From: an uncultured bacterium
Lineage (GTDB): Bacteria > Patescibacteriota > Patescibacteriia > Patescibacteriales > UBA12465
Direction of reading: 5' to 3'
Assembly: GCA_942492765.1 (NCBI GenBank)
Contig: OW818634.1
Coordinates: 281,159-345,158 of the forward strand
Length of the DNA stretch: 64,000 nt
In this document: positions 1 to 64,000 of the stretch, piece after piece
Layout of the letters: the number at the start of each line of letters is the position of its first letter
Position numbering within the stretch: the stretch's first letter is position 1
Made by a program: the position numbers and the translations under genes
The notes under the pieces: generated by a model
The model's database searches: none
What the model was told of the DNA's origin: nothing
Seen by the model: the letters and a program-made list of their open reading frames with translations, nothing else

Positions 1-1811
1 GCCTTAATTCTCCTGACCCCGGCGCTGGAAGCTTCCTCCTTCTGGATAGAGAAATGGCCTAATGTTTGCGTATTTTCTACATGAGGGCCGCCACATATTT
101 CCTGAGAAAAGGCTGTTTTCAGGGCTTCTGGGGAAATATTATCCCCCTCCCCCAAACGACAGACCGTATAGACCTTAACTTTTTCTCCATATTTTGAATC
201 GAAAACTCCCATAGCTCCCCGTTTTTTCGCTTCTTCCAGGGTCAATTCTTCGCAGATGACTTTAAGGTTGTCCTGGATAGCTTCGTTCACGAGCGCCTCT
301 ACCCGACCAATTTGGTCCGGGGTCATCTTGTCTGGATGAGAAAAATCTAAACGCAAGCGTTCGGGGGTGATATTAGCGCCCTTCTGCAAGACATGATCTC
401 CGAGCACGCGTCTGAGAGCGGCCAAGAGCAGATGAGCAGCAGTGTGCAGCTTAACAGTCTCTTCGCCGGCATCGGCCAAGCCACCTTTAAATTTCCCAGC
501 CGAGGCGGTGCGGGACAAATCCTGATGCTTCTTGAGTTCAGCCTCAAAGCCAGCGCGATCGATAGTAACGCCCTTTTCCTTAGCTAACTCCTCAGTTATC
601 TCTAGCGGGAAGCCATAGCTCTGATAAAGATTGAAAGCTTCTTCTCCGCTAATGCCGTCAACAGATAATTTATTGAACTCAATCAAACCTTTTTCTAAAG
701 TCCGATTGAATTTTTCTTCTTCCTTATTCAGGTTATCGATAACAGAGGCTCTGTTATTTTCGAATTCAATATAAATACCCTTATAGCCGTTAATCGCGAT
801 AGCTGCAATATCAGCTGTCCATAATTCTTTAGAGATTCCCAATTGACGTCCATAACGGATAGCGCGCCTGATTAGGCGGCGAACGACATAACCTTGATCA
901 GTATTGGACGGAGCCACGCCCCGATTATCGCCAATAATGAAAGCCGCGGCCTTGAGATGATCGGCAATGATGCGCATCGCGCGCGTTATTTCCGGAGTTT
1001 CGCCATATTTATGACCGCTCAATTTTTCTATTTCATTGATAATATCAATAAATAGGTCGGTTCGATAATTATCATCAAAGCCGTTCATAACGGCCAGCAC
1101 TCTTTCTAGGCCCAAGCCAGTGTCCACATTTTTCTGGACTAAAGGTTCAAATTTTCCAGCAGCATTCTTATTATATTGCATGAAGACGTTATTCCAGATC
1201 TCTACCCAGGAATCATTATCATCATTGAAGCTAGCGGGAACATGAGCGGTGTCACCGGTCCAATAGAATATTTCCGTATCCGGTCCGCAAGGTCCGGTCG
1301 TGCCAGCCGGTCCCCACCAATTATTTTTTTTCGGCAATTTAGCGATGCGTTCTAGCGGCAAGCCATTAGCCTTGAATATTTCCGACCAGAGGCTATAAGC
1401 CTCTTCATCAAAAGGCGCATTTTCATCGCCCTTAAAGACAGAAACAGCCAAACGGCTCTTATCCAATCCGAGCCATTTAGCGCTCGTCAGAAACTCCCAG
1501 CTGAAATTAATGGCTTCCTTCTTAAAATAATCTCCCAGAGACCAATTTCCCATCATCTCAAAAAAAGTATGATGCGTCGCATCGCCGACTTCATCGATGT
1601 CGCCAGTGCGGATGCATTTCTGCGCGTCAGTCAGGCGCTTTCCGGCCGGATGCTTCTGGCCTAATAGATACGGCACTAAAGGATGCATGCCGGCCGTCGT
1701 GAACAGGACGGTCGGATCATTTTCCGGAATTAAAGAGGCGCTCGAAATCACGGCGTGATCTTGGCTCTTAAAAAAATCTAAATATTTTTGGCGAAGCTCT
1801 CTTGAAGTCAT
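1..1811 (-). CDS. alaS: Alanine--tRNA ligase, N-terminal ~603 codons; 3' end lies outside the window
   Basis: Not in the ORF track because it runs off the window edge. My minus-strand translation from the ATG at 1809-1811 gives MTSRELRQKYLDFFKSQDHAVISSASLIPENDPTVLFTTAGMHPLVPYLLG...HHTFFEMMGNWSLGDYFKKEAI, and at the window edge GHFSIQKEEASSAGVRRIKA. These are typical AlaRS catalytic and editing-domain signatures. Confidence 0.9.
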   Translation of the reverse strand, partial: MTSRELRQKYLDFFKSQDHAVISSASLIPENDPTVLFTTAGMHPLVPYLLGQKHPAGKRLTDAQKCIRTGDIDEVGDATHHTFFEMMGNWSLGDYFKKEAINFSWEFLTSAKWLGLDKSRLAVSVFKGDENAPFDEEAYSLWSEIFKANGLPLERIAKLPKKNNWWGPAGTTGPCGPDTEIFYWTGDTAHVPASFNDDNDSWVEIWNNVFMQYNKNAAGKFEPLVQKNVDTGLGLERVLAVMNGFDDNYRTDLFIDIINEIEKLSGHKYGETPEITRAMRIIADHLKAAAFIIGDNRGVAPSNTDQGYVVRRLIRRAIRYGRQLGISKELWTADIAAIAINGYKGIYIEFENNRASVIDNLNKEEEKFNRTLEKGLIEFNKLSVDGISGEEAFNLYQSYGFPLEITEELAKEKGVTIDRAGFEAELKKHQDLSRTASAGKFKGGLADAGEETVKLHTAAHLLLAALRRVLGDHVLQKGANITPERLRLDFSHPDKMTPDQIGRVEALVNEAIQDNLKVICEELTLEEAKKRGAMGVFDSKYGEKVKVYTVCRLGEGDNISPEALKTAFSQEICGGPHVENTQTLGHFSIQKEEASSAGVRRIK

Positions 1812-1830
1812 ATGTTTGAATTTTGCCTTC

Positions 1831-2877
1831 TTATATTATATTAACTTCCTCCTCTAAATCAAGGCCGAATTTCTTCTTGATGGCCGATTTTATCTTTTTC
1901 ACCAGCGTCGTGGCCTGGTTAGAGGTCGCGCCGCCGTAATTGACGAAAATCAGCGCCTGCTTCTCGTACATGCCGACCGAACGGAATCTCTTGCCCTTAA
2001 AGCCGGTATTCTCTATCAGCCAGCCGGCCGGAATCTTAACGCGCGTTGCTGAGACCGGAAAAGACGGCATGGCCGGATAGGTTTTCAATAATCTCTTGTA
2101 GGCAGCCGCGCTGGTTTCTATATTCTTGAAAAAAGAGCCGGCGTTAGGCAAGACGCCCGGATTCGGCAATTTACTATTTCTTATTTCCGCGATAACGGCA
2201 ATAACATCTCTCGGAGACGGATTTTCAATCCCCTGCTCTGATAATTTTTCCCGCAACGAGCCGTAATCTAATTTCAGAGATGGCTGCTTGCTTAATTTCA
2301 AAGCTACCGAGTAAATGAAGTAGCGACCTTTCAGCTTGTTCTTAAAGATGCTGTCGCGATAGCCGAAGCGGCAATCGGCCGGCTTGAAGATTTTTTCTCG
2401 TCCGGTTTTCAGATCTATCGCCGTGAGCGAATAAAACGAATCTTTCAATTCCACGCCATAAGCGCCGATATTCTGAACTGGAGCCGCCCCGACAGTGCCA
2501 TATATCAAAAACAGATTTTCCAATCCGCTCAGATTATTTTCCACGGTAAAATTTACGAAGCGTGTCCAAATTTCACCCGACTTCGCTTCGACGATAGCTG
2601 AAACAGCGTTATCCTTTTTTATTTCCATCCCCCTGATCTCATTCTTCAAGACCAAGCCTTTAACTTTCTTAGAAATCAAGATATTAGAGCCGCCTCCTAA
2701 GACCCAGATAGCCTTCTTATTCCTTTTGGCCCAGAGGATAGCTTCTTCCAGGTCTTCTCGACTCTTGATAACGGCGAAAAATTCAGCCGGAGCGCCGATC
2801 TTTAAAGTCGTATACGGAGTCAAATCTTTGTTTTTCTCGATATTTAACATATTTTTATTATAGTCGAAAAATTTCAT
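1831..2877 (-). CDS. murB: UDP-N-acetylenolpyruvoylglucosamine reductase
   Basis: 348-aa ORF. It has an FAD-binding MurB-like N-terminus (TTLKIGAPAEFFAVIKSREDLEEAILWAKRNKKAIWVLGGGSNILIS) and a MurB C-terminal region (AGWLIENTGFKGKRF). It sits beside other mur genes. Confidence 0.9.
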   Translation of the reverse strand: MKFFDYNKNMLNIEKNKDLTPYTTLKIGAPAEFFAVIKSREDLEEAILWAKRNKKAIWVLGGGSNILISKKVKGLVLKNEIRGMEIKKDNAVSAIVEAKSGEIWTRFVNFTVENNLSGLENLFLIYGTVGAAPVQNIGAYGVELKDSFYSLTAIDLKTGREKIFKPADCRFGYRDSIFKNKLKGRYFIYSVALKLSKQPSLKLDYGSLREKLSEQGIENPSPRDVIAVIAEIRNSKLPNPGVLPNAGSFFKNIETSAAAYKRLLKTYPAMPSFPVSATRVKIPAGWLIENTGFKGKRFRSVGMYEKQALIFVNYGGATSNQATTLVKKIKSAIKKKFGLDLEEEVNII

Positions 2878-2907
2878 TCAGTAAACTCTAAAAGATATTT
2901 ACATGTT

Positions 2908-2936
2908 TTGACTAATACTACAAAACATATTACAAT
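2908..2936 (+). promoter_or_regulatory. Sigma70-like promoter for the Nudix gene (TTGACT-N17-TACAAT)
   Basis: TTGACT at 2908-2913, a 17-nt spacer, and TACAAT at 2931-2936, about 27 nt upstream of the ATG at 2963. The same architecture recurs at 33175-33203. Confidence 0.5.
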
Positions 2937-2962
2937 TATTATAATTAAATATAAATATATTT

Positions 2963-3400
2963 ATGAAAATAAAAAAATTAACTTCCAAAGAATTTAAATA
3001 TATATATAGTCGAGTGCCAAGGCTGTGCGTAGAACTTATAATATGCAAAAATAAAAGTGTTCTCCTTACAAGGAGAGACATAGAGCCTTTACGCGGAAAG
3101 TGGCACATTCCCGGGGGAACGGTTCTAATGGGCGAAACACTAGAACAAGCGATTAAAAGAGTGGCTAAAAAAGAACTTGGCGTAAAAATTAATGTTAAAA
3201 AGATGCTAGGCGTTATCCAATATAATATTAAAAATTATTTCAGCCAGCCTATCGGCCTAGCATTTCTTATAGACATTATTTCTCCTAGTAACATCCGGCT
3301 AGACGAGCAGGCTAGTGAAGCTAAATTATTTAAAATTATTCCTAAAAATACCGTCAAAGAACAAAAAATATTTTTAAATAAACTATTAAATAAAAAATAG
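2963..3400 (+). CDS. Nudix hydrolase, GDP-mannose mannosyl hydrolase (NudD/WcaH)-like
   Basis: 145 aa. The Nudix box is GGTVLMGETLEQAIKRVAKKELGV. The overall pattern (P-L-C-V-E-L-I...LL..R...P..GKWHIPGG) resembles sugar-nucleotide Nudix enzymes of the Gmm type. Confidence 0.8.
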   Translation: MKIKKLTSKEFKYIYSRVPRLCVELIICKNKSVLLTRRDIEPLRGKWHIPGGTVLMGETLEQAIKRVAKKELGVKINVKKMLGVIQYNIKNYFSQPIGLAFLIDIISPSNIRLDEQASEAKLFKIIPKNTVKEQKIFLNKLLNKK

Positions 3401-3435
3401 AGCAGTTAATCATTTTGAATAACTGCTCTTTTTTG
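3401..3435. terminator. Bidirectional intrinsic terminator between convergent Nudix and radical SAM genes
   Basis: Stem agcagtta (3401-3408) pairs with taactgct (3420-3427) across an 11-nt loop. A T-tract (cttttttg) follows on the plus strand and an A-run (3392-3400) precedes it, giving a T-tract on the minus strand. Confidence 0.6.
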
Positions 3436-3449
3436 TTTGTCCACACTAG

Positions 3450-4943
3450 CTAGATTCTCACTGCATAATACGGGTTAAACTTTTTTACATAATGCTTCAC
3501 GAATTTTGAAGATAAGTTTTTTGATGTTTCTTCGATTTTTTTTGATAACGCCTCTTGTTTAGTTACGGAATTAAAATCTTCTTCGGAAAACGAATTGATT
3601 TCATTTACTATACCGACATAATAATCGGAAATATTTGTGTCTAAATAGTTCAAATAGCAATCAAGATGTTTTATAACTTTCAGCAGAAATACCTTAAAAT
3701 CACTATCAAAATCTAATATAGACTTCGACGAATAAGTCAGATGCCTTTGCCCTCGGTTCTTTGATAGCACCCCTAATTTTTTACATAAAGAGTGAATTGG
3801 GGTCCCTTCGTATGGGTAGAAAGTCGCAACGCGCACAACATCTGGATTTAATCGAGCGTTTAGCTGTAGAGTTTCTAGAACATTTGCCTTCGTTTCGGTT
3901 GGTAATCCAATCATATTAAACGTGAATAATCTTATTCCGTATTTTTTGATAATTTCAGATTTTTCGACGAAGCTTTGATTGGTCGCCGCGCGGCTCAAGA
4001 TATTCTTCCTTATATTGTAATTACCGGACTCAACGCCAATTCTTATTAAATCACAGCCACAACTCTTCAGGGTGGCAACTTTTTCATCAGTAATGGAATC
4101 AACATGAGCATTAACTATAAAAGGTAAACCGATCTCTTTCTTGAATAATTCTATGAATTCAAGAATAGAGGAAGATAATAGAAAATCATCATCAAAAAAA
4201 TTTACAGCCTTAACATTATTATACTTAAACAAAATACCCTTTATTCCTTCTATAGTCTTATAAAAATCGCCGATTCTCATATATTTTCCTGATCGCTTAC
4301 ACACATTCCTGTAGATATCCTTATACGAGCCGTTAAAACAATAGGTGCATCTCCTTGGGCAACCCCTCGATAATATTAAATCGACCCATCCATTCCTAAG
4401 GTCAATTATTCTCTGATAATCCATAACTTCAACATCAATAAAGGGTAATTTTTCTAAAGATATATACGGCCTTAGGTCATTTTTTATAATTTGACCATTC
4501 TTCTTAAGCCATAAATTCTTTATTTTACTAATATCCCTATTATCTTGCATCCTTTCTACTAATTCCAAAAGAGCCTGTTCGCCTTCTCCCAAGACAATCA
4601 TATCAACGCATTTAAATCCAATAACTTCAGATGGCTTCAGCGTCACATGTATGCCTCCAAATATTATAGGGATTCTGCTATTCACGTCCCTTTTTATAAA
4701 TTTTGCAATCTCTATAGCTACGGGAAATTGATTTGTTGTTGCGGAGAATCCAATAATATCCGGCCGATAATCGTTAACAGCCGTCTTTATCCTTTCTAAA
4801 TCAAGAGGAAAACCTATTGATTCATTTAAATATACCAGCTTAGTTTCGTGCGATTTGGTTTTAAGAACGGCAGAAAGAGTAGCGATGCCTATACAGGGGG
4901 ACGGGTCCCACCCCAAATTAGGAAATATAAATAGTATTTTCAT
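3450..4943 (-). CDS. Cobalamin-binding (class B) radical SAM enzyme
   Basis: 497 aa. The N-terminal B12-binding-like domain reads DIIGFSATTNQFPVAIEIAKFIK...IPIIFGGIHVTLKPSEV...VDMIVLGEGEQALLELVE. It is followed by the radical SAM cluster motif CPRRCTYC (CxxxCxxC). An SD-like aaagga lies upstream of the ATG. Confidence 0.85.
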   Translation of the reverse strand: MKILFIFPNLGWDPSPCIGIATLSAVLKTKSHETKLVYLNESIGFPLDLERIKTAVNDYRPDIIGFSATTNQFPVAIEIAKFIKRDVNSRIPIIFGGIHVTLKPSEVIGFKCVDMIVLGEGEQALLELVERMQDNRDISKIKNLWLKKNGQIIKNDLRPYISLEKLPFIDVEVMDYQRIIDLRNGWVDLILSRGCPRRCTYCFNGSYKDIYRNVCKRSGKYMRIGDFYKTIEGIKGILFKYNNVKAVNFFDDDFLLSSSILEFIELFKKEIGLPFIVNAHVDSITDEKVATLKSCGCDLIRIGVESGNYNIRKNILSRAATNQSFVEKSEIIKKYGIRLFTFNMIGLPTETKANVLETLQLNARLNPDVVRVATFYPYEGTPIHSLCKKLGVLSKNRGQRHLTYSSKSILDFDSDFKVFLLKVIKHLDCYLNYLDTNISDYYVGIVNEINSFSEEDFNSVTKQEALSKKIEETSKNLSSKFVKHYVKKFNPYYAVRI

Positions 4944-4969
4944 GATATCGGATCCTTTCTTTAATTGGT

Positions 4970-5986
4970 TTATGAATCTAATTTTATTTTACCTAGTTGT
5001 TCGTAGAATCGTTCAGTTTCTTGTTTTAATGGACGCCACCATGTTTCATTCTGTTGGTACCAGAATATGGTTTCTGCGAGCATGTCAACAAATTTATACT
5101 CGGGATTCCAACCCAAGTCTCGGTTAATTTTACTGCAATCAATAAAATATTGGCTATCATGACCAGGTCGATCAGAAACAAATTCTATATAATCCTGGGT
5201 TTTATTCATAATCTTCAAAATCATTTTTACCAATGTTAAATTATTGATTTCTTCAGCGGAACTGCCAACGTAATAAGTTTCTCCGATATTATTCGCAATT
5301 AAAACCGCTTCGATTGCCCTACAATTATCTTCTACATATAACCAATCCCTAATCTGATTACCGCTCCCGTAGATAGGAGCCCTCCTATTATCAATAAGAT
5401 TGGTAATTACACGAGGAATAAATTTTTCTGGATGTTGATATGGGCCGTAATTATTCGAACATTTTGTGATTGTTATCGGCAAACCAAACGATTGATAAAA
5501 ATATTTGACTAAATAGTCTGAGGCCATTTTACTAGCCATATAAGGATTAGAAAAACAGTGCTCTCCGTCCTTATCATCTCTTTTTATCAAATCTAAAGTA
5601 GAGACATGATGGAATCTTTTAACCCCGTATTTTAATGCTGCTTCAAGTAAATTACTTGTTCCAACTACGTTTGTTTGCGTAAACACGCCCGGATTAACTA
5701 AGGAACGATCGATATGCGTTTCGGCTGCGAAGTTTACAATGCAGTCTGGTTTATTGTTTTTGATAATTCTATCAACAAATGCAAAATCGCTAATATTACC
5801 TCTAATAAACTGATAATCAAGGATGCTTTCTATATCTTTTAAGCTATTAGCATTACCAGCATAAGTTAATTTATCAAAATTTATAACCTTGCACTGTTTA
5901 TGATTTTTCAACCAAAAACGTATAAAATTAGACCCCATAAACCCCGATCCCCCGGTAATCATTAGTGTCGAGAATATTTCTTTCAT
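4970..5986 (-). CDS. NDP-sugar 4,6-dehydratase family (RmlB-like) SDR paralog with non-canonical active-site motif
   Basis: 338 aa. Features: GGSGFMGSNF Rossmann motif, FDKLTYAGNANSLKD, YMASK (YxxxK), IRDWLYVEDNCRAI, and RPGHDSQYFIDCSKINRDLGW. The family-conserved STDE motif reads STLD here. A strong SD (aaaggag) is present. Confidence 0.8.
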   Translation of the reverse strand: MKEIFSTLMITGGSGFMGSNFIRFWLKNHKQCKVINFDKLTYAGNANSLKDIESILDYQFIRGNISDFAFVDRIIKNNKPDCIVNFAAETHIDRSLVNPGVFTQTNVVGTSNLLEAALKYGVKRFHHVSTLDLIKRDDKDGEHCFSNPYMASKMASDYLVKYFYQSFGLPITITKCSNNYGPYQHPEKFIPRVITNLIDNRRAPIYGSGNQIRDWLYVEDNCRAIEAVLIANNIGETYYVGSSAEEINNLTLVKMILKIMNKTQDYIEFVSDRPGHDSQYFIDCSKINRDLGWNPEYKFVDMLAETIFWYQQNETWWRPLKQETERFYEQLGKIKLDS

Positions 5987-6039
5987 AGTTATACTCCTTT
6001 CAATTTTTAAAGTTCAACAATATAAAGCAATAACTAATT

Positions 6040-6068
6040 AGTTTACATATATTTATCTTTTGTGTCAA
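6040..6068 (-). promoter_or_regulatory. Sigma70-like promoter for the RmlB-like/radical SAM operon (TTGACA-N17-TAAACT)
   Basis: The minus strand reads TTGACA (6068-6063), a 17-nt spacer, and TAAACT (6045-6040), about 55 nt upstream of the ATG at 5986. The -35 lies in the outer end of the left arm of the 6064-6130 inverted repeat. Confidence 0.5.
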
Positions 6069-6130
6069 TATTTTTTATTACAAAAAGACAGGGTGTCCAG
6101 CTCTGTCTTTTTGTAATAAAAAATATTGAC
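6064..6130. terminator. 28-bp perfect inverted repeat (hairpin, 11-nt loop); probable terminator of the mur/ABC operon
   Basis: gtcaatattttttattacaaaaagacag (6064-6091) is the exact reverse complement of ctgtctttttgtaataaaaaatattgac (6103-6130). The right arm abuts the ABC transporter stop codon (6130-6132). The inner part has the A-tract/stem/T-tract form of a bidirectional terminator. Confidence 0.6.
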
Positions 6131-7920
6131 TAATCAACCTCTCCCATCGCTTGCAGCTTCAAGAGCTTGGCGTATAGGCCGCCCTGAGCTGAGGCTAGCT
6201 CCTTGTGGCTGCCCTGCTCAGCCACCTTTCCACCTTCGAGGACGACGATATTATCGGCCTGTTTGATTGTGCTTAAGCGATGGGCGATGATTATCATGGT
6301 CCGGTTCTGACTGATCTTCTTCATCGCATCTTGAATCAGCACTTCGCTCTGGCTATCAAGATTGGAAGTCGCTTCATCAAATATTAAGACGCGTGGATTG
6401 GCTAAGATAGCCCGAGCGATGCCGAGGCGCTGGCGCTGCCCGCCGGATAATTTTATGCCTCTCTCTCCGGTCATCGTGTCATAACCCTTGTCGAGCTTAT
6501 TGATAAACTCGTCAGCATTGGCAATTTTCGCCGCCGCGACTATCTCAGCGCGCGTCGCTTCGGGCCGCGCGTAGGCAATATTTTCCGCCACAGTCAGATC
6601 GAAAATTTCCACTTCTTGCGGCACGATCGCTAAGAATTTCCTAAAACTCTGCAAGTCATAATCGCGCAGATCCTTCCCGTCTAACAAAACGCGGCCTTTC
6701 TGAGGATCATAATGACGATAAGCTAAACGGGCGATAGTCGTCTTGCCGCCGCCGGAAGGGCCGACGAGCGCCGTGACGCTGCCTGGCTGAATCGTAAAAT
6801 TAAGGTCGCTGACGGCAGCGCGCTTATTAACATTATAATAGAAAGAGGCGTTATCAAAACTGATTTCGCCTTTGATATCTTGCGGCTTAAAGCCGTCCGG
6901 CGAGCTGACTATCTCGCTCTCTTCATTAAATAAGGCGATTAAGCGGCTGACGCCCTCACGGCCCTCTTCCATCCGGTCATAGAAACGTGACAAGCGATAC
7001 AAGGAAGCGTAAGCTTTCTCGCTGAGTGTGAAAACGAAGATCAGAGAGCCGACTGTCATGAGTTCTTTATAGACCAGATAAACGCCGAGAAAGAGTACAG
7101 CTGAACGACCGATATCGACGATGAAATTACGCCCTAAGCCGATCTTCATCATCCAGCCATATTGCTTGTTCTCATTATCGCGAATATTCTCTTTGACGCG
7201 CCCGAAGCCTTTCAATTCATTCTCTTCCTGCACGAAAGACTGAACGGCATTAATATTGATTATCGCCTGCCCCATCTTGCCCGACGCGATCTCATAATCG
7301 CGGAAGATGGCCTTCCTAATCGGGTACATCCGCTTATTCTGCCAATAGGTGATGAAGATGAACAGCGGTGCAAAAATCAAAAAAGACAGGCCGATGCGCC
7401 AATCGGACCAGAACAAGGCGACGAGAGTGAAGACGAGCTGGAAGACGGTCGGCAGCACTTCCCAGCAGATATTATTCAAAAATTCGGAAATCTTATCGAC
7501 GCCTTTCTCGATCTTGATTATCTTGGATCCGGTATTCTGGCGCTCATGATAACCGAGGCTGAGCGAGACTAATTTCTCTTGCGCCTTCATGCCCAAAAAA
7601 TATTCAACCTTCACCAGTAATTTCAAGATCCGGCGGTCGCTCAAGTATTGAATATAAGAACGGACCTCGTCGGTCACGAGATAGAGAGCGATCAATTTCA
7701 AGAGGAAAAAGAACTGGTCCTTAGAAAAATTATCCAGGCCATCAATGACTAATTTCAAGATATACGGCTTTCCCAAATCTAAGATAGCTGCCGCCAAGAT
7801 TATGACCGTGATAACTCCGAACAATTTCCTGAAAGACGCTAATAAGCGCCATAATTCCGGCCAGAAGCGTTTCCAGGATATGCTATCTTTTTCAGTTTTC
7901 TTTCCCTCCTCTTGATTCAT
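6130..7920 (-). CDS. ABC exporter, fused permease/ATPase (MsbA/ABCB type)
   Basis: 596 aa. It has six predicted N-terminal TM helices, Walker A GPSGGGKTT, ABC signature LSGGQRQR, and Walker B LIFDEATS. Confidence 0.9.
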   Translation of the reverse strand: MNQEEGKKTEKDSISWKRFWPELWRLLASFRKLFGVITVIILAAAILDLGKPYILKLVIDGLDNFSKDQFFFLLKLIALYLVTDEVRSYIQYLSDRRILKLLVKVEYFLGMKAQEKLVSLSLGYHERQNTGSKIIKIEKGVDKISEFLNNICWEVLPTVFQLVFTLVALFWSDWRIGLSFLIFAPLFIFITYWQNKRMYPIRKAIFRDYEIASGKMGQAIININAVQSFVQEENELKGFGRVKENIRDNENKQYGWMMKIGLGRNFIVDIGRSAVLFLGVYLVYKELMTVGSLIFVFTLSEKAYASLYRLSRFYDRMEEGREGVSRLIALFNEESEIVSSPDGFKPQDIKGEISFDNASFYYNVNKRAAVSDLNFTIQPGSVTALVGPSGGGKTTIARLAYRHYDPQKGRVLLDGKDLRDYDLQSFRKFLAIVPQEVEIFDLTVAENIAYARPEATRAEIVAAAKIANADEFINKLDKGYDTMTGERGIKLSGGQRQRLGIARAILANPRVLIFDEATSNLDSQSEVLIQDAMKKISQNRTMIIIAHRLSTIKQADNIVVLEGGKVAEQGSHKELASAQGGLYAKLLKLQAMGEVD

Positions 7921-7942
7921 AAGCAGGAATAGTACAATATTT

Positions 7943-9430
7943 TTACGATTTTAACAAGTCTTTCCCGATTCTAAAGACATCGCCAGCCCCCATCAGCAAT
8001 AAGACATCCTTGGCCGACAAATGCCGGCGCAGATAGGCTGTCGCCTCTGCCATGGAGCCTAAATGCCTGACTGGCTGGGCTATCTTCCGAGTTTTGTTGA
8101 ATTTAGAGACGGCGCTGGCGAACTGGCGGCTGGACACCCCGCCCTGTTTCTCTCTAGCTGAGCCATAGATATCCAAGATCACTAACTCATCAGCGGCGGT
8201 AAAGCTCTTAGAGAAATCCTTAAAAAACGCTTTCGTGCGAGTAAAAGTATGGGGGTGGAAAACAGTGATAATTTTCTTATCCTGATAATGCGCGCGCAAT
8301 CCGGATAAAGTCGCGGCTATTTCCGTCGGATGATGGGCATAATCGTCGATGATCAGGGCGCCGTGATATTTTCCCAAAAGCTGAGCGCGGCGCTCGGTGC
8401 CGGAAAAAGAAGCTAGGCCGCTCCTAATCTTTTCTAAAGGCACTTTTAATTCGCGGCTGGCAGCGATGACGGCGAGTGCATTCAAGACATTATGCTCACC
8501 CCAGAGGCGGATCTTGAATTCTCCCAAGCCGGAGACCGCTTCGAGGCGCATATTTTTCTTCAGGCTGACAGCGCGATAAGCGAGCTTGAATATCTGATAG
8601 CCATTCTTCAGCCGCAAATCATAAGCTAAATAGTCTGATTTATTTCCAATAGCCTCCTCGGCTTCGACAAAAGTCTCAGCTCGCGGCGCTAAATCATAAG
8701 AAGATATCCGGCCGCGGCAGTTTTTCCTGATCCTCTGGCTCGCTTGATCGCGGCCGCTTATAACCAAGAAGCCTGCAGCCGGAATCTTCTTGATGAAATC
8801 AGCGAAAACTTTGATATAAGCCGCTTCAGTCTTAAAATAATCCGGATGATCATAATCAATATTATTAAGGACGACGCCAGCCGGCTTAAAATACTGCAAT
8901 TTATTCTGATACTCATCGACTTCCGCGATCAAATTATCGGACGCGCCCTTTAAGCCGCTGCCCCCGAACTGCGGCACGCGCGAACCGACCAGCACGTTCG
9001 GCTTCTCACCCGCTTTCATCAGGACATAGCCGAGCCAGGCCGAGGTCGTCGTCTTGCCATGGCTGCCGCAGACAGCGACGCCGTGATACTCATTAAAGAC
9101 CTGGCCCAAGGCCTCAGCATAAGACAAAATCGGAATACCCTTAAAAAGCGGCTGATGCTTCTTGATATAAGCCATCTCCGGATTATTCTTCTCGTTGAAA
9201 GCGGAGGAATAGATAATGACGTCAGGACGAGTAGGCAGATTCTTCTCCGAAAACGGCGACAGGATCTTTATCCTCTCTTTCTTCAGGACTTTATCAGTCA
9301 TGAAGGAGTCACTAATATCAGAGCCGAGAATATGATGGCCGTGCGCCGCCAAAAATTGCGCCAGCATGGTCATGCCGACGCCCTTGATGCCGATAAGATA
9401 GAAATTCTTTTTTGCTTTAGTTTTTTTCAT
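7943..9430 (-). CDS. murC: UDP-N-acetylmuramate--L-alanine ligase
   Basis: 495 aa with YLIGIKGVGMTMLAQFLAAHGHHILGSD and the Mur ligase P-loop GSHGKTTTSAW. It lies in a mur/dcw-type context. Confidence 0.9.
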   Translation of the reverse strand: MKKTKAKKNFYLIGIKGVGMTMLAQFLAAHGHHILGSDISDSFMTDKVLKKERIKILSPFSEKNLPTRPDVIIYSSAFNEKNNPEMAYIKKHQPLFKGIPILSYAEALGQVFNEYHGVAVCGSHGKTTTSAWLGYVLMKAGEKPNVLVGSRVPQFGGSGLKGASDNLIAEVDEYQNKLQYFKPAGVVLNNIDYDHPDYFKTEAAYIKVFADFIKKIPAAGFLVISGRDQASQRIRKNCRGRISSYDLAPRAETFVEAEEAIGNKSDYLAYDLRLKNGYQIFKLAYRAVSLKKNMRLEAVSGLGEFKIRLWGEHNVLNALAVIAASRELKVPLEKIRSGLASFSGTERRAQLLGKYHGALIIDDYAHHPTEIAATLSGLRAHYQDKKIITVFHPHTFTRTKAFFKDFSKSFTAADELVILDIYGSAREKQGGVSSRQFASAVSKFNKTRKIAQPVRHLGSMAEATAYLRRHLSAKDVLLLMGAGDVFRIGKDLLKS

Positions 9431-9442
9431 GGATGTCTATTA

Positions 9443-10573
9443 TTATTCCCGACCGCTAATCATTTCCCAGATTATCCCGGAGATAGTATCGGCCGCGTCG
9501 CGCTTCATGATCTTGCCGATATTATTGCCGAGTTCCCTTTTCAAGGCCGGATTGCCTAAGACATTATTTATCTCTTTGATCAGCCCTTCTGGAGATAATC
9601 CGGCTTGATCAAGACGCAAGGCTGCTTTCGCTTTGACGAAATAAGCGGCATTATCTTCCTGGTGCGATTGCGGCATTGGGATCAGTATCGCCGGCTTGCG
9701 CCAATAAGACATCTCCGTCAAAGCGCCGAGACCCGCGCGGGAGACGACCATATCAGACATAGACATCAGGGTAGACATGACGCGATTATCTAGGAACTCT
9801 AGAATATGATAATTTTTAATATTAGAAAGCGAGTCATCTTCAGGCATTTTTCCGCGCCCGACCAGATGAATTATCTGATAATCGCGAGCCAATTCTGGAG
9901 CAGCTTGGAAGATCAAGCGATTTATTCCGGTCGCGCCCGTGCCGCCGCCGATGACTAATATCAAAGGGATAGAATTGTCTAAAGAATATTCTGTTTTCAG
10001 CTCCTGGATCAGGCTTTCATCCTGAATGCCGCTTAATCGTCGTATCGGATTTCCGGCTAAGATTGTCCTCGGTCCGTAATCGATCAAAGATTTCTCAAAG
10101 ACGACAGTGATAGCTCGCGCCCAAGGAGCCATCAGCCTATTAGCCAGCCCAGGGCGCAGATCCTGCTGATGGATAAGTATCGGAATCTTCTTGGCCGCAG
10201 CCGCCCAGACTAAGGGCACGCTGACGAAGGCGCCGGCGCTGATGACGATATCGGGGTGGATATTCTTCAATATCCTGAAAGATTGAAAATAGGCAGCCGA
10301 AACCTTGAAGATATCCAAGATATTATGAATTGAAAAATAGCGGCGCCATTTGCCGCTGATAAGCGGGATGAATTCCATCGCACCGACTTCCTTATTGAAA
10401 GAGGCGACCATCTCCCTTTCGACTCCATCTTTAGTGCCGACAAAGGCGAAGCGCAAGCTAGCAGCAGCGCCGCCGCGATGCAATTCTTCAGCTATGGCTA
10501 AGAGAGGCGCGACTGATCCGCCCGTCCCTCCGCCGCTGAAGACTATCGTCTTTATTGCCTTATCTTCTCTCAT
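9443..10573 (-). CDS. murG: UDP-GlcNAc:lipid I N-acetylglucosaminyltransferase
   Basis: 376 aa with a GT28 N-terminus (FSGGGTGGSVAPLLAIAEEL) and a C-terminal VVSRAGLGALTEM motif. Confidence 0.9.
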   Translation of the reverse strand: MREDKAIKTIVFSGGGTGGSVAPLLAIAEELHRGGAAASLRFAFVGTKDGVEREMVASFNKEVGAMEFIPLISGKWRRYFSIHNILDIFKVSAAYFQSFRILKNIHPDIVISAGAFVSVPLVWAAAAKKIPILIHQQDLRPGLANRLMAPWARAITVVFEKSLIDYGPRTILAGNPIRRLSGIQDESLIQELKTEYSLDNSIPLILVIGGGTGATGINRLIFQAAPELARDYQIIHLVGRGKMPEDDSLSNIKNYHILEFLDNRVMSTLMSMSDMVVSRAGLGALTEMSYWRKPAILIPMPQSHQEDNAAYFVKAKAALRLDQAGLSPEGLIKEINNVLGNPALKRELGNNIGKIMKRDAADTISGIIWEMISGRE

Positions 10574-10600
10574 ATCGTTAATCTATAATTATCTGCTTTT

Positions 10601-11740
10601 CTAGCCGCGAATCTTCGCATGCTTGCTGATATTCACTAATATCCCCATGCCCAATAATGAAGAAAGCGCGGCTGATCCGCCGGCAGAAATGAACGGCAAG
10701 GGGACGCCGGTCATGGGAATAAGATTGATCATGCCGCCGATATTCAAGAAAGACTGGACAGAAAGCCAAGCGACGATACCGATAGCCAAAGAAGAACCGT
10801 AGAGATCCGGAGCGCCGCGCGCGATTAGCAAGCCGCGATAAAAAAGAAAAAGATACAATAATATCAGGAGCGTGGAAAAGAAGAAGCCGGTTTCCTCAGC
10901 GATGATCGGAAAGATAGAATCGCCCCAGACTTCAGGCAGGTACATGAATTTCTGCCGGCTCTCTCCTAGGCCGCGTCCGAAAAAACCGCCGGAACCAACC
11001 GCTATCAGAGATTGGCTGATCTGATAGCATTTATCTTGAGCGCTGAAGCTCGGGTCCTGCAAGCATTTGAAACGATCGCTCTGATAATTCGAATTTAAGC
11101 TTAAAAACAAGAAGAGAGCCAGCGCGGCGAGAATAAGAGCGATCGCTATATGAATGACTTTGCCGCCGCCGGCAAAAAAAACAATCACGGCTGTAAAAGC
11201 GATGATGAACAAAGTTCCGAGATCAGGCTGTAACATCATCAATAGACTGATGACTCCGAGTATCACCAGGAACGGCAAGACGCCGCTCGTCAAGCTATTC
11301 AGGTCCCCCTTCTTCGCTTCCAGCCAAGTCGCCAAATATATCAAGAAGGAAACTTTCACTAATTCCGACGGCTGGAAAGACTGGCCAAAGATATTGATCC
11401 AGCTGCGAGCGGTGCCGTAGTCGGCGCGCAGGCCGGGAATAAAAACCAACAGGAGTAAGACTATAGAAGACAATAGAAAAAAACCAGCGAATTTCTTCCA
11501 CCAATGATAATTGATGCGCGAGGCGGCAAAAAAGACGGCTAAGCCGATGCCGAGACTGAAGACCTGGCGGATAAAATAATGATAAGTATTGCCGTAGCGG
11601 GCATAAGAAACGACTGAAGAAGCGCTAAAAAGCATCACTAACCCGACGACGAGCAAAATGAATAAAGCCGTTATCAGGCTTTTGTCGGGTTCATGCTCGC
11701 CGGGACGCGGCGATGTTTTTTTCGTGTGTATGCCGAACAT
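10601..11740 (-). CDS. ftsW: SEDS family peptidoglycan glycosyltransferase (FtsW/RodA)
   Basis: 379 aa polytopic membrane protein. It carries SEDS motifs (QPSELVK, LQPDLGT, LPFISAGGSA) and lies between mraY and murG. Confidence 0.85.
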   Translation of the reverse strand: MFGIHTKKTSPRPGEHEPDKSLITALFILLVVGLVMLFSASSVVSYARYGNTYHYFIRQVFSLGIGLAVFFAASRINYHWWKKFAGFFLLSSIVLLLLVFIPGLRADYGTARSWINIFGQSFQPSELVKVSFLIYLATWLEAKKGDLNSLTSGVLPFLVILGVISLLMMLQPDLGTLFIIAFTAVIVFFAGGGKVIHIAIALILAALALFLFLSLNSNYQSDRFKCLQDPSFSAQDKCYQISQSLIAVGSGGFFGRGLGESRQKFMYLPEVWGDSIFPIIAEETGFFFSTLLILLYLFLFYRGLLIARGAPDLYGSSLAIGIVAWLSVQSFLNIGGMINLIPMTGVPLPFISAGGSAALSSLLGMGILVNISKHAKIRG

Positions 11741-11743
11741 AAT

Positions 11744-12793
11744 TTAAAACTTCTGATCAAGCAGGAAGACCATCAGGCCGATAGCCGAGCCGATAGCCGC
11801 TATCACCCAGAAGCGCATGACCACCTTTGCCTCGGGCCAGCCCTTCGCCTGATAATGATGGTGGATCGGAGCGGATAAGAAGACTTTGCGGCCGCGCAAT
11901 TTCTTTGATAAGACCTGAATGATGACGGATAATGATTCTAATAGGAAAATCAACCCGATAAAAATCAAGAGTAGCGAATTATTGGTCAACATCGCGATGA
12001 TGCCGAGCGTGACGCCCAAGCTCATAGAGCCCGTATCGCCCATATAGAAACGGGCCGGAGGAATATTAAACCACAGGAAAGCGAGCAGCGCGCCAATGAT
12101 AACGCCGCAGAAAGTAGCCAACTCATAGCGGCCCAGCATGAAAGCGATGATACCGAAGACAGAAAAAGCGATAGCCAGGGTTCCTCCGGCCAAGCCGTCC
12201 AGACCGTCAGTCTCGTTGACCGAGAAAGAGGTGGCAACGATAATGAAGATGAATATCGGAATATACCAAGCGCCGATCTCGAAATTTCCCAAAAAAGGAA
12301 CGTGGAAGACGGTCCAGTCTAATTTGAAATAAAACCAGAGCGCGCCGGCGATAGCGATAAGCGTGTAGATGAGCAAGCGGTGGCGCAGCTTCAAGCCGCC
12401 GCCGCCGAGAACGCCCTTGCCGCGCACGTCCAGCCAATCGTCAAAAAGGCCGATCAGCGCGGAAATGATCAAGGCGCCCAAAGGCAATAAAGTTTCGGAG
12501 CGGGATAAGAAATTAAGATGTTGAAAAATATTTCCCGGGAACAGACTGCTTAAAGCAGAAAAGCCCAAGATGAAGACTAGGACAGTCCCCCAAATGAGAA
12601 CTCCGCCCATAGTCGGCGTTCCCTCCTTATGAGCATGAAGCTCGGTAAAGATCGGAGTCGCGCCGCCATTCCTGATTTTTTTTCCTAACTTATATTTATA
12701 GAGATAATGAGTCAGGATCGGAGCCACGATGATCGTAAAAATAAAAGCGAGGGCGGAAAAGAACAAGATCTTGACGACATAGAATTCCATCAT
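11744..12793 (-). CDS. mraY: Phospho-N-acetylmuramoyl-pentapeptide transferase
   Basis: 349 aa with DDWLDVRGKG, NETDGLDGLA and PIHHH motifs typical of MraY. Confidence 0.9.
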   Translation of the reverse strand: MMEFYVVKILFFSALAFIFTIIVAPILTHYLYKYKLGKKIRNGGATPIFTELHAHKEGTPTMGGVLIWGTVLVFILGFSALSSLFPGNIFQHLNFLSRSETLLPLGALIISALIGLFDDWLDVRGKGVLGGGGLKLRHRLLIYTLIAIAGALWFYFKLDWTVFHVPFLGNFEIGAWYIPIFIFIIVATSFSVNETDGLDGLAGGTLAIAFSVFGIIAFMLGRYELATFCGVIIGALLAFLWFNIPPARFYMGDTGSMSLGVTLGIIAMLTNNSLLLIFIGLIFLLESLSVIIQVLSKKLRGRKVFLSAPIHHHYQAKGWPEAKVVMRFWVIAAIGSAIGLMVFLLDQKF

Positions 12794-12800
12794 AAGGAGA

Positions 12801-13214
12801 TTATCTAAAATTAATCAAATAAATAAACATCAGAGCCAAGCTGATAAACATCAGGAAGAGCTCGGCGGCCGTTAATAAGATATTGGCGAACAACCGAAAA
12901 TACTGGCGGCGATGCAAGACTGCGGCCATGATCCAATTAAAAGCTAAGATGCCTAAGCCGTAAAGGGGATATAAGAATATGTGCCAAGGCGCGCCGACCA
13001 GATCGATGCCAAAATCTATATTATAATGCAGCACCAGCAGCTCTCCGCTCAGATGCTTATAGATGAAAACGGCCTGCAGCCAGGCGAGGATTTGGAACAA
13101 GCCAGCTAGCCCTAAATAGAAGCGGCTGGGCACAAAACGCCAAAGCGCCGCCAAGGCAACCCTTATTTCTTGACAAAAAGAGTAAAAACGGACGTAAAGA
13201 TTAGAATAAACCAT
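12801..13214 (-). CDS. Hypothetical ~4-TM membrane protein at the head of the mraY operon
   Basis: 137-aa ORF, hydrophobic and aromatic-rich, ending 8 nt upstream of the mraY start. I recognise no family. Confidence 0.45.
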   Translation of the reverse strand: MVYSNLYVRFYSFCQEIRVALAALWRFVPSRFYLGLAGLFQILAWLQAVFIYKHLSGELLVLHYNIDFGIDLVGAPWHIFLYPLYGLGILAFNWIMAAVLHRRQYFRLFANILLTAAELFLMFISLALMFIYLINFR

Positions 13215-13295
13215 AAAAAAATAAGAGAATAATCTATTTATTTTCAGTTTATCACATTTTAAAATAATACAAAACTATGTTATAATTAAGATATT

Positions 13296-14306
13296 ATGAG
13301 CCAAAAAATTATCACTAAAATATTCAATTACGCCGCTAGCGAAGGGGCCGACAACCTGGTCATCGCCAGGCGAGCCGACCAGCTTGTTCTAGACTACTAC
13401 TTCTCTGGACAAGACAAACAGAGCCTGATCTTGCCTAAGAAGCTAGAGAAGGAATTATTCTCCAGCCTGAGAAAAATATTAGCCGTCGCTCCCGGAGAAT
13501 TCATCGCTAAAAAATACTGCAAGCTTCCTCATAAATCCGGCTGCCTTAATTTCTATCTGACTATCATGCCGGAAGCGAACGGAGAAAAGATAATCATCAA
13601 TCTCATCACTAAGCCATTCACTCTCTGGCGCCTCAACAGGCTCGGATTGCAGAAAGCAGAGCTCCAGGAGATCAAGAAATCTCTTAATCTTAAGTCGGGG
13701 CTAGTGATTATCAGCTCTCCTGAGGGCGAAGGCAAGAGCGCCACCCTGAACTCCCTACTCCTCGAGCTGAATGACCCCTCTAAGAGCGTCTATTCCCTCC
13801 AAGGGCGAGAAGCTTACGAAGTCCCTGGCGTCGTAGCGCTCCCTCCGAGCGAAACTAATTGGGATAAGCTGCTGCGCTTAGATTCTGAGATAATCTTCAC
13901 TGATAGCCTAGACGAGTCTCGTTCGCTAGAACACGCGATTCGAGCGGCCGCTAGCGGCCGCCTAGTCTTCGGCACTATGACTGCGGCTGATTCCTTCGAA
14001 GCCTTGCGTAAAGTTCTGGCAGCTGAACCGCCCTTGAAATTAAAGCTGGATAACCTTAAGATGATCGTAAGCCAGCGCTTAGTCGGAATGAAGCGAAAGC
14101 CAGGAAAAACTAGCCGTGACCGGCGCAAGGAGATCGGCTTATTCGAAGTCCTCCGCATTACTCCAGCTATAAAGACGCTGCTGCTTAAGAAGCTCGAAAA
14201 AAAATCAGACGACCGCTATCAGGAATTGGAAAAAATAGCCTTAAAGGACGGCTTCCGTCCGCTCGCTCACGACCGCCTTAAGAAAAAGAAAGAAGGATTG
14301 ATATGA
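13296..14306 (+). CDS. GspE/PilB (type II secretion/type IV pilus ATPase) family protein with eroded catalytic motifs
   Basis: 336 aa. The N-terminal region resembles the GspE N2 domain (ADNLVIARRADQLVLDYYFSG...). The Walker A is partly kept (SPEGEGKSAT). The Asp box, Walker B and His box are replaced: QGREAY, IIFTDSLDES, and GRLVFGTMTAAD in place of the GHLVxSTLHTND type. Confidence 0.6.
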   Translation: MSQKIITKIFNYAASEGADNLVIARRADQLVLDYYFSGQDKQSLILPKKLEKELFSSLRKILAVAPGEFIAKKYCKLPHKSGCLNFYLTIMPEANGEKIIINLITKPFTLWRLNRLGLQKAELQEIKKSLNLKSGLVIISSPEGEGKSATLNSLLLELNDPSKSVYSLQGREAYEVPGVVALPPSETNWDKLLRLDSEIIFTDSLDESRSLEHAIRAAASGRLVFGTMTAADSFEALRKVLAAEPPLKLKLDNLKMIVSQRLVGMKRKPGKTSRDRRKEIGLFEVLRITPAIKTLLLKKLEKKSDDRYQELEKIALKDGFRPLAHDRLKKKKEGLI

Positions 14307-14965
14307 AGATAATCTGCGTCATCCCTGCCTGGAACGAAGGAAAGAATATCGCTAAAGTCATTACCGGCGCTAAGCCTTTTGTCGACGAGATCGTCGTCAT
14401 TGATGACGGCTCTCGCGATGATACTGCGGCGGCGGCTGAAGCGGCCGGCGCGACTGTTTTCCGCCATCCGATCAACCGCGGCCAAGGCGCGGCTCTCCAG
14501 ACCGGCAATGATTATGCTCTCGACCATGGCGCCGATATCATCGTCCATTTCGACGCTGACGACCAATTCTTGGCTACAGAAATAAAAGATATGACCGCGC
14601 CGATAATAGCAGGGCGCGCCGATATCGTCTTTGGTTCCCGCTTCTTAGGCAAGAAAGCTAATCTGCCGGCGGTCAAGAAATATCTGATCATGCCGCTCGC
14701 TCAGATATTCACTAGAGTGATATTGGGCATAAAGCTGAGCGATCCGCAAAACGGCTTCCGGGCGATGAGCCGCTTGGCCGCCGAAAAGATCAGAATAAAC
14801 AATCGGGAGATGGCCCATAACAGCGAAATCCAGATAAAGGCCTTCCAGGAAAAACTGCGAGTAGCCGAGGTTCCGATCACTGTCATCTACCACCGCGTCG
14901 GCCGCGGCTGGTCGGATGCTAAAAAGATCGTCCGCGACCTTCTGATCCACAGGATAATAAAATAA
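14303..14965 (+). CDS. Glycosyltransferase family 2 (polyprenol-phosphate glycosyltransferase-like)
   Basis: 220 aa with IPAWNEGKNIAKVI...VVIDDGSRDDT and a DADD motif. Its start overlaps the upstream stop (ATGA). Confidence 0.85.
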   Translation: MKIICVIPAWNEGKNIAKVITGAKPFVDEIVVIDDGSRDDTAAAAEAAGATVFRHPINRGQGAALQTGNDYALDHGADIIVHFDADDQFLATEIKDMTAPIIAGRADIVFGSRFLGKKANLPAVKKYLIMPLAQIFTRVILGIKLSDPQNGFRAMSRLAAEKIRINNREMAHNSEIQIKAFQEKLRVAEVPITVIYHRVGRGWSDAKKIVRDLLIHRIIK

Positions 14966-14991
14966 AAATAAATAAACTTAAAGATAAACTT

Positions 14992-15312
14992 ATGTTGCAG
15001 CAGATAATCGCCATCGTCATCATCCTTTTCTTCATTTTCCGCCTAGTCGCGCAGAAAAAAAAGAACCAGATCAGCAATAGCGAATTCACGTTATGGCTCG
15101 TCTTCTGGCTGATTGCCGCCGCCGCTATCATCTTCATAAAGGCTATCGACAGCTTGGTCGCCTGGCTCGGCTTTTCCGGCAGCGGCATAAATTTCCTGAT
15201 CTATATCGCGGTTCTGGCCTTATTCTACCTCGTCTTCAGGCTCAGATTAGATCTGGCCAAGATGGACAGGAGTCTCACAGAAATCGTCCGCCAGATAACC
15301 TTAAAGAAATAA
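14992..15312 (+). CDS. Small membrane protein, DUF2304-like (GT2-associated)
   Basis: 106 aa and 3 TM helices. The pattern GSGINFLIYIAVLALFYLVFRLRLDLAKMDRSLTEIVRQ matches my recollection of the DUF2304 family, which typically follows a GT2 gene. Confidence 0.55.
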   Translation: MLQQIIAIVIILFFIFRLVAQKKKNQISNSEFTLWLVFWLIAAAAIIFIKAIDSLVAWLGFSGSGINFLIYIAVLALFYLVFRLRLDLAKMDRSLTEIVRQITLKK

Positions 15313-15314
15313 AC

Positions 15315-16448
15315 ATGAAAATCGCTTCTATCGTCTGCGCTTTCCCGCCTTATGCCGGCGGTATGGGCAACAGCGCCGATCGAATCAGCCAGATACTGAG
15401 AACCGAATATGAAGTCGTCGACTTCACTCCTTATAATACGAAACCGTGGCTGAAATATGGCCACGGTTCTGTTTTAGGCTCCCTGCTCTGGCGCTTGAGA
15501 TCATTCGATTATATTTACCTCCATTACCCGTATTTCGGCACGGCTGAGATCGTCTGGCTCTTCAAGATCTTCCACAAGAGAACGAAACTTGTGATCCATT
15601 ACCATATGGACGTAAGCGGCCTTAGCCCTTGGGCCAGGATATTAAGCCTTCCCAGCCGCCTGATTCGCGCCTCCCTGCTCCAACAAGCTGACCTTATCGT
15701 CACGGCCAGCCTAGACTATGTGAAGAACAGCGAAATAAAAGATTATTACGCGGCCCATCCCGAAAAATTTCGTGAGATCCCTTTCGCCGTCGACCTGCAG
15801 AGATTCCAGCCGAGCGGACTGAAGGCGCCGGCTGGTAATAGCCTCTTAGCCAAGGCTAAGGAGATCGTGAATTTCGTCAGCGCCCAATTCATAAAAAAGG
15901 ATCGTTTCGACCTGCTCTTTGTCGGCGCGCTCGATGCGGCCCATTATTTCAAAGGCGTGGACGTGCTCTTGCGCGCCGCCGCCGGGCTCGGCGATTGCCA
16001 TTTCGAATTGACGATTGCGGGCGAAGGCGATAAGCGCCAGGAATATGAGGCTTTAGCCGTGCGCCTCAATCTCGACAAGAAAATAAGGTTCGCCGGGAAA
16101 CTGAGCGAGGCCGACCTAGTTCGCGCTTATCAGAAAGCAGATCTCCTGATATTGCCCTCGATTAACGGCAACGAAGCCTTTGGCATCGTCTTGATAGAAG
16201 CTTTAGCTTGCGGCGTGCCAGTTATGGCCTCTGATCTTCCCGGCGTCCGCGGCGTCTTTAATGACGGCGAAGAAGGCTGGCTGATCAAGCCAGGAGACGT
16301 ATCAGACCTCGAAAAGAAATTGAGGCTATTTATGAGCGATAAATCTATATCCGAAAGAATGGCGGCAAAAGCGAGAAGCTTGGCGGAAGCCAAATATGGA
16401 GAAGAGATAGTAGCCGCTAAGCTAAAAGAAATATTCAAAGCGATATGA
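15315..16448 (+). CDS. Glycosyltransferase family 4
   Basis: The track ORF 15093..16448 has an N-terminal extension that overlaps the DUF2304 gene. The in-frame ATG at 15315 (MKIASIVCAFPPYAGGMGN) is the plausible start. The GT4 E-x7-E region is LPSINGNEAFGIVLIEALACGVPVMASD. Confidence 0.85.
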   Translation: MKIASIVCAFPPYAGGMGNSADRISQILRTEYEVVDFTPYNTKPWLKYGHGSVLGSLLWRLRSFDYIYLHYPYFGTAEIVWLFKIFHKRTKLVIHYHMDVSGLSPWARILSLPSRLIRASLLQQADLIVTASLDYVKNSEIKDYYAAHPEKFREIPFAVDLQRFQPSGLKAPAGNSLLAKAKEIVNFVSAQFIKKDRFDLLFVGALDAAHYFKGVDVLLRAAAGLGDCHFELTIAGEGDKRQEYEALAVRLNLDKKIRFAGKLSEADLVRAYQKADLLILPSINGNEAFGIVLIEALACGVPVMASDLPGVRGVFNDGEEGWLIKPGDVSDLEKKLRLFMSDKSISERMAAKARSLAEAKYGEEIVAAKLKEIFKAI

Positions 16449-17530
16449 AGATAGGCTTGATGCACAATCTATACGGGAAATACAGCCGCGGCGGCGCGGA
16501 AACAGCCGTGAAGATGATGGCTGAAGATTTGCGCCGATCCGGGCATGAAGTCTTCTTGATAACTACGCGCCCGGAGAATGATAAGCAGAACTCTGATCAG
16601 AAAGAAAATAAAACATTGAACGGAGAAAAAATATATCAGATAGATTCCGATTTCTATGATCTGGGCAAGCGTTCCCCGCTCTACCGCGCTCTCTGGCAGG
16701 TCAGAAATATCTTCTCGTTCCAGCAAGCGCGCCAGATAAAGGCTATACTGAAATCAGAAAAACCGGATGCAATCATCACTCACAACTTGATGGGCCTAGG
16801 CTTCATGGTTCCTCGCGTCTTGAAGAAGTTGGATATCCGCCACGAACATTTCCTCCATGATATCCAGCTCATCCACCCTTCGGGACTGATGATCTTCGGG
16901 CAAGAACAGAAAATCGACAGCCTGGCCGCTAAGATATACCAAGCGCTGACGCGGACGCTATTCGCTTCTCCGGCTAAAGTCATCTCTCCGTCCGACTGGC
17001 TCCTAGAGATCCATAAGCAGCGCGGCTTCTTCAAGGATTCGGAACAGGAGATCCGCCCATTCGTCTGGCCCGAGACAGAAGCGCCGCGGCCAGCCAAAAT
17101 CGGTTCGGCCAAGAATTTTATCTTCATCGGACAGATCGAGGAACAGAAAGGCATACTCTTCCTTATCAACGCTTTTAAGAAGATAAGCCGGCCGGAGCTA
17201 AGCTTATTCATCGCAGTCCGCAACGGCGGCAAGGATCTGGATAAGGCGCGAGCGGCCGCTAGCGGCGATGCGCGCATCCAGATTTCCGGATTGCTTTCCT
17301 ATGACGAGACTAAAGAGATAATGAACGCCAAAGATTACCTGATCATCCCCTCTTTATGCTATGAGAATTCTCCGACCGTGATCTACGGCGCCCACGCGGC
17401 CGGCCTGTCTGTCATCGCTTCCCGTCTCGGCGGCATTCCGGAATTGATGAAAAAAGGCGACGAACTTTTCACCCCCGGAGACGAGGGCGACCTGATAAAA
17501 AAAATAACGCTAGCGACGAAGACGAAATAG
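16445..17530 (+). CDS. Glycosyltransferase family 4
   Basis: 361 aa with MKIGLMHNLYGKYSRGGAETAV and a C-terminal IPSLCYENSPTVIYGAHAAGLSVIASRLGGIPE. It has an ATGA overlap with the upstream GT4. Confidence 0.8.
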   Translation: MKIGLMHNLYGKYSRGGAETAVKMMAEDLRRSGHEVFLITTRPENDKQNSDQKENKTLNGEKIYQIDSDFYDLGKRSPLYRALWQVRNIFSFQQARQIKAILKSEKPDAIITHNLMGLGFMVPRVLKKLDIRHEHFLHDIQLIHPSGLMIFGQEQKIDSLAAKIYQALTRTLFASPAKVISPSDWLLEIHKQRGFFKDSEQEIRPFVWPETEAPRPAKIGSAKNFIFIGQIEEQKGILFLINAFKKISRPELSLFIAVRNGGKDLDKARAAASGDARIQISGLLSYDETKEIMNAKDYLIIPSLCYENSPTVIYGAHAAGLSVIASRLGGIPELMKKGDELFTPGDEGDLIKKITLATKTK

Positions 17531-17560
17531 AAAAGGCCGGACTGATCCGGCCTTTTATTA
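17531..17560. terminator. Bidirectional intrinsic terminator
   Basis: aaaaggccgg (17531-17540) pairs with ccggcctttt (17547-17556) across a 6-nt loop. It is flanked by A/T tracts and lies between convergent genes. Confidence 0.7.
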
Positions 17561-17579
17561 TCTACGATGCTTGAATATA

Positions 17580-18602
17580 TCAGGCTCCGAAACCCTGCAA
17601 TCTCTTGTTAGCTTCGATATCAAAGATAGTTTTCTTCAGTCCGTTCTCGAGCGTTACGACCGGCATCCAGCCGAGTTCGTTGCGCGCCTGATGGATATCT
17701 GGCAAGACCAGCTCGCTGAGAAACAGCTTATCTTCAGAATAAGCTATCTTAGAGCTAGAGCCGGTCAGAGACAAGATCGTCTTGACCAAGTCAGTTAAAT
17801 TAGTGTCTATGTCCGAACCGATATTGATCGGGCCCGTCAGTTCAGAATTCATGAATTTTCCGATCGCGTCGATAACGTCATCGATATAGCAGAAAGAAGA
17901 AGAGAAAGTCTCATCGCCATTGATAGTGACGTCGACATTATCCAGGGCATTCTTGATGAAATCCGGGATCATCTGATCATCATTCGCTTCCATGCGCGGA
18001 CCATAGACGCGGAAGAGGCGCATGATGCGCGCATCCACGCTATAGAGAGAGCGATAGTTGCTGACCACGGTTTCCGCAAAACGCTTGCCCTCATCATAAG
18101 AACTGCGCTCTGACAGCTGATCGACCGCGCCCAAATCGCTCTCTTTGACTTTCAGTTCGGGATTATCGGCGCGACGCGGACCATAGACGACCGAGGATGA
18201 GAATTGCAAGAGCTTAGAATTATATTTGACGGCCATATCCAGAAGATTCTTGACCACATAGGAATTCGCCAGAATAGTGGCTAAACGATTCTCTAGGAAG
18301 CGGCGCGGCGACATCGGACAAGCCAGATTATATATCTCCTGCAAGCCTTGGAATTCTATCTTGAATTTCTTCAGCTCCGGAAGCGTCTCTAAATCCAAGG
18401 GCTTAGATAAATCATGATTAATAAAAATGAAGTCAGGATTGGCGAGCAGATGATCGATATTGCGCTCGCTGCCGGTGATAAAGCTGTCCACGCAGATGAC
18501 CTTACTGGTCTTAACCAACTCATCGCAGAGGTGAGACCCGATAAAGCCGGCGCCGCCAGCGACGAGGATGTTTTTCTTATCAAAGATGACTTGCTTAGAC
18601 AT
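17580..18602 (-). CDS. UDP-glucuronate decarboxylase (UDP-xylose synthase)-like SDR
   Basis: 340 aa with ILVAGGAGFIGSHLCDELV, VDSFITGSERNIDHL, and the catalytic YDEGKRFAE motif characteristic of the UXS/ArnA-decarboxylase type. Confidence 0.75.
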   Translation of the reverse strand: MSKQVIFDKKNILVAGGAGFIGSHLCDELVKTSKVICVDSFITGSERNIDHLLANPDFIFINHDLSKPLDLETLPELKKFKIEFQGLQEIYNLACPMSPRRFLENRLATILANSYVVKNLLDMAVKYNSKLLQFSSSVVYGPRRADNPELKVKESDLGAVDQLSERSSYDEGKRFAETVVSNYRSLYSVDARIMRLFRVYGPRMEANDDQMIPDFIKNALDNVDVTINGDETFSSSFCYIDDVIDAIGKFMNSELTGPINIGSDIDTNLTDLVKTILSLTGSSSKIAYSEDKLFLSELVLPDIHQARNELGWMPVVTLENGLKKTIFDIEANKRLQGFGA

Positions 18603-18609
18603 ATGATTA

Positions 18610-20640
18610 TTAGTTACTGATCTTTATTATACCAATATTAACGCCGCCGTTCCAGTTTTCCTCCCAAGCGTAGAACGATTCCATTAATTCTCCGCGAGTG
18701 CTGAAGACGCGGACATGGGGTGCGGCTCCCGCCTGAGCGGCCGTAGCTATTTCAGGCAAGCCGTCGTTATTCAAGTCGCCGGCAGACAGGTTCACCCCGC
18801 CTTGCCAATTGCGGCTATAAGCTAAGAACTGGCGCACCAGTGCGCCGCGATTATCAAAAATCTTTATCTGCGGATCACGGCCTTTGCCCGGAGAAACGAT
18901 GATGTTCGCCTTATTATGATCTTTGCGGCCGTTGATATTCGCGACCGCTATCTTCACTCCGCCACGGAATTTCTTTTCATAAGCTAAAAAAGCTCCGATA
19001 ATCTTGCCGTCAGCATGGAAGATCTTAACCATCGGCTCGGAGCCGGCGCCATAAGCGGCGACGATTTCCTGGTCGCCGTTGCCATCAATATCGCCAGCCG
19101 CCAGATTCAGGCCGCCGCGCCAATAGCGGCTGTCGACCAAAAATTGCTTCTTCAATTGGCCGTTGAAATTGAATATTTTGATTTGACCGGTGCCGCGCGC
19201 GGCTTGGGCAACGGCTATCTCCATCTGCTCATCGCCGTCAATATCAATCAAAGCGACGCTCACCCCGCCGCGAAAATACTTGTCATAAGCTAATATCTGC
19301 TTGATCAACCGGCCGCTTTCACTATAAATCATAATCTTCGGTTCGCTGCTCGGCCCCGCGCCGACGATTATTTCTTCTAAGCCGTCGCTGTTGACGTCTC
19401 CGATGGCGATGCTTTCCCCGCCCTTGATATCTAGGGATAATTTATCGGCCAGATCGCCAGTGGCAGCCGTAAGCTTGGACTGCTTGGTCTTGACGGAGCT
19501 CTGCGGCAGAACGACTAGGCGTCCGACGCGGCTATATAATTTCTCTTTAGCCATCTCGACAGCCCGATTGACATTTAAGCGTCCGTTGCCCAGCTTGCCC
19601 TCATAGTCAGGATTTAAACGGCTGATATTATCAGTAGAAGCGAAAAGAATATTAACTATCTCGCGGCGGCTCAATTCCGGATTAGCCTGGGCGATTAAGG
19701 CTAGGGTCGCCGTGACTTGCGGCGCTGCCATGGAAGTTCCCGACCAATAGCCGTCATAGAGCTTATTCGGAAAATCAGCCACGCTGCCCGCAGTCACTGC
19801 GCTGAAGAAGCTGATGCCCGGAGCGACTAAGTCGACACAGCGCGATCCATAGCTGGAAAATTTAGCTTTCTGATCAAGCGCATCGGTCGCGGCTACGCCG
19901 ATGACCATATTCTCGCCGATGAGCTCGCCGTCATAACAAGCCGGATAGATAGGCGTCTTCTCGATATCATAACCGACGCCGTCCGCTTGCTCATTTCCGG
20001 CCGCGGCGACGATCATGATTCCGGCCTTATGCGCCCGGCGTATCGCTTCTTGCATGCCGTCGCTATAATTAAAAGAGACGAAGCTCAGATTTATTATATC
20101 CGCGCCATTAGCGATCGCGTAGTCAATCGCGCGGATGACATTGCTCAATTTTCCCTCTCCTTTATCATTTAGAACTTTTAGAGCCATGATCTGCGCCTGC
20201 CAGGTGATGCCGGCGACACCCTCGCTATTATTGCCGCGCGCGGCGATTATGCCGGCGACCATCGTGCCGTGAGAGACCCCAGCCTCAGTCCAGCCGGCCG
20301 TAAATTTCGGCGATGGGTCTGGGGCGTTATTAACGAAGTCCCAGCCATTCACGTCATCAATGAAGCCATTCCCGTCGTCATCAATATTATTTCCCGGAAT
20401 TTCCCGAAGGTTATTCCAGATATTATTTTTCAAATCGGGATGATTGATCTGTATGCCTGAATCGATTACCGCGATTACCATATCCGGACTGCCGGTAATC
20501 TTATCCCAGGCGCTGTCGGCTTTTATCTTAGATAAATACCATTGATTGCTATAAAAAAAATCGTTCGGCGTAATATTAGCCAAAACAGGCTCTGCCAGGA
20601 ACAGCGAGAGAATAAAAAAAGATGTTATCAGTTTTCTCAT
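18610..20640 (-). CDS. Secreted subtilisin-like (S8) serine peptidase with C-terminal FG-GAP/VCBS-like repeats
   Basis: The catalytic triad contexts are AVIDSGI (Asp), HGTMVAGIIAA (His) and GTSMAAPQV (Ser). The signal peptide is MRKLITSFFILSLFLAEPVLA, and the ATG at 20640 is preferred over the track start 20661. The C-terminal 263 aa form about five 50-55 aa repeats. Confidence 0.85.
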   Translation of the reverse strand: MRKLITSFFILSLFLAEPVLANITPNDFFYSNQWYLSKIKADSAWDKITGSPDMVIAVIDSGIQINHPDLKNNIWNNLREIPGNNIDDDGNGFIDDVNGWDFVNNAPDPSPKFTAGWTEAGVSHGTMVAGIIAARGNNSEGVAGITWQAQIMALKVLNDKGEGKLSNVIRAIDYAIANGADIINLSFVSFNYSDGMQEAIRRAHKAGIMIVAAAGNEQADGVGYDIEKTPIYPACYDGELIGENMVIGVAATDALDQKAKFSSYGSRCVDLVAPGISFFSAVTAGSVADFPNKLYDGYWSGTSMAAPQVTATLALIAQANPELSRREIVNILFASTDNISRLNPDYEGKLGNGRLNVNRAVEMAKEKLYSRVGRLVVLPQSSVKTKQSKLTAATGDLADKLSLDIKGGESIAIGDVNSDGLEEIIVGAGPSSEPKIMIYSESGRLIKQILAYDKYFRGGVSVALIDIDGDEQMEIAVAQAARGTGQIKIFNFNGQLKKQFLVDSRYWRGGLNLAAGDIDGNGDQEIVAAYGAGSEPMVKIFHADGKIIGAFLAYEKKFRGGVKIAVANINGRKDHNKANIIVSPGKGRDPQIKIFDNRGALVRQFLAYSRNWQGGVNLSAGDLNNDGLPEIATAAQAGAAPHVRVFSTRGELMESFYAWEENWNGGVNIGIIKISN
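18613..19401 (-). repeat. Coding tandem repeats (about 5 units of ~150-165 nt) encoding FG-GAP-like blades
   Basis: The peptide pattern recurs five times: GD[VIL][DN]xDGxxEI...P.[IV][KR][IV]F...G.L...F.AY....RGG[VL]. Examples are GDVNSDGLEEI, DIDGDEQMEI, GDIDGNGDQEI and GDLNNDGLPEI. Confidence 0.75.
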
Positions 20641-20675
20641 ATAACACCTTAATACTAACATATCTTAATTATTAT

Positions 20676-21890
20676 TTACAGACTCTTGATAACCTCTAAA
20701 GTCTCTTCGGCAGAGCGGCGCCAACTGAATTTTTTAACCTGTTCCAATCCTTTTACTATCAGGTCTTTTCTCAGATCTTCATCAGACAATATCCGGCCCA
20801 TCGCGGCCGCAATCGCCCGCTTGTCGTTCTGATCGAAATACAGGGCGGCTTCGCCGGCGACTTCTCTGAGCACCGGAATATCAGAAACAGCAGCCGGAAT
20901 GCCGCAAGCCAGGGCTTGCAAGACTGGGATGCCGAAACCTTCGTGCTTAGACGGAAAAATAAAAGCGGCGGCGGCGTTCATGACATAAGGCATGTCCTCT
21001 TCAGCTACCCAGCCCGGCATGATAACCTTGCCATTAAGATTAAATTCTTCAATAGTATATTTTATCTCGTCATACCCGAAGCCGGCATCGCCGATAAGGA
21101 CCAATTTCGCCTCCATATCCGGATGATTCTCTCGCAAGTAGGCGAACGCTTCCACCAGAGCAGATACGTTTTTCTTCTTTTCCAAGCGGCCGATATATAA
21201 GAAAAAAGGCGCCTCAAGAGCATACTTATCCAAAACGGCCTGAGTCTTCTCTGGATTTTCCGGCAAGCGGCGATAAAGATGATCAGGATAACCGTTATGA
21301 ACGACGGAAATCTTCGTCGCTGGAGTCTTGGGATAGAGATTCAGGATGTCCTGCTTGGTAAACTCGGAAACGGCAATGATCTTCTTAGCATGACGCAGGG
21401 CGAACGCGGTCGACCAATAAAGATAATCGACAGAATCGCTGCGGTAGCGGCCTAAGGTCAGAAGCCTGACAAAAAAATTTATCAGCTGGCGCGTTCCGAC
21501 TAAGCTGGTCTTGGCTTTGACTGCCCGATAAAGATTCTGCTCGCGGACAAAAGCGACATCATGGATAGTGTTGAGGGTGCGGCGCGGGCCGAAGAGCGGC
21601 AAAGTATGCGCCGGAATGAATAAAACGTCCGGACGGCGATACAGCATCTCCAGAGTCAAGCGGCCCAGAGTCCAGAAAGAAAAGAAGGGCCACTTCAAGA
21701 GCTTGAAGGAAAAATTCGGGTTATCTTTGACGGCCTCGATCAATTCCGGACGAGCCGGCTGATTGATATAGAGCCAATAAGTATTAGCCTTATCTATCTC
21801 CGCCAGATTCTTGATCAAGTAAAAAGAGTACCATTCGGTACCAGTCTTGTGGAGCAAATTAGCGCGCGAGGCGTCTATTCCGATAATCAT
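20676..21890 (-). CDS. Glycosyltransferase family 4
   Basis: 404 aa with FPSKHEGFGIPVLQALACGIPAAVSD (E-x7-E motif). Confidence 0.85.
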   Translation of the reverse strand: MIIGIDASRANLLHKTGTEWYSFYLIKNLAEIDKANTYWLYINQPARPELIEAVKDNPNFSFKLLKWPFFSFWTLGRLTLEMLYRRPDVLFIPAHTLPLFGPRRTLNTIHDVAFVREQNLYRAVKAKTSLVGTRQLINFFVRLLTLGRYRSDSVDYLYWSTAFALRHAKKIIAVSEFTKQDILNLYPKTPATKISVVHNGYPDHLYRRLPENPEKTQAVLDKYALEAPFFLYIGRLEKKKNVSALVEAFAYLRENHPDMEAKLVLIGDAGFGYDEIKYTIEEFNLNGKVIMPGWVAEEDMPYVMNAAAAFIFPSKHEGFGIPVLQALACGIPAAVSDIPVLREVAGEAALYFDQNDKRAIAAAMGRILSDEDLRKDLIVKGLEQVKKFSWRRSAEETLEVIKSL

Positions 21891-21900
21891 AATCCTCTGA

Positions 21901-22914
21901 TTATTTAGTGGCGAGGATGCTGCGTTTATAAGAATCCAAATTATCTAAAGCGATACCCGTGCCCTTGGCGACGCAAAGCATGGCGTCGTCAGCGACATAA
22001 GCGGAAACACCGGTAGTCCGAGCGATTAATTGATCGATATTGCGGAGCAAGGAGCTGCCACCGGTAAGCACTATGCCCTTATCCATGATATCGGCCGATA
22101 ATTCCGGCGGAGTCTTCTGCAGCACTTTCTTAGCGGCAGCGATTATCGCCTCTAGCTCGTTCTGGATAGCTTCAGTCACATCATCGCTCGAGACAGTCAG
22201 ACTGCGCGGCAGGCCGGTCACGATATCGCGTCCGCGTATCTCCAGATAAAGCTTATCCTCCATATATAAGGCCGAGCCGATATTGATCTTTATTTCTTCA
22301 GCTGTACGCTCGCCGATAGCCAGGTTATATTTCTTGCGAATATATTCCAGGATAGCAGCATCGAACTTATTGCCGCCGACGCGCACAGAAGTCGAAGCGA
22401 CGATTCCGCCCAAAGAAATGACGGCCATTTCCGCGGTTCCGCCGCCGATATCGATAACCATGTGCCCAGTAGCTGAGCCGATGGGTATGTCAGCGCCGAT
22501 AGCCGCCGCCACCGGTTCCTTGATGATATAGGCCGCTTTAGCGCCAGCCGCGATAGTCGCTTCAATGACCGCGCGGCGCTCAGTAGACGAAATGCCCGCC
22601 GGGACGGCGACCATGACTTCCGGACGGAATAAGCGGATGCCCCCTAAGGTCTTATTGATGAAATAGCGTATCATCGCTTCGGTCGCCCGATAATCAGCGA
22701 TGACTCCGTCCTTCAAAGGACGCACGGCCATAATAGTATCCGGGGTGCGGCCGATCATATCCTTAGCCTCGTTGCCGACAGCCAGGATCTTCTTGTCATG
22801 GATAGAGACTGCCACCACGCTCGGCTCATTAATAACAATGCCGCGCTTAGGCAGATGGATTAGAGTATAGGTTGTACCAAGATCGATTCCGATCCTTTTA
22901 ATAAACATACGCAA
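21901..22914 (-). CDS. mreB: Actin-like rod-shape protein MreB (paralog 1, not next to mreCD)
   Basis: 337 aa with IGIDLGTTYTL, VIDIGGGTAEMAVISLGG and VLTGGSSLLRNIDQLI actin-fold motifs. Confidence 0.9.
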   Translation of the reverse strand: MRMFIKRIGIDLGTTYTLIHLPKRGIVINEPSVVAVSIHDKKILAVGNEAKDMIGRTPDTIMAVRPLKDGVIADYRATEAMIRYFINKTLGGIRLFRPEVMVAVPAGISSTERRAVIEATIAAGAKAAYIIKEPVAAAIGADIPIGSATGHMVIDIGGGTAEMAVISLGGIVASTSVRVGGNKFDAAILEYIRKKYNLAIGERTAEEIKINIGSALYMEDKLYLEIRGRDIVTGLPRSLTVSSDDVTEAIQNELEAIIAAAKKVLQKTPPELSADIMDKGIVLTGGSSLLRNIDQLIARTTGVSAYVADDAMLCVAKGTGIALDNLDSYKRSILATK

Positions 22915-22986
22915 AAATATAACACTAATCTATCTTAGTATTTTTGTGAACATTAGTCAAACCGGTCAAAACCGGAAAATGAAGTC

Positions 22987-23430
22987 TTATTCTTCATAAT
23001 CACGATCGACGCTCTTCTCGCTGGCCGCGACTATCCGTTTGACTTTCTCGGCGAATTCAAAAGTATCGAATTCTTCCTTGAAGAAAACATAATCAGCGCC
23101 GAGCTGCAGGCTGCGCTGACGGCTGTCCTCGTCGCTCAGATCGGTAAAGATGAAGATCTGCTTATCATTGAGCTCATCGTCGGACTTCAATTTCTTAATG
23201 ATCTCGAAGCCGTCAACCTTGGGAAGAATGAGATCAAGAATAATATAATCCGGCTCGAAATCCCGAAGCTTATTGAATAATTCTTCCATCTCTTCGTCGC
23301 CAGTCGCGGTTTCCACCTCGAACTCATCAGCGGAAAACTGAGATTCTAGCCCGTAAAGAAGATTAGCGTCGTCTTCGATGATAAAGATTTTCTTGTTTTC
23401 CATATTTTTGATTATTTTAATTTCTTCCAC
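22987..23430 (-). CDS. Stand-alone response regulator receiver domain (CheY-like)
   Basis: Motifs are KIFIIEDD, the phospho-acceptor context DYIILDLILPKVDG, and the conserved Lys region (GADYVFFK). The track start at 23430 is GTG and overlaps the rfbB stop. The ATG at 23403 (MENKKIFIIEDD) is an equally plausible start. Confidence 0.8.
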   Translation of the reverse strand: MEEIKIIKNMENKKIFIIEDDANLLYGLESQFSADEFEVETATGDEEMEELFNKLRDFEPDYIILDLILPKVDGFEIIKKLKSDDELNDKQIFIFTDLSDEDSRQRSLQLGADYVFFKEEFDTFEFAEKVKRIVAASEKSVDRDYEE

Positions 23431-24374
23431 CAGGATTCATTAGCTTTATACCATTCTAGCGTAGCGCGCAAGCCCTCCTCGAAAGATTGGAGCGGCTCCC
23501 AGCCTAATTCCGCCCGCGCTTTGGAAAAATCAATCGCGTATCTCAAATCGTGGCCGAGACGATCGGGCACATATTCGATCATCTCTTCACCGCGACCCAT
23601 CAGGCTAAGTATCAGCTTGGTTATTTCCATGTTAGTCTTCTCGTTGCCGCCTCCTAGGCAATAAGTCTCGCCGATGCGGCCATGTTTAATGATCATATCG
23701 ACGCCGCGGTTATGGTCATCGACATGAATCCAGTCGCGGACATTCGCGCCCGCGCCATAAACCGGAACCTTCTTCCCTTCCATCAGGTTAGTGATAAAGA
23801 GCGGAATCAGCTTTTCTGGATATTGATAAGGTCCGTAATTATTGGAGCAATTAGAAATAGTGATCGGCAGCTTATAAGTATGGTAATAAGCGCGGACCAG
23901 ATGATCCGAACCAGCCTTAGAAGCGCTATAAGGAGAGCGCGGATCATAAGGAGTCTTCTCATTAAATTTCGGCGCGCCGAAATCCAAGGCGCCGAAAACC
24001 TCATCGGTCGAGATATGATGGAAGCGGATATGGCCGTTGTTCTTCGCCGCTTCCAATAAGGTCCGCGTCCCTTCGACATTAGTACGGATAAAGTCAGCGC
24101 TATTCTTGATAGAGCGATCGACGTGGCTCTCGGCCGCAAAATGAACAATGACATCTATTCCCTGCACCAGATCATTAACCAGCGCCGCATCGCAGATATC
24201 GCCTTTGACGAACTTATAGTTAGGATTATTCTCCACATCCTTAAGATTATCCAGATTGCCGGCATAAGTAAGCGCATCCAGATTGATAAGGCTGTCTTCC
24301 GGATATTCCTTCAGCCAATAGCGTATGAAGTTGGAGCCGATGAAGCCGGCGCCGCCGGTAACGAGTAATTTCAT
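23412..24374 (-). CDS. rfbB: dTDP-glucose 4,6-dehydratase (canonical)
   Basis: 320 aa with TGGAGFIGSNF, LDALTYAGNLDNLKD, the canonical HHISTDEVFG, YSASK, VRDWIHVDDH and RLGHDLRYAID. Confidence 0.9.
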   Translation of the reverse strand: MKLLVTGGAGFIGSNFIRYWLKEYPEDSLINLDALTYAGNLDNLKDVENNPNYKFVKGDICDAALVNDLVQGIDVIVHFAAESHVDRSIKNSADFIRTNVEGTRTLLEAAKNNGHIRFHHISTDEVFGALDFGAPKFNEKTPYDPRSPYSASKAGSDHLVRAYYHTYKLPITISNCSNNYGPYQYPEKLIPLFITNLMEGKKVPVYGAGANVRDWIHVDDHNRGVDMIIKHGRIGETYCLGGGNEKTNMEITKLILSLMGRGEEMIEYVPDRLGHDLRYAIDFSKARAELGWEPLQSFEEGLRATLEWYKANESWWKKLK

Positions 24375-24772
24375 ATTTTGGATAATAATTTATTCAAGAT
24401 TTCTTCAGCCTCGCCATATGCATATGGATGCTGCGGCCACTGCACATGGCCATCGCCCGCGTGGCGCGGAATGACATGGAAATGAATATGGGGGACGTTC
24501 TGCCCGGCCACCGGATCATTGTTAGTCGTAACATTATAGCCGAGAACTCCCAGCCTATCTTTCAATAAGCGGCCGATCTTCTTAACTGCTAAGATTATGG
24601 CGCACAAGTCATCTTCGCTCGCTTCTTCGATATTCTGATAATGCTTCTTGCTTAACACCAGGGTATGGCCCGCGTTGACAGGTTTGGCATCCAAAAAAGC
24701 AAAGATGCGATCATCTTCGTAAACCTTGGCGCAAGGAATCTCATTATTGATTATCTGGCAAAAAACGCACAT
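24371..24772 (-). CDS. HIT family (Hint-type) protein
   Basis: 133 aa with CVFCQII at the N-terminus and the histidine triad HIHFHVIPR. It has an ATGA overlap with rfbB. Confidence 0.85.
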   Translation of the reverse strand: MCVFCQIINNEIPCAKVYEDDRIFAFLDAKPVNAGHTLVLSKKHYQNIEEASEDDLCAIILAVKKIGRLLKDRLGVLGYNVTTNNDPVAGQNVPHIHFHVIPRHAGDGHVQWPQHPYAYGEAEEILNKLLSKI

Positions 24773-24773
24773 A

Positions 24774-25226
24774 TTATTTTATCTTATAAGGACTATCCTC
24801 TTTAGCTTCCCATCTGATCTCATCAATTTCTTCCTTCTTACCCTCTCCTTTATACAATTTATCAGGCAAGTTGATGCTCAAGGCCGCGATATCGGAAATG
24901 CATTTATAGCCATGGACGACGCCTGGCGGCACGATGACGAGGGTCGGATTGTCTTCTCCGACTTCAAGCTCTAAGGATTCGCCCTCGGTCTTCGAATCGC
25001 CGCGACGATCCCAAAGATAAAGGCGGAAAGCGCCCGGACCGAGGAACACGAAGCAGTCGCTTTGATGGACGTGTTCATGCGGGCCGCGGATGATTCCCGG
25101 CTTAGTCAGGCTGACATAGGCCATGGACATATCGAAAGCTAGCTCGTCGCGGCGGAATATCTCTGCCAGCCAGCCGCGGTTATCTTCGTATTTCTCTATC
25201 TTCTTGATGATGACTCCATTGATCAT
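24774..25226 (-). CDS. dTDP-4-dehydrorhamnose 3,5-epimerase-like cupin (short RmlC family)
   Basis: 150 aa with YEDNRGWLAEIFR and IIRGPHEH...DCFVFLGPGAFRLYLWD, which resemble the RmlC/WxcM cupin fold. It is shorter than classical RmlC. Confidence 0.65.
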   Translation of the reverse strand: MINGVIIKKIEKYEDNRGWLAEIFRRDELAFDMSMAYVSLTKPGIIRGPHEHVHQSDCFVFLGPGAFRLYLWDRRGDSKTEGESLELEVGEDNPTLVIVPPGVVHGYKCISDIAALSINLPDKLYKGEGKKEEIDEIRWEAKEDSPYKIK

Positions 25227-25227
25227 A

Positions 25228-26208
25228 TTATTTTATCTTAATTAAGCTAGTCTGAGCGCCGATATGGGCGACCTTGGCGGCCGCATTCTGCAAACTCAGA
25301 TGCAAGGCCTTATCGATATCGCCTTTGAACAGCGTCCAAGCCGCGGCAAATGAGGAATTAAAGATATCGCCGACGCCAGTAGTATCGACGCGCTTCTCTT
25401 CCTTGATGATATCATGCTGGATTATCTTCTGACCGTCAAAGACTATCACGCCGTCGCTGCCCATAGTGATTACGACGATCTTCGCGCCGAAGCTATGGAT
25501 GATCTTAATCAGACTCTCCGTATTATTCAAGACTATATGATCGGTATTCTTATAGCCTTCAGTATGCAAGACCAACGCCAGCGCCTCATCTTTATTGCAA
25601 GCGAGGACGGTAGTTTTCTTCAAATATGCCTTGATCTTATCAGCTCCGCCCAAAAGCTGGGTCATGCCCGGATTCCAGAAGACATTAGGTCCCTGCGGAG
25701 AGACGACTGAAAATATCTTTCTCAGATTCCCTGGCCAATCTCCAGCCAAGGAAGCTATATAGATGCCCTTAGTCTTCTTCAGATAAGAAATATCTTTCTC
25801 ATCTATCGCCAAAATCTTATTGGCGCCGCGCTGAGCGAAGATGATGCGCTCTCCGTTCGGAGCGATCAGGATAAACGATGACCCGCTCTCTTCGTTCTTG
25901 ATTCTTTTGATCATGCGGGTGTCGACATAGCGCGCCCTCAGGTTTTCAACGATCAAGCGGCCATTCCTATCGCTGCCGACCGGCGCCAGGCAGGCGGTCC
26001 GAAAGCCAAAATTAGCTAAACAAGCCGCGGCATTAGCTGCGCCGCCGCCGTAAGAATAATAAAACTTATCGACTTTTATCTTGGCGCCAGATTCAAACGC
26101 TAAAAGTTTCTGGCGCAGAATGTCGTTTCCATCTTTCATCAGCACCCCTTGGTCAGTGAAAAAAGAGATGTCGCGAGTCGTTCCGCCGATAGTTATGAAA
26201 TCATACAT
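25228..26208 (-). CDS. PfkB family carbohydrate kinase
   Basis: The probable start is the ATG at 26208 (MYDFITIGGTTRD); the track ORF extends to 26280. PfkB motifs are GGGAANAA and DTTGVGDIFNSSFAAA near the C-terminus. Confidence 0.8.
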   Translation of the reverse strand: MYDFITIGGTTRDISFFTDQGVLMKDGNDILRQKLLAFESGAKIKVDKFYYSYGGGAANAAACLANFGFRTACLAPVGSDRNGRLIVENLRARYVDTRMIKRIKNEESGSSFILIAPNGERIIFAQRGANKILAIDEKDISYLKKTKGIYIASLAGDWPGNLRKIFSVVSPQGPNVFWNPGMTQLLGGADKIKAYLKKTTVLACNKDEALALVLHTEGYKNTDHIVLNNTESLIKIIHSFGAKIVVITMGSDGVIVFDGQKIIQHDIIKEEKRVDTTGVGDIFNSSFAAAWTLFKGDIDKALHLSLQNAAAKVAHIGAQTSLIKIK

Positions 26209-26284
26209 ATATGTGGACAAGAATATATTATCGAAATAAATTACTATGGTAATAATAACATGAGAAACCCCTTTATCCAAAGGC

Positions 26285-26818
26285 TCAAGCCTTCTCTAAG
26301 AAGAACGGCTTGAAGCGGCGCGTCAAGGCGCCAGCCAGGCTGAACATTAATAAGCCGGCTGATCCGCTCCAGAGCATCTGATAAAAGAGATTAGACCAGA
26401 AAATTCCATTCCACAAGAAGAAAGCTCCAATAGAAGCGCCGGACAGATAGAACAGGAAGGCGGCAGCGATATCGTAAGCAGCCGTCGCCAAGAGCAGCAG
26501 CAACAAGAAAGAATACAAAGAACGGTTAGTCAGCCGGGTTTCCAATATCCAATTGGCAAAAATTACGGACAGGAAGAAAAGCAAGAGATAGAGGCCGAAA
26601 AAATAAAAAGAAAAAAGATCGAGCCAAAAGCCTAAGATCAAGGCGGCATACAACGAAGACTTGAATCCGAAAAAGAACAGGGTGAACATCAAGGCGATCA
26701 TCGCTAGGTTTATCTGGCTGAAAACTGAAGGCAGCGAAAAGATAAAAGAAAACTGGACGATGGCGACGCCTGAAAGCAATAAGATCAAGAATGCTATCTG
26801 CCAGATTTTTTTTATCAT
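26285..26818 (-). CDS. mreD: Rod shape-determining protein MreD (by position and topology)
   Basis: 177-aa polytopic hydrophobic protein immediately downstream of mreC. The sequence itself is poorly diagnostic. Confidence 0.55.
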   Translation of the reverse strand: MIKKIWQIAFLILLLSGVAIVQFSFIFSLPSVFSQINLAMIALMFTLFFFGFKSSLYAALILGFWLDLFSFYFFGLYLLLFFLSVIFANWILETRLTNRSLYSFLLLLLLATAAYDIAAAFLFYLSGASIGAFFLWNGIFWSNLFYQMLWSGSAGLLMFSLAGALTRRFKPFFLEKA

Positions 26819-26830
26819 AACCGGAATATA

Positions 26831-27634
26831 TTAAGGTATAAGGACAGACACTATAGTCAGATTATCAAGGTCGACGAGAGGCTCGATGATCGCCTCCTGC
26901 CAAACCTCGTTGCTTTCATTGAAAACCTGGGTGACGCGGCCGATAACCAGACCGCGGGCGATATGTTCGCCCAAACCCGAGGTGATGACGATGTCTCCCG
27001 GCGCTATCTTCTCTAGCTGCGGAATATAATTCATCCTGATAGTCAGGCCGAGATCGCCATCGGTTATGCCCTGCGTCTTATCGGAATTCTGGATAGCGGC
27101 GGCTAGCTGGCAATTAGGATTAGTCGTCAAGCATATCTTAGCCGTCGCGTCTTTCGTTTCTAAGACTTTACCGACGATCAAGCCGTCTTCGCTGACTACC
27201 GCTAAGCCAGCGACTAATCCGTCCTTGGCACCGCGATTGATAACTAAGCCCAGGCTATCTTCAGCGGCCGCTTCTTTGGCGATGACGCTCGCGACTACAG
27301 TCCGTGAATTACTATTGCTAGCGAATTTCAAGGCCTCGCGCAGCTTGCGATTCTCTTCCTCTATCTCTAAGCTGCGGGAATTAGCCACAGTCAGGACTAA
27401 CACTTCTTTAGCTAAACGATCAGCTCGCGCGGCTGGATCTTCCGGATTATTATTGGCGTCATAAGCCGTCTTGATATTCGTGCCGGCATTATAAAAACGG
27501 CTGGCGATAGGCTTGACCAGATAAACCAGAGAATTCTCCAACGGCCGCAAGAATCCCGATATATGCAAAAAAAACAGCGCGGCGGCTATTATCAGGCAAG
27601 GGACGACCGGATTGTTTTTCTTGATTCTAACCAT
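26831..27634 (-). CDS. mreC: Rod shape-determining protein MreC
   Basis: 267 aa with an N-terminal TM, a coiled-coil segment (LEIEEENRKLREAL) and a beta-rich C-terminal domain (GDIVITSGLGEHIARGLVIGRV). It follows mreB. Confidence 0.8.
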   Translation of the reverse strand: MVRIKKNNPVVPCLIIAAALFFLHISGFLRPLENSLVYLVKPIASRFYNAGTNIKTAYDANNNPEDPAARADRLAKEVLVLTVANSRSLEIEEENRKLREALKFASNSNSRTVVASVIAKEAAAEDSLGLVINRGAKDGLVAGLAVVSEDGLIVGKVLETKDATAKICLTTNPNCQLAAAIQNSDKTQGITDGDLGLTIRMNYIPQLEKIAPGDIVITSGLGEHIARGLVIGRVTQVFNESNEVWQEAIIEPLVDLDNLTIVSVLIP

Positions 27635-27635
27635 A

Positions 27636-28676
27636 TTAATCAGTATTCGAAGGCAGAACGACTTTCTCTAATAATTCCTTATCAGTTAATAAGATGCCGG
27701 TGCCGCGCACGACGCAAGTCAATGGATCATCGGAAATCTTGACAGGAATCTTGGTCGCCAGAGAGATAGCCTTGTCCAAGCCGCGCAGCAGGGCGCCGCC
27801 GCCGGAAAGATACAGGCCGCGCTCATAAATGTCAGAAACTAATTCCGGAGGAGTCGTCTCTAAGATAGTCTTGATGTTATCGATGATCTTGACGACGGTG
27901 CGATTGATCGCTTCCCTGATCTGCTTGTCGCTGACCATGAGAGCCTTAGGCAAGCCGGTAACGAGATCGCGGCCGCGCACTTCTATCTCGGTCGGAGCCT
28001 CCAGGGGGACAGCCGAACCGATAGCGATCTTGATCGCTTCCGCCAGCTGCTCGCCGATGAGAATATTGAATTCTTCGCGGATATACTCGATGATGTTGTT
28101 ATCAAATTCGTTTCCGGCCGCTTTCAGAGATTTCCAGGTGACGACGCCGCCGAGCGAGATGACGGCGATTTCCGTCGTGCCGCCGCCGATATCTACGACC
28201 ATGGTCGCGGTCGCTTCAGTTACGGGCAAGCGGGCGCCGATAGCAGCGGCCATCGCTTCCTCGATCAGATAGACCTTGCGGGCGCCGGCAGACTTGGCAG
28301 CATCCTCGACCGCCTTCTTCTCTACCTCGGTCAGGTCGAGCGGAATGCCGATGACGACGCGCGGGCGGGAGATGAGAGTAAAATTCTCAGTATGGACTTT
28401 ATTAATAAAATATTTGAGCATCTTCTCAGTCACTTCAAAATCAGAAATGATCCCTTCGACGAGCGGCTTAATCGCTTCGATATGGCCCGGAGTCTTGCCG
28501 ACCATCTTCTTGGCAGCCTCGCCGACCTCCAGGATTTCATTCGTACGCTTATTGATAGCGACAACGCTAGGCTCGTTGATTACTAGCCCCTTATCAACAA
28601 CATAAACCAGGGTATTCTTGGTTCCCAAGTCGATTCCTAAGTCATGGCTGAATTTTCCGAGCAGATTATTGAACAT
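27636..28676 (-). CDS. mreB: Actin-like rod-shape protein MreB (paralog 2, in mreBCD)
   Basis: 346 aa with LGIDLGTKNTLVYV, VVDIGGGTTEIAVISLGG and YLSGGGALLRGLDKAI. Confidence 0.9.
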   Translation of the reverse strand: MFNNLLGKFSHDLGIDLGTKNTLVYVVDKGLVINEPSVVAINKRTNEILEVGEAAKKMVGKTPGHIEAIKPLVEGIISDFEVTEKMLKYFINKVHTENFTLISRPRVVIGIPLDLTEVEKKAVEDAAKSAGARKVYLIEEAMAAAIGARLPVTEATATMVVDIGGGTTEIAVISLGGVVTWKSLKAAGNEFDNNIIEYIREEFNILIGEQLAEAIKIAIGSAVPLEAPTEIEVRGRDLVTGLPKALMVSDKQIREAINRTVVKIIDNIKTILETTPPELVSDIYERGLYLSGGGALLRGLDKAISLATKIPVKISDDPLTCVVRGTGILLTDKELLEKVVLPSNTD

Positions 28677-28718
28677 AGATTATTTATATGATGGGTTTAA
28701 CGAATAAGCTGAGGACGA

Positions 28719-29945
28719 CTATCTCAAACTAGAAGATAAATCTTTTATCTTCACTAATACGCCCTTATCCTCAGAGCGGCGTTTCATCTCGACGCTATCT
28801 TCGCTCAAAGTCTTCTTGCTGACGACGACGCGATACGGGCAGCCGATCAGATCGGCATCGGCGAATTTTTCTCCGGCCGACGCTTCGCGGTCGTCGAATA
28901 AGACTTCGAAACCGGCCTTAACCAATTCCTCATAGATACGCGCCGCCGCCTCATTCTCATTCAAGGATATCAGATGAAGCTTGAAGGGCGCGATATTCTC
29001 CGGCCAGATGATTCCTTTATCATCATGAAAAGTCTCAACGATGGTTCCCATGATGCGGCTCGGCCCCATGCCGTAGCAGCCCATTACCGGAGTATTCTCC
29101 TGGCCGGCGCTATCCTTATAAGAGATATTGAAAGGCGCGGAAAATTTCGTGCTGAGCTTGAAGATATTGCCGACCTCGATCGCTTTCTTTTCAACCAGCT
29201 TCTTATTACCGCAAATCGGGCAGGAATCCTGCTCGGCTATTATCTCCTTATTGACGGCGACATGGCATTTCTCACAGATATAGATCAGGTCTTCTCCGGC
29301 CTCGGCTAAAGTCTGAAACTCATGAGAGTATTTAGAAAAAGTTCCGCCGGAAGCGTAAGTCAGATAAGTGATCTCGCCCAGGCCGAGGCGATCATAAGTT
29401 TTCTTATAGGCCCCAGTCGCTTTCTCATAATAAGCGTCGAGATCGGCTTGATCGGTGTGGAAGGAATACAAGTCTTTCATCAAGAATTCACGGCCACGCA
29501 ATAATCCGGCCTTAGCTCTCTTCTCGTTGCGAAACTTCGTCTGGATTTGATAAACGCCAAAAGGCAGATCTTTATAAGAAGCGATAAATTTCTTAGCCAG
29601 AGGCGAGACGATTTCCTCATGCGTCGCTCCGAGAGCGTATTCCTTATTGTCGCCGCCAGTCAAACGGAATAGGACATCGAAATGAGCCCAGCGTCCGGAA
29701 GCTTCGAGGTTCTCTTTCGGGATCAAAGACGTCATTAATATTTCCTGACCGCCGATGGAGTCCATCTCCTCGCGGATGACGCGGCAGATCTTATCAAGCA
29801 CGCGCTTGCCTAAAGGCAGATAAGAATAGACTCCGGCCGCGACTTTATCGATAAAACCAGCGCGAATTAGCGCCTGAGCATTATAACTCGGTTCATCTTT
29901 TGGTAATTCTTTGACAGTCCTGGTAAAAAGTTGCGATTGGCGCAT
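28719..29945 (-). CDS. proS: Proline--tRNA ligase, minimal bacterial-type lacking the INS editing domain
   Basis: 408 aa with MRQSQLFTRTVKELPKDEPSYNAQALIRAGFI, motif 2 FRNEKRAKAGLLRGREFLMKDLYSF, motif 3 GCYGMGPSR, and a C-terminal anticodon-binding domain. Only about 25 aa containing CEKC...CPIC occupy the position of the INS insertion. Confidence 0.85.
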   Translation of the reverse strand: MRQSQLFTRTVKELPKDEPSYNAQALIRAGFIDKVAAGVYSYLPLGKRVLDKICRVIREEMDSIGGQEILMTSLIPKENLEASGRWAHFDVLFRLTGGDNKEYALGATHEEIVSPLAKKFIASYKDLPFGVYQIQTKFRNEKRAKAGLLRGREFLMKDLYSFHTDQADLDAYYEKATGAYKKTYDRLGLGEITYLTYASGGTFSKYSHEFQTLAEAGEDLIYICEKCHVAVNKEIIAEQDSCPICGNKKLVEKKAIEVGNIFKLSTKFSAPFNISYKDSAGQENTPVMGCYGMGPSRIMGTIVETFHDDKGIIWPENIAPFKLHLISLNENEAAARIYEELVKAGFEVLFDDREASAGEKFADADLIGCPYRVVVSKKTLSEDSVEMKRRSEDKGVLVKIKDLSSSLR

Positions 29946-30024
29946 AAATATGAAGAATAAGAGTGTTTAATCATCTATATCTTAACCAAAAAACCGGCTC
30001 TTGTAAAGGCGATTTAAGAATGAT

Positions 30025-31224
30025 TTACGGACGTTCAGCCAGCATATAATAGCGCTCCTCGTCACTTAAGACCGTCACGATCAGGAAAAGATCGCCGCCT
30101 TCTTTCACTTTCAATTTCTTATATAATTCTTCGGGTAAAAGCGGGAATCTTTTAGTGATAATATTAACACGGTTGATGCCCCCATCTTTAAGAAAAGCTT
30201 TTAATTCCCTGAGGGCGAAGGGGTGGCAGGTTTTAATCTTAAATGCCCGGAAAATTCCAGGCCTATCAGTCCCGACCAAGGCGTCTCCGGTCAAAAAAGA
30301 CAAATGGCGATTGATCTTTGATAGACTGTAAGAGGCGGCCAGCTCTTCAATCAAATGGGCTTTGATTATCGCCTTATTCGGCTCATAAAGAAAAAGCTTG
30401 GGCTGCGGTGCTATGGGCACTATCGGACGAAGCTCAGAATCAATCAGGTCATAAGCGGCGCCTTTAGCCAGGATAGTCGCTCGGCGTTGAGCTGCTGTCT
30501 TCAATTCTCCGAACCAGAGCATCGCGACCTTGCAATTATTATCCTCGGCAATAATCTCTATCTCCGGCTTTTCCGGTAAGGTCTCCAATTCTTTATAATC
30601 GAAAGCTGGCGATATCTTTACGCCGACGTTGTGAGTGATCTTGAATATTTCCGGCAATATCTTGAACAAGGAGGGCTCGGAATTAAGGAGAGAACGAGTC
30701 TTAGTCTTTCCTTCCCTATCTCTAGCCGGATCTAGGAAGAAAGCATCGACATCAGGACTGATATTGTCATAGGCGTCGCCAACGATAAATTCTATCTTGC
30801 CAACGATTCCGTAAGCCGCAGCATTGGCCTGAGCGCAAACGATATTGCTTTCCAACTTATCGACTGCGACCGCCGAGCGACAGCGCTTCGCTAGAGGAAT
30901 CAGATTGCCGCCGAGGCCGCAAGTCAAATCGGCGACTTTCCACTCCGGCTTGAAGCGCCGGGCGATATGCTCCGAGATATCTTCGCTCGTCGATTGCTCC
31001 AGATTAAGCGGAGTAAACAGCATGGCTCCGGCTAAAGCGAATTTCTTCGCAGCCTGCCGCCTTAATTTTATAAGCGTCACGATCCCGGGCAAAAACTTAT
31101 ATTCCGGCCCGCCGGCGCTCTTAAACAATAAGCGATATAAATCTTCATCCTTGAAAGATCCATACCGCTTTAATGTTTCGCGTCCGTCTTCGGACTTCAA
31201 GAAATTCAAGTCTTCAATAGTCAT
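30025..31224 (-). CDS. Class I SAM-dependent methyltransferase with C-terminal THUMP-like region
   Basis: 399 aa. SAM motif I is VADLTCGLGGNLIPLA and the post-I acidic residue is in AVDK. The size and architecture match bacterial THUMP-like methyltransferases. Confidence 0.65.
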   Translation of the reverse strand: MTIEDLNFLKSEDGRETLKRYGSFKDEDLYRLLFKSAGGPEYKFLPGIVTLIKLRRQAAKKFALAGAMLFTPLNLEQSTSEDISEHIARRFKPEWKVADLTCGLGGNLIPLAKRCRSAVAVDKLESNIVCAQANAAAYGIVGKIEFIVGDAYDNISPDVDAFFLDPARDREGKTKTRSLLNSEPSLFKILPEIFKITHNVGVKISPAFDYKELETLPEKPEIEIIAEDNNCKVAMLWFGELKTAAQRRATILAKGAAYDLIDSELRPIVPIAPQPKLFLYEPNKAIIKAHLIEELAASYSLSKINRHLSFLTGDALVGTDRPGIFRAFKIKTCHPFALRELKAFLKDGGINRVNIITKRFPLLPEELYKKLKVKEGGDLFLIVTVLSDEERYYMLAERP

Positions 31225-31225
31225 G

Positions 31226-31819
31226 TTATTTTTGTCTCATCTTCTTAAGGGCCGCTTTCACTCTCTCGCCGCTATCGACTAAGCTCGCGTCGACGAGATT
31301 CAAGGCCGCGCGCGCTTCCGATAAAGAATAGCCTAGAGACATCAGCGCGTCGATCTCATCGCTGCCAGAAGACATGGACGAATTAAGCGCGATCGAGCTG
31401 CCCCCGATGCGCATTATCTTGGTCTTTAATTCTAAGACGAGGCGTTCGGCCGTCTTTTTGCCGATGCCGGAAACTTTGGTCAGGAGATTGGCATCACCGC
31501 GTATGATCGCTTCTTTGATATCACCGGCGGAAGCGATGCTGAGCACTCCCAGCGCTGATTTCGGACCGACGCCGGAAACTGTCAAAAGGAGTTCGAATAA
31601 CTCCAAATCTTCTAAAGATCTGAAGCCGTATAAGTCGCTAGCATCTTCCTTGATCTGGTGATGGGTATACAATTCTACCTCCGTATCGATTTTTAGATCA
31701 TTAAGCAGGTTCTCGCCCGCAAATACCTGATAGCCGATATCGCGCGTTTCGATAATCGCGTAATTAAGGCTCTTATTGATTATCCGGCCGCGTAAGAATG
31801 AAATCATATCTTTAGACAA
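31226..31819 (-). CDS. ruvA: Holliday junction branch migration complex subunit RuvA
   Basis: 197 aa with MISFLRGRI...GYQVF (OB domain), HhH motifs (VSGVGPKSALGVL, VSGIGKKTAERL), and C-terminal domain III (LMSLGYSLSEARAAL). Confidence 0.85.
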   Translation of the reverse strand: MSKDMISFLRGRIINKSLNYAIIETRDIGYQVFAGENLLNDLKIDTEVELYTHHQIKEDASDLYGFRSLEDLELFELLLTVSGVGPKSALGVLSIASAGDIKEAIIRGDANLLTKVSGIGKKTAERLVLELKTKIMRIGGSSIALNSSMSSGSDEIDALMSLGYSLSEARAALNLVDASLVDSGERVKAALKKMRQK

Positions 31820-31824
31820 TCTTA

Positions 31825-33117
31825 TTATTTTACTAGTCTTCTTATAACCGAGAAAGGAGGGATAAATCCGACGCTTTTAGGCAAGGCGATGACCGCGATC
31901 TGCCCTCCTCCGCCGCCATGCGCTTCCTTGATTTCCTCTCCAGTTTTAGCGTCCCAGATCATCTCCGGGCGCATCTTGATTATATCATATCCAGGCCTGA
32001 TTATCTCTATCTCTTCATCCGCTCTGACGGTATTATGGACTTGGAAAACTAGCGGGTTCGCGAGCCTCATCTTCTCCAGGTTACGGCGCAACGGCGCGGA
32101 CAGCTCTGCCAAGGTCTGGCCGCAGAATTCCCAGGCGCTCTTCTCGTGCGAATCCGAGATATTCTGATCGGCCTTCCCGCCCAACAAGAACCCGGCGGTA
32201 TAGCCGCGATGAACGAGCTTGGTATTCAATTCTGAAAAAAGATAATCTAGTTCCTGCTTAAGCTTGGCCCGCGGCATTTTTTTCTCTAACGCCGCTAGAG
32301 CGCGACGATAGATGCCCACAACGGTCGCTTGATAATAGACGCTCTTGGCTCGTCCCTCGATCTTGAAGCTGGTCACGCCCGCGTCCGCTAATTCTTTCAG
32401 ATATCTGACTAGACACATATCCTTGGAATTCAAAAGATAGGCCCCGTGCTTCTCTTCCACGAGTTCTAATTCTTCGGCGTGTCTCTCGGCTTTCAAACTA
32501 TAGCGGCTGACATCATATTTCCAGCGGCAAGGCTGGGCGCAATCGCCGAGATTGCCGCTCCTATCCACGAACAGCTTAGACAGGAAACAGCGGCCAGAAT
32601 AAGCCATGCACATCGCGCCATGGACAAAATATTCTAATTCGGCCTTAGGCGCAGTCCGATGAATCTCCTTAATTTCTTTCAGGGTCACTTCGCGGCCCAG
32701 AATTATCCGTTTTACTCCCTGCTTCGTCCAGAACTTCACGGCTTCGGAATTAGTGCAATTCGCCTGAGTCGACAGATGTATTTCCGCGCTCGGCCAAGAT
32801 TTTTTCACGAGCGCGATTATTCCTGGATCGGAAATTATGAGTGCGTCCGCTTTCATAGCTTTCAGTTTCTTGAGATAAGCCGGCAGTTTTTTCAGATGTT
32901 CATTATGAGCAAAGATATTGATAGTCACATAGACCTTTTTCTTGGCGGCATGCGCATACTTGATAGCTTCAGCCACTTCTTTCAAGCCGAAATCATTGAT
33001 TCTGACGCGCAAAGAAAAATCTGGAATACCCAAATAAACCGCGTCAGCGCCATGGGCATAGGCAGTTTTCATCTTTAAAGTATTTCCAGCGGGAGCCAAT
33101 AGCTCTATTTTTTTCAT
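31825..33117 (-). CDS. Peptidase U32 family protein
   Basis: 430 aa with MKKIELLAPAGN...AYAHGADAVYLG and a Cys-rich central motif (HGAMCMAYSGRCFLS...CAQPCRW) typical of U32. Confidence 0.85.
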   Translation of the reverse strand: MKKIELLAPAGNTLKMKTAYAHGADAVYLGIPDFSLRVRINDFGLKEVAEAIKYAHAAKKKVYVTINIFAHNEHLKKLPAYLKKLKAMKADALIISDPGIIALVKKSWPSAEIHLSTQANCTNSEAVKFWTKQGVKRIILGREVTLKEIKEIHRTAPKAELEYFVHGAMCMAYSGRCFLSKLFVDRSGNLGDCAQPCRWKYDVSRYSLKAERHAEELELVEEKHGAYLLNSKDMCLVRYLKELADAGVTSFKIEGRAKSVYYQATVVGIYRRALAALEKKMPRAKLKQELDYLFSELNTKLVHRGYTAGFLLGGKADQNISDSHEKSAWEFCGQTLAELSAPLRRNLEKMRLANPLVFQVHNTVRADEEIEIIRPGYDIIKMRPEMIWDAKTGEEIKEAHGGGGGQIAVIALPKSVGFIPPFSVIRRLVK

Positions 33118-33174
33118 ATATATTAGCCAATTTTTATATTATAAGTATAATCTAAATTCTCATTTTTTGGAATA

Positions 33175-33203
33175 TTGACTAAATCAAAATTAAATGATAC
33201 AAT
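33175..33203 (+). promoter_or_regulatory. Sigma70-like promoter (TTGACT-N17-TACAAT)
   Basis: TTGACT at 33175-33180, a 17-nt spacer, and TACAAT at 33198-33203, about 55 nt upstream of the ATG at 33258. Confidence 0.5.
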
Positions 33204-33257
33204 TTTTTCCATCAAATAGTAGTACGTTTCAAATATCGTCTAACTAAAATATCTCCC

Positions 33258-33791
33258 ATGAAAAAGCTGATCTTATCGATGCTGCTCGTCGCAGTAGTTT
33301 CTGCCAGCGCCAGCGCTATTAGAACTAATGACGAAGTCATTGTCATGCAAAAAGGAGGCAACTATATCACCTATGTCCTCCAGCATTATAATAATGACGT
33401 CAGGCTCGTCTATCGCGCCCCCGTAGGACTCAATAATTCAGACCTTAAGAATCTCGGCATCCCGACAGAGGCTTGGCCGCTGATAAAGTCAAACGGGGAC
33501 ATGATATTCTCTTTAAATCATTATAATGATACGAAGAAGATCGAGTCCTTAAGCCAAGAGATATCTGAAAAGAAAGAGACTATCAGGAAACAGAATCTCT
33601 GGCTATTTATCATGGTCATAAGTCTCGGGGTCATGACTTCTTTAGCAATCAGGGGAATGGTCTCCAGCTCTAACCGCTGGACTATCGAAGGCACATTAAA
33701 CAAGATCAATCCCTGGAATGATCGGCACAGAGCCCAATCTTATCGCATCCCCCTGAAAGTTTTTTTCGGCGGCAGCGGCGATGATTATTAG
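33258..33791 (+). CDS. Hypothetical exported, membrane-anchored protein
   Basis: 177 aa. It has a signal peptide (MKKLILSMLLVAVVSASASA), a ~90-aa ectodomain, a short coiled segment and one TM helix (LWLFIMVISLGVMTSLAI). I recognise no family. Confidence 0.5.
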   Translation: MKKLILSMLLVAVVSASASAIRTNDEVIVMQKGGNYITYVLQHYNNDVRLVYRAPVGLNNSDLKNLGIPTEAWPLIKSNGDMIFSLNHYNDTKKIESLSQEISEKKETIRKQNLWLFIMVISLGVMTSLAIRGMVSSSNRWTIEGTLNKINPWNDRHRAQSYRIPLKVFFGGSGDDY

Positions 33792-33824
33792 CTCCCATCG
33801 GGCGACGTAGTATCAAAAAACACG

Positions 33825-33851
33825 AAAGGCTTCTTTAAAGAAGCCTTTTTT
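33825..33851 (+). terminator. Intrinsic terminator
   Basis: The perfect palindrome aaaggcttcttt/aaagaagccttt (33825-33848) runs into a T-tract ending at 33851. Confidence 0.6.
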
Positions 33852-33856
33852 AATTA

Positions 33857-33885
33857 TTGACTAAAATAAAATATCATTATAATAT
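33857..33885 (+). promoter_or_regulatory. Candidate sigma70-like promoter (TTGACT ... TATAAT/TAATAT)
   Basis: TTGACT at 33857-33862. TATAAT at 33878-33883 gives a 15-nt spacer, or TAATAT at 33880-33885 gives a 17-nt spacer. It is upstream of the ATG at 33941. Confidence 0.4.
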
Positions 33886-33940
33886 ATTAAGTCAACCACA
33901 GATCTTTAAAAAACAAAATGTCTAACCTAAAATACACCCC

Positions 33941-34615
33941 ATGGAAACAACGGAAAGCCAAATTTATCAAAACCCCAACTTGATTATCCTCTTCATCACC
34001 CTTCTCCTTTTATTCCTAGTTCTGAGATTCTTCTTGAAAAAATTGAACACCAGACTGGCCATATACGATATCCGCCGGAGATTGAAAGAAAAGTGCCGCT
34101 TCGAGTTCGAGGGCATCGTTGAGCTATTCAAGCATCTCCCCGTGCGCAAGATTTGGGGAGAACAATATGAAATCGATGATTATATTAAAACCATGATTAC
34201 CGATGCCGCTTCTCTGAAAGAATGCTTCTTCCATATTCAAGTAATAATCTCGAACCGAAAAAAGAGAGAAGCGCTGACAGAGCTGGTTATCGACAGCATC
34301 AAGAGGCAATTCTCTATCGAGGACTTGGCCAAAATCTACGCCGACTGTCTTCTAAAAAATGCCCTGCAAAGAAATGGGCTGGCTCACAATCTATTTCCAG
34401 AAGAAAAGGCTCTCATAGCTTCGATCATAGCTGATAATCATCTGAATGAAGATGCTATGCGGAGAGAAGAGTCTTTCCGAAACCAAGTAATAAGAACAAT
34501 GGAAAGCGCTCTCGGCAGCAAAAACGAAGAAGCGAGAGTGTTGATTAGGGCTGAAATTATCAAATTCAAGAACTCGAAACTTCCGGCCAATAAGAACTCC
34601 GAATTCAGGGCTTAG
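33941..34615 (+). CDS. Hypothetical N-terminally anchored all-alpha protein
   Basis: 224 aa with one N-terminal TM (LIILFITLLLLFLVLRFF) and then charged helical sequence. I recognise no family. Confidence 0.5.
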   Translation: METTESQIYQNPNLIILFITLLLLFLVLRFFLKKLNTRLAIYDIRRRLKEKCRFEFEGIVELFKHLPVRKIWGEQYEIDDYIKTMITDAASLKECFFHIQVIISNRKKREALTELVIDSIKRQFSIEDLAKIYADCLLKNALQRNGLAHNLFPEEKALIASIIADNHLNEDAMRREESFRNQVIRTMESALGSKNEEARVLIRAEIIKFKNSKLPANKNSEFRA

Positions 34616-34639
34616 ACCGCATTAAACCACAGACAAAAC

Positions 34640-34670
34640 AAAAATCGGAAGAAAAAACTTCCGATTTTTT
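34640..34670. terminator. Bidirectional intrinsic terminator
   Basis: aaaaatcggaag (34640-34651) pairs with cttccgattttt (34658-34669) across a 6-nt loop, between convergent genes. Confidence 0.7.
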
Positions 34671-34697
34671 ATTGGCTAAGCTTATCCTAGATTAAAA

Positions 34698-35462
34698 CTA
34701 TTCTTTCTTATCAGCTTTATTAAGATTAAAGCTAGTAAAAGCTTTCAAGATTTCCACTGGGGTCACGAAGACGACGGTATTAGATTGATCGCTGGATAAA
34801 TCATTGATAGATTGCAGGGTCCTGAGGTGGAGAGCTCCGTCCGATTGCGCTAAGATCGCAGCTGCTTTAGAAATGTTCTCTGCCGCTGCCAGCTCGCCTT
34901 CGGAATTAATGATAACAGCGCGCTTCTCGCGCTCCGCCTCGGCTTGCTTGGCGATGGTCCTTTCCATCGATTCTGGCAAAGAAACATCTTTCAGCTCGAC
35001 ATTATTGACTTTGATTCCCCATTCGTCAGTCTCCTTGTCGACTATCTCTTTTATCTTGTCAGCGATCTCATCGCGCTTGCTCAATAATTCGTCGAGAGTG
35101 ACTGAACCGACGATATTGCGCATAGTCGTCTGCGCGTATTGAGAAATGGCGTAATAAAAATTTTCTACTTCAATCACGGCCTTCTCGGCGAAGGCGACCT
35201 TATAATAGATGACCGCGTTGACGGTGACAGAGACATTATCGCGAGTGATCGCTTTCTGATCCGGAACGTCCACGGCCTTGACGCGAATGTCCACTTTCTT
35301 ATAGGTCTGGAATATCGGAATCAATAATTTCCATCCCGGTTCCATGATGCCGCTGTACTTACCCATAGTAAACTTAACGCCCCGCTCGTACTGATTGATC
35401 TGCTTTAAGCTCGCTAAGATCAAAATACCGACGATGATAAAAAACGTAATAGAGCCTCCCAT
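34698..35462 (-). CDS. SPFH/band 7 (stomatin/prohibitin-like) membrane protein
   Basis: 254 aa with an N-terminal TM, then INQYERGVKFTMGKY...DVPDQKAITRDNVSVTVNAVIYYKV and an Ala/Glu-rich helix (AEREKRA). Confidence 0.85.
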   Translation of the reverse strand: MGGSITFFIIVGILILASLKQINQYERGVKFTMGKYSGIMEPGWKLLIPIFQTYKKVDIRVKAVDVPDQKAITRDNVSVTVNAVIYYKVAFAEKAVIEVENFYYAISQYAQTTMRNIVGSVTLDELLSKRDEIADKIKEIVDKETDEWGIKVNNVELKDVSLPESMERTIAKQAEAEREKRAVIINSEGELAAAENISKAAAILAQSDGALHLRTLQSINDLSSDQSNTVVFVTPVEILKAFTSFNLNKADKKE

Positions 35463-35492
35463 ACATTTATGATTATAGCCGGCAGCCCGGCT

Positions 35493-38423
35493 TTAAATTT
35501 TCTTTATGCCTAGTTCTAATTTAATGCCATCAACCTTGATTTCTTTCTTGAATTCGGCTTTTATTTCCGAAACTATCTCTAAGGACGAAGACAAAGTATC
35601 GCGCTGAATGTCGGCGCTCATTTTTTTGATGTCTTCAGCCATAGCGGCCTCCGCTCCGGCGATGAAGATGGCGGCTTTGTCTTGCAAATTTAAGCCCGCG
35701 TCCTTGCGAAGCATGTTCACGAAGCGGATGATCTCGCGCTTAGTTCCCTCCAATTTAAGTTCGGGGGTGATATTCGTGTCTAGCTCGACTTCGATCTTCT
35801 CGGTCGCGACGACAGAAAAATCTATCTCTTGGATATTAAGCTCGTCAGTAATCAGGCTCAAATATTCCGGAGCTAAGATGCCGACGCCTTTAACGGTCAT
35901 CTTAGCTAGCATCTGGCGGATCTTGATTCCAGCCTCATCGCGCTTCGCCAAACCTAATTCGACCAAGCGGCGAGCCAAGGCCATCTTTTCCAAGACTGAA
36001 TCTTCTTCCTGCTTCTCATTTATTAATTCAATCGCTTCCGGCCAAGCTTCTAGATGCACTGATTGGCTCTCATTCTTAAAATCATTGCCAGTCGCTTTCT
36101 GCCAGAGATTTTCCGCCATAAACGGCATGAACGGCGCTATCAGCTTAGACAGCTCTGTTAAGATATATTTAGTGGTCGCTAAAGCCGCCTGCTTATCAGC
36201 TTCGTCCTCGGATTTGAAACGATCGCGGCTGCGGCGCAGATACCAAGTGGACAGTTCATCGATAAATTCCGTGATCGGACGCATCGCCTTTGGCAAACTA
36301 TAAGCTTCCAGAGCGTCAGTTATCTCCTTGACTAATAAATTCAATTTCTCCAATATCCATTGATCAAGGATGTTTTCGCTCTCGTTCGCCTTGATTTGAC
36401 CCTTCTCTTCGGCGGCGAACATCTCATAAAACTTATAAACGTTCCATAAGACCATTAAGTTCTTGCGCAGTGATTCCTGGACTCCGGCTTCGGAAAAATT
36501 AAGATTCTCGGCGGCCATAACCGGCGCCGCTGACAAATAGGCGCGTAAAGCATCGGAACCATATTTTTCCATCACGACCATCGGGTCCGGGTAATTTTTC
36601 AAGCGCTTAGACATCTTCTTGCCGTCTTCAGCCAGGACGATGCCGTTGGCAATGACGTTCTGAAAAGAATGGCAGCCGAAGATTCCACCGGCGATGACGT
36701 GCAAATAATAAAACCAAGCCCTAGTCTGATCGATGCCCTCGGCAATGAATTGCGCCGGAAAATTATTATCAAATCTCTCCTTATTTTCCATCGGATAATG
36801 CAACTGCGCGAACGGCATGGAGCCGGATTCAAACCAACAATCGAGCACGTCGGGGATGCGCCTCATCTCGCCGCCGCATTTCGGGCATTCGAAAGTTAAC
36901 GGATCAACCTTATCTTTATGAATGTCAGCAATCTTCTTGCCGGTCAGCTTCTCTAATTCCGCGACGCTGCCGATGACGTGGCGCTCGCCGCAAGCGCATT
37001 CCCAGATCGGAATAGCGCTTGCCCAAAAACGCTGGCGGGAGATTGACCAATCGCGCGCGCCTTCGAGCCAATTGCCGAAACGGCCTTCTTTAATATAATC
37101 AGGCGACCAATTGATATGCTTCGCGCTCTCTAATAATTGCTCTTTTATCTTCGTGACGCCGACGAACCAAGAAGAGGTCGCGTAATTTATCAACGGCGTG
37201 TCGCAACGCCAGCAATGCGGATAGCTATGTTCGTATTTAGCCTTAGAGAATAATAATCCGTTCTTCGCCAGATATTTTATGATTTCGACATCGGTAGAAG
37301 TATGGTCATCAAGCGGTTTGACGTGCAGTCCGAGAAAATCTTTCACTTCCGGCTTGAAAACGCCATCCATGCCGACATGCTGGACAAAGGGCAAATTATT
37401 AACCTTGCCGAGATTCATATCGTCTTCACCAAAAGCCGGCGCGATGTGAACGACGCCAGTGCCGTCAGTCGTGGTTACGAAATCTCCAGCATAGATCTTC
37501 CAGCCGTTAGCATGATTCTTTAAGGACTTATCGTCAGAGTAATAACTGAAAAGAGGCTTATAGGATTTACCGACAAGATCGGAGCCTTTAAGAGAGGCTG
37601 CGATTTCATAAGCCTGATCTTTAAAAACTTCAGCTAAGCGCTCTTTAGCAATAATATAATTAACACCAGCTGCTTTAATTTTTACATATTCAATCTCCTT
37701 CCCCACTGCTAACGCCACGTTACCGATCAAAGTCCAAGGCGTCGTCGTCCAAGCGAGAACGAAAGTTTCCGGCTCATCCAGCAATTCAAACTTAGCGATC
37801 ACCGATAAGTCCTTGATGTCGCGGTAGCCTTCGCTCACCTCCGACTGCGACAAAGTCGTTTCGCAGCGCGGACAGATATGCATGGAGCGATAATCCTTAT
37901 AGATCAAATCCTTATCCCAGAGCTGCTTGAAAGACCACCAAATAGAATCCATGAAATTAAGATCCATGGTCTTATAGGAATTATCCATATCGGCCCAGCG
38001 ACCGAGACGGCGGATGACCTTCTTCCATTCGTCAACATAAGTCATGACGCTAGCGCGACAAAGGTCATTGAATTTCCCGACGCCGAGCTCTTCAATTTCT
38101 TTCTTGGTCTTAGTGCCGAGCTGCTTCTCGACGATGTTTTCGACTGGCAAGCCGTGGCAATCCCAGCCCCATTTCCTGTCCACATGGAATCCCCGCATGG
38201 TCTGATAGCGCGGCACGATATCCTTCATGATGCTCGCGACTATGTGGCCGTAATGCGGCGTGCCAGTCGCGAAAGGAGGCCCATCGTAAAAGACATAGTC
38301 CCCCTTAGGCGCATCCTTCTCTAGGGTCTTATTAAAAATATCCGCCTTATCCCAAAAATCCAGGACAATTTCTTCCATGGCGGGAAAAGAGTTGGCATTT
38401 GGCGTCTTTTGTTCGTCAGACAT
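35493..38423 (-). CDS. ileS: Isoleucine--tRNA ligase, type 2 (eukaryote-like)
   Basis: 976 aa with FYDGPPFATGTPHYGHIVASIMKDIVPRY (HIGH region of the type 2 style), a CP1 editing domain (TTTPWTLIGN) and KMSKRLKNY. Confidence 0.9.
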   Translation of the reverse strand: MSDEQKTPNANSFPAMEEIVLDFWDKADIFNKTLEKDAPKGDYVFYDGPPFATGTPHYGHIVASIMKDIVPRYQTMRGFHVDRKWGWDCHGLPVENIVEKQLGTKTKKEIEELGVGKFNDLCRASVMTYVDEWKKVIRRLGRWADMDNSYKTMDLNFMDSIWWSFKQLWDKDLIYKDYRSMHICPRCETTLSQSEVSEGYRDIKDLSVIAKFELLDEPETFVLAWTTTPWTLIGNVALAVGKEIEYVKIKAAGVNYIIAKERLAEVFKDQAYEIAASLKGSDLVGKSYKPLFSYYSDDKSLKNHANGWKIYAGDFVTTTDGTGVVHIAPAFGEDDMNLGKVNNLPFVQHVGMDGVFKPEVKDFLGLHVKPLDDHTSTDVEIIKYLAKNGLLFSKAKYEHSYPHCWRCDTPLINYATSSWFVGVTKIKEQLLESAKHINWSPDYIKEGRFGNWLEGARDWSISRQRFWASAIPIWECACGERHVIGSVAELEKLTGKKIADIHKDKVDPLTFECPKCGGEMRRIPDVLDCWFESGSMPFAQLHYPMENKERFDNNFPAQFIAEGIDQTRAWFYYLHVIAGGIFGCHSFQNVIANGIVLAEDGKKMSKRLKNYPDPMVVMEKYGSDALRAYLSAAPVMAAENLNFSEAGVQESLRKNLMVLWNVYKFYEMFAAEEKGQIKANESENILDQWILEKLNLLVKEITDALEAYSLPKAMRPITEFIDELSTWYLRRSRDRFKSEDEADKQAALATTKYILTELSKLIAPFMPFMAENLWQKATGNDFKNESQSVHLEAWPEAIELINEKQEEDSVLEKMALARRLVELGLAKRDEAGIKIRQMLAKMTVKGVGILAPEYLSLITDELNIQEIDFSVVATEKIEVELDTNITPELKLEGTKREIIRFVNMLRKDAGLNLQDKAAIFIAGAEAAMAEDIKKMSADIQRDTLSSSLEIVSEIKAEFKKEIKVDGIKLELGIKKI

Positions 38424-38435
38424 ATAATTTAATGA

Positions 38436-38843
38436 TTAGCGTCGATTAAGATTACGGCTATTGGGATAGATATCCTCGTAAGGGTGGTTTACTTCATCAT
38501 CCCCACTCTTTTCCGGATTCAATTTTGCCGGATTTTCCATGCCTCCATCAACTGGGACAATCTTTTCAGCCGGCTTTCTATTTATTTTTATTCCAGTTTC
38601 TTTAGCCCGATACATGTGAGTCTGAGATTTCGGATAAATCTTCTTATCGCTCTTGAGTTTATGGCGACCACCTTCTTCCTCTTTCTTCTCCTGCTCAGCA
38701 ACCAGCTCGGCGGTCTTCTCCATCTCGGCCATCTCTTGCTGCTCCATAATTTCATCCGCCTTTTCCCGCTCTAATAATTCTTCAGAATTTTCTGAATCGG
38801 ATGAATCTATCGGCTTTGGCCATCTAAAAGTTTCAAAATTCAT
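38436..38843 (-). CDS. Hypothetical charged low-complexity protein
   Basis: 135-aa ORF rich in E/K, probably disordered, tightly spaced upstream of ileS. Whether it is coding is uncertain. Confidence 0.4.
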   Translation of the reverse strand: MNFETFRWPKPIDSSDSENSEELLEREKADEIMEQQEMAEMEKTAELVAEQEKKEEEGGRHKLKSDKKIYPKSQTHMYRAKETGIKINRKPAEKIVPVDGGMENPAKLNPEKSGDDEVNHPYEDIYPNSRNLNRR

Positions 38844-38875
38844 ATATAAGCGTATTAATCACTTTTTATTAATGT

Positions 38876-39400
38876 TTAAGCTTTTCTACTTTTGATGTGC
38901 TTACTAATCTCAGCAATCACCGACTCTTTGCCGGAATCATACTTAGAGTAGTCGTCAGCATAAAGGCTATATAAATATTTCTTAGTCGCAATATACAAAT
39001 CACGATCTTCTTTATTCCCCAATAGATGATTACGGAAAGCTAAAATATTATCTATCTCTTGATGCCCTTTTGGAAGAACATGAATACTGGCCAATCTTTC
39101 TCCTGCCGCATCGTCTTCGGTAAAATATTCTTCTCCTATACCAGTATAATTGCCGCGAGAACTAAATCGGGCAGTCTCCATCTTGGCTAGATTTTCTCGC
39201 AGTGCATCCAGATTATCGACTACGACCAAAACATCGATTTGCGGTTTAGCAATCATCCCTGGGATAGAGGTGCTGCCGACATGATAAATTTCTAAAACTA
39301 AATCTCCAAGAGCTCCAATAATCCGCTGTTTTTTATCCGCAAACCAGCTGGGCCATTCAGGGTTATATTCGACTAATTTGTAAGGACGGTGAATTTTCAT
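38876..39400 (-). CDS. GrpB family protein
   Basis: 174 aa with YNPEWPSWF and HVGSTSIPGMIAKPQIDVLVVV, typical of the GrpB/nucleotidyltransferase-like family. Confidence 0.8.
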   Translation of the reverse strand: MKIHRPYKLVEYNPEWPSWFADKKQRIIGALGDLVLEIYHVGSTSIPGMIAKPQIDVLVVVDNLDALRENLAKMETARFSSRGNYTGIGEEYFTEDDAAGERLASIHVLPKGHQEIDNILAFRNHLLGNKEDRDLYIATKKYLYSLYADDYSKYDSGKESVIAEISKHIKSRKA

Positions 39401-39410
39401 ATAAACTTAA

Positions 39411-40055
39411 TTACTTCCTGCAGCACTTCTTAAGCTGAACTGATGTCCCGTTCCTGCCGACTGCTTGAATCCAGTTCGTTCTCCCTGAGACGGATACATC
39501 GGAAAAAATAATTTCTAGCCCTAGGTCTGTAATATATTTTTCAATTTCAGATTGAGTGAAATAACTAAAAAATCTCTTATATTCATAGCCATAATCATTT
39601 TCGGTCTTTATCTCTTCCTCTACGCCCTTAACATGCGATTCTTTGACGGCTACATATAGATAGCCGCCCGGCTTTAACTTAGCTACCGCGTCACGCAGCC
39701 TGGCAAATACCTCTTTTTTAGGGACATGAAGCAATACTGCCTGCATGAATATCGCTTCAAAAGAATAATCCAATTTTCTAATATCTTCCAATGGCAAAGT
39801 GAAAAAAATACCATCTGGAGTTTCTTTTTTTGCAATTTCAATCATTTTTTCTGAAATATCAATCCCAACAACTCGTAATTTATTTTGGATAAAATATTTC
39901 GATTTTAACCCTCCAGCGCAACCAACATCCAGGACTAAATCTCCTGGCTTCAGCAAGGAAATAAATCTATTAGTTCCCTCGATCCACCAGTCATCAGCCA
40001 TGTGATCCTGGTGCCAGTCGGACGCGATTTTATTATAGGTTTCTTTTAAATCCAT
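39411..40055 (-). CDS. Class I SAM-dependent methyltransferase
   Basis: The probable start is the ATG at 40055 (MDLKETYNKIASDW), one nt after the secA stop; the track ORF extends to 40160 inside secA. SAM motif I is VLDVGCAGG. Confidence 0.8.
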   Translation of the reverse strand: MDLKETYNKIASDWHQDHMADDWWIEGTNRFISLLKPGDLVLDVGCAGGLKSKYFIQNKLRVVGIDISEKMIEIAKKETPDGIFFTLPLEDIRKLDYSFEAIFMQAVLLHVPKKEVFARLRDAVAKLKPGGYLYVAVKESHVKGVEEEIKTENDYGYEYKRFFSYFTQSEIEKYITDLGLEIIFSDVSVSGRTNWIQAVGRNGTSVQLKKCCRK

Positions 40056-40056
40056 A

Positions 40057-42789
40057 TTATTTCCCGCAACACTGCTTATACTTTTTCTCGCTGCCGCACG
40101 GGCACGGATCATTGCGGCCGACTTTCTCGCCGCTCTCGTCCTTGGCTTTCTCATGGACAAGATCAGTCGTATTGCGTCCGCTCGCTTCCTTATGCATCTC
40201 CTTGACCGCTCCGGTAAAATCTAATTTCTTCTCCGGAGCTTCAGCGAATAATTTCAGATCTGAAGACGCCGCCATCGTCAAAGCGTCAGCTGTCTTATAG
40301 ATAGAATAGACTACCTGGCGGCTGATGAGATCGTTCAATTCCTGATAAAGATGGTAAGCCTCTTTCTTATATTCGACGAGCGGATCGCGCTGGCCATAGC
40401 CGCGCAGGCCGATGCCGCGGCGCAGATAATCGACAGTTTCGAGATGCTCTACCCACATCTGATCGATAGAACGAATGAGCACGCCCTTCTCAACTTCCTT
40501 GAATTCGAGGTTGGCGGTCTTGAAGGTCGCATCCAAAGTCTGATATTTATTTTTCGCTTCCGTAATCAAGAGATTCAAGATCTCACTTCTCAGCTCATCC
40601 TTAGAGCGGCTGCTTTTTATGACCTCTTCCATGGGAGCCAGCATATCAGCGCCAGTCCAGATAGTGCGCATGGTTTCGGCAATTTCCTTGATATTCCATT
40701 CGGCCGCATTATCGGCAGCCGTATGAAAATTGACGACTTTGGCGATTTCAGCGTCAACCATCTCTAAGACGATATCACCCAAAGCGCGCGCTGGCTCAAT
40801 AGAGCCATCTTCCTTACCCTGCTCCGCTCTCACGCCCTCGGCAATCTCTAAGATTTCGCGGCGGCGGCGATAGATGCCTAGGCGATGCTTATTGATGACA
40901 TCATCATATTCCACTAAGTGCTTTCTGATATCGAAATTATTCCCTTCTACTTTCTTCTGCGCGCTTTCAATCGAACGGGAAATCATCTTATTCTCTATCG
41001 GCATATCAGCTGGGACTTTCAGAGTCTTCATCAATCCCTTCATGCGGTCGCCGCCGAAGATACGCATCAGATCGTCATCGGTCGAGACATAGAATTGGGA
41101 AGAGCCCGGGTCGCCTTGGCGGCCAGCGCGGCCGCGCAGCTGGTTATCGATGCGGCGCGATTCATGGCGCTCGGTACCGACGACATGCAAGCCGCCTAAA
41201 GCGCGGACTTCAGCCTGTTCAGTCTCTAGCGGCGGATTGCCGCCCAAGATTATATCGACGCCGCGGCCGGCCATGTTCGTCGCTAAAGTGATGGCGCCCT
41301 TACGTCCGGCCTGAGCGATGATCTCCGCTTCCTTCTGATGATTCTTGGCGTTTAACATCTGCGGGCGCAAGCCTTCGCGTTCCATGAGCTCCGCTAGCAC
41401 TTCATTCTTCTCGATTGAAATAGTACCGATCAGCACCGGCTGGCCTTTTTGGCTTCTCTCTTTAGTGTCGCGGATGACAGCCTGAAACTTATCCATTTCC
41501 GTGCGGTATATCAAATCATTCAAATCCTTACGGACATTCGGACGATTAGTCGGGATGATGATAGTCTCTAAATTATAAATCTTATGGAATTCCTCGGCTT
41601 CAGTCGCGGCCGTTCCAGTCATGCCGGATAATTTTGTATATAGGCGGAACAAATTCTGAAAAGTGATAGTCGCCATGGTCTGGGATTCTTTCTGGACCTT
41701 CACGCCTTCTTTCGCTTCAATCGCCTGATGCAAACCTTCGCTATAGCGGCGTCCGGGCATCAAGCGTCCGGTGAATTCGTCGACGATGATTATTTCTCCA
41801 TCTTTCACGACATAATCCTTATCGCGCTTGAACAAGACGCGCGCTTTCAAGGCCTGCTCGAGATGATGGACTTCCTTGACTCCGCCTTCGACATAGATAT
41901 TGCCGAGCCCGAGGATCTTCTCGACTTTGTTGATGCCGCCTTCGGTTAGGGTCGCGGCTCGCATCTTCTCATCGACGTTATAATCGTCATTCTCTTCCAA
42001 ACGTTCTACTATCTGGGCAAACTTGAAATATTTATCAGTCGATTCTTCGGCGGCAGCGCTGATGATAAGAGGCGTACGCGCTTCATCGATCAAGATGGAG
42101 TCGATCTCATCCACAATAGCGTAATGAAGCGGACGCTGGACAGCCTGATCCAGATTATAGACCATATTATCGCGCAGATAATCAAAACCGAATTCGTTAT
42201 TAGTGCCATAAGTGATGTCGCAAGCATAAGCCTCGCGGCGCGGGATCCTCTTGAAATGCTGCAAGCGCTCATCATACTGGCTCTCGTCGACATATTCCGG
42301 ATCATAACCATAAGCGATATCATGGACGATGACGCCGGTCGTGAGGCCCAAACTATGAAATACCGGAGCCATCCAGCCAGCGCCTAAGCGGGACAAGTAA
42401 TCATTAACGGTGATCAGGTGGACGCCTTTTCCAGCCAAAGCGTTAAGATATAGAGGCAACGTCGCAACCAAGGTCTTGCCTTCGCCAGTCTTCATTTCCG
42501 CAATCTGGCCGCGATGCAGCACAATACCGCCGATAAGCTGGACATCGAAATGGCGCTGGTTTAAGATACGGCGAGCGGCTTCGCGGATAGTAGCGTATGC
42601 TTCCGGCAAAAGGTCATCAAGAGTCTCGCCCTTGGCCAATCTCTCTTTGAATTTTGCGGTCTGCGCTTTCAGCTTTTCCGCATCCAGGGCCTGCAATTCC
42701 GGCTCAAAGCTGGCAATCTTATCGATCGTCGGCTTCATGGCTTTGACCATTTTTTCATTAGCGTCTCCAAATAGCTTAAAAATATTCAT
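40057..42789 (-). CDS. secA: Preprotein translocase ATPase SecA
   Basis: 910 aa with MKTGEGKTLVATLP, a DEAD-like DEIDSILIDEARTPLIIS, and the C-terminal zinc motif CPCGSEKKYKQCCG. Confidence 0.95.
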   Translation of the reverse strand: MNIFKLFGDANEKMVKAMKPTIDKIASFEPELQALDAEKLKAQTAKFKERLAKGETLDDLLPEAYATIREAARRILNQRHFDVQLIGGIVLHRGQIAEMKTGEGKTLVATLPLYLNALAGKGVHLITVNDYLSRLGAGWMAPVFHSLGLTTGVIVHDIAYGYDPEYVDESQYDERLQHFKRIPRREAYACDITYGTNNEFGFDYLRDNMVYNLDQAVQRPLHYAIVDEIDSILIDEARTPLIISAAAEESTDKYFKFAQIVERLEENDDYNVDEKMRAATLTEGGINKVEKILGLGNIYVEGGVKEVHHLEQALKARVLFKRDKDYVVKDGEIIIVDEFTGRLMPGRRYSEGLHQAIEAKEGVKVQKESQTMATITFQNLFRLYTKLSGMTGTAATEAEEFHKIYNLETIIIPTNRPNVRKDLNDLIYRTEMDKFQAVIRDTKERSQKGQPVLIGTISIEKNEVLAELMEREGLRPQMLNAKNHQKEAEIIAQAGRKGAITLATNMAGRGVDIILGGNPPLETEQAEVRALGGLHVVGTERHESRRIDNQLRGRAGRQGDPGSSQFYVSTDDDLMRIFGGDRMKGLMKTLKVPADMPIENKMISRSIESAQKKVEGNNFDIRKHLVEYDDVINKHRLGIYRRRREILEIAEGVRAEQGKEDGSIEPARALGDIVLEMVDAEIAKVVNFHTAADNAAEWNIKEIAETMRTIWTGADMLAPMEEVIKSSRSKDELRSEILNLLITEAKNKYQTLDATFKTANLEFKEVEKGVLIRSIDQMWVEHLETVDYLRRGIGLRGYGQRDPLVEYKKEAYHLYQELNDLISRQVVYSIYKTADALTMAASSDLKLFAEAPEKKLDFTGAVKEMHKEASGRNTTDLVHEKAKDESGEKVGRNDPCPCGSEKKYKQCCGK

Positions 42790-42989
42790 ATCATTAAAAT
42801 AATTTAGCCAAGATTACAAAAAATAAATCAAGCAAAATAGTTCTTTAGCTCTAACATTAGTATAATACGTATTTCCTATTAAATAAATATTGACTTAGCG
42901 ACAAAAAGATGATAAATCCGATTCTAAAAGACCCCGCTGCTAGCAAGGCCTTTTTTTATTAACCATTAGTCTATCTGACGAAAGCAGGA

Positions 42990-43964
42990 TCAATGAGCGC
43001 GATTATCAACTTCATATTTCGTATTCTGCGCTTCAAAAAAATTGACGAGCTCGAGCGTGTCGGTTTCCGTCGCCATCCATTGCGCCGGGTTAACGTCATG
43101 GAAATGCGCTTCAAAACCTAATTCCTCCAGGCGCCGATCAGCGACATAGCGGACATATTGGTTGACATAATTGGCGTTCACGCCGGCGATGCCGCGCGGA
43201 AAAAGATCCTGATTATAAGCATTCTCCAGGCTGACGCCTTCGATGATGATACTCTTGATCTCAGCGGCAAATTCCGTCGTCGCGATTTCCGGATTCTCTT
43301 CTAGAATAGTTAGGATGAGATTCAGGCCGAATTTCAGATGCAGACTCTCGTCGCGGACGACCCAATCGATCATCGACGCGAAATTCTTGAGCTGCTGCTT
43401 CTGACGAAAACTGAGCGCGACCATGAAGCCGCTGTAGAACCAGATGCCTTCCATAACTATATTGAAAGCGACTAAGTTACGGACCAGATCCTGCTTGCCG
43501 CCGACGCTCTCGATATCTAGGTTCTCAGTCATGCGGCCGAGATATTTAGCAATGAACGCTTCTTTGGCTCTGATCGAAGGCGTCTCGAGATGAACATTGA
43601 AAGCTTTTTCTTTATCGAGCGGAAAAGTTTCTAAGACATATTCGAAAGCCTGACAATGATTAGCTTCTTCCCACATCTGTTTCGCTAGATACAGGTGCGC
43701 TTCCGGCGCTTTCAGGTAAGGATAGACTCCTAGGGCCAAAGAACGATTGACGATCAGCTCAGACGGATTAAAGAAGCTCATCAGGAAACTGACGGCATGC
43801 TTCTCGTCGGCGCTCATCTTCTTAAAATCCTCCAGGTCTTCCCCGAGCGCGATCTCGTGCGGAAACCAGGTATTGGCGACAGCTTGATTATATAAGTCAT
43901 AAGCCCACTGATAGTGAATGGGGCGGAGATTCATGTCTCCTTCTAAAGGTTTTCCTAATATCAT
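42990..43964 (-). CDS. nrdB: Ribonucleotide reductase small subunit, class Ic-like (R2c: Phe at the radical-Tyr position)
   Basis: 324 aa. The ferritin-like metal motifs are FFNPSELIV, EEANHCQAF (E-x-x-H-x-x-x-F), MEGIWFYSGF and RDESLHLKF. Overall it strongly resembles my recollection of Chlamydia trachomatis R2. Confidence 0.85.
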   Translation of the reverse strand: MILGKPLEGDMNLRPIHYQWAYDLYNQAVANTWFPHEIALGEDLEDFKKMSADEKHAVSFLMSFFNPSELIVNRSLALGVYPYLKAPEAHLYLAKQMWEEANHCQAFEYVLETFPLDKEKAFNVHLETPSIRAKEAFIAKYLGRMTENLDIESVGGKQDLVRNLVAFNIVMEGIWFYSGFMVALSFRQKQQLKNFASMIDWVVRDESLHLKFGLNLILTILEENPEIATTEFAAEIKSIIIEGVSLENAYNQDLFPRGIAGVNANYVNQYVRYVADRRLEELGFEAHFHDVNPAQWMATETDTLELVNFFEAQNTKYEVDNRAH

Positions 43965-44005
43965 ATATTTAATTATTTAATCATTAATTTATTACGGCGA
44001 TCCGA

Positions 44006-46444
44006 TTACTGGCAGCTTTCGCATTGCAAGCGTTCTTGCGGATCAAGCGGACAAGCTTTGTTTTCCGTCTCGCCCGCAGATTCTTTCGTAGCGCTGACCG
44101 GCGGCGCCGCGACTGCGCCAAAACCACGCTTGCCTAGCGCCGCGCCCTTATTGATCTTGACCGTGCTTTGTTCGGCGCTATGGCGCGGCTTCATGTGCAG
44201 ATAATAAGTCGTCTTCAAACCGCTCTCCCAAGCCGAGATATATAACTCCATGATAGTATCGATCGCTCGCGTCTCCAGATACATATTGCGGCTGATCGCT
44301 TGATCAACCCATTTCTGCGCCCGAGCCGCTACTTCGATGAAGGCTTCGGGCCGGACAGAAAAAGAATCCTTAAAGATAGCGCGGATATCTTCTGGGATAT
44401 TATCAAGCCCGCTGATATCGCCGTAGCTCGATAAGATCACGTCTTTCAAGCTCTCCCATAAGCCGAGCTCTTTCAGGCGCCCGACTAGATTAGTATTCAG
44501 CTCCAAATGCTTGCCGCCGAGAGTGTTGCGGCTGAATATCTGAGAGAAGCGCGGATCGATTCCGGTCGAAGTGCCGGCGACCAAGCCGATATTAGCCGTC
44601 GGGGCGATCGCCAAGAGCGTCGAATTGCGCATCCCTTTCTTAACGCGTTCGCGCAGCTTCTCCCAATCGAGCTTGAAATCTCGGCTCACCTTCAGAGCGA
44701 GGCCGCGATTCTTTTCTAAAGTCGACAAGGTATCATAAGGCACGCAGCCTTTTTCCCAGCGCGAACCGGGAAAATTAGGATAAGCGCCGCGCTCAATCGC
44801 TAGATCAGCGCTAGCGGAAATCGCTTCATAGCTGATGAATTCCATGAGCTCATCAGTCAACTCAGCCGCGGCCGGCGCATCATACGCCAGATCTAATGAT
44901 TCGAAGATGTCGGCTAAACCCATGACTCCAAGCCCGAGAGCGCGGTTGCGGCTGTCAAAATTCTTCGCTTCTGGAATCGGCGGTTCATTTATATCCACGA
45001 GATTATCCAAACTGCGTATCGCCAAGCGCACGCTTTCGCCCAGCTTCCTCCAATCGATCTCGCGGCCGTCTAGATGCCGCGCTAGATTTATCGAAGTCAG
45101 GTTGCAGACCGCCACGTTATCGCGATTCGCGGGCAGAGTTATTTCCGTACAGAGATTAGAACCATAGATAGTCCCGGTATTATTGTTCAACGCGCGCACG
45201 TTGATCGCATCCTTGAACGTGAGCCAGGGATGCGCGGTCGCCTGCAGCGAAACGATTATCTGGCGGAACTGATCAAGGGCTTTGAGCTTCTTGAAATGCC
45301 GCATCTTCCCCGCCTCGGCCAGCCGGCAATATTCTTCATAACGGCGGCTGAAATCAGCGCCATAGAGGTCAACTAGGTCAGGCGTCTCGGCCGGATCGAA
45401 AAGATACCAATCCGCGTCCGCTTTGACTCGCTTCATGAACTCATCAGAAAGATAGACGGCGATATTAGCCGTCCGCGTCCGCCGATAATCATCGCCGGCA
45501 TTCTGCTTCAGATCCATGTATTCCTGAAAATCAAGATGCCAATTCTCCATATAGAAGCAGAGCGCTCCCATCTTCTTGCCCGCTCGCGAAATCGCGCGGA
45601 TCGAAGAATCAATGATATGCAGGAACGGAATCGGGCCGGAAGAAAAAGTATTATTAGTCGATATCGGCGAGCCGCTAGCGCGCAGCTTGGTCACGGACAG
45701 GCCGATGCCGCCGGTCGCTTTCGACAGCTTCAAGACATCGGCCACGGTCTTGCCGATATGATCGATATCATCTTCCATATCCATGATGAAGCAATTGCTC
45801 AAACGCGAACGGACCGCGCCGACATTAACGTTGGTCGAGCCTCCAGGGACATATTCCAAGCGCGACATCTTCTCGTAGAACCGCGCGGCGATATCATCTG
45901 GATCGGCTTCGTTCCAAGATAAGCCCATAGCGGCGCGCAGCCAGAAATACTGCGGCAGCTCCAACAGGCGCTGATTCCGATCGCGCATCAGATAGCGGCG
46001 CGACAGCGTTTCTAAGCCGGCAAAAGTAAACAGATCATCGCGACCGATATCGGCCGCGCCGATCAGCTTGTCGAAGTCGAATCTTTCTAATTTCGGCGAC
46101 AACCAGCCAGCCTTGATGCTCGTCTCGATATTCTCTCGGAACTGCGCGCGATAACGCGACGCGAAGACTGGGTGGCCGCTGCTGATGCCCAGAACTTCAC
46201 GATAAAGGCTATCCAGCAAAAGACGCGCCGCTAAGCGGTCATAGACGGGATCCTCCTTGATATGCTGGCTCGCGGCTCGGATAATCACTTTTTCTAATTC
46301 CGCCTCGGTGATGCCTGCGTAAGACATCAAGGCGGCTTCGCCGGCGATCGCCGCCAAAGATTCTGCTTCTAGATTAAGCGCCGCTCTCTGCCCGTTAAGG
46401 CCGACGGCGGCTGATTTCAGCCTTTCGATTATTTTCGTATCCAT
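44006..46444 (-). CDS. nrdA: Ribonucleotide reductase large subunit, class I, without a recognisable ATP-cone
   Basis: 812 aa with SNCFIM, NLCTEITLP (active-site Cys/Glu region), APTANIG, and a C-terminal Cys-containing tail (CESCQ). Confidence 0.9.
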   Translation of the reverse strand: MDTKIIERLKSAAVGLNGQRAALNLEAESLAAIAGEAALMSYAGITEAELEKVIIRAASQHIKEDPVYDRLAARLLLDSLYREVLGISSGHPVFASRYRAQFRENIETSIKAGWLSPKLERFDFDKLIGAADIGRDDLFTFAGLETLSRRYLMRDRNQRLLELPQYFWLRAAMGLSWNEADPDDIAARFYEKMSRLEYVPGGSTNVNVGAVRSRLSNCFIMDMEDDIDHIGKTVADVLKLSKATGGIGLSVTKLRASGSPISTNNTFSSGPIPFLHIIDSSIRAISRAGKKMGALCFYMENWHLDFQEYMDLKQNAGDDYRRTRTANIAVYLSDEFMKRVKADADWYLFDPAETPDLVDLYGADFSRRYEEYCRLAEAGKMRHFKKLKALDQFRQIIVSLQATAHPWLTFKDAINVRALNNNTGTIYGSNLCTEITLPANRDNVAVCNLTSINLARHLDGREIDWRKLGESVRLAIRSLDNLVDINEPPIPEAKNFDSRNRALGLGVMGLADIFESLDLAYDAPAAAELTDELMEFISYEAISASADLAIERGAYPNFPGSRWEKGCVPYDTLSTLEKNRGLALKVSRDFKLDWEKLRERVKKGMRNSTLLAIAPTANIGLVAGTSTGIDPRFSQIFSRNTLGGKHLELNTNLVGRLKELGLWESLKDVILSSYGDISGLDNIPEDIRAIFKDSFSVRPEAFIEVAARAQKWVDQAISRNMYLETRAIDTIMELYISAWESGLKTTYYLHMKPRHSAEQSTVKINKGAALGKRGFGAVAAPPVSATKESAGETENKACPLDPQERLQCESCQ

Positions 46445-46487
46445 AAAAGAAAAATAAAATATTATAAATATATGAACTAGGCTTTCG

Positions 46488-46532
46488 CCTATGTTGTGGT
46501 CTAATTATATTTATTATACCATATGTAGTGGT
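46488..46532. promoter_or_regulatory. Candidate tandem NrdR boxes upstream of nrdA
   Basis: The related elements cctatgttgtgg (46488-46499) and ccatatgtagtgg (46519-46531) have right ends 32 bp apart. The gene-strand form CCACTACATATGGTAT matches about 12/16 positions of the remembered NrdR consensus acaCwAtATaTwGtgt. The second box matches mainly one half-site. Confidence 0.4.
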
Positions 46533-46541
46533 AGGGGACAA
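46513..46541 (-). promoter_or_regulatory. Candidate nrdAB promoter (TTGTCC-N17-TATAAT)
   Basis: The minus strand reads TTGTCC (46541-46536), a 17-nt spacer, and TATAAT (46518-46513), about 70 nt upstream of the nrdA ATG. The spacer contains one candidate NrdR box. Confidence 0.5.
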
Positions 46542-46573
46542 TGCCGCAAAATCCCCGAAAAATCAAATAAATA

Positions 46574-46598
46574 CCAAAAATCCGCCTGGCGGGCGGAT
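46574..46598 (-). terminator. Intrinsic terminator downstream of hpf
   Basis: The minus strand reads atccgcc-cgcca-ggcggat followed by ttttgg (hairpin 46580-46598). Confidence 0.6.
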
Positions 46599-46651
46599 CT
46601 TTAATCTTTTCTGTGGATAACTTTTAAACTCAAGGCGGAACGAGCACTTCT

Positions 46652-47008
46652 CTATTCCTCGTCTGGCAATTCTTCAGCGCCGAGTTTTTCCGCCTTCTTG
46701 CGATTGTAGAGCTTCTCCTTATATTTCTTGATGACTAATTCTAAATGATCCTTGACCTTATCGATCGCCTTATACATATCCTCTTCAGTCTTCTCGACGC
46801 GCAAGATCTCGTGCGGCAGCTGCAGATTTACTTCTGCTCTGAAGATTTCACCCTTATGCTGGCCGCCGACCGACTTCTCAATCTCGACGTCGCAATTAAG
46901 GATCTGGATGCCGCCGAGATATTTCTCGACCATATCCATCTTCTCCTGAACATAATCCCGGATAGCCGGAGTCATCTCTAACTTAGTCGCTTTCAGTTTT
47001 ATTTGCAT
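46652..47008 (-). CDS. hpf: Ribosome hibernation factor (short HPF/RaiA type)
   Basis: 118 aa with MQIKLKATKLEMTPAIRDYVQEKM...AEVNLQLP...EDMYKAIDKV, typical of the sigma-54 modulation protein/S30EA family. Confidence 0.85.
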   Translation of the reverse strand: MQIKLKATKLEMTPAIRDYVQEKMDMVEKYLGGIQILNCDVEIEKSVGGQHKGEIFRAEVNLQLPHEILRVEKTEEDMYKAIDKVKDHLELVIKKYKEKLYNRKKAEKLGAEELPDEE

Positions 47009-47028
47009 ATTTTTAATATTAATACTTC

Positions 47029-48189
47029 TTAAAAGAACTTAGCGATATCCTTATAGGTGACGAAAATGATAACCGCGATGAGCAACAGGAAACCGATGTT
47101 ATGGATAAGCGCTTCCACTTCCTTGCGGACGGGCTTCCCCTTCAGCTTCTCGATCGCTAGGAACAAGATGCGTCCGCCGTCTAAAGCCGGGAACGGAACG
47201 ATATTGATGATTGCCAGGTTCAAAGATAAGAGCGCCATGAACTGAAGCAGATAGGTGAAACCGAGACGAGCGGCTTGGCCGGTAATATTGGCTATTCCGA
47301 CCGGACCGGCGAATTGGTCGCCGACATTATCGCCGTGGAATACCTGAGCGAATAGGTGTCCGAAGGCGACTACTATCTGGCCCAAGATCCAACCGGTCGT
47401 CTTCGCCCCCTCCCAGAAGGCCGCGAAGAAAGGATACTGCACTAGCCCGGAAGAATAAATCGCGATACCGATAGTCGCGCGGCTGCCCTCTTTAACCGGA
47501 GGCGTCACTTTTATAGTCTGCTCAGCCCCATCCCTCTTGATTAATAATTCCGCTTCTTGTCCGGCGCTAGCCGCGACCGCGTCTTGCAAGACTTTCTCAG
47601 TCTCGATGCCCATATCATTGATACGCAGGATAGCGTCGCCAGCTTTAAGTCCGGCGCTAGCCGCCGCTGATTCCGGCAAAACTTCCTGGACCAATACTTG
47701 CGCGTCAGTGACGCGCGCTTTCCTGCCCAGCGTCTCTGAAGATTGCGGCAAGCCAATCATGTAGCCGACAGAAAACAAAATCCAGGCTAGGACGACATTC
47801 ATGATTACGCCGGCTGATAAGATAGCGATGCGCCGAGCGATATTCTTAGAGCTGAAGCTATCGCCTTCGTCCTTATCGCCGCCATTCTCCCCTTTTATCC
47901 TGACGAATCCGCCTATCGGCAGCCAATTAAGAGAATAGATAGTCGCGCGCTTAGCCGGATGCAGCGCCTCGTTGTCGCTCGCTTCCAAGCTCTCGACGCT
48001 GCGATTGCCGGTGACAAAACGCCATTTCCCGAACCGATTGCGATACCAACCCAGGGCTCGCGGCGGAAAGCCTAAACCGAATTCTTCAGCCTTCACACCG
48101 AAGAAACGCGCTGTCACGAAATGTCCGAGCTCATGCACGAGAACGAGCACGGATAAGACCAGCAAGAAGATGATGATTGTTACTAGCAT
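47029..48189 (-). CDS. rseP: Site-2 (M50) zinc metalloprotease RseP with PDZ domain
   Basis: 386 aa with HELGHF, a PDZ segment (AASAGLKAGDAILRINDM) and NLAIINIVPFPALDGGR. Confidence 0.85.
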   Translation of the reverse strand: MLVTIIIFLLVLSVLVLVHELGHFVTARFFGVKAEEFGLGFPPRALGWYRNRFGKWRFVTGNRSVESLEASDNEALHPAKRATIYSLNWLPIGGFVRIKGENGGDKDEGDSFSSKNIARRIAILSAGVIMNVVLAWILFSVGYMIGLPQSSETLGRKARVTDAQVLVQEVLPESAAASAGLKAGDAILRINDMGIETEKVLQDAVAASAGQEAELLIKRDGAEQTIKVTPPVKEGSRATIGIAIYSSGLVQYPFFAAFWEGAKTTGWILGQIVVAFGHLFAQVFHGDNVGDQFAGPVGIANITGQAARLGFTYLLQFMALLSLNLAIINIVPFPALDGGRILFLAIEKLKGKPVRKEVEALIHNIGFLLLIAVIIFVTYKDIAKFF

Positions 48190-48198
48190 AGATTAGGA

Positions 48199-48753
48199 TT
48201 ATATTTCCATGATATCCTTCTCCTTGCGGTCGCGGATATCTTTCAGCTCCTCGTTCTTCTTCGCCGAGAATTCGTCCAATTCCTTCATGAAGCGGAACTT
48301 ATCATCTTCGGAGATCTCCTTAGCCTCAAAGGCTTTCTCAATCAGATTCTTAACATTATCGCGAGCGCCGCGCAGGATGATGCGGACCTTCTCCATCTTT
48401 TCATTCAGCTTCTTCGCGAGATCCTTGCGATTCTCTTCAGTAAGCGGCGGAACTGTCAGCCTGATCTTATCGCCTTCGTTGACGACGCCGAGGCCTAAAT
48501 CAGCTTCGACGATCGCTTTCTCAATATTCTTGACGACGGTCTTGTCCCAAGCCGCGATGACGATGCTGCGGGAATCGGAAACAGCGATATTACCGACGGC
48601 ATTAAGCGGATTCATGACGCCATAGGCTTCGACTTCGACATTATCGAGCACAGCCGGATTAGCGCGGCCAGTGCGCAGGGCGCCGATCTCCTTCTTGAAG
48701 AAATCAAGCGCGTTAGTGAATTCATTCTGTTTGGTTTGTAGATACTGGTTCAT
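48199..48753 (-). CDS. frr: Ribosome recycling factor
   Basis: 184 aa with FKKEIGALRTGRANPAVLDNVEVEAYG...LTVPPLTEENRKDLAK. Confidence 0.9.
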   Translation of the reverse strand: MNQYLQTKQNEFTNALDFFKKEIGALRTGRANPAVLDNVEVEAYGVMNPLNAVGNIAVSDSRSIVIAAWDKTVVKNIEKAIVEADLGLGVVNEGDKIRLTVPPLTEENRKDLAKKLNEKMEKVRIILRGARDNVKNLIEKAFEAKEISEDDKFRFMKELDEFSAKKNEELKDIRDRKEKDIMEI

Positions 48754-48774
48754 ATATTTTTATTATTAATATTA

Positions 48775-49887
48775 TTATTTTAGTTTCACCGTTCCTAGAT
48801 AGATATTGTTCGGATTATTGAAATCGATGAGTAGGGCGCGGCCAGCGCGGGCGGTCGGCAGATTCTTAGTGGTCCAAGTCGTGCCGCCGTCAGTCGACTT
48901 GAAGAAGGTCGTATTGGTCACATAATAGATATTGCTGGAATTCTGCGGATCGATAGCGATAGCATTGATAGCCGCGGACTTATCGGGCTGGAGCAGCTTG
49001 ATGTTCTCCCAAGTGATGCCGTTATCCGGAGAGCGCAGGATAAGCTTCTCGGTCGCTAGAAAGATCGAACCGTCTTTAGCGCTCACGACAATGTCCTTGA
49101 AGCTCGCTCCGAGGTCGAAATCGCTCAGGACCGCGTTCAGATCCGTCCAATTATCGACGATGAAGTTCTGCTCGATATCGGAAGAATAGGCGGCATTAGT
49201 ATCAGTATTAGAAGTGAAGCTATAGATCTTGTTCTTGACGGTAGCGACGAAGACCAGGCGGCTATCAAGCGGCGAGATCAATAAGCGAGCGATGCCATCA
49301 TCTGTCCTCTGGATAGTCCTCCAGGCCGCGCCGGAGTCGATGCTCTTGATTATTTCGCCGCGGCTCGTGCCGATATAGATATTGGCGGTATTATAATGAT
49401 CGATAGCGACGGCATTCACGGTTACGTCAGTATTATTGTCAAAATAAATCTGCGTCCAAGTCCGGGCGCAATCAGAAGAACGATAGACCCGATTAGCCAG
49501 AGCCGCATAGATCACGCATTTATTCTTCGGATCGACTTTAACATCGCTGATGGTCGTTGTCGGTAAGCCAGAAACCCCGACCCAGCCCTTGGTGGCGTTA
49601 TAAGTATAATATAGGCCATGCTCGAAAGTGCCCAGATAAACCGCTAAGGAGTCTTGGGGGTCCATAGACATGACGTTGACATTGACGTCGCTGATAGACT
49701 GGAGGCGCCCGTCATTAGTCGGCACGCTAGCCACTGAACGCCAAGTATTGCCGGCATCGGTCGATAAGAACAAGCTGCTGTCTTTAACAGAGTTCCCTCC
49801 CGTAGAAGAGGTGGTGATGGAGCAGGCCGAGGCCGTGATCATGACAGCCGCGAGCGCGATTATCATCTTGAGATTTTTCCGATTCAT
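48775..49887 (-). CDS. Exported BNR/Asp-box repeat beta-propeller protein (possible lipoprotein)
   Basis: 370 aa. The signal sequence ends in ITASAC. There are five Asp-box-like motifs: STDAGNTW, SSDCARTW, SIDSGAAW, SPDNGITW and STDGGTTW. Confidence 0.7.
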   Translation of the reverse strand: MNRKNLKMIIALAAVMITASACSITTSSTGGNSVKDSSLFLSTDAGNTWRSVASVPTNDGRLQSISDVNVNVMSMDPQDSLAVYLGTFEHGLYYTYNATKGWVGVSGLPTTTISDVKVDPKNKCVIYAALANRVYRSSDCARTWTQIYFDNNTDVTVNAVAIDHYNTANIYIGTSRGEIIKSIDSGAAWRTIQRTDDGIARLLISPLDSRLVFVATVKNKIYSFTSNTDTNAAYSSDIEQNFIVDNWTDLNAVLSDFDLGASFKDIVVSAKDGSIFLATEKLILRSPDNGITWENIKLLQPDKSAAINAIAIDPQNSSNIYYVTNTTFFKSTDGGTTWTTKNLPTARAGRALLIDFNNPNNIYLGTVKLK

Positions 49888-49891
49888 ATTT

Positions 49892-50884
49892 TTAAAAATT
49901 TAAAATAATCTGTTCAAGCACTAAGCGCGGATTAACGTTCCCGGCCAAATAATCCTTCGCCTGCGACAATATCCGGAATTGATTCAATACCCCGGCGGCA
50001 TTCAAGCCGCTGCCGCCGTCGCCGCTATTTCCTCCTAAGGCTTCCAAAGTTTTCTCTAATTCTGATTTAAGAGCCGCGTGCTGGAGATGCTCATCCTTAT
50101 CAAGACTCAAGAGCAACAGGTCGCGAGCCAGGCCTTCAGCCATGAGAATCACAGCGTTCGCCGATTCGACGGCTGATTTGCTCCAGGTCTTATCAATGAA
50201 AATCTTGTCTAGGATATTCAAGCGATCGCTCGCGCCCAGACGCATCAATTCCAGCCAGCGGGTCGCTTTTTCTAAATAAGCTTCATAGGCGTCAGGATTC
50301 TCAAATAATTTCAAGGCGGCTAAAGGCCGGCCTAACGCCAGAGACGAAAGATCTTTAGCCAGATTCCGATTCGCGCCCTGATTCTTCAAAAGATAGTCAT
50401 AGATGGTCGCTGTGGGTACTGGATAAAAATATAGGACTTGAGCGCGCGAGAGGATCGTTTCCGGCAGATTATGCTCATCAACGGTCAGCAAGATGATAAT
50501 CACCTTCTCTTTCGGTTCTTCTAAAGTCTTAAGCAAGGCGCTTTTCGCTTCCGGGCTCATGAGGTCGGCCTGCTTGATGATTCCAATCTTATAGGAATTA
50601 AGGAAAGAACTCAAATTAAGCGTCTTGATTAATTCTCGGACAGCTTCGATCGAGATGCTTTTCTTCTCGGCTTCCGGCTCTAAGATATGCAGATCGCTAT
50701 TGAAGCCTTGAGGATGGCTCTGGAGATTATCCGCGAAAGCCAGAGCGATCGTGGATTTGCCCAAATCGTCGGCGCCAGTAAAAACATAAGTCTGAGCGAT
50801 GCGGTCATTCTTCAGGCCGCGCTCTAAGAATTCTATCACTTTCTCATTGCCGATAGTCGGCCATTTATAATCGGTTTCTGCCAT
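49892..50884 (-). CDS. holB: DNA polymerase III delta-prime subunit
   Basis: 330 aa with an AAA+ clamp-loader N-terminus (AQTYVFTGADDLGKSTIALAFA) and the SRAQ sensor motif (TILSRAQVLYF). Confidence 0.75.
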   Translation of the reverse strand: MAETDYKWPTIGNEKVIEFLERGLKNDRIAQTYVFTGADDLGKSTIALAFADNLQSHPQGFNSDLHILEPEAEKKSISIEAVRELIKTLNLSSFLNSYKIGIIKQADLMSPEAKSALLKTLEEPKEKVIIILLTVDEHNLPETILSRAQVLYFYPVPTATIYDYLLKNQGANRNLAKDLSSLALGRPLAALKLFENPDAYEAYLEKATRWLELMRLGASDRLNILDKIFIDKTWSKSAVESANAVILMAEGLARDLLLLSLDKDEHLQHAALKSELEKTLEALGGNSGDGGSGLNAAGVLNQFRILSQAKDYLAGNVNPRLVLEQIILNF

Positions 50885-50904
50885 AGAGTCTTTCCGCTTG
50901 ATAA

Positions 50905-53013
50905 TTATTTTCCGGTCGCGATCTTATCCAGGTTAGCGTTGCTGATCCCTAAGCCGCGGCTCCTGATGACGTTGAAAGCATCCGCCGGGCGGCCGAGATA
51001 ATATAATTTCAGCTTGAGCGGATCGAAATAATAGGCCATGCCCTTGTCTTCCGTTTTTAATAAGATACGTCCGGCCAGTTGTTTCCAGGCGCTCGGATTT
51101 TTCGCCAACGCTGTAAAATTCTCATTAGATATCCCTAAACCGAAACGACGCATCAAATTAAAAGCGTCGGTCGGGCGGCCGAGATAATACTTCTTGCTGT
51201 CTGTCGGATTGACATACCAAGCCTGCCCCTTATCCTGGACCTGCAATAAGATCCGGCCTTTCAGACTCTGAGCCAGAGAAGACGCGGCCGTAACGGTAGA
51301 GTTCGCGGATGAAGACGAAGATGAATTCGCAGTCGAGTTCGAGGCGGCCGAGCTTGATGAAGTCGAACTAGTCGAAGGCGCATTCTCTTTTATCCGCGCC
51401 TCGAAAGTCGTATCCTTATCCGCAGAAACGAGAATATTATACAGAATTATCGTCGTGCCGCTAGCATTCTTCGAACTAACGACATAGCGCCCGGTCTGAT
51501 TGCGGCGATACGGATTATAAGGAGCGACATAGATATAAGCTTGCCCGCCAGCATCAGTGGTCATATTCGAAATCAGGCCGTTATTAGGGATGATCGGATT
51601 ATTGTCAGCGTCATATTGCTGAGCGGAAAGAGAAAAATTATGATTGCGTTTCAGATTTCCTTTGCCATCGCGCAAGATTATCTTAAGTAGCGGCACGGTT
51701 TTAGCAATCGTCTTATCCGTAGCGCAAGTGAACTTAAGCGCATCGAAGAACCAGAACTCGCCGAGATCAGCTCTCTTATCCCAGACTTTCAAAGCATAAG
51801 TCTTGGCAGTGTCCGGCTTAAAAGCCACAGAAGCTCTCCCGCCCGAATCAATGGTTCCGCTTGAAACCTTGGTTCCGGCCGACGGCAAGCCATTCGCGTC
51901 AACTACCTGAGTATAGACTTCGAATTTCAATCCCGGAGCGATATCGCCGGCAGCATTGCGCAAAGTTATATTCAGATTAGAACTGCTATTGCAGACGCCG
52001 GTTGACGAAACCGAAGACGACGACGATGAAGAATAGGCTTTATCTAAAGTCAGGAGGAATTGACTGGTAGTGCCATCGGCCACCCGGTTATCCCAAACAT
52101 ATTTATAGGTCCCATCGGCGTTCTTAATGGCCAACATATACAGACCGGGGGCGATTTCCATTGAGCCATAGCCGTTGTCGCCGATAGTAAATTCTCCAAC
52201 TTTTGTACCTTTAACATAATTGTCGCTCGCATCCGTGCCCTGGTTATAGACCTCGACCTTCGCGCCGACCGCATTATTATCGTTAGCATCCTTTAGGCGG
52301 ACTTTTATGACGCTCAAATAATAATTGACGTTAGTCAGCTGGCCGTCATAAATCTGAATGTTATAGAAATAAGATTTCACGCCATTGTAAGTTATCTCCA
52401 TGACGTAAAGATCTTTCAAGGTTCCGTCGATGCTTCGGACGCTTCCCTGCGGCAGATAGGCCTTGACGCGACCGGTCGAACCGGAATTAAGGCTAGCTAG
52501 CAGCTCGTCCTTCATCGGTTCGCCGTCAGTATCGGTCGTCTGAGAATAAACATTGAAAGAAGTATTGGTCAGAAGATTATTATCAGAATCATAGAGAGTA
52601 AATGAAGCGCCGCTCAAAGTCCGCTCGACCGCGGCGGTTTCGCCGCAATCTAAATTTATCCCATAGAACCAGAAGCTCGCGTTATCCTTAGAAATTGTCT
52701 GGACGCGGATGACATAGGTATCGGACGAGACGTTAGCATTGCGCCAGATCAGATTCACACGGCCTAAGACCGAATCAGTATTGCCGCCAGTAAACTTGGT
52801 AGTCGGCCGAGTAAGGCCGTTCGCATCTCGCTCTTGTTTATAGACATCAACGCGGGCGTTCATAATATAAGCGCCGCCCGGATCGCGCGCTACGAAATTA
52901 ATACTCGTATTCTGATTGCAAGTCGCCGCCTCTGAAACTGACGGGGCTAAAAATAAAGCCGCAAAGAAAAAACAGACCCCTAAAATCAGCCAGGTTTTTT
53001 TTATCTTTAACAT
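50905..53013 (-). CDS. Large secreted modular surface protein (Ig-like/CarboxypepD_reg-like modules, Ser-rich linkers, tandem C-terminal repeat domain)
   Basis: The ATG at 53013 (MLKIKKTWLILGVCFFFAALFLAPSVSEA signal peptide) is preferred over the TTG at 53031. Several ~100-aa beta-rich modules are present (INFVARDPGG..., LNITLRNAAGD..., LKIILRDGKGN...). There are two poly-Ser/Thr linkers and two C-terminal ~60-aa repeats. Confidence 0.7.
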   Translation of the reverse strand: MLKIKKTWLILGVCFFFAALFLAPSVSEAATCNQNTSINFVARDPGGAYIMNARVDVYKQERDANGLTRPTTKFTGGNTDSVLGRVNLIWRNANVSSDTYVIRVQTISKDNASFWFYGINLDCGETAAVERTLSGASFTLYDSDNNLLTNTSFNVYSQTTDTDGEPMKDELLASLNSGSTGRVKAYLPQGSVRSIDGTLKDLYVMEITYNGVKSYFYNIQIYDGQLTNVNYYLSVIKVRLKDANDNNAVGAKVEVYNQGTDASDNYVKGTKVGEFTIGDNGYGSMEIAPGLYMLAIKNADGTYKYVWDNRVADGTTSQFLLTLDKAYSSSSSSSVSSTGVCNSSSNLNITLRNAAGDIAPGLKFEVYTQVVDANGLPSAGTKVSSGTIDSGGRASVAFKPDTAKTYALKVWDKRADLGEFWFFDALKFTCATDKTIAKTVPLLKIILRDGKGNLKRNHNFSLSAQQYDADNNPIIPNNGLISNMTTDAGGQAYIYVAPYNPYRRNQTGRYVVSSKNASGTTIILYNILVSADKDTTFEARIKENAPSTSSTSSSSAASNSTANSSSSSSANSTVTAASSLAQSLKGRILLQVQDKGQAWYVNPTDSKKYYLGRPTDAFNLMRRFGLGISNENFTALAKNPSAWKQLAGRILLKTEDKGMAYYFDPLKLKLYYLGRPADAFNVIRSRGLGISNANLDKIATGK
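50908..51260 (-). repeat. Coding tandem repeat (2 units of ~185 nt)
   Basis: The peptides GRILLQVQDKGQAWYVNPTDSKKYYLGRPTDAFNLMRRFGLGISNENF and GRILLKTEDKGMAYYFDPLKLKLYYLGRPADAFNVIRSRGLGISNANL repeat. At the DNA level, gggcggccgagataata recurs at about 50988 and about 51173. Confidence 0.8.
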
Positions 53014-53184
53014 TTTATTTAATATTAGCAAAATAAATTAAATATTCCTATTACCCCGGCAGGCTAGAAAAATCGCCAGGGATAACTGAGTTCATTATAG
53101 CATATCTGACTAGAAAATAAACTGGATTTTTCATTGATTTTTAGGGATTAAACTGATATATTTAGAACATAATCCGCTAAAAAT

Positions 53185-54510
53185 ATGCTAAATCGTTTTC
53201 GTAAATTCATCCTCTTATGCGGCGATCTCGTCAGTCTTAACCTGGCGCTATTTTTGACTATCGCTATCCGCTATCCGCAGCCGCTCTGGACTAGTACCTG
53301 GCTGGAGCACTCGCGCTATTTTTTCGTCGTCTTCATTATCTGGCTGATTGTCCTCTATATCAATGATTTCTATAATCTCAACCTGAAAGCGAACGGCCGC
53401 AGCTTCTTTCAGAAACTCGTCAGCGCCATCATCTTGAGCGGCGGACTGTCCATTCTCTTCTTTTACCTTAATTCCAATACCAGCATCGCCCCCAAGACTA
53501 ATCTCTTGATCTTCCTGGGGTTATTCAGCCTGATCTTCTTTGCCTGGCGCGGGCTTTACCAGGGCCTGATTCATTCTTTCATTCCCAAAGAGAGCTTAGC
53601 GATCATCGGCTTCAACCAAAAAACGGAAAAGATCGTTGCCGGCCTGCAAAATAATCCCGGTGCCGGCTATCAGGCTGCTCTGATCTTCAAGAATCAAGAA
53701 GAGATCGCGAGCTTAGCCGACAGCGTCAAGGAAAAAGATATCCATACCGTCGTCATCTGCGACGATTTCGGACTGAGCGGCGGCTTGCGCCAAGTCTTAT
53801 TCAATTGCCTCTCCCTTAACATCACTTTCTTCGATTATCCGGATTTCTACGAACTCCTAACCGGAAAGGTTCCGGTCGAAGAGATCGGGCCGAGCTGGTT
53901 CCTAGAAAATCTGAAGGAGGGCGGTAAGAATTATTATAATTTCATCAAGCAGCTGATTGACACGATCTTGGCGATAATCGTCCTGATAATCACTCTGCCC
54001 CTCTGGCCCCTGATCGCTATTATCATCAAGCTCGAGAGCCGCGGTCCGATCTTCTTCCGCCAAGTTCGCCTCGGCCGCAATGAGAAGCCTTTTAGAATGA
54101 TAAAATTCCGGACCATGAAAGAAGAGGGCAATGCCAGAACACTAACCATAGAAGGCGACAAGCGCATCACTAATTTCGGCTCTTTCCTACGCAAGACGCG
54201 GCTAGATGAAATTCCTCAGGTCTTGAATATCCTGCGCGGCGAGATGAGCTTCATCGGCCCGCGCCCGGAACGCCCAGAGATAATCGCTGATTTAGAAAAG
54301 CAGATTCCCTTCTTCAAGACCCGCCTCCTAATCAAGCCGGGGCTCACCGGCTGGGATCAGATTTCCGGCCACTACCACTCCCCTTCGGTCGAAGACAGCT
54401 TAGAGAAGCTCCAATACGACTTATTCTATCTCAAGCATCGTTCTCTCTACCTAGACCTATCCATCGCCCTGCGGACGATAGCGACCATGCTTAGCAGAGG
54501 GGGGAGATAA
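53185..54510 (+). CDS. Polyprenyl-phosphate glycosyl-1-phosphate transferase (bacterial sugar transferase, WbaP/EpsE type)
   Basis: 441 aa with N-terminal TM helices and a C-terminal catalytic domain: IKLESRGPIFFRQVRLGRNEKPFRMIKFRTM...DEIPQVLNILRGEMSFIGPRPERP. Confidence 0.85.
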   Translation: MLNRFRKFILLCGDLVSLNLALFLTIAIRYPQPLWTSTWLEHSRYFFVVFIIWLIVLYINDFYNLNLKANGRSFFQKLVSAIILSGGLSILFFYLNSNTSIAPKTNLLIFLGLFSLIFFAWRGLYQGLIHSFIPKESLAIIGFNQKTEKIVAGLQNNPGAGYQAALIFKNQEEIASLADSVKEKDIHTVVICDDFGLSGGLRQVLFNCLSLNITFFDYPDFYELLTGKVPVEEIGPSWFLENLKEGGKNYYNFIKQLIDTILAIIVLIITLPLWPLIAIIIKLESRGPIFFRQVRLGRNEKPFRMIKFRTMKEEGNARTLTIEGDKRITNFGSFLRKTRLDEIPQVLNILRGEMSFIGPRPERPEIIADLEKQIPFFKTRLLIKPGLTGWDQISGHYHSPSVEDSLEKLQYDLFYLKHRSLYLDLSIALRTIATMLSRGGR

Positions 54511-54527
54511 AAGAATTAATGGAATTT

Positions 54528-54560
54528 AAAAAAGACTTACCACAAAATAAGTCTTTTTAA
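54528..54560. terminator. Bidirectional intrinsic terminator
   Basis: aaaagactta (54530-54539) pairs with taagtctttt (54548-54557) across an 8-nt loop, with flanking A and T tracts, between convergent genes. Confidence 0.65.
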
Positions 54561-54570
54561 TTATTATATT

Positions 54571-56139
54571 CTAACGAGAATTGATCTTGAATAAGCTGTA
54601 AGTGAAATCTTGGCCGTTCTTCTTGTAATCAGTAATGAACTTGAAAGGCAGAAGCTTCTTGAAACTGTATATCCGCCAAGTCACTGCTCCGACTTTGGAA
54701 TAATTATCTCTGATATGGTCTTCGATGATCTGACTGCGCAAAGTGGTTTCTATGGGCTTATCTGCGACCAAGAGACAGTCGACCAGCTTGTCCTCCAGCT
54801 CAGCGACAATCATTTTCTGTACATCTTCCGTGAAGGTCCAATTCCAATTAGGGTAAACAAACCTGATCCTCTTGACCGCGGGCAACTTGATATACATCGG
54901 CAGATTATATTGATCGGCCGGATAAACATAAACATATCGGCAGCCCACTACCTCTTCTATATAGGCGGCGGCGCCCGGAGCAAAATCAGAATGATAGAAT
55001 TCCCCAGGCCTGATCCAGAAGATGCGATAAGCCTCTTTGCCTAATGAAAAGATAAAATTAGCGCCGGCTAAAAGTATGTACGATAGAATCAAAAGAGCTA
55101 GCGCGCCGGCGACACGCCTCTTATAGCCAGAAATCCGAACAACAAATCGCTGGTAAAGCTTCTCCCTGAAAAATAAGAATACCCCGGTCAAGAAACCGGC
55201 CATGGCCGGAAGCAAATGAAAATTACCATAGAGGGGGTAAGACATCAGCAGCAGGCACAGCGAAGATAGGATCGGAAAAGTCAGCTTATAATATCTCTCC
55301 CTGCTCTCTTTATTGAAGAATATCGCGCCTAGAACGATGATATCGACAGAAAAAATCAAGAAAAACAGACTGAACGGCTTCGGCGGCCAAGCGCGGGCCA
55401 GACGAGAAACGACTTCAAAATTATAGGTGAACATCAGATAAGCGACTTCTTTGAGATTATCACGATAGATATATAAGAACGGCAATAACGGCGTAATCAT
55501 CCCGGCGACGAAGCGGGCGATGTTCTTCAGGTTTATCAGAACCCGTTCCCTTTTGAAATTAAGCAGGCAATAAAGAAAAAAACCGCAAGATAATAAGACA
55601 AAGGCGTTAAATTTTATCAGGAAGAGCGCTCCGAATAAGACACCGAGAATGACGAGATTAATATTATTGGACCGTGATCGAGACTCCGCCCTGATCTTTG
55701 AGAAAGACAGATAAATAAGAATTACCAGACAAGCGACGTACGGCTCGGGCAGGAAGACGCCGCCGAACATGACCGTCCAAATCAAGATGAGAAACGCTGC
55801 CGATAATATCCGCCCCTTGATCCCGAAAGAAAAATTACGAAAAAAATACCTGATGAACAAGGTGCAGATCGAGGAATTTATGATTATCATCCACAGCGGA
55901 AAAAACTCATAGCCGCCGAGATAAAAGAGCGGCGCGAATAGATAATATTGCAACGGACCGTGATGCTCAAAAAAATCTATAAATGGAACGTAGCCGGAAA
56001 AAGTTTGCCAAGCCGACAAGAGATGCTCCCAGCCATGAATGCCTTTAGACAAATAGAAAAGATAAGCAGCGAAAGCGGCCGCCAAGAAATATGCCAGATA
56101 CTCCCAGAAATATTTATTTATTCTCTTTTTTAGTTTCAT
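54571..56139 (-). CDS. Polytopic (~11-12 TM) membrane protein with ~150-aa C-terminal soluble domain; candidate GT-C-type glycosyltransferase/polymerase
   Basis: 522 aa. The early loop [13 protein letters not shown] carries acidic residues, as in the first loops of GT-C enzymes. It lies in a glycan locus that otherwise lacks a polymerase/ligase. I recognise no definite family. Confidence 0.5.
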
Positions 56140-57619
56140 GATATTCTTCTTCAGTATTTATGTCCCAGAGATTATCCTTAGTTTTCACGTCCGCGATGAT
56201 ATTATCGGCGGCCACGAACCCTGACAAGATAGAATGATCCATATTATTATACTTATGCATGCCATTGCGGCCGACGAGATAGAGGTTCTCGAACTTATCG
56301 AGATAGCTTCTTATCTCTCCGAAGCGGTCATAAGAGCCGAAATAGGCCGGATAAGTCTTCTTCACTCGCAAGACGACATGATCTATGAGATCGGTTTTGT
56401 CGACCATCTTCATCCTCTCGAGCTCCCTGGCGGCAAAATCCTTGATCGCCTCGTCGCTCTTATTCCAGAACTCATCTCCCTCAAAACAGAAATATTCCCC
56501 GCCCAGCCAGACATTATCCTTATCCTTGAGCATGTCCGGACTGAAATTATTGAAGATATCCAAGCGCCCGATAGTCGCGTCCCTTTCTTGGATATATATC
56601 CAATTATCGGGCAGGATCTGATAATCCTTATTGAAGACCATCTTCTTGAATAATAAGCCGACCATTATATAATCGCGATAGACCAGGCCGGCGGCGACGT
56701 CCTTGACTGCGGCCGGAACCGGACCGCGCAATGAGGCGATTAATTCTTTCACCGGCATCGTGGATATTATATGATCAGCCATGATCTCGTAGGAAGCGCC
56801 GGATTTCAGATCCTGAATCGTCGCTGAACCCAATTTCCCGTCCGCGCTGATATCAAGGCCCGCCACCCGCTGATTAAGCTTGATGACTCCGCCCCTCTTC
56901 TCGATCAGATTCGCGGTCTCTTGATACATCTGTCCGGCGCCATAACGCGGATAGTGGAATTTCTCTATCAGGCTCGTCTCGACTTTCTTCCCTTTCTTCT
57001 TGAAGATATCGAAGATAGCGTGCTTGATAACCTCGGTGACGGACAAGCCTTTGACTCTCTGCCCGCCCCAAGAAGGCGGAATCTTCTCACAAGGCACTCC
57101 CCAGACTTTTTCCGTATAATCCATGAAAAATGTCTCGTATAATTCTTGGCCGAAACGATTGATATAAAAATCAGCCAGAGATTTTTCTGAACGGATCGGA
57201 AAGAGGCGAATGCGTATATAGCTGAGGCCGATCTTAAACACCCGCCAAGGACCGAGATTAGAAAGAGTCTGATAATTCAGCTTTATCGGGTAATTGAAGA
57301 ACTTCTTAAGAAAGAATATCCGAGTCAGCCGATTAACCGAAAGAAAATCGCCTTCGCCAGACTCCCCGTCCTTAGGCCCGAGAATCTCTTGCCAAAAATC
57401 ATTGACGCGATCGACCTTAGAGAAAAACCGATGCGGGCCGATATCAATGCGATAGCCGTTATGTTCTATAGTCTTAGAGATGCCGCCGACCTGGCTGTCT
57501 TGTTCGATCAGGATAGGCTTGATGCCCGGGACTTTGAGCAATTGATAAGCGGCGGCTAGCCCTGCCGGACCGGCGCCGATGATGATAACTGTCTTGTCTT
57601 TTGATGTCTCTTTCTCCAT
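56114..57619 (-). CDS. FAD-dependent flavoenzyme, UDP-galactopyranose mutase-like (long type)
   Basis: 501 aa. The dinucleotide fold is [17 protein letters not shown]...EQDSQVGG. The C-terminal [21 protein letters not shown] resembles the RFGSWRYEVGNQDHS region of long UGM enzymes as I recall them. Confidence 0.6.
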
Positions 57620-57646
57620 ATTATTAATATTAAGCGCCGGATATAT

Positions 57647-58072
57647 TTACTCCGCTCGGAATCTCTTCAGATTGAAGGTGATATTCTTGTGCGCCCAGAA
57701 ACTCCAGAACATCACCAGCAAGAGGCTGACAGCCTTGGCGAACATATACCAGAGTCCGAATAATTCTACTAAAGCGCTGATGATCGCCTGATTGAGAGCT
57801 AGCCCGACGAGCGCGACGCCGACGAAGACTCCGAATTGCAGGGCGATCTTCTTGTCCTTATCTTTAAAATTGAAAAATTTATTCAAAGTATAATTAACAG
57901 CCATGCCGACGGTATAGGAGATGGCAGCGGATATGAAATAATGGAGATGAGCCTTATCGGTCAGAAGATATAATATGCCGAAATCGAAAATGGTCGCGGC
58001 TCCGGCAAAGAAGACGTAATAGACGATCTGGAATATTTTTTCATTCTTGATTTCTAGAAATATCAGCTTCAT
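57647..58072 (-). CDS. GtrA family membrane protein
   Basis: 141 aa and 4 TM helices, with FFAGAATIFDFGILYLL and LNKFFNF, typical of GtrA-like proteins. It has an ATGA overlap with the next GT4. Confidence 0.8.
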   Translation of the reverse strand: MKLIFLEIKNEKIFQIVYYVFFAGAATIFDFGILYLLTDKAHLHYFISAAISYTVGMAVNYTLNKFFNFKDKDKKIALQFGVFVGVALVGLALNQAIISALVELFGLWYMFAKAVSLLLVMFWSFWAHKNITFNLKRFRAE

Positions 58073-59265
58073 AATTTATGATCTTCCTTCCCTATCTTTT
58101 CAAAAAGCTCCTGCCAGACAACCTTTATTTTTCCGATTGAAAAATCTTCAGCCCGAGCCAGAGATAATTCTTGATATTCCTTCCTCTTCTCTTCGTCATT
58201 CAAGAGAGTCGAAAAAGCTTCGAGCCAGTCGCCATATCCCTTATCGGCGGTATCAATATCTTCAGATATTTTATAGTTTAAGACCGGAACGAGCAAGCCG
58301 AATTTCTTCCCGTTGCTTAAGAGTATCTCTCTCGGCCCGTAATCGCAATCGCTCGAAACGACCGGCAGACCGCAAGCCATAGCCTCTAAGATGACCATCG
58401 GCATGCCCTCGGAAACAGAACTAAGGACGAAGGCAGTCGCTCTGGCCATGAATTTATAAGGGTTCTTTTGGAATCCTAGGAAATAAACATTATAAGAAGA
58501 ATCTATTTCTGCTATCGGATTAGAAAAGACGGAAAATACTTTCAGGCCTAATCCGGCGGCATAAGCTAAGAGCTGACCGCGCAGATCGCCATCGCCGATG
58601 ATGAACAGTTTCGCGCTAGGATTATTTTTCAGCTGACTGCTAAAGGCTTTTAGCAGCGTCCATTGAGCCTTCTGATAAAATAGGCGGCCGACGGTAATGA
58701 GGCTGTCTTGCATCAGTTCGTCGGAAAAATCTAAAGCCTCGGTCTTCAGGCCATTGACCGAAGGCAAGTCAATCGGATTATAGATGACGGAATTATAGCT
58801 TTTAAAACTGATCATCTTCTTAAAGTCATCGTTAATCCCCTCGGAGACGGAGATAACGGCGTCGGCCCAAGGATAAAGCATCTTGATGAGCAGATAATAG
58901 GGGTATTTCTTAAGAGTCTTGAAAGATGAAGAAATATTGGTATGCAGAGCGATGATCGCCTTATGGCCGGATATGATCTTCGCGCAGATGTTCACGAAGT
59001 TAGCCCGTTCGATGAAGCTGACGACCACGTCTCCGCTTCTCAAGATCCGGCGCAAGCGCCAAGCATAGACCGGAATGAAAATAGTCTTGAGCGCGCTGCT
59101 CGTCGCCTGGGTATGCCCGCTAAGTTTCATGACCGGGACGCTAAGCGAAAAATCCTGTTCATCCTCCAGCGTGATGACCTTATCGAAAACGCCGGCGCTA
59201 GACAATATCTGCGCCACTTTCTCTGCTCCGCCGAATTTCAACGAGTTGATAAGAAGATATCTCAT
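58069..59265 (-). CDS. Glycosyltransferase family 4
   Basis: 398 aa with LKFGGAEKV at the N-terminus and LSSVSEGMPMVILEAMACGLPVVSSD. Confidence 0.8.
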   Translation of the reverse strand: MRYLLINSLKFGGAEKVAQILSSAGVFDKVITLEDEQDFSLSVPVMKLSGHTQATSSALKTIFIPVYAWRLRRILRSGDVVVSFIERANFVNICAKIISGHKAIIALHTNISSSFKTLKKYPYYLLIKMLYPWADAVISVSEGINDDFKKMISFKSYNSVIYNPIDLPSVNGLKTEALDFSDELMQDSLITVGRLFYQKAQWTLLKAFSSQLKNNPSAKLFIIGDGDLRGQLLAYAAGLGLKVFSVFSNPIAEIDSSYNVYFLGFQKNPYKFMARATAFVLSSVSEGMPMVILEAMACGLPVVSSDCDYGPREILLSNGKKFGLLVPVLNYKISEDIDTADKGYGDWLEAFSTLLNDEEKRKEYQELSLARAEDFSIGKIKVVWQELFEKIGKEDHKL

Positions 59266-59272
59266 ATAATGA

Positions 59273-60175
59273 TCATTTGCGGCGATCTGAATAAAAGAAA
59301 AACAGGCCTAGCGGCAAGAAAAATAGGAAGAAAAATCTCAGATAAGCCGGGGCCAGCGCTTTTATCTGCTGGCTGATGCTTATATGGCCATGCAGGGAAA
59401 ATCTGATGTAGTTGACGAGATTCCTCAGCTTCCAAGACAGTGCTAGAGGCAAAGCCAAAAATTCCTGATAGTAAGCGATTGCGCCCAGCGGATTCTTCAT
59501 CCTGAGAGCTACTGAGCGAGCAGATAATCCGCCTGGCTGGTAGTCAGCGATCAGCAGGCAGTCGTTGATGAAGCGGGTCTTATACTTCAAGGCCAGGCGA
59601 TTCCAAACTAGAGCTTCTGACAAGAAATTCTCTCCAGGAAATACCGGGAACTTATAAGCTCGCAGGATATCGGTCACGAAGAAACCGCACTTATCGCCCG
59701 TCACTCTCCGGCGGTAGAAAGTCTCGATAAAATCAGAATCATAAACATCTTCAGGAAAGGCGCTGCCGATAAGATTATGAGCGGGATCCATGCAATTAGC
59801 CAGGACTCCTGAAAATAAAGCCTGATCGGCTAGCGATTGCCAATATTTCCAAAAGACGCTCAAAGCATTATCCACGAAATAGTCATCAGAATCAATGACT
59901 AAGAATAAGCGGCCGCGCGCGTTATCAATCCCCACATTCAAAGCCGCGTGCTTGCCTTTATTTTCCTGCTTGATATATCTGATCGGCAATACTCCTTCCT
60001 TAATCCAGGATTCAGCCAGGGCTCCAGTATCGTCAGTCGAGCCATCGTCGATGATCAGCCATTCGAAATCTTTATAATCCTGCCGCTTCAAGGACTCATA
60101 AACCCGCCCCAAGAGATTGGCGCGATTCAAAGTCGGAGTACAGACAGTGAAATTATAGCTGGATTGATTATTCAT
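59273..60175 (-). CDS. Glycosyltransferase family 2
   Basis: 300 aa with VCTPTLNRANLL...FEWLIIDDGSTDDT and a DSDD motif. Confidence 0.85.
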   Translation of the reverse strand: MNNQSSYNFTVCTPTLNRANLLGRVYESLKRQDYKDFEWLIIDDGSTDDTGALAESWIKEGVLPIRYIKQENKGKHAALNVGIDNARGRLFLVIDSDDYFVDNALSVFWKYWQSLADQALFSGVLANCMDPAHNLIGSAFPEDVYDSDFIETFYRRRVTGDKCGFFVTDILRAYKFPVFPGENFLSEALVWNRLALKYKTRFINDCLLIADYQPGGLSARSVALRMKNPLGAIAYYQEFLALPLALSWKLRNLVNYIRFSLHGHISISQQIKALAPAYLRFFFLFFLPLGLFFFYSDRRK

Positions 60176-60803
60176 CTTGCTTGATATCCTTAACGGCTAT
60201 TAATTGAAAAGCGAGGCGCGGAAAACGATAGACGATCTTCTGCCCGATATCATTGATCAGGCGCCACAAGGCATAAGGCTTATATTTATATTCGCCCCTT
60301 TCGCCCCTGATGAATTTAAATCCGCCGATGCCGTTCACGCGATAGCCGCGTTGCTTGAATTCTTCGATGCTCCAGCCGGATTTATGGATTTGCAGCGGAT
60401 TATCATCATAAGTATCCTGCTTGATATAGCCATTCGGGGTAGCGATGACGACTCGCTTCTTAGCCCATCTTTCCGCGTTATCAAGGAGGATAAAGCCGTC
60501 GGCCTTATCAAGATGCTCGATAATCTCGGAAGCTACGACTAGATCATAAGAATGCGGCGGGAATTCGATGGTCAGGATATTATCCTGGAAATATTCGTCA
60601 TGAATCCCCTTCTCCCGGCTCTGGCGCAGATAATCTTCGAACATCTCGACTCCGACCTTATGTTTCACGTTCAAGAACTGCACTAGCGAATTATAGCCGC
60701 AAGCCAAATCGAGCACGCTATCGCAATCCTTGGCTGCCCGCTGCAAATAGATAGTCCAGTCAGGAAAAATCTGCTTATAAATCTTCTTAAGATAGTTGGT
60801 CAT
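60168..60803 (-). CDS. Class I SAM-dependent methyltransferase
   Basis: 211 aa with VLDLACGYNS (motif I) and VVASEIIEHL. It overlaps both neighbours by 4-8 nt. Confidence 0.75.
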   Translation of the reverse strand: MTNYLKKIYKQIFPDWTIYLQRAAKDCDSVLDLACGYNSLVQFLNVKHKVGVEMFEDYLRQSREKGIHDEYFQDNILTIEFPPHSYDLVVASEIIEHLDKADGFILLDNAERWAKKRVVIATPNGYIKQDTYDDNPLQIHKSGWSIEEFKQRGYRVNGIGGFKFIRGERGEYKYKPYALWRLINDIGQKIVYRFPRLAFQLIAVKDIKQDE

Positions 60804-61546
60804 AAATTTTTATTCTTAGCTATAATGACGGCATAGGGAGAAAAGCTCGCGCCGTTAACCGGCCAAAATCTAAGGATTTTTCCTGACAGGTTTAATATCT
60901 TGATCAAAGCTTTCTTAATGACGCTCTGGGACGTGCTTTCGGCCCAGAAATCAAAACCGCCCCTAAAGCCGTAAAACAATATTTCATATCCGGAATCAAT
61001 CAGAATCTTCTTCCAAGCTGCCGGATCCATCGATGGCAGATAATGCCTCTCGAGATTATCGCGATCTAAGCGGCTATGAAGCATCTTCTGGAAAGCGCCG
61101 CGGAAATTCGGAGTAGTGAGAATCAACAGGCCGCCCGGGGAGATGAGGGACAAGTGCCGGCGCAGGACCTCGTCATAATTGACAAAATGTTCGATGAATC
61201 CGAACGAGCAGACGATATCATAAGTCCGGCCGCAATCAAGCTTGAAAAAATCATCACAATAAAAATCTCCCGCCTTGTAGTTGTTAGCGGCCAGCCACCG
61301 CGGCATATCGGTCAGGACGCGCGGCGTCAGGTCGACGCCGTTCAAGACGTAGCCTAAATCTCCGAAGACGCTCAAGTATCGTCCCGGAAAGCAGCCGACT
61401 TCGAAAACGGATCGATCCGCACCGAGAGCGGGCGCATAAGCCTTGATGATTCGACGGATCGGATCAGAGAATGACGGCTTGAAAAAAATCAGATCCTTAT
61501 AAGATTCGTCCCAATGTTCCTGACTAGCCAGATTATTCCCTTCCAT
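60800..61546 (-). CDS. Class I SAM-dependent methyltransferase
   Basis: 248 aa with VFEVGCFPGRY (motif I), DIVCSFGFIEHF and GGLLILTTPN. Confidence 0.75.
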   Translation of the reverse strand: MEGNNLASQEHWDESYKDLIFFKPSFSDPIRRIIKAYAPALGADRSVFEVGCFPGRYLSVFGDLGYVLNGVDLTPRVLTDMPRWLAANNYKAGDFYCDDFFKLDCGRTYDIVCSFGFIEHFVNYDEVLRRHLSLISPGGLLILTTPNFRGAFQKMLHSRLDRDNLERHYLPSMDPAAWKKILIDSGYEILFYGFRGGFDFWAESTSQSVIKKALIKILNLSGKILRFWPVNGASFSPYAVIIAKNKNL

Positions 61547-61547
61547 A

Positions 61548-62474
61548 TTAGTAAGCCGAGAGCGCGCGGCGCTTCTTGGCGTTAAGTATAGATAAATAAA
61601 TATTCTTGCCCAAGAGTGAACAGGCGGCCGTAAACAGATTGCGCCAAGTAAAATCTACCTTAAGAGATTTGAGAAAATATTGACGCGCTTCTTTTGACCT
61701 GCCAGCCAGGAAGTTCATGGTTCCCAGATGCCGATAATGGATGGCCAGGATATCCGGATACTCGCTCAGCAGCTTCAGGTGCTTAGCTACGAAACGTTCA
61801 TAATCAGGCGCGGCTTTCGTGAAATCCTTCGATAGGTTCTCATCATCAATATAATAATTGATCAGGACTTCGTCAACGAAATCAAAACGATAACCCGCGG
61901 CCGCTATCCGGACGAAGATATCCTGATCCTCGAATAATTTCAGAGACTCGTCCCTCGAACCGACTTTTTCGACGACGGTTCTAGGCACCATGATCGAACT
62001 ATTGCTGAAAGCGTAATTTCCTCCCTCCAAGAGCAAATCGCGGATGGAGCTAAATTTATGCATCTTGTGGATGCCGCCGGAATTCTTATTGCTGTTATTG
62101 ACTATCATGACATTGCAGCTGACTAGGCCAAGATTCTCATTGGGATGATCGTTAAAGAATTTCAGCTGTTTCTCCAGTTTAGCCGGCAACCACTCATCGT
62201 CATGATCAAGATAAGCGATGAATTCTCCGGAACTGACCAAGAAGGCTTGGTTCTTCGGATTAGCCGCGCCGCCGGAATTAGCCTGATAGATATATCTTAT
62301 TCGAGAATCGGCCGCCGCCATCTTCCGGACAACTTCGCCGGTATTATCTTTCGAGCCGTCATCGATGACGATCAACTCGAAATCCTTGAAGGTCTGATTC
62401 AGGACGCTATTAATCGTCCGGGGCAGGATGTCCGCGCGATTATAAGCCGGGATGATTACGGAAACTTTAGGCAT
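61548..62474 (-). CDS. Glycosyltransferase family 2
   Basis: 308 aa with VSVIIPAYNRADIL...FELIVIDDGSKDNT and a DHDDEW motif. Confidence 0.85.
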   Translation of the reverse strand: MPKVSVIIPAYNRADILPRTINSVLNQTFKDFELIVIDDGSKDNTGEVVRKMAAADSRIRYIYQANSGGAANPKNQAFLVSSGEFIAYLDHDDEWLPAKLEKQLKFFNDHPNENLGLVSCNVMIVNNSNKNSGGIHKMHKFSSIRDLLLEGGNYAFSNSSIMVPRTVVEKVGSRDESLKLFEDQDIFVRIAAAGYRFDFVDEVLINYYIDDENLSKDFTKAAPDYERFVAKHLKLLSEYPDILAIHYRHLGTMNFLAGRSKEARQYFLKSLKVDFTWRNLFTAACSLLGKNIYLSILNAKKRRALSAY

Positions 62475-62477
62475 AAA

Positions 62478-63776
62478 TCAATTATTATTCTTATCTTTCT
62501 TATTAAGAGACATGAGCAGGGGCCATAAGCTGTAAGAGATGAGCGTGGCGATAGCCGATCCGGCCATGCCGAAGAGCGGCAAGAGCCATAAATTCAAAGC
62601 GACGTTGATGATGACGAGCGCAATCTGCACCAAGAAGATGAATCTCTCCTTATTCTCGACGACTAAGCGGTAATTGATGGTCGCGCCCAAGAACATGCCG
62701 ATATTCGACCAAGCGTATATCTTGAGGATGCCGGCGGCGGCGGCATATTCCGGACCGAATATCAGGGAGATGATGGGCCGAGAAAACAAGGACAAGAAAA
62801 CGGCCAAGAAGAGGGCCGCAAAAAACATGAATATATATAAGGATTTCAGCCGCTTAGCAAAAGAGAGATCGCTTCCCTGCCTAGCGTTAACGATGGCGGG
62901 AAAGAGCGAGTAGCAGACGAGAGTCGGGATGAAATAGAATATCTCCACTAATTTCACGGCTGCCGAATAGATGCCGACCGCTACATCTCCCAAGGCCTGG
63001 CCGATGATGACCTGGTCTATCCGTAACAACAAGAAGCTGGCGGCAGCGGATAGCATCAGGGGCCAAGAATATTTCAGAATCTTATAAAAAAGCGCGCGGT
63101 CGAAATCGAATCGGAAATCTTTCTTCTCAGAAGCCAGATAAGCGAGGAGCAAAAAAAGAGCTAAGAGGGCGGCGTCGAGGACATAAGACGCGGCCAAATA
63201 GATTATTCCCAGCCCTAGCTTGATGATGATCAACTTGACGAGCAAGGAGACGGCTGAGACGGCTATCTGGGAAATAACATTTTTCTTAGCCATCACTTTC
63301 GATTGAAAGAATGATCCGGTCACCTGGAAAGAAGCAGCGATGAAAGTCAGTGAGTATATGGCGATCATGAGATGGATTAAGCCACCCTCGTTGAAGATGA
63401 AAGAAAAGGACAGCGCCGCTAAAAAAGCGACCGCGCCGCCGATAAGCTTCAAGACAAAACCAGAACTCATGATCTTATCCGCCTCCTGATTATTCTTAAT
63501 GATCTCTCGGGAAATGACGATATCTGAGCCGATGGCGGTAATGAAAGAAAATAAGCTGGCGAAGCCGATGGAGTAATTCAAAAGCCCGTAATTCTTCGGC
63601 CCTAGATATCGGGCGACGATAATGCCGGCGACAAAGGCGACTAAGAGTGAAAACATCTGCCCGAAAAAAAGCCAGCCCGTATTCTTAGAATACTTGCGAA
63701 AACCCTCATGGCTCAGGACCCAGCGCCATCTTCCCGGGAGAAAACTATTTATCTTGTCGAACAAAACGTCAATCAT
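62478..63776 (-). CDS. MOP-superfamily polysaccharide flippase (Wzx-like)
   Basis: About 12 TM helices with NTGWLFFGQMFSLLVAFVAGIIVARYLGPKNYG. The ATG at 63776 (MIDVLFDK) is preferred because the track start 63812 would overlap the upstream gene's stop. Confidence 0.75.
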   Translation of the reverse strand: MIDVLFDKINSFLPGRWRWVLSHEGFRKYSKNTGWLFFGQMFSLLVAFVAGIIVARYLGPKNYGLLNYSIGFASLFSFITAIGSDIVISREIIKNNQEADKIMSSGFVLKLIGGAVAFLAALSFSFIFNEGGLIHLMIAIYSLTFIAASFQVTGSFFQSKVMAKKNVISQIAVSAVSLLVKLIIIKLGLGIIYLAASYVLDAALLALFLLLAYLASEKKDFRFDFDRALFYKILKYSWPLMLSAAASFLLLRIDQVIIGQALGDVAVGIYSAAVKLVEIFYFIPTLVCYSLFPAIVNARQGSDLSFAKRLKSLYIFMFFAALFLAVFLSLFSRPIISLIFGPEYAAAAGILKIYAWSNIGMFLGATINYRLVVENKERFIFLVQIALVIINVALNLWLLPLFGMAGSAIATLISYSLWPLLMSLNKKDKNNN

Positions 63777-63805
63777 TTTTATAATAAAAAAGCGGCAGAT
63801 AAATC

Positions 63806-64000
63806 CTACCACTCCTTAGTCTTATCTATAACTTTATTTTTTAAATCTAAATAAGCTTCCACGGCCTTATGCTCTACCGCCGGTGAAACGAGCCTCAGAA
63901 TCTCTAAACCGAGAATGCGATATTGCTTCCCGACCTTATTCGCCTTCAAGAGCCCCTTCTTCAAGAGGCGCTTCAGGGTGCTATTGCTTATCTTGAGTAT
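63806..64000 (-). CDS. Helix-turn-helix (excisionase/MerR-like HTH_17-type) DNA-binding protein, C-terminal part; 5' end outside window
   Basis: My minus-strand translation from the window edge is ILKISNSTLKRLLKKGLLKANKVGKQYRILGLEILRLVSPAVEHKAVEAYLDLKNKVIDKTKEW with a stop at 63806-63808. The pattern ST..RL...G.L.A.KVG..YRI is typical of small HTH binding domains. Confidence 0.5.
   Translation of the reverse strand: MLKISNSTLKRLLKKGLLKANKVGKQYRILGLEILRLVSPAVEHKAVEAYLDLKNKVIDKTKEW

Follow-up and report, generated by a model that had tools for sequence, protein, structure and literature searches.

Evidence for a mobile, low-GC cassette, probably sugar-modifying, beside murB in an uncultured bacterium

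What are three genes resembling sugar-nucleotide enzymes doing in a conspicuously AT-rich segment beside the cell-wall gene murB, and how did they come to be there? We addressed this question in a 64-kb stretch of DNA from an uncultured bacterium, referred to here as the window. Sliding G+C and tetranucleotide analyses bore out the original prediction that the segment is compositionally unusual, as nowhere else in the window is the deviation as great. Positions 2878–6129 contain 33.1% G+C, compared to 47.8% in the remainder, and constitute the lowest-G+C interval of 3.25 kb (mean 47.0%, sd 3.3); their tetranucleotide distance, 0.52, is likewise the largest (median 0.17, sd 0.065). A two-state likelihood change-point fit placed the island at 2801–6140 (32.8% versus 47.6% G+C), and GC3 is 0.29–0.33 in the island genes versus 0.55–0.61 in flanking genes. 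The figure of 60% G+C previously given for murC was too high, the actual value being about 45–53%. The left border of the island reaches ~75 nt inside the annotated 5′ end of murB.

Gene order inside the island is Nudix hydrolase (+), class B radical SAM enzyme (rSAM, –) and RmlB-like SDR (–), and profile searches agreed with all three domain assignments made earlier. The island had been described as splitting the mur cluster. The cassette does lie between murB and murC (7943–9430), but it does not separate them alone: an MsbA-type ABC exporter gene of normal GC (6130–7920), which that description overlooked, intervenes between cassette and murC. The features of the island are as follows.

2801–6140, no strand: low-GC genomic island, comprising cassette and regulatory ends
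2908–2936, plus strand: predicted sigma-70-type promoter of the Nudix gene, TTGACT-17-TACAAT, 10 of 12 positions matched
2963–3400, plus strand: Nudix hydrolase, 145 aa (PF00293, 46 bits), from a Patescibacteria subfamily with a distant relationship to Gmm
3394–3434, no strand: predicted bidirectional intrinsic terminator where the convergent Nudix and rSAM genes meet, with arms of 19 nt bordered by A and T tracts
3450–4943, minus strand: class B radical SAM enzyme with B12-binding domain, 497 aa, of an uncharacterised clade (PF02310, 67.4 bits; PF04055, 79.7 bits)
4970–5986, minus strand: RmlB-derived extended SDR with T-L-D motif, 338 aa, in an operon with rSAM (TIGR01181, 404.9 bits; cut-off 365.1)
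5987–6039, minus strand: conserved 5′ leader and ribosome-binding site (TTAAAAAnTGAAAGGA; alignment A5)
6040–6068, minus strand: predicted sigma-70-type promoter of the SDR-rSAM operon, TTGACA-17-TAAACT, 10 of 12 positions matched
6064–6130, no strand: perfect 28-nt inverted repeat at the right boundary, arms 6064–6091 and 6103–6130, 11-nt loop

Elsewhere in uncultured Patescibacteria, the cassette or its rSAM+Nudix core turned up in three further chromosomal locations, and two of these show it as a low-GC island.

L005 and L012: between hyp510 and clpB; the L012 cassette carries an extra HAD-type phosphatase gene
L001–4 (Falkowbacteria): between secD and secA
L032, L034 and L035: between SPP and DUF2207

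Two inward-facing predicted promoters serve the genes, Nudix from the left and the SDR-rSAM operon from the right, and both directions of transcription converge on the predicted bidirectional terminator. These elements had been proposed from the window, and their conservation between copies supports them. In L005 and L012, too, the Nudix gene is preceded by TTGACT-17-TAnAAT (alignment A6). Four copies of the cassette, drawn from three chromosomal contexts, have the SDR promoter; all of them read TTGACA, and both the 17-nt spacer and the TAnAnT box are conserved. Invariant blocks in the 5′ leader are common to the window, L005, L012 and L032, despite saturation of synonymous sites. The terminator hairpin is strong on both strands (dG –19.5 and –17.2 kcal/mol, z –6.7 and –5.0, for plus and minus, respectively), and an equivalent hairpin of different sequence occupies the Nudix/rSAM junction in L005, L012 and L001. 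The perfect hairpin predicted at the right boundary was confirmed as well (dG –35.4, z –9.6, with 0 shuffles yielding a match). It occurs once in the window, is absent from the other cassette loci and abuts the ABC exporter stop codon (6130–6132). It is probably the terminator of that upstream gene, and the cassette promoter takes its –35 box from the inner arm.

The SDR shares ~50% identity with B. anthracis RmlB (6BI4) and 46% with the RmlB encoded elsewhere in the window. Like RmlB, it retains the NAD-binding glycines, the Thr and YxxxK residues, and intact NNYGPxQxPEK and RDW/HD..Y blocks. The RmlB fingerprint is [ST]DExnYx3K, in which Asp is the acid and Glu the base (PMC8987622 Table 1). 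However, this couple, which defines the 4,6-dehydratases, is T-L-D in the cassette enzyme. The substitution, correctly noted earlier, gives VSTLD in place of VSTDE; in alignment A2, the cassette SDRs read STLD, STLN and STLN, versus STDEV(Y/F)G in the host and other RmlBs. A 7-residue deletion after the motif is common to the three aligned cassette SDRs (window, L005, L012). The dyad-less clade has at least eight diverged, intact members, seven with T-L-[D/N/S] and the eighth (P0245) with S-I-A. Throughout this clade, residues held in common with bona fide RmlBs are invariant, including the Thr/Tyr/Lys set and the NAD site, and the Asp-Glu dehydration couple is lost. Judged from its sequence, what remains of the fingerprint corresponds to a GalE-type redox-only enzyme. 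The SDR is absent from the Falkowbacteria version and hence not essential to the core reaction. We conclude that rSAM and Nudix form the conserved mobile core, with the SDR an RmlB-derived accessory.

The rSAM protein contains the motif CPRRCTYC, with C195, C199 and C202 invariant among 46 relatives, and its CxxxCxxC and GG motifs are intact. It falls far under the cut-off of all curated rSAM families, the best being HpnJ (116 versus 578). Its AF2 model (pLDDT 94.9) is equidistant, at 13–17% identity, from TsrM, MgmA, OxsB, CysS, TokK and AprD4. GenK and GenD1 of the gentamicin pathway C-methylate unactivated sugar-ring carbons (PMC5461906), and share with the cassette enzyme an N-terminal B12-binding domain and a CxxxCxxC radical SAM barrel. 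However, a family-level sequence relationship is not detectable. In addition, their substrates are aminoglycoside pseudo-oligosaccharides rather than NDP-sugars, they lack a Nudix or RmlB-like partner, and they reside in actinomycete antibiotic clusters, whereas the cassette is a mobile CPR island. A second comparison is offered by apramycin C3′ deoxygenation, in which the radical SAM 1,2-diol dehydratase AprD4 is paired with the NADPH-dependent reductase AprD3 (PMC5461906). Here too the sugar-acting enzyme is a radical SAM protein whose N-terminal domain is B12-like, and the partner reductase takes the 4-keto group that results. The top-scoring solved sequence relative of the cassette rSAM is AprD4 (E 5e-11 with a single sequence, 87.8 bits with a profile), but the match is confined to the C-terminal half of the barrel (positions 220–400) and the score on NF033070 is 41 bits versus a cut-off of 500. 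The N-terminal domain of the cassette enzyme instead resembles genuine cobalamin binders, matching those of OxsB, TokK, TsrM and CysS, and AprD3, unlike the cassette SDR, is not RmlB-derived.

The Nudix hydrolase had been called Gmm-like, a description that holds only in part. GDP-mannose mannosyl hydrolase is its top NCBIfam match and Gmm its closest PDB relative (E 6e-8), but the score of the cassette enzyme, 49 bits, falls short of the cut-off of 146; Ala stands at the position of the general base His124 and an invariant Thr at that of Arg52. Common to the cassette enzyme and Gmm/NudD/WcaH are a degenerate Nudix box (R-hydrophobic for RE), equivalents of Arg37, Arg65 and Glu70, an association with nucleotide-sugar loci and, in the window copy, a single Glu of the EE pair, Lys replacing one Glu of the box. 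In contrast to Gmm, the Nudix neighbours are dTDP-type (rml) rather than GDP-mannose genes. The protein is confidently modelled (AF2 pLDDT 92) and 64–70% identical to the Nudix of other cassettes. A 70%-identical Nudix stands alone in L033, so the link to rSAM is not obligate.

In five of the six loci of rSAM relatives (37–53% identity), the neighbours include GT2, rmlA/B/C/D, Wzm/Wzt, DegT and PMT_2 genes; the relative in L009 has no sugar-gene neighbours. The Nudix subfamily adjoins 4,6-dehydratase genes in two of three non-cassette contexts sampled, lying within FdtA-HIT-Nudix-RmlB-like-RmlD-RmlA-GT2 in L036 and within DegT-FdtA-PglF-like...Wzz loci in L039–44. These two associations make a nucleotide-sugar or glycan role likely, in line with the sugar-nucleotide theme of the original prediction. 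The window itself contains a corresponding locus outside the island.

23412–25226, minus strand: host rml-type locus, with FdtA/RmlC-like (24774–25226), HIT (24371–24772) and RmlB (23412–24374) genes

Its RmlB, 17 kb from the cassette, is canonical (TIGR01181, 489.7 bits; STDEVFG motif; 48% G+C), and the locus is syntenic with L036, where Nudix separates HIT from the RmlB-like gene. Neither rmlA nor rmlD was found within the window. This locus probably furnishes the dTDP-sugar substrates. The cassette encodes neither a nucleotidyltransferase nor a glycosyltransferase nor a flippase, and is therefore dependent on host genes; with the SDR optional as well, the cassette cannot be called a self-contained module, as it had been.

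On balance, we read the locus as a cassette that was acquired horizontally, is expressed autonomously and tailors, in a Patescibacteria-type host, either a nucleotide-activated sugar or a glycan derived from one, a reading we rate a little better than an even bet. The host would supply dTDP-glucose and dTDP-4-keto-6-deoxyglucose via its own RmlB. Because only the Thr/Tyr/Lys redox set is left to it, the SDR, binding NAD and a dTDP-hexose, would perform epimerase- or ketoreductase-type redox chemistry at C4 rather than 4,6-dehydration. The rSAM would take hydrogen from an unactivated sugar carbon, the outcome being preferentially cobalamin-dependent C-methylation as in GenK and GenD1 or, as a second choice, AprD4-like radical dehydration, with the SDR reducing the keto product in the manner of AprD3. 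Nudix may cleave an NDP-sugar for pool control, removal of an off-pathway product or release of the modified sugar. That the product is a C-methylated deoxysugar is a guess. Counting against this scheme are the nucleotidyltransferase and glycosyltransferase that the cassette lacks, the missing rmlA and rmlD in the window, the optional SDR, the solitary Nudix in L033 and the altered residues of the cassette Nudix, the rSAM relative without sugar-gene neighbours in L009, the broken rSAM copies in L032, L034 and L035, and cofactor supply, as Patescibacteria are not known to make cobalamin. The observation that started this work is confirmed, and its interpretation is partly supported.

A rather unlikely alternative is that rSAM acts on a polymer or lipid-linked sugar, such as the product of a GT2-type polyprenyl-phosphate glycosyltransferase, with SDR and Nudix merely tuning precursor supply. 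In distant relatives, rSAM is tightly coupled to GT2: 2 nt separate the genes in L007 and 13 nt in L038, L037 has them in convergent orientation, and GT2 follows an rSAM-rSAM2 pair in L006. The substrate of HpnJ, the best NCBIfam match, is a lipid-linked sugar, and the dispensable SDR is replaced in the Falkowbacteria cassette by a 266-aa membrane protein. However, the HpnJ score is far below threshold, the cassette itself has no GT, and soluble proteins of nucleotide-sugar-binding types account for two of its three products.

Synthesis of a modified nucleoside or high-carbon nucleoside sugar, an oxetanocin- or tunicamycin-like bioactive, is improbable. Nudix would then trim phosphates and the SDR prepare or reduce an intermediate. 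OxsB, a class B enzyme which uses deoxyadenosine phosphates and has a phosphohydrolase partner, is among the best structural matches of rSAM, but identity is only ~16%. The tunicamycin pathway unites an NDP-sugar SDR with a changed acid (TunA, a 5,6-dehydratase, T-C-E), a sugar-acting radical SAM enzyme (TunB) and small pyrophosphatases (TunN/TunH), a combination reminiscent of the cassette; the phosphatase gene in L012 and the mobility and dispensability of the module also fit this reading. On the other hand, TunB is a 338-aa enzyme without a B12 domain, and TunA retains the Glu base that its chemistry requires and most cassette SDRs lack. The acyltransferase, GT, deacetylase and immunity genes that tun requires are absent from the cassette, PADLOC returned a generic Nudix match only, and the rSAM relatives reside in glycan clusters, not natural-product clusters.

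Could the cassette instead be a decaying remnant without present function, made up of an RmlB copy that has been inactivated, a Nudix whose box is damaged and an rSAM under loss? The lost dehydratase couple and the Lys in the Nudix box of the window copy would fit, and rSAM is broken by TGA at the invariant W186 in L032 and L035 and by a frameshift in L034, showing that it is dispensable in some lineages. We nevertheless regard this as very improbable. The three ORFs are intact in the window, and dN/dS between L005 and L012 is 0.158 for rSAM, 0.131 for Nudix and 0.118 for SDR; all three genes are under purifying selection. Retention of the rSAM and SDR motifs, conservation of promoter, leader and terminator across copies, and the diverged but intact members of the dyad-less SDR clade argue in the same direction.

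The cassette has 31–37% G+C within hosts of 44–49%, and lacks contrast in a host of 36% G+C. L001 is related to the window genome (60%-identical SecA, secA-S30AE-M50 synteny) and has its cassette at a different site; no cassette adjoins secA in the window genome. Vertical descent as an ancestral part of the cell-wall cluster, with local mutational or expression bias causing the AT-richness, merits almost no credence: it could draw on the old divergence between copies and on our finding no integrase, tRNA, transposase or flanking direct repeats at the island, but four chromosomal contexts including the window, the different site in a syntenic relative, a GC3 gap of 0.25–0.3 exactly limited to the cassette in three host backgrounds, and the lack of contrast in the host of 36% G+C all speak against it. 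By these comparisons, horizontal acquisition as a discrete cassette, as originally proposed, appears well supported. Collectively, the presence of the same cassette at other chromosomal sites in relatives points to a transferable module, probably sugar-modifying.

The lowest G+C content among all 3.25-kb windows (mean 47.0%, sd 3.3) is found at positions 2878-6129, which are 33.1% G+C compared to 47.8% for the remainder of the 64,000 nt. The tetranucleotide distance of this segment (0.52) is also the largest (median 0.17, sd 0.065). A two-state likelihood fit places the limits of the island at 2801-6140, and third-codon-position G+C is 0.29-0.33 in its three genes versus 0.55-0.61 in murB, the ABC gene, murC, murG and the gene for the host's canonical RmlB. 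These values bear out the original prediction of a compositionally deviant segment. The deviation is confined to the cassette segment, and the same holds in L005, L012 and L001, loci from elsewhere that carry relatives of the cassette genes. From the ORF list, only three genes in the island are real, and domain and NCBIfam matches agree with the identities first proposed for them:

2963-3400, plus strand: Nudix protein, 145 aa
3450-4943, minus strand: radical SAM protein (rSAM) with B12-binding domain and radical SAM core, 497 aa, motif CPRRCTYC
4970-5986, minus strand: RmlB-like extended SDR, 338 aa

The segment had been described as splitting the mur cluster. Curated models verify murB (380 bits on NF000755), murC, ftsW and mraY (the last three exceed their cut-offs) as flanking genes, and murG is the best match to its model, slightly under the cut-off. 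Omitted from that description was a gene of normal GC between the cassette and murC (6130-7920, minus strand), encoding a 596-aa MsbA/HlyB-type ABC exporter with permease and ATPase. This exporter could be a host glycolipid or glycan flippase; a similar one (33% identity over 510 residues) is found within the distant glycan cluster L038.

The 5' end of murB (2801-2877) lies inside the island, and the first 60 nt of its 348-aa ORF are 20% G+C. MurB models align to this ORF only from residue 12 or 19, and its product has no exact match on record, while the three cassette proteins do have one. Island DNA may have taken the place of the true murB start or of its promoter. Short, weaker low-GC patches (37-39% G+C) are seen at ~13050-13500, 33000-34000 and 39000-40000. 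The last of these is just downstream of secA, which is the site of the cassette in the Falkowbacteria relative, and is occupied here by a class I methyltransferase gene (39411-40160).

Close relatives of the rSAM are few (13 at ≥45% identity among 5.8 billion clusters), and those with names belong to Patescibacteria or Woesearchaeota. Counting the window, there are four chromosomal contexts of the cassette. Those elsewhere, with identity to the window copy, are:

L005 and L012 (rSAM 69% and 68%): SDR-rSAM plus convergent Nudix, between the gene for a 510-aa secreted protein and clpB; L012 has an additional HAD-type gene
L001-L004, L008 and L013, Candidatus Falkowbacteria (64%): 266-aa membrane protein, rSAM and convergent Nudix, between secD and secA; no SDR
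L032, L034 and L035 (73%): all three genes, flanked by SPP-family and DUF2207 genes

From copy to copy, the three proteins change in identity in step with one another, which indicates that they travel together. The cassette is 31-37% G+C where hosts are 44-49%; in the host of L032, at 36% G+C, it shows no contrast, consistent with a donor pool of low G+C. The window and L001 have SecA proteins 60% identical and secA-S30AE-M50 synteny in common, but there is no cassette beside secA in the window. Thus, the site of the cassette differs between related genomes. The island showed no integrase, transposase or tRNA, and no direct repeats flank it. Nor were rSAM relatives found on viral contigs (IMG/VR) or GenBank phages, giving no evidence for phage carriage. 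Membership of an anti-phage defence system was rejected: among the PADLOC defence models, signature proteins were unmatched apart from a generic Nudix (PDC-S07), and neither rSAM nor SDR had a match.

L001 carries, where the SDR would be, a low-GC gene (8945-9745) for a 266-aa protein that has a signal peptide and several transmembrane helices. It matches nothing in Pfam or PADLOC and does not resemble other rSAM neighbours. Short uncharacterised proteins beside the rSAM in L001, L006, L007, L009 and L014 are not homologous to each other, so a hidden fourth partner was rejected.

The original prediction also named two promoter-like sites, and both exist. Such sites alone are weak evidence in AT-rich DNA, and it is their conservation between cassette copies that gives them weight. 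The signals at the edges of the cassette are:

2908-2936, plus strand: promoter-like site, 10/12 positions match
6068-6040, minus strand: promoter-like site, 10/12 positions match
6064-6130: perfect 28-nt inverted repeat (dG -35.4, z -9.6), directly after the ABC gene stop codon

Four cassette copies, representing three chromosomal contexts, have in common upstream of their SDR genes an invariant TTGACA, a 17-nt spacer and a TAnAnT box, followed by a leader that ends in TTAAAAAnTGAAAGGA. Synonymous sites are saturated between the copies sharing this promoter and leader. The Nudix promoter, TTGACT-17-TAnAAT, is common to the window, L005 and L012. At the convergent Nudix/rSAM junction lies a hairpin flanked by A and T runs (dG -19.5 kcal/mol on one strand and -17.2 on the other; z -6.7 and -5.0), and the same junction in L005, L012 and L001 also has hairpins, of different sequence. 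From these promoters and terminator, the unit consists of P(Nudix), Nudix and terminator, followed by rSAM and SDR, which P(SDR) drives on the other strand. The inner arm of the 28-nt inverted repeat supplies the TTGAC of the cassette -35 box, and we read the repeat as terminating the ABC gene and insulating the cassette promoter. The alternatives of a repeated or mobile element and of an insertion signature were rejected, as the palindrome is unique within the window and absent from all other loci compared. An Rfam scan of 1500-8200 gave only a sub-threshold chance match; riboswitches, cobalamin and SAM elements among them, are absent. Overall, the analysis shows an autonomously expressed, transferable core of rSAM and Nudix with an optional RmlB-derived SDR, from protein families tied to rml and GT2 loci.

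In the sole comparison with unsaturated synonymous sites (L005 versus L012), dN/dS values are 0.158 (rSAM), 0.131 (Nudix) and 0.118 (SDR). Decay was found in one lineage only (L032/L034/L035; 36% G+C host). The rSAM of L032 (11022-12518) and L035 has TGA at the invariant Trp186, a codon that is either nonsense or decoded as Trp, and that of L034 (10492-11989), from a sister sample, has an independent frameshift near residue 147 with Trp186 intact.

The SDR is ~50% identical to solved RmlBs and scores 404.9 bits against a TIGR01181 cut-off of 365.1 (489.7 for the host RmlB). In an SDR/RmlB alignment, the blocks common to true RmlBs are invariant in the cassette SDRs. GGSGFMG, T130 and Y149-x3-K153 are invariant as well; hence the set comprising the NAD-binding GxxGxxG and Thr...YxxxK is retained. 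In the dTDP-glucose 4,6-dehydratase motif, [ST]DExnYx3K, Asp serves as acid and Glu as base (PMC8987622 Table 1). This couple is absent after the catalytic Thr of the cassette SDRs, where the window protein reads T-L-D and its clade mates T-L-D, T-L-N, T-L-S or S-I-A. A 7-residue deletion after the T-L-x motif is common to the three cassette SDRs aligned (window, L005, L012). The couple is retained in 111 of the 120 best relatives of the SDR, including the host RmlB (23412-24374; STDEVFG, 48% G+C). Given its absence, the cassette SDR should not be filed as a 4,6-dehydratase. Judged by sequence, the remaining residues are the fingerprint of a putative GalE-type redox-only NDP-sugar SDR, [ST]xnYx3K, and we infer that its activity would be C4 oxidoreduction without dehydration.

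The rSAM matches PF04055 (79.7 bits, cut-off 29.5), and 46 relatives without exception keep the CxxxCxxC cysteines C195, C199 and C202. Its N-terminal, Rossmann-type cobalamin-binding domain matches PF02310 (67.4 bits, cut-off 32.1) and, by profile search, the cobalamin domains of OxsB, TokK, TsrM and CysS. The AF2 model (pLDDT 94.9) has the full class B architecture and aligns with the structures of these same four proteins. It is about equidistant (13-17% identity, TM 0.6-0.7) from TsrM, MgmA, OxsB, CysS, TokK and AprD4. The top total profile score is for AprD4, but over positions 220-400 only; a B12-like domain need not bind cobalamin, AprD4 being the case in point. Among the curated NCBIfam class B families (HpnJ, PhpK, BchE, MgmA, AprD4, HpnR, KedN5, BzaD), the rSAM falls well short of every cut-off (HpnJ 116/578, PhpK 110/600, BchE 94/481, MgmA 73/360, AprD4 41/500).

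Of the six loci with rSAM relatives at 37-53% identity, five (all but L009) have them in a glycan cluster. Genes near these relatives are:

L006: YdjC, three GT2, rmlA/B/C/D-like genes, second B12 rSAM
L014: 1083-aa GT2, sulfotransferase-like gene, RmlB, RmlD, Wzm/Wzt
L007: GT2 genes, GT9-domain/radical SAM fusion gene, many rSAM genes
L037: convergent GT2
L038: GT2, methyltransferase, PMT_2, rmlA/B/C/D, DegT, MsbA-type exporter

Arrays of radical SAM genes beside glycosyltransferases occur in three activated-sludge contigs (L022, L023, L025) and in L007 and L038. There are four or five B12-type paralogues in each of the former, and three plus one SPASM rSAM in L038; only one of the ~10 rSAM genes in L007 is B12-type. 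These arrays look like heavily radical-tailored glycan pathways.

The Nudix matches PF00293 (46 bits, cut-off 21.1), and its AF2 model matches Nudix structures, although the fold search was generic and did not discriminate among them. Its Nudix box reads G-x5-E-x7-R-V-A-K-K-E-L-G-V (subfamily consensus R-V-A-x-E-E-L-G; superfamily pattern GX5EX7REUXEEXGU). By single-sequence, profile and NCBIfam comparison, the nearest relative is E. coli GDP-mannose mannosyl hydrolase (Gmm), with which it has a degenerate Nudix box in common. We take the catalytic residues of the E. coli enzyme to be Arg37, Arg52, Arg65, Glu70 and His124. Equivalents of Arg37, Arg65 and Glu70 are invariant in the cassette Nudix subfamily (R38, R66, E71), whereas Arg52 is replaced by an invariant Thr53 and His124 aligns with Ala. 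With these two residues not kept and a score of 49.2 against the NF011963 cut-off of 146 bits, membership of the Gmm family was rejected. EvaA-type NDP-hexose 2,3-dehydratases have a Nudix fold in two domains of ~470 aa in all; this assignment was also rejected, the protein being a single 145-aa Nudix domain with Pfam matches to PF00293 and PF14815 only.

The Nudix subfamily is widespread in Patescibacteria and commoner than the rSAM. In L036, translational coupling joins the Nudix gene to a HIT gene, and an RmlB-like gene follows directly downstream of the Nudix, in a cluster ordered FdtA-HIT-Nudix-SDR-RmlD-RmlA-GT2. In L039-L044, its setting is a DegT-FdtA-PglF-like...Wzz locus. A 70%-identical Nudix in L033 (10001-12500) is found without rSAM or SDR, beside ligA, and the Nudix may move independently of the rSAM. 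This copy sits in its own low-GC patch (~33% versus 48%) with two unidentified ORFs (208 and 215 aa). The host has a locus syntenic with L036 but lacking Nudix (FdtA/RmlC-like, HIT and canonical RmlB; 23412-25226, minus strand), whose FdtA and HIT are 64% and 59% identical to their L036 counterparts. The RmlB-like SDR beside the Nudix of L036, a Falkowbacteria rml cluster, reads S-T-I-E-V-Y-G (8445-9500), with Asp lost and Glu kept. It scores 379 bits against the RmlB cut-off of 365 and appears to be the sole RmlB-type gene of its cluster. Its S-T-I-E resembles the T-C-E of the TunA 5,6-dehydratase.

In the most likely mechanism, the cassette would draw on host dTDP-sugars; the SDR would do C4 redox chemistry, and the rSAM would modify an unactivated sugar carbon. 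The Nudix would hydrolyse an NDP-sugar, for pool control or product release. C-methylation of sugar carbons is known for GenK and GenD1, and AprD4 carries out a radical dehydration with the reductase AprD3 (PMC5461906). Our first choice for the rSAM would be cobalamin-dependent C-methylation as in GenK and GenD1. The second would be an AprD4-like radical dehydration, with the SDR as an AprD3-like ketoreductase, a scheme that would neatly explain why a dehydratase loses its acid/base pair yet keeps its redox triad. A more novel reading, which we regard as possible but doubtful, goes further: the cassette would encode a radical route, so far undescribed, for tailoring a dTDP-hexose. The rSAM would carry out the hard step by C-methylation or by an AprD4-like deoxygenation that yields, for example, a 3-deoxy or 3,6-dideoxy sugar, and the RmlB descendant would have turned from a dehydratase into a redox-only C4 partner of the rSAM. 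As a unit, the cassette would move between Patescibacteria as a plug-in altering the surface glycan from precursors that the host makes. GenK/GenD1 and AprD4/AprD3 are the closest analogies, neither being a family match. The same is true of the tunicamycin set (TunA/TunB/pyrophosphatase), which is analogous in logic only, and tunicamycin-like and oxetanocin-like readings of the cassette have a low probability.

The module was originally thought to be self-contained. This does not hold, as the cassette is without a nucleotidyltransferase or glycosyltransferase. No rmlA or rmlD was found within the 64 kb. Elsewhere in the window are two MreB paralogues and MreC (21901-22914, 26831-27634 and 27636-28676, minus strand), and the 14-22 kb region holds three GT4 genes, one GT2 gene and a subtilase with FG-GAP repeats. 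These genes suggest that this is a neighbourhood for envelope biogenesis, in a genome of very small size (contig 895,742 bp).

In the literature library searched, we found no paper on the combination of a B12-type rSAM, a Nudix and an RmlB-like gene, nor on the same in Patescibacteria. We see the cassette as a variant on a known theme, the horizontally transferred cassette for tailoring nucleotide sugars or glycans; its rSAM clade is uncharacterised and its RmlB clade lacks the dyad. Uncharacterised rSAM genes are common in glycan loci. With three soluble proteins, it is small enough to be workable for in vitro reconstitution and offers a well-defined target for enzyme discovery. If the proposed function is true, class B radical SAM enzymes would gain a new context for their reactions, with NDP-sugars or envelope glycans in place of antibiotics, lipids or peptides, and the SDR would be a clean natural case of an RmlB dehydratase re-purposed via loss of its acid/base couple. 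It would also mean that the ultra-small, host-dependent Patescibacteria swap compact, promoter-equipped cassettes for tailoring their surface glycans, which are probably central to the attachment of episymbionts to their hosts and to phage evasion.

What the first reader, a model, noticed from the sequence alone, without database searches (positions are those of the whole stretch)
13258..14306. Orphan GspE/PilB-like protein with eroded ATPase motifs, translationally coupled to a glycosyltransferase operon
The 336-aa protein aligns by eye to the N2 and ATPase domains of secretion and pilus ATPases. However, the Asp box (EDPVEY type) reads QGREAY. The Walker B (GEIRD type) reads TDSLDE. The His box (GHLVxSTLHTN) reads GRLVFGTMTAA. 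The first Gly of Walker A is Ser (SPEGEGKSAT). That pattern predicts a non-catalytic or heavily altered ATPase. No pilus or secretion partners are adjacent. Instead its stop overlaps (ATGA) the start of a GT2-DUF2304-GT4-GT4 operon. A TATAAT at 13281-13286 lies only 9 nt from the ATG, so the mRNA may be nearly leaderless. This is a possible repurposed scaffold or regulator for glycan assembly.
Basis: partly seen in the sequence, partly recalled or inferred. Interest (0 to 1): 0.55.

Follow-up and report, generated by a model that had tools for sequence, protein, structure and literature searches.

The report
Catalytically dead PilB-like protein heading glycan operon
A protein descended from the motor ATPase of type IV pili and type II secretion has lost its catalytic residues, yet one class of ultrasmall (CPR) bacteria conserves it as the first gene of a cell-envelope sugar operon next to the cell-wall genes, so it probably has a new, non-motor job there.

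Summary
ORF 13296-14306 (+) encodes a 336-aa protein with the N2 and ATPase-domain fold of PilB/GspE (Pfam T2SSE E=1e-15; AlphaFold pLDDT 85; Foldseek to PilF/PilB/EpsE E~1e-27). Its Asp box, Walker B Glu, both His-box histidines and the N2 arginine fingers are replaced. The N1 domain and the zinc module are missing.

It is not a pseudogene. I recovered 72 non-redundant full-length orthologs, with dN/dS of 0.04-0.21. All sit in the same slot: mraY-TM137 on one side, divergently transcribed, and GT2-DUF2304-GT4-GT4 on the other. None of the 71 aligned orthologs has a full catalytic set. However, the P-loop Gly, a Lys or Arg, an acidic residue after the Walker B strand, and an Arg in place of the first His are kept. 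The site looks remodelled rather than destroyed.

The ATGA overlap or a very short gap to GT2, and a TGnTATAAT box 6 or 9 nt before the ATG, are conserved across the lineage (class ABY1, "Falkowbacteria"). GT2+DUF2304 match the GacI/GacJ (PpgS/Rv3632) type of polyprenyl-phosphate-sugar synthase.

Best reading: a repurposed, non-motor pseudo-ATPase acting in envelope-glycan or cell-wall lipid-carrier assembly. The function itself is inferred, not shown. It is a new variant of a known kind and of moderate interest.

The parts
13248..13286 (+). Conserved promoter core: TTTATCACATTTT (13248-13260), AAAATAAT (13261-13268), and an extended -10 made of TG (13278-13279) plus TATAAT (13281-13286). It ends 9 nt before the ATG, which predicts a leaderless or near-leaderless mRNA. 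The same 81-bp intergenic region also serves the divergent TM137-mraY operon.
   Evidence: Alignment of 20 orthologous intergenic regions. Promoter scan gives TTTAAA-17-TATAAT with TG, 10 of 12 matches. The spacing is 9 nt in 36 and 6 nt in 15 of 72 orthologs.
13296..14306 (+). PilB/GspE-like pseudo-ATPase, 336 aa. The N2 domain is about aa 1-112 and the ATPase-fold CTD about aa 113-336. There is no N1 domain and no tetracysteine zinc module.
   Evidence: AlphaFold2 model with pLDDT 84.7; Foldseek to PilF, PilB and EpsE at E~1e-27.
13716..13739 (+). Walker A remnant SPEGEGKS (aa 141-148). The first Gly is Ser. Gly146, Lys147 and Ser148 are kept.
   Evidence: Across orthologs: Gly 71/71; Lys 54, Arg 14, Leu 3; Ser/Thr 63/71.
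13800..13820 (+). Asp-box position, reading QGREAYE (aa 169-175) instead of EDPVEYE.
   Evidence: This segment is not conserved in the family.
13890..13916 (+). Walker B position, reading IIFTDSLDE (aa 199-207) instead of hhhhGEIRD. Asp203 follows the strand, and the catalytic Glu is replaced by Ser204.
   Evidence: Across orthologs the Gly position reads D49/E17 and the Glu position reads D34, gap 16, E8, N5, S3, G2.
13956..13988 (+). His-box position, reading GRLVFGTMTAA (aa 221-231). Both histidines are lost and Arg222 replaces the first.
   Evidence: Across orthologs the first His reads R68/K3, and no ortholog has His at the second position.
14085..14132 (+). Basic linker GMKRKPGKTSRDRRKE (aa 264-279). 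It occupies the place of the tetracysteine zinc module found in PilB/GspE and in 15 of 71 deeper orthologs.
   Evidence: Linkers average 18 aa with a net charge of +5.4.
14303..14965 (+). GT2 glycosyltransferase of the PpgS/GacI type (polyprenyl-phosphate-sugar synthase). Its start overlaps the pseudo-ATPase stop (ATGA).
   Evidence: Pfam PF00535 at 9e-25. Best NCBIfam model is PpgS: 158 bits, below the 370-bit cutoff.
14992..15312 (+). DUF2304 small membrane protein. This is the GacJ/Rv3632 family, which activates the GT2.
   Evidence: PF10066 at 64.9 bits. The paper 10.1101/180810 assigns GacJ to DUF2304 and shows that it stimulates GacI.
15315..16448 (+). GT4 glycosyltransferase (GT4a). Its evolutionary rate covaries with that of the pseudo-ATPase.
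16445..17530 (+). GT4 glycosyltransferase (GT4b), the last gene of the operon.
17531..17556 (.). Terminator-like hairpin AAAAGGCCGG-ATCAGT-CCGGCCTTTT, lying between the operon and the convergent epimerase gene. The scan called it on the minus strand; a bidirectional role is inferred from its A-run and T-run flanks.
12801..13214 (-). TM137, a 137-aa lineage-restricted membrane protein and the first gene of the divergent TM137-mraY-ftsW-murG-murC operon. It always co-occurs with the pseudo-ATPase and is a candidate partner.
   Evidence: No Pfam or NCBIfam hit. The pseudo-ATPase is present in 75 of 75 loci fetched with TM137 as the probe that had enough flank to judge. AlphaFold2 pLDDT 86.8, with no PDB fold match. 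Rate covariation 0.47.
11744..12793 (-). mraY, the lipid I synthase. It uses the same polyprenyl-phosphate carrier as the GT2 and sits in the divergent operon.
   Evidence: Pfam hits on orthologous loci; 73-95% identity across loci.

Best explanation
The gene encodes a pseudo-ATPase derived from a PilB/GspE-type extension motor.

**What is kept and what is lost**
- It keeps the N2 plus RecA-like CTD fold.
- It keeps a P-loop-shaped pocket made of an invariant Gly, a Lys or Arg, an acidic residue after the Walker B strand, and a basic residue where the first His-box histidine used to be.
- It has lost the elements that turn ATP hydrolysis into domain motion: the catalytic Glu, the Asp box, both His-box histidines and the N2 arginine fingers.
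- It has also lost the N1 domain that docks canonical motors to GspL/PilM. In this subclade a short, strongly basic linker replaces the zinc module.

**How it is expressed**
- It is the first gene of a five-gene operon that also encodes a GacI/PpgS-like GT2, its GacJ-like DUF2304 activator and two GT4 enzymes.
- The operon is read from an extended -10 promoter, probably without a leader.
- That promoter lies back to back with the promoter region of TM137-mraY-ftsW-murG-murC.

**Proposed role (inferred)**
I propose that it no longer works as a motor. Instead it acts as a peripheral-membrane scaffold or nucleotide-sensing switch. It would organise or regulate envelope-glycan synthesis that competes with peptidoglycan synthesis for polyprenyl phosphate. 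It probably acts through the small membrane protein TM137 and/or GT4a.

**Shown:** homology and fold, motif loss across the family, purifying selection, operon structure, promoter conservation, strict co-occurrence with TM137.

**Inferred:** loss of motor activity, retained nucleotide binding, membrane association, the partners, and the regulatory or scaffolding role.
For: **Fold and family:**

**Motif census in 71 orthologs:** none has a complete catalytic set. The first His reads R68/K3 and the second is never His. The Arg fingers are lost. GK[ST] survives in 48 of 71. An acidic residue follows the Walker B strand in 66 of 71.

**Purifying selection:** dN/dS is 0.04-0.21, similar to the adjacent GT4 genes at 0.08-0.22.

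**Native composition.**

**Same slot in every locus examined:**
- 17 close loci.
- 6 distant orthologs at 23-33% identity.
- 75 of 75 informative loci fetched with TM137 as the probe.

**Operon structure:** the junction to GT2 is -4 nt in 29 and <=40 nt in 64 of 66 orthologs. A terminator-like hairpin follows GT4b.

**Promoter:** the TGnTATAAT box is conserved, 6 or 9 nt before the start codon in 51 of 72 orthologs.

**Identity of the GT2 and DUF2304 pair:** they match the GacI/GacJ and PpgS/Rv3632 pairs.

**Rate covariation:** the pseudo-ATPase covaries with GT4a (0.49), TM137 (0.47) and FtsW (0.39). The positive control GT2-DUF2304 gives 0.40.

**Precedent:** in Myxococcus xanthus, a PilB variant deficient in ATP hydrolysis and pilus assembly still supports exopolysaccharide production (PMC5544727).
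Against: - There is no biochemical or interaction evidence of any kind.
- All orthologs come from one lineage in which the whole block of about 20 kb is syntenic (MraY 73-95% and MreB 91-99% identical). Conserved position could partly be inheritance rather than selection for linkage.
- The protein evolves faster than any neighbour (mean Kimura distance 1.09, against 0.23 for MraY). That also fits a weakly constrained accessory role.
- Rate covariation with GT2 and DUF2304, the genes it overlaps, is about zero. The covariation test also ignores phylogenetic non-independence.
- Lys->Arg or Leu and Ser/Thr->Asn, Gly, Asp or Arg changes in about a third of orthologs argue that even nucleotide binding is not universally required.
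- I could not check the rest of the 0.9-Mb genome for a canonical pilus machine.
Confidence: 0.5

Rival explanations
1. It is still an active NTPase with a rewired catalytic site. A classical hhhhD Walker B would act together with Arg222 as a phosphate sensor. The enzyme would power a membrane step for the operon, for example extraction, flipping or hand-over of polyprenyl-phosphate-linked sugars, by analogy with PilB pulling pilins out of the membrane.
For: The P-loop Gly is invariant, Lys or Arg is kept in 68 of 71, Ser/Thr in 63 of 71, an acidic residue follows the Walker B strand in 66 of 71, and a basic residue replaces the first His in 71 of 71. Some deep orthologs keep GxxxxGKT and a Glu, for example P0205. 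The gene is tightly coupled to a polyprenyl-phosphate-sugar synthase.
Against: None of the 71 orthologs has a full catalytic set. In the window protein the catalytic Glu is Ser. The Asp box and the N2 Arg fingers needed for hydrolysis-driven N2/CTD closure are absent across the family. Walker A Lys is Arg or Leu in 17 of 71, and Ser/Thr is replaced in 8 of 71. Such drift at catalytic positions is not expected if catalysis were the selected function.
Confidence: 0.18
2. It is an accessory or regulatory paralog of the lineage's genuine type IV pilus or competence machine, which is encoded elsewhere. It might form mixed rings with PilB or cap PilC. Its position next to the glycan operon would then be a historical accident frozen by synteny.
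For: Class ABY1 genomes are reported to encode PilB, PilC, PilM, PilT and ComEC (PMC11809585). The protein keeps the N2+CTD architecture that forms hexamers in PilB. The whole block is syntenic in a single lineage, so position alone is weak evidence.
Against: There are no pilus genes within the 64-kb window or within +/-10 kb of any of about 100 loci. The stop/start overlap or a gap of a few nt to GT2 and the shared promoter are maintained over deep divergence. The N1 domain that links motors to PilM/GspL is absent. The evolutionary rate covaries with envelope genes.
Confidence: 0.12
3. It is a functional protein with a role unrelated to either neighbouring operon, for example a nucleotide sensor acting elsewhere. 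It would be co-expressed with the envelope genes only because of genome compaction in a 0.9-Mb genome.
For: CPR genomes are very compact, and operons there can mix functions. Covariation with GT2 and DUF2304 is absent.
Against: Co-occurrence with TM137 is perfect (75 of 75). The operon junction is conserved. Rate covariation with TM137, GT4a and FtsW is as strong as the positive control.
Confidence: 0.15
4. It is a decaying pseudogene or a spurious ORF.
For: It is the fastest-evolving gene of the block and has lost its catalytic motifs.
Against: There are intact ORFs of conserved length in 72 non-redundant orthologs. dN/dS is 0.04-0.21. There are 15 invariant and more than 30 nearly invariant columns. 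The AlphaFold model is confident. The promoter is conserved.
Confidence: 0.02

Closest known systems
PilB / GspE (PulE, EpsE, PilF) extension ATPases of type IV pili and type II secretion (Pfam PF00437; PDB 5IT5, 5TSH, 1P9R)
   Same: It has the N2 domain plus RecA-like CTD fold, with a Foldseek E-value of about 1e-27. Structural motifs are shared: GEK-hhh in N2, the P-loop position, DP/DS-D-hhhh, G-x-L-V, QRL and G-h-F-E. Deeper orthologs still carry the PilB/GspE-type tetracysteine motif.
   Different: There is no N1 domain. The catalytic Glu, the Asp box, both His-box histidines and the N2 Arg fingers are lost. This subclade has no zinc module. Scores are 45-75 bits against equivalog cutoffs of 300-675. 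There are no PilC/GspF, PilM/GspL or pilin genes nearby. The gene sits in an envelope-glycan operon instead.
ComGA, the N1-less competence pseudopilus ATPase of Firmicutes
   Same: It is a short (about 330-360 aa) N2+CTD-only architecture. The NCBIfam ComGA model hits at E=7e-12.
   Different: The score is 45 bits against a cutoff of 300. From general knowledge, ComGA keeps its catalytic motifs and lies in the comG pilin operon. Neither holds here.
Hydrolysis-independent signalling by Myxococcus xanthus PilB in exopolysaccharide regulation (PMC5544727)
   Same: A PilB-fold protein that cannot hydrolyse ATP still controls polysaccharide production. This shows that the fold can act as a conformational signal rather than as a motor.
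   Different: There the protein is the genuine pilus motor, with c-di-GMP-binding motifs, and it acts through the Dif chemosensory pathway. Here the protein is a dedicated, permanently degenerate paralog encoded inside the glycan operon.
GacI/GacJ (Streptococcus pyogenes) and PpgS/Rv3632 (Mycobacterium tuberculosis) polyprenyl-phosphate-sugar synthase modules
   Same: The two genes immediately downstream are a GT2 whose best model is PpgS and a DUF2304 protein (the GacJ family), adjacent as in those systems. Their rates covary, as expected for physical partners.
   Different: The paper read here on the characterised GacI/GacJ module (10.1101/180810) describes no PilB-like component. The GT2 scores below the PpgS equivalog cutoff (158 against 370 bits), so the sugar specificity is unknown.

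Membership tests
PilB/GspE secretion-ATPase superfamily (fold level, Pfam T2SSE PF00437) | N2 domain plus RecA-like ATPase domain, detectable by profile and by structure | tested here: met
   PF00437 at 57.8 bits against a 24.9 cutoff, covering aa 4-264. AlphaFold2 pLDDT 84.7. Foldseek top 22 hits are PilF, PilB, EpsE and GspE at E=1e-27 to 1e-23.
Functional PilB/GspE extension ATPase | Walker A G-x4-GK[ST] | tested here: inconclusive
   It reads SPEGEGKS. GKS is kept and the first Gly is Ser. Across the family the first Gly reads S49/A16/G5, and GK[ST] is kept in 48 of 71.
Functional PilB/GspE extension ATPase | Atypical Walker B hhhhGE with a catalytic Glu | tested here: not met
   It reads IIFTDS, so the Glu is Ser. 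Across the family the Glu position reads D34, gap 16, E8, N5, S3, G2.
Functional PilB/GspE extension ATPase | Asp box (E-D-P-h-E-Y/F-x) with acidic residues | tested here: not met
   It reads QGREAYE. The segment is variable across the family.
Functional PilB/GspE extension ATPase | His box with two histidines (G-H-L-V-x-S/T-T-h-H-T-N) | tested here: not met
   It reads GRLVFGTMTAA. None of 71 orthologs has His at either position; the first is R68/K3.
Functional PilB/GspE extension ATPase | N2-domain arginine fingers (R-L-P-Q-D-G-R and the R of D-L-R-V-S) | tested here: not met
   They read KKYCKLP and NFYLT. Across the family, Arg at the final position of RLPQDGR is Y63 and R only 3; the RVS Arg is Y38, R15. 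That these are the Arg fingers rests on my knowledge of the PilB structures, not on a test here.
Functional PilB/GspE extension ATPase | C-terminal tetracysteine zinc-binding module | tested here: not met
   There is no CxxC pair in the window protein; a 16-aa basic linker takes its place. The module is present in 15 of 71 deeper orthologs.
Functional PilB/GspE extension ATPase | N1 (GSPII/MshEN-type) N-terminal domain, and gene neighbourhood with PilC/GspF, PilM/GspL and pilins | tested here: not met
   The protein starts at the N2 domain; residue 4 aligns to residue 111-183 of the GspE and PilB models. There are no such genes in 64 kb or in about 100 related loci.
Functional PilB/GspE extension ATPase | Reaches the curated equivalog score (NCBIfam GspE, PilB, TfpB, ComGA, PilT) | tested here: not met
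   Scores are 45-75 bits against cutoffs of 300-850.
Functional PilB/GspE extension ATPase | Hexamer formation and ATP hydrolysis | not testable with these tools
   This needs biochemistry or multimer modelling.
Pseudoenzyme (conserved but catalytically dead homolog) | Catalytic residues are lost across the family while the gene stays under purifying selection | tested here: met
   None of 71 orthologs has a full catalytic set. dN/dS is 0.04-0.21 in six genome pairs. There are 72 intact orthologs.
GacI/GacJ-type polyprenyl-phosphate-sugar synthase module (applies to the downstream genes) | A GT2 of the PpgS/GacI/DPM1-like class immediately followed by a DUF2304 membrane protein | tested here: met
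   PF00535 at 87.9 bits and PF10066 at 64.9 bits. The best NCBIfam model is PpgS at E=3e-46, below its equivalog cutoff. GacJ is assigned to DUF2304 in 10.1101/180810.
GacI/GacJ-type polyprenyl-phosphate-sugar synthase module (applies to the downstream genes) | A GT-C glycosyltransferase that uses the lipid-linked sugar outside the membrane (the GacL equivalent) | not tested
   No GT-C family hit appears among the annotated window genes. The unannotated 522-aa ORF 54571-56139 was not analysed further.

The most novel reading that the evidence does not exclude
A ring-forming protein descended from the pilus motor has become a static or nucleotide-gated cytoplasmic platform specific to class ABY1 CPR bacteria. 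It would dock on the small membrane protein TM137. It would physically couple the peptidoglycan lipid-carrier enzymes (MraY, FtsW, MurG) with a second polyprenyl-phosphate-dependent glycan pathway (GacI/GacJ-like GT2-DUF2304 plus GT4s). It would thereby partition the scarce lipid carrier between the two pathways. This would be a new kind of envelope-synthesis organiser, and the first pseudo-ATPase of the PilB/GspE family with a role outside filament or secretion machines.
Probability: 0.15. Interest if true: 0.75.

Novelty: new variant of a known kind. Interest (0 to 1): 0.55.

Why it matters
PilB/GspE-family proteins are treated as motor ATPases of pili, secretion systems and competence machines, and databases name this protein accordingly ("ATPase, T2SS/T4P/T4SS family", "PilB", "TadA"). 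That annotation would wrongly credit these genomes with an extra pilus or secretion motor.

The analysis shows a lineage-wide branch of the family that has lost its catalytic residues but is still under purifying selection, wired into a cell-envelope glycan operon beside the cell-wall synthesis cluster. This gives a concrete case of a motor fold recruited to a non-motor role.

CPR bacteria have minimal genomes and poorly understood envelopes. A conserved, lineage-specific component sitting between the lipid I/II genes and a polyprenyl-phosphate-sugar synthase is therefore a testable entry point into how they build and regulate their surface.

The conserved leaderless promoter architecture is also a usable marker for transcription and translation signals in this uncultivated class.

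Tried and rejected
1. **Exact-sequence look-up of the window protein's own contig.** Not on record, so the rest of the 895,742-bp genome could not be read.
2. **First genome-collection scan with the 37-sequence alignment.** It failed for lack of a conserved peptide stretch. A 12-sequence alignment then gave only 13 loci.
3. **Test for a canonical PilB on the same contigs.** Cluster names were uninformative. The last homology search used P0192, which turned out to be a Woykebacteria-type PilB. None of its 120 listed hits shares a contig length with the contigs that carry this family. The result is inconclusive. Only the literature statement for a related ABY1 genus is available.
4. **TM137 identity.** There is no Pfam or NCBIfam hit. 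All 50 homologs are "hypothetical" or unnamed. The AlphaFold model is confident, but no PDB fold match is better than E=1.8. This was a dead end.
5. **Literature.** No paper was found that describes a degenerate PilB-like protein in CPR or a "pseudo-ATPase" PilB. The Saccharibacteria pilus paper describes only canonical PilB and PilT with intact Walker boxes.
6. **Pseudogene hypothesis.** Rejected.
7. **Foreign origin.** Rejected. GC and GC3 match the neighbours.
8. **Reading synteny as proof of functional linkage.** Rejected after finding that MreB and MraY are 91-99% and 73-95% identical across all loci, which means a single lineage.
9. **Semi-degenerate 397-aa relative P0189.** It lies on a 2.7-kb contig without the conserved context. 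The contig is too short to interpret.
Full report
**1. The observation**

The ORF at 13296-14306 (+) encodes 336 aa. Its TGA overlaps the ATG of the next gene, as ATGA at 14303-14306.

Pfam assigns aa 4-264 to T2SSE (PF00437; E=1e-15; 57.8 bits against a cutoff of 24.9). The NCBIfam equivalog models for GspE, PilB, TfpB, PilT and ComGA all hit, but at 45-75 bits against cutoffs of 300-850.

A sequence search of the PDB ranks Thermus PilF first, followed by EpsE/GspE, then PilB and PilT.

| Motif | Canonical | Window protein |
|---|---|---|
| Walker A | GPTGSGKS | SPEGEGKS |
| Asp box | EDPVEYE | QGREAYE |
| Walker B | IIMVGEIRD | IIFTDSLDE |
| His box | GHLVIATLHTN | GRLVFGTMTAA |

The same alignment shows that the N2-domain segment RLPQDGR reads KKYCKLP.

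An AlphaFold2 model built on 37 homologs is confident (pLDDT 84.7). Foldseek places it with PilF, PilB and EpsE at E~1e-27. The protein begins at the N2 domain, so it has no N1 domain. It also has no CxxC pairs, so it has no zinc module.

**2. It is a conserved family, not a decaying gene**

- A search of 5.8 billion proteins found 149 relatives. The 120 listed are mostly 330-345 aa long and range from 100% down to 37% identity. They are labelled Patescibacteria or Falkowbacteria where a name exists.
- A profile search of 1.84 billion cluster representatives shows a core of about 45 clusters (at 50% identity) of full-length proteins. Beyond these come 290-aa C-terminally truncated forms. Next come 355-390-aa N1-less forms that keep the tetracysteine motif but are also degenerate. 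Only then come canonical PilB/GspE proteins of about 560 aa.
- Nei-Gojobori dN/dS for six genome pairs is 0.04-0.21. For comparison, mraY gives 0.01-0.06 and the neighbouring GT4b gives 0.09-0.22.
- GC and GC3 match the neighbouring genes.

**3. State of the active site across the family**

I aligned 71 non-redundant orthologs, taken from all fetched loci, to a canonical PilB-type sequence. None has the full catalytic set.

| Position | State in 71 orthologs |
|---|---|
| First His-box His | Arg 68, Lys 3 |
| Second His-box His | Never His |
| N2 Arg fingers | Mostly Tyr |
| Asp box | Variable |
| Catalytic Glu | D34, gap 16, E8, N5, S3, G2 |
| Walker A | GK[ST] in 48; Lys->Arg in 14; Lys->Leu in 3; Ser/Thr replaced in 8 |
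| P-loop Gly146 | Invariant |
| Residue directly after the Walker B strand | Acidic in 66 |
| First His-box position | Basic in all 71 |

I read this as a remodelled phosphate- or nucleotide-binding pocket whose hydrolysis and power-stroke elements are gone. It is not a wholly dead site.

The zinc module is present in 15 of 71 orthologs. Because canonical PilB/GspE proteins have it, its loss in the window's subclade is derived. In that subclade it is replaced by a linker of about 18 aa with a net charge of about +5.

**4. Genomic context**

Every locus examined has the same arrangement:

murC-murG-ftsW-mraY-TM137 (one strand) <> T2SSE-like-GT2-DUF2304-GT4-GT4 (other strand), followed by a convergent epimerase, an S8/FG-GAP peptidase, a GT4 and mreB.

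This holds for three sets of loci:
- Close relatives.
- Six distant orthologs at 23-33% identity, including zinc-type and truncated forms.
- 75 of 75 loci with enough flanking sequence among the 80 fetched from metagenomes with TM137 as the probe.

One caveat is important. Across all these loci MreB is 91-99% identical and MraY 73-95% identical. They therefore belong to one lineage, with the whole block syntenic. The pseudo-ATPase is the fastest-evolving gene in it. Position alone is thus weak evidence for a functional link.

The stronger evidence is operon structure:
- In 66 orthologs the GT2 start lies -4 nt from the stop (ATGA) in 29, +1 to +5 nt in 19, and <=40 nt in 64.
- A GC-rich hairpin flanked by A and T runs follows GT4b at 17531-17556.

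The window contains no second T2SSE gene, no prepilin motif and no PilC-, PilM- or GspF-type hit.

**5. Promoter**

The 81-bp divergent intergenic region has a core that is conserved even where the protein is only 23-45% identical:

TTTATCACATTTT-AAAATAAT-N9-TGnTATAAT

The -10 hexamer ends 9 nt (36 orthologs) or 6 nt (15 orthologs) before the start codon, out of 72. No Shine-Dalgarno sequence precedes the ATG. The promoter scan independently ranks TTTAAA-17-TATAAT with TG as the best site.

The reverse complement of TTTATCACA is TGTGATAAA. It may be the extended -10 of the divergent TM137-mraY promoter; this is an inference.

**6. The neighbouring genes**

- The GT2's best curated model is PpgS, the polyprenyl-phospho-GalNAc synthase (E=3e-46, below the equivalog cutoff).
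- DUF2304 is the family of GacJ. GacJ forms a complex with the GT2 GacI, lowers its apparent Km for undecaprenyl phosphate from 18.7 to 1.1 uM, and raises its Vmax. The mycobacterial pair PpgS/Rv3632 behaves likewise (10.1101/180810).

The operon therefore most likely makes a polyprenyl-monophosphate sugar, plus further GT4-dependent glycoconjugates. It draws on the same lipid carrier that MraY uses in the divergent operon.

**7. Candidate partners (exploratory)**

I used 44 non-redundant loci and seven genes. I correlated residual pairwise distances after removing the shared divergence signal.

| Pair | Correlation |
|---|---|
| GT2-DUF2304 (positive control) | 0.40 |
| T2SSE-like-GT4a | 0.49 |
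| T2SSE-like-TM137 | 0.47 |
| T2SSE-like-FtsW | 0.39 |
| T2SSE-like-GT2 | about 0 |
| T2SSE-like-DUF2304 | about 0 |

The permutation test ignores phylogeny, so this is a lead and not a result.

TM137 is a 137-aa membrane protein restricted to this lineage. It has a conserved LVLHYNVDFGID hairpin, no family assignment and no structural relative.

**8. Lineage, and whether canonical pilus genes exist**

Record titles name Candidatus Falkowbacteria for several loci. A paper on class ABY1 recovered its genomes from reads classified as Falkowbacteria. It reports PilB, PilC, PilM, PilT and ComEC in that class (PMC11809585). The protein studied here is therefore probably an extra paralog, not the lineage's only PilB.

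I could not verify this for the window's own genome.

**9. Interpretation**

The best-supported reading is a PilB/GspE-derived pseudo-ATPase that has been recruited as the leading gene of an envelope-glycan operon beside the cell-wall synthesis cluster. It would act as a scaffold or nucleotide-sensing regulator rather than as a motor.

There is a conceptual precedent. In Myxococcus xanthus, a PilB variant deficient in ATP hydrolysis and pilus assembly still supports exopolysaccharide production (PMC5544727).

The rivals are, in order: a rewired but still active NTPase; an accessory subunit of a pilus machine encoded elsewhere; a function unrelated to either neighbouring operon; and a pseudogene, which is rejected.

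**10. Novelty and score**

I found no description of such a protein. Databases label it as an ordinary secretion or pilus ATPase.

It is a new variant of a known kind: the fold and ancestry are familiar, but the family-wide catalytic loss and the envelope-operon context are not. Interest is moderate at 0.55. The descriptive findings are solid, but the function is inferred and the family is confined to one uncultivated class.

Noticed in passing
window 13248-13286 (and the aligned intergenic regions of L001-L030): A non-coding core of about 40 bp, TTTATCACATTTTAAAATAAT...TGnTATAAT, is conserved across genomes whose flanking proteins are only 23-50% identical. It contains the perfect palindrome ATTTTAAAAT. 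On the minus strand it reads TGTGATAAA, which may be the extended -10 of the divergent TM137-mraY (dcw) promoter or an operator shared by both operons.
   Followed up: partly
window 12801-13214 (-): TM137 is a 137-aa membrane protein of nearly fixed length, restricted to this lineage, with an invariant H-Y-N..G hairpin motif and a C-terminal YLINF[RK]. It is the first gene of the mraY-ftsW-murG-murC operon. It has no Pfam or NCBIfam family and no PDB fold match. It always sits next to the pseudo-ATPase.
   Followed up: partly
proteins P0155 and P0157 (about 980-1050 aa; Candidatus Paceibacterota where named): These are tandem double-PilB proteins. Two complete N2+ATPase units, each with canonical Walker A, Asp box, Walker B, His box and tetracysteine motifs, are fused in one polypeptide of about 1000 aa.
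   Followed up: no
window 21901-22914 (-) and 27636-28676 (-), with mreC at 26831-27634 (-): Two MreB paralogs lie within 7 kb, and mreC lies directly beside the second. The first MreB is 91-99% identical across all related loci, far more conserved than any other gene in the block.
   Followed up: no
window 53185-63812: This is a second glycan cluster. It holds a Bac_transf initiating transferase, an unannotated 522-aa ORF (54571-56139), a flavin amine-oxidase-like protein, GtrA, a GT4, a GT2, two methyltransferases, a GT2 with weak TPR-repeat matches, and a Wzx-type flippase.
   Followed up: no
window 18610-20661 (-): A subtilisin-like S8 peptidase of 683 aa is conserved in the block directly after the convergent epimerase. 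In the related loci it shows weak or faint FG-GAP repeat matches.
   Followed up: no
L005/L006 4800-5294 and L026/L027 9824-10249: In some relatives a small ORF of 141-164 aa on the opposite strand is inserted between GT2 and DUF2304. It splits the GacI/GacJ-like pair, while the junction between the pseudo-ATPase and GT2 stays intact.
   Followed up: no
L032 635-1828 (protein P0189, 397 aa): This PilB-like protein is semi-degenerate. It keeps RLPQDGR, IDEIRD and the tetracysteine motif, but it has AASAGNGKT and NGKLV (no His). It lies on a 2.7-kb groundwater contig without the mraY/GT2 context. It may be an intermediate form or an independent case of motif loss.
   Followed up: partly
L008, L010 (record titles) and P0117: Public labels look wrong. 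Two MAG contigs titled "uncultured Gammaproteobacteria bacterium", and a protein labelled Candidatus Saccharimonadales, carry this block. MreB is 93-99% identical and MraY 78-95% identical to the window, so they belong to the same ABY1/Falkowbacteria-type lineage.
   Followed up: no
window 6130-7920 (-): An MsbA-like ABC exporter (399 bits to the MsbA model, below its cutoff) sits inside the cell-wall cluster next to murC in all related loci. It is a candidate lipid-linked-glycan or lipid II flippase.
   Followed up: no

Follow-up and report, generated by a model that had tools for sequence, protein, structure and literature searches.

Gene content and organisation of the locus

The analysed window is a 64-kb stretch of DNA from an uncultured groundwater bacterium, a relative of the Falkowbacteria with a compact and strongly strand-biased Patescibacteria genome. 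From position 28676 down to 17580, the minus strand carries an array of 12 genes with 11 junctions: mreB2, mreC, mreD, pfkB, genes for an RmlC-like cupin and a HIT protein, rfbB, a receiver domain gene, mreB1, and genes for a GT4 glycosyltransferase, an S8 protease and a UXS-like (UDP-glucuronate decarboxylase-like) enzyme. The initial annotation had counted 13 genes. Its open reading frames were otherwise all found at their coordinates on the minus strand, the recomputed junction sizes agree with those given, and every family assignment was upheld, that of MreD via its orthologues. Read from the UXS-like end to the mreB2 end, the junctions measure 7, 14 or 35, 10, 72 or 78, –19, –4, 1, 1, 76, 12 and 1 nt.

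Co-directionality and tight packing are the default of this genome: 44 of the 52 genes in the window lie on the minus strand, and same-strand neighbours are a median of 10 nt apart. In simulations, a run of at least 16 genes arises with a probability of 0.41. The run observed here comprises 16 genes and does not end at 28676; beyond mreB2 it goes on through proS, a methyltransferase gene, ruvA and a U32 peptidase gene to reach 33117. Neither feature of the array is therefore beyond chance in the window. What exceeds chance is the gene order kept in relatives.

Predicted transcription units

The first group of genes, all on the minus strand, centres on mreB2 (27636–28676; PF06723, 462 bits), the paralogue linked to MreC and MreD. 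The N-terminal extension of MreB2, MFNNLLGKFSH, is predicted to be amphipathic-helix-like. mreC (26831–27634; PF04085, 112.7 bits) follows after a 1-nt gap, and mreD (26285–26818) encodes a divergent polytopic membrane protein at the expected position. Against PF04093, the window MreD reaches only 12 bits, in a co-linear match to positions 5–148 of the 158 in the profile; 12 of 18 MreD orthologues match this profile, with a best E-value of 2.1e-6. Directly upstream of mreB2 lies proS (28719–29945), encoding a short ProRS with tRNA-synt_2b and HGTP_anticodon domains. The intervening gap is 42 nt in the window, with a median of 12 nt in relatives, and no conserved promoter motif was found in it in either. 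Probably, proS and mreB2 share one transcript. The adjacency of the two genes is also seen in other Parcubacteria, where MreB2 orthologues (58–67% identical) follow proS or rseP; in other lineages, they lie beside mreC or after proS. Together, (proS-)mreB2-mreC-mreD would constitute a classical elongation scaffold in one transcription unit.

The 76-nt gap behind mreD holds a predicted extended –10 promoter element, TGTTATTAT (26252–26260, minus strand), which is part of a promoter match with TG at 26279–26252. The pattern TGnTAnn[AT]T precedes pfkB in 34 of 37 relatives, the background being 11.6%. Downstream, again on the minus strand, lies the gene for a PfkB-family sugar kinase (25228–26208; PF00294, 155 bits; likely true start ATG 26208), which reached none of the NCBIfam equivalogs (ribokinase, 116 bits vs a cut-off of 300). 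It is followed by genes for the 150-aa cupin (24774–25226; PF00908, 52.7 bits vs a cut-off of 27), which with just 35 bits did not reach the TIGR01221 cut-off of 156, and for a Hint-type HIT protein (24371–24772; PF01230, 93.5 bits). The latter overlaps by 4 nt with rfbB (23412–24374), encoding dTDP-glucose 4,6-dehydratase (TIGR01181, 489.7 bits vs a cut-off of 365.1), which in turn shares 19 nt with the gene for the stand-alone receiver domain (22987–23430; PF00072, 60.8 bits).

The receiver displays the acidic pair, the phospho-acceptor Asp (ILDL), the Thr and the Lys, and is thus predicted to be phosphorylatable. A Pfam profile search found no output or DNA-binding domain in it. As initially annotated, it is an orphan within the 64 kb: no HisKA or HATPase_c domain was found among the 52 ORFs scanned. 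The gene appears to be the last, translationally coupled member of a pfkB-rfbB unit. This unit, pfkB-cupin-HIT-rfbB-receiver, may form a nucleotide-sugar module of 6-deoxyhexose type with its own extended –10 promoter.

A sigma-70-type promoter (TTGACT, 17 nt, TAAGAT; 22932–22960, minus strand) is predicted upstream of mreB1, its –10 ending 23 nt before the ATG. The motif TTGAC-N17-19-TAnnnT is found at this position in 37 of 41 relatives, compared to 1.3% in the background, and is flanked by variable intergenic sequence. mreB1 (21901–22908, minus strand; PF06723, 447 bits; NF010539, 456 bits vs a cut-off of 293) encodes the MreB type common in Parcubacteria and likely starts at ATG 22908, with relatives called at 335 aa. 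After a 10-nt gap, and with GAGG before its ATG, follows the GT4 gene (20676–21890, minus strand; PF00534, 122 bits). The enzyme reached no curated functional family (best 129 bits vs a cut-off of 260) and is most similar to GlgM-, MshA- and PimA-type enzymes, without a specific assignment. Promoter motifs in the mreB1-GT4 gap were seen in 0/40 and 2/40 relatives. We propose that mreB1-GT4 forms a third unit, driven by the conserved TTGACT-17-TAAGAT promoter. In at least 17 of 41 relatives, mreB1 is succeeded by a hairpin and T-run resembling a terminator (background 4.9%), so that the gene may be largely monocistronic there.

The remaining two genes of the array each have a predicted extended –10 element of their own. 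TGTTAGTAT (20652–20660, minus strand) is separated by 11 nt from the probable start codon of the S8 gene, and this type of motif recurs upstream of the gene in 37 of 38 relatives (background 11.6%). It is read as non-coding because in-frame stops come after the motif in many relatives. The gene (18610–20640, minus strand; likely true start ATG 20640) encodes a secreted S8 subtilase (PF00082, 181 bits) with a C-terminal FG-GAP propeller (PF01839, 68 bits), a hydrophobic N-terminal segment with the signal peptide MRKLITSFF..., and visible D, H and S triad motifs (DSGI, HGT, SGTSMA). The UXS-like gene is preceded by a perfect TGGTATAAT (18626–18634, minus strand) that falls within the protease gene at its 3′ end, and 25 of 39 relatives have the motif ahead of their UXS-like gene, again against 11.6%. 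The UXS-like SDR (17580–18602, minus strand) has human UXS1 as its best solved relative (200–203 bits; next enzyme class just 84 bits) and contains a YDEGK motif. Between this gene and the convergent GT4b gene, a bidirectional intrinsic terminator is predicted (17531–17556), with an 11-pair stem (6 G-C) followed by a T-run; 24 of 39 relatives carry a terminator-like site after the UXS-like gene (background 4.9%). The protease and UXS-like genes would thus form a fourth unit, closed by a strong terminator.

Beyond the terminator, four genes lie on the plus strand: a PpgS-like GT2 gene (14303–14965; NF058614 PpgS, 158 bits, under the cut-off of 370), a DUF2304 gene (14992–15312; assigned via orthology to the L047 protein, which matches PF10066), GT4c (15315–16448) and GT4b (16445–17530). 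We interpret 14303–17530 as the inverted remainder of the glycan cluster, since these genes are co-directional after the UXS-like gene in the other Falkowbacteria group.

Several units placed side by side

The promoters and terminators described here are consensus matches backed by conservation across ~40 related species. Conserved promoter-like elements occupy 4 of the 11 internal junctions, those upstream of pfkB, mreB1, the S8 gene and the UXS-like gene. At the other junctions, no TTGAC-type or extended –10 motif was conserved in the relatives scanned, and no strong terminator was predicted inside the array of the window itself.

The initial annotation had suggested coordinated control of wall glycopolymer synthesis and cell shape, which amounts to an operon-like array in which mreBCD, nucleotide-sugar genes, mreB1 and glycan enzymes would stand under the control of the receiver. 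In line with this reading, 12 genes run in one direction with mostly very short junctions and no strong internal terminator, and the entire order is found again in ~40 species, with neighbour proteins down to 27–41% identity. However, the four conserved promoter-like elements, and the hairpins that many relatives carry after mreB1, argue against a single unit, and the run is not bounded at 28676. Moreover, a single Falkowbacteria subclade retains the complete order, mreB2CD through to the UXS-like gene. Of 53 testable Falkowbacteria loci (genomes), 27 have mreB2 no more than 7 kb upstream of mreB1, and mreB2CD and the sugar-nucleotide module are absent near mreB1 in half of the Falkowbacteria loci and in the other Parcubacteria loci. 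The proposed tie joining mreB2CD with the nucleotide-sugar module, receiver and mreB1 is hence confined to that subclade. The other Falkowbacteria group instead has the receiver, MFP, a MacB ABC transporter and DUF4012 on the upstream side, followed by mreB1-GT4-S8-UXS-GT2-DUF2304-GT4-GT4. The receiver adjoins mreB1 in 40 of 78 Falkowbacteria loci; in that other group it is found 6–8 kb away, heading the MFP-MacB cluster. Without a DNA-binding domain and terminal in the pfkB-rfbB unit, it is therefore not readable as a regulator of the whole array. We consider control of a single array by the receiver very unlikely. The array rather appears to comprise at least four separately promoted envelope transcription units, side by side in a lineage-specific juxtaposition.

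Two old MreB paralogues in a rearranged neighbourhood

The estimate that the two MreB paralogues share about half their residues is borne out by a measured identity of 47%. Both retain all MreB nucleotide-binding motifs, in agreement with the actin-fold motifs noted earlier, and can be aligned over their whole length with canonical MreBs of solved structure that are wall-associated. MreB1 is 83–100% identical across 80 Falkowbacteria species and 61–83% identical to other Parcubacteria MreBs, but shares only 45–50% identity with MreB2-type proteins. MreB2 is also more distant from MreB1 than are ~65 representatives of 50%-identity clusters. These comparisons indicate that MreB1 is the common Parcubacteria MreB, whereas MreB2, together with mreC and mreD, represents another old paralogue. 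Two MreB clades have already been published for the CPR.

In other Parcubacteria, a holB-frr-rseP block sits between mreB1-GT4 and proS-mreB2. The window holds a displaced piece of this block at 47029–50884 on the minus strand, identified by Pfam matches: holB (49892–50884), a BNR-repeat protein gene (48775–49887), frr (48199–48753) and rseP (47029–48189). The ancestral neighbourhood probably held both paralogues, in the order murA-mreB1-GT4-GT4-holB-frr-rseP-proS-mreB2-mreC, and the present region would have arisen through its rearrangement. We regard this structural and evolutionary description as likely to be correct.

What endures is mreB1 with GT4 behind it, the only widely conserved feature of the array. 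The GT4 gene directly follows mreB1 in 74 of 77 Falkowbacteria species; next come the S8 gene (behind GT4 in 56 of 68 Falkowbacteria loci) and the UXS-like gene (behind the protease gene in 51 of 55). An S8 protease beside MreB1-type genes was not detected outside Falkowbacteria-type loci among those sampled. Orthologous GT4 genes follow MreB1-type genes (61–83% identical) in five sampled lineages outside Falkowbacteria, upholding the claimed link of a second MreB to glycan genes. These orthologues are 31–36% identical over their full length (150–225 bits, with other GT4s below 56 bits). Moranbacteria and Pacebacteria are among the lineages with this arrangement.

Adjacency alone is no proof of selection for mreB1-GT4, since neighbouring genes of unrelated function are retained to a similar or greater extent. 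In a synteny control from the same metagenome sample, holB-frr (17/19), frr-rseP (17/19) and proS-mreB2 (5/5) at least match mreB1-GT4 (31/51 other metagenome loci). MreB1 and GT4 might accordingly be neighbours by descent only, in an array without collective function, and the window a shuffled, leading-strand-packed version of the backbone rpoA region-murA-mreB1-GT4-GT4-holB-frr-rseP-proS-mreB2. The strand bias and packing of the window, the promoter-like elements and hairpins within the array, and the many lineages without a GT4 after MreB1 (~40% of non-Falkowbacteria loci) fit such inheritance. It accounts less well for the Falkowbacteria, in which the block is broken on either side of mreB1-GT4 and the pair stays intact, or for the Microgenomates, in which the GT4 slot after an MreB1-like gene is taken by a WecG/TagA-family wall-glycopolymer transferase that is not orthologous. 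The neighbours that recur are also of envelope type (murA, a PEGA-domain gene, GT4s, DUF4012 and GT2s), with murA directly upstream of the MreB1-type gene in 26 of 55 loci, and the mreB1-GT4 gap lacks a promoter motif. Inherited order without coupling is, in our view, a plausible explanation, though less likely than the one that follows.

A putative MreB1-GT4 glycan platform

We instead favour, with modest confidence, juxtaposed units that include an MreB1-GT4 glycan platform as the best explanation of the whole. MreB2, MreC and MreD would position peptidoglycan insertion. MreB1 has a short N-terminus without the N-terminal helix and carries a hydrophobic LF loop that aligns with the T. maritima MreB loop; it may assemble into an additional, membrane-bound set of filaments. 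With a peripheral GT-B glycosyltransferase presumably encoded on the same transcript, it could act as the platform where a secondary envelope glycan starts, be it a wall glycopolymer, a glycolipid or a glycoprotein glycan. The neighbouring GT4s and a UXS-like supply of pentose or keto-sugar would then elaborate the glycan, with polyprenyl-phosphate-sugar donors potentially supplied by the GT2/DUF2304 pair. That MreB1 is functionally coupled to GT4 and to glycan production is plausible, and we advance it tentatively.

Alternatively, MreB1 could serve another process, such as cell division, polarity, or pilus or attachment organisation in ultra-small episymbiotic cells, with the adjacent GT4 in an unrelated role, e.g. 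glycolipid or storage-glycan synthesis. The extreme conservation of MreB1, the GT4 resemblance to GlgM-, MshA- and PimA-type enzymes, and type IV pilus-type ATPase and pilin genes near some loci would be compatible with this, as would the finding that MreB1 is nowhere linked to mreC or mreD in the loci sampled. However, no alternative role has positive support, both paralogues resemble wall-associated MreBs in motifs and alignment, and the recurrent neighbours are murA and glycan genes. We therefore consider a role elsewhere unlikely.

The search found no MreB-GT fusion protein, which counts against the proposed platform. The platform would resemble the situation in B. subtilis, whose MreB paralogues contact teichoic-acid enzymes, with interactions described for TagA, B, F, G, H, O, T and U (PMC6126333). 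The linkage had initially been called unusual. With two CPR clades and these wall-glycopolymer contacts known, and with housekeeping genes of the same neighbourhood equally syntenic, this applies in part; the gene-context link of MreB to glycan genes appears to be new. The mreB1-GT4 pairing hints at a cytoskeleton dedicated to surface-sugar assembly.

Results

Twelve genes lie on the minus strand between 17580 and 28676 of the window, at the location and on the strand given by the initial annotation, which had counted 13. At the 5' end, mreB2 (27636-28676; PF06723, 462 bits), mreC (26831-27634; PF04085, 113 bits) and a divergent mreD (26285-26818) are adjacent in this order, with gaps of 1 and 12 nt. 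The product of the third gene in this mreBCD order is a polytopic membrane protein that we read as a probable MreD. The window copy reaches 12 bits against PF04093 (cut-off 24), co-linear over positions 5-148 of the 158 in the profile, and 12 of 18 orthologues match the same profile, with a best E-value of 2.1e-6. Next come a PfkB kinase (25228-26208) and, after an RmlC-like cupin of 150 residues, a Hint-type HIT protein, both kinase and HIT protein being identified by profile search. They are followed by rfbB and a stand-alone receiver of 147 residues (PF00072, 60.8 bits; cut-off 30.2). RfbB passes the equivalog threshold for dTDP-glucose 4,6-dehydratase (TIGR01181, 489.7 bits; cut-off 365.1). 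The cupin is named RmlC-like because only its Pfam domain passes (PF00908, 52.7 bits; cut-off 27), while the RmlC equivalog is missed (TIGR01221, 35.4 bits; cut-off 155.75).

The second MreB gene, mreB1 (21901-22908), matches PF06723 with 447 bits, NF010539 with 456 (cut-off 293) and TIGR00904 with 451 (cut-off 366). Downstream of it, a GT4 glycosyltransferase is recognised at family level (PF00534, 122 bits); it stays below every curated equivalog cut-off (best TIGR04047, 129 bits against 260), and among solved structures GlgM comes closest to it, at 75 bits. Assigning a specific function was tried and given up for this GT4, for the two plus-strand GT4s beyond the array (GT4b and GT4c) and for the second GT4 of other lineages, as the NCBIfam and PDB matches were sub-threshold and mixed (MSMEG_0565, GlgA-like, MshA, TuaC, GlgM). 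The next protein combines an S8 subtilase domain (PF00082, 181 bits) with FG-GAP repeats (PF01839, 68 bits). Its catalytic triad motifs are visible, and with a hydrophobic segment at residues 10-30, taken as a signal peptide, it is a putative secreted subtilase. The array ends in a UXS-like SDR with catalytic YxxxK in a YDEGK context. In a search of solved-structure sequences its best relatives are human UXS1 chains (200-203 bits, against 84 bits for the next enzyme class), and the enzyme is probably UDP-glucuronate decarboxylase-like. No tRNA or tmRNA gene was found in the window, nor any Rfam family at gathering score.

The two MreB proteins are 47% identical, in agreement with an earlier estimate of about half, and both keep the actin-fold motifs first seen by eye: DLGT (phosphate-1), DIGGGT (phosphate-2) and the GG adenosine motif. 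Both can be aligned over their entire length with solved MreBs (7zpt_M/8azg_M, T. maritima 1jce, 4cze_A), and on sequence grounds both belong to the MreB/Mbl family. To judge from its sequence, MreB1 is the ordinary Parcubacteria MreB; the MreBs of Moranbacteria, Pacebacteria and other lineages show 61-83% identity to it, as against only 45-50% to MreB2. Orthologues of MreB2, 58-67% identical, also occur in those lineages. An N-terminal extension (MFNNLLGKFSH...) is present in MreB2 and its relatives; we take it to resemble the amphipathic helix of proteobacterial MreB. The N-terminus of MreB1 is short, and its LF aligns with a loop of T. maritima MreB that has a reported role in membrane insertion.

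The breadth of the family was surveyed by searches seeded with more distant representatives and by a metagenome scan; a search seeded with MreB1 itself was filled up by sequences at least 94% identical to it. In a library of representatives at 50% identity, which carries no taxonomy and whose clusters hide intermediates, many clusters lie closer to MreB1 than MreB2 does; for the same two reasons, an attempt to date the duplication from this library was dropped. Ten longer MreB-containing cluster representatives included no fusion to a glycosyltransferase or a receiver, their additional parts being a Ser/Thr kinase, a zinc ribbon or unannotated extensions. One representative among the best MreB1 matches, P0121 (1010 aa), joins an N-terminal Ser/Thr protein kinase to two MreB domains and represents either a true fusion of kinase and MreB or an error of gene calling. 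At two loci of relatives (L089:14472-15827 and L092:11445-12871) the MreB2-type gene is followed by gatC-gatA, not mreC, so that in some Parcubacteria MreB2 is not linked to mreC/mreD.

Scanning one genome per species yielded 80 loci with an MreB1 orthologue at 83-100% identity, all from Patescibacteria and mostly labelled Falkowbacteria. A tblastn synteny table splits them into two groups. The first, of about 40 species, has the order U32-ruvA-proS-mreB2-mreC-mreD-pfkB-cupin-HIT-rfbB-receiver-mreB1-GT4-S8-UXS, then two convergent GT4 genes, and the identity of its neighbour proteins falls to 27-41%. In the second, a receiver, an HlyD-like MFP, a MacB ATPase, two MacB permeases and a DUF4012 protein are encoded upstream of mreB1, with GT4-S8-UXS-GT2-DUF2304-x-GT4-GT4 co-directional downstream. 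The MFP-MacB-DUF4012 genes of this group are absent from the window; the DUF4012 family is CPR-enriched and present in a Bifidobacterium capsule locus. Adjacency is found for mreB1 and GT4 in 74 of 77 loci, for GT4 and S8 in 56 of 68 and for S8 and UXS in 51 of 55. A receiver lies directly upstream of mreB1 in 40 of 78 loci, and mreB2 within 7 kb upstream of it in 27 of 53 testable ones. Conservation of the array in relatives, proposed as a check on the initial annotation, extends through one Falkowbacteria subclade of about 40 species and not to the other subclade or to other Parcubacteria.

Two features of the upstream flank vary among these relatives. A THUMP-like/Methyltransf_15 methyltransferase gene (30025-31224) was detected between ruvA and proS in only the window and its closest relative (L001) among the 80 species; in other relatives ruvA and proS are adjacent, which suggests that the gene was inserted recently. 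Roughly one in three full-array relatives has, in the proS slot upstream of mreB2, a gene whose product is only 22-25% identical to the window ProRS (L005, L006, L011, L015, L016, L021, L024, L026, L029, L033 and L040), seemingly a different type of class II synthetase.

As an instance of co-directional tight packing, the arrangement is not beyond chance. The minus strand holds 44 of the 52 larger genes of the window, the median same-strand gap across the whole window is 10 nt, and a run of at least 16 genes is expected 41% of the time given this strand bias. The cumulative GC skew drops steadily along the window, consistent with a single replichore. Junction sizes reported earlier agree with our re-measurement, although the bound of 28676 set for the run does not: it goes on to 33117 and comprises 16 genes, with proS, the methyltransferase gene, ruvA and the U32 peptidase gene beyond the array. 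At 33258-34615 the run is broken by two plus-strand ORFs of 177 and 224 aa without Pfam matches, one of which begins with a signal-peptide-like segment.

Upstream regions aligned across the approximately 40 full-array species revealed conserved promoter-like elements inside the array. A canonical one precedes mreB1, where TTGACT-17 nt-TAAGAT (22960-22932) recurs in 37 of 41 loci against a per-window background of 1.3%, while the spacer sequence around it varies. An extended -10 motif (TGnTAnn[AT]T; background 11.6%) is found before pfkB in 34 of 37 relatives (26260-26252 in the window), before the S8 gene in 37 of 38 (20660-20652) and before the UXS-like gene in 25 of 39 (18634-18626, where the window has a perfect copy, TGGTATAAT). 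The remaining junctions, including the 5' end before mreB2 and the mreB1-GT4 gap, show no such motif among the aligned relatives. A perfect-stem terminator scan gave false positives in coding DNA (for example after HIT, where the hits seen in 16 of 35 cases fall in the GxGxxG codons of rfbB), so only intergenic matches were counted. On this count, a G+C-rich hairpin with a T-run directly follows the mreB1 stop in at least 17 of 41 relatives (background 4.9%); the window itself, with a gap of only 10 nt, lacks one. A strong predicted bidirectional terminator lies at 17531-17556, downstream of the array.

The idea that the array is one coordinated unit of wall glycopolymer synthesis and cell shape is made unlikely by these elements before pfkB, mreB1, S8 and the UXS-like gene and by the mreB1 hairpins of relatives. 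The array is best read as the putative units (proS-)mreB2CD, pfkB-cupin-HIT-rfbB-receiver, mreB1-GT4, S8 and UXS. Most of the putative promoters (20638-20660, 18602-18634 and 26206-26260) are extended -10 elements (TGnTAnnAT) that lack a -35 box, and some come very close to the start codon, the -10 of the S8 gene ending 11 nt before its ATG. With elements so near the start codons, the mRNAs of these Falkowbacteria would be very short or all but leaderless.

Beyond the terminator, the plus strand at 14303-17530 carries the GT2-DUF2304-GT4-GT4 block of the second Falkowbacteria group in inverted form, so that the glycan cluster runs across the terminator and past the boundary at 17580. The GT2 gene (14303-14965), adjoined by the DUF2304 gene, has PpgS (NF058614) as its best curated match at 157.6 bits, under the cut-off of 370. 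In one Falkowbacteria relative (L045:14523-16607), the gene directly after S8/FG-GAP encodes a GT2 joined to a PMT_2 (GT-C) domain, an indication of glycosylation outside the cytoplasm that draws on a polyprenyl-phosphate sugar. The array itself contains no rmlA, rmlD or UDP-glucose dehydrogenase gene.

The receiver belongs to the sugar-nucleotide unit, overlapping rfbB by 19 nt. It retains the DD pair, the phospho-acceptor D (ILDL), T and K and has no output domain. Its description as an orphan stands, with no HisKA or HATPase_c domain among the 52 ORFs of the 64 kb.

Further envelope genes lie elsewhere in the window. A second, classical polysaccharide locus at 53185-63812 encodes a WbaP-like phosphoglycosyl transferase (Bac_transf, plus strand), a GT4, two GT2s, two methyltransferases and a Wzx-type flippase, which brings the glycan clusters in these 64 kb to at least two. 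Beside murB and the mraY-ftsW-murG-murC genes, the stretch 2001-6000 has a GC content of 0.34-0.38, against about 0.48 elsewhere, and carries genes for a B12-binding radical SAM protein (3450-4943) and an SDR epimerase/dehydratase (4970-5986); it may be a horizontally acquired island.

Gene contexts outside Falkowbacteria were drawn from nine look-ups and an 80-locus metagenome sample. A common layout comprises a ribosomal-protein/rpoA block, a divergent PEGA-domain gene, murA, mreB1, GT4, GT4, holB, (X), frr, rseP, proS, mreB2 and mreC. Its first GT4 is the orthologue of the window GT4 (31-36% identity over the full length; 150-225 bits against <56 for other GT4s) and follows an MreB1-type gene in five of the loci looked up (L085-L088 and L090). 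The mreB1-GT4 pair is adjacent, co-directional and orthologous across distant lineages. Among the metagenome loci from outside Falkowbacteria, 31 of 51 testable cases have a GT4 after MreB1, and 26 of 55 have murA before it. Microgenomates have a WecG/TagA-family transferase, not a GT4, after their MreB1-like gene. The window still contains holB-X-frr-rseP at 47029-50884, and this displaced block, together with the shared layout, marks the Falkowbacteria arrangement as a rearranged form that left mreB1-GT4 and proS-mreB2CD each unbroken. We infer that both MreB paralogues were ancestrally co-located within about 8 kb. In Parcubacteria and Microgenomates alike (L081-L085, L088-L090; for example L085:6396-7874), the PEGA-domain gene lies, divergently oriented, immediately upstream of either the MreB1-type gene or murA-mreB1; the Falkowbacteria loci lack it. 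Its product may be another conserved envelope partner.

A coupling of MreB1 to glycan synthesis is favoured by the survival of mreB1-GT4 through rearrangements on both sides, by the junction between the two genes, which has no promoter motif, and by the slot after mreB1, which repeatedly holds envelope glycan genes, including the non-orthologous WecG-family enzyme. About 40% of lineages lack the GT4, and terminator-like hairpins follow mreB1 in many relatives; both disfavour coupling, which we hold as a tentative reading with somewhat less than an even chance of being right. Alternatively, MreB1 and GT4 may be neighbours by inherited gene order, with no functional coupling. Control pairs from the same metagenome sample speak to this: holB-frr (17 of 19), frr-rseP (17 of 19) and proS-mreB2 (5 of 5), against 31 of 51 for mreB1 and its glycosyltransferase, so that retention of the pair is not above that of functionally unrelated neighbours. 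Since housekeeping pairs are retained no less well, deep synteny here is no proof of functional coupling. We rate such neutral inheritance as only a little less probable than coupling; coupling to glycan synthesis is the reading we develop below.

Discussion

In the window, mreB2-mreC-mreD has the gene order of the canonical mreB-mreC-mreD operon of E. coli, B. subtilis and Caulobacter. Unlike in the canonical operon, proS lies upstream without a recognisable promoter, sugar-nucleotide genes and not pbpA-rodA lie downstream, and the window MreD is too divergent to pass the Pfam threshold by itself. As with MreB, Mbl and MreBH of B. subtilis, there are several MreB paralogues per cell, one of them encoded with mreC and mreD. 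The B. subtilis MreB proteins are reported to contact TagA, B, F, G, H and O and the LCP proteins TagT and TagU (PMC6126333; PMC7831098). In function, these teichoic-acid contacts are the closest parallel to MreB1-GT4 and to the MreB-WecG/TagA pair of Microgenomates. However, the link in B. subtilis is at the protein level and its genes are not adjacent, whereas here it consists of conserved gene pairing alone; the CPR paralogues also form their own clades and are not orthologues of Mbl or MreBH.

The sugar genes recall the rml and UXS pathways, with an RfbB equivalog adjoined by an RmlC-fold cupin and an SDR nearest to UDP-glucuronate decarboxylases. Unlike those pathways, the array is incomplete for rmlA, rmlD and UDP-glucose dehydrogenase, and PfkB kinase and HIT genes are interleaved. 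In Mycobacterium, PpgS (Rv3631) makes polyprenyl-phospho-sugar donors for extracytoplasmic arabinogalactan decoration and is paired with a small membrane protein of the DUF2304 family. The window likewise has a GT2 followed by a DUF2304 protein, although this GT2 is far under the PpgS equivalog cut-off. Together with the GT-C fusion of a relative, the GT2/DUF2304 pair suggests lipid-linked sugar donors used outside the membrane.

CPR MreBs have been described as forming two clades, both present in some Parcubacteria and Microgenomates genomes, with different roles suggested (bioRxiv 10.1101/2020.05.13.095042). MreB1 and MreB2 fit this picture. In its accessible text, that preprint presents a protein phylogeny without gene context and describes neither an association with mreC/mreD versus murA/GT4 nor the co-location of the two types within about 8 kb. 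Other literature that we found on MreB in Patescibacteria or Falkowbacteria envelopes held only statements of presence or absence. The linkage of cytoskeleton and glycan genes, called unusual in the initial annotation, is thus new only in part. Multiple MreB paralogues, contacts of MreB with glycopolymer enzymes and the two CPR clades are already known, whereas the split in gene context, with one MreB clade beside mreC/mreD and the other beside murA/GT4, is undescribed in the literature searched, as are the ancestral co-location of both paralogues and the Falkowbacteria elaboration of the glycan cluster.

We hold the structural and evolutionary description of the region with good confidence. 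Under coupling, MreB2, MreC and MreD would form the peptidoglycan elongation scaffold, and MreB1, transcribed with GT4, would plausibly provide a second membrane-bound platform at which a secondary envelope glycan is started. In Falkowbacteria this glycan could be elaborated by further GT4s, the UXS-like enzyme and the PpgS-like GT2 with its DUF2304 partner, the GT2 serving as the maker of polyprenyl-phosphate sugar donors. A more complete version would give Parcubacteria two actin-like cytoskeletons: MreB2 with MreC/MreD directing peptidoglycan, and an MreC/MreD-independent MreB1 that is co-transcribed with a dedicated GT4 and physically recruits it, so that a surface glycan or glycolipid is laid along its filaments. 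A WecG/TagA-family enzyme would be the counterpart of GT4 in Microgenomates, and Falkowbacteria would have accreted the S8/FG-GAP protease, the UXS-like enzyme and a polyprenyl-phosphate-sugar branch. We consider this joint scheme rather unlikely; if true, MreB1 would be the first MreB paralogue whose primary client is a glycosyltransferase and not the peptidoglycan synthases.

The CPR/Patescibacteria are a large and almost uncultured radiation whose shape, envelope and host attachment are inferred almost entirely from genomes. In such compact, strand-biased genomes, co-directional arrays and deep synteny are poor evidence for operons or function unless checked against control pairs. Tempered by this synteny control, the mreB1-GT4 context is still a good lead for CPR cell biology. 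If MreB1 does organise glycan assembly, the second CPR MreB clade would gain a concrete, testable role in place of the guesses made hitherto, in a small gene pair suited to heterologous tests, and the view that MreB organises other things besides peptidoglycan would reach beyond Bacillus into a distant radiation.
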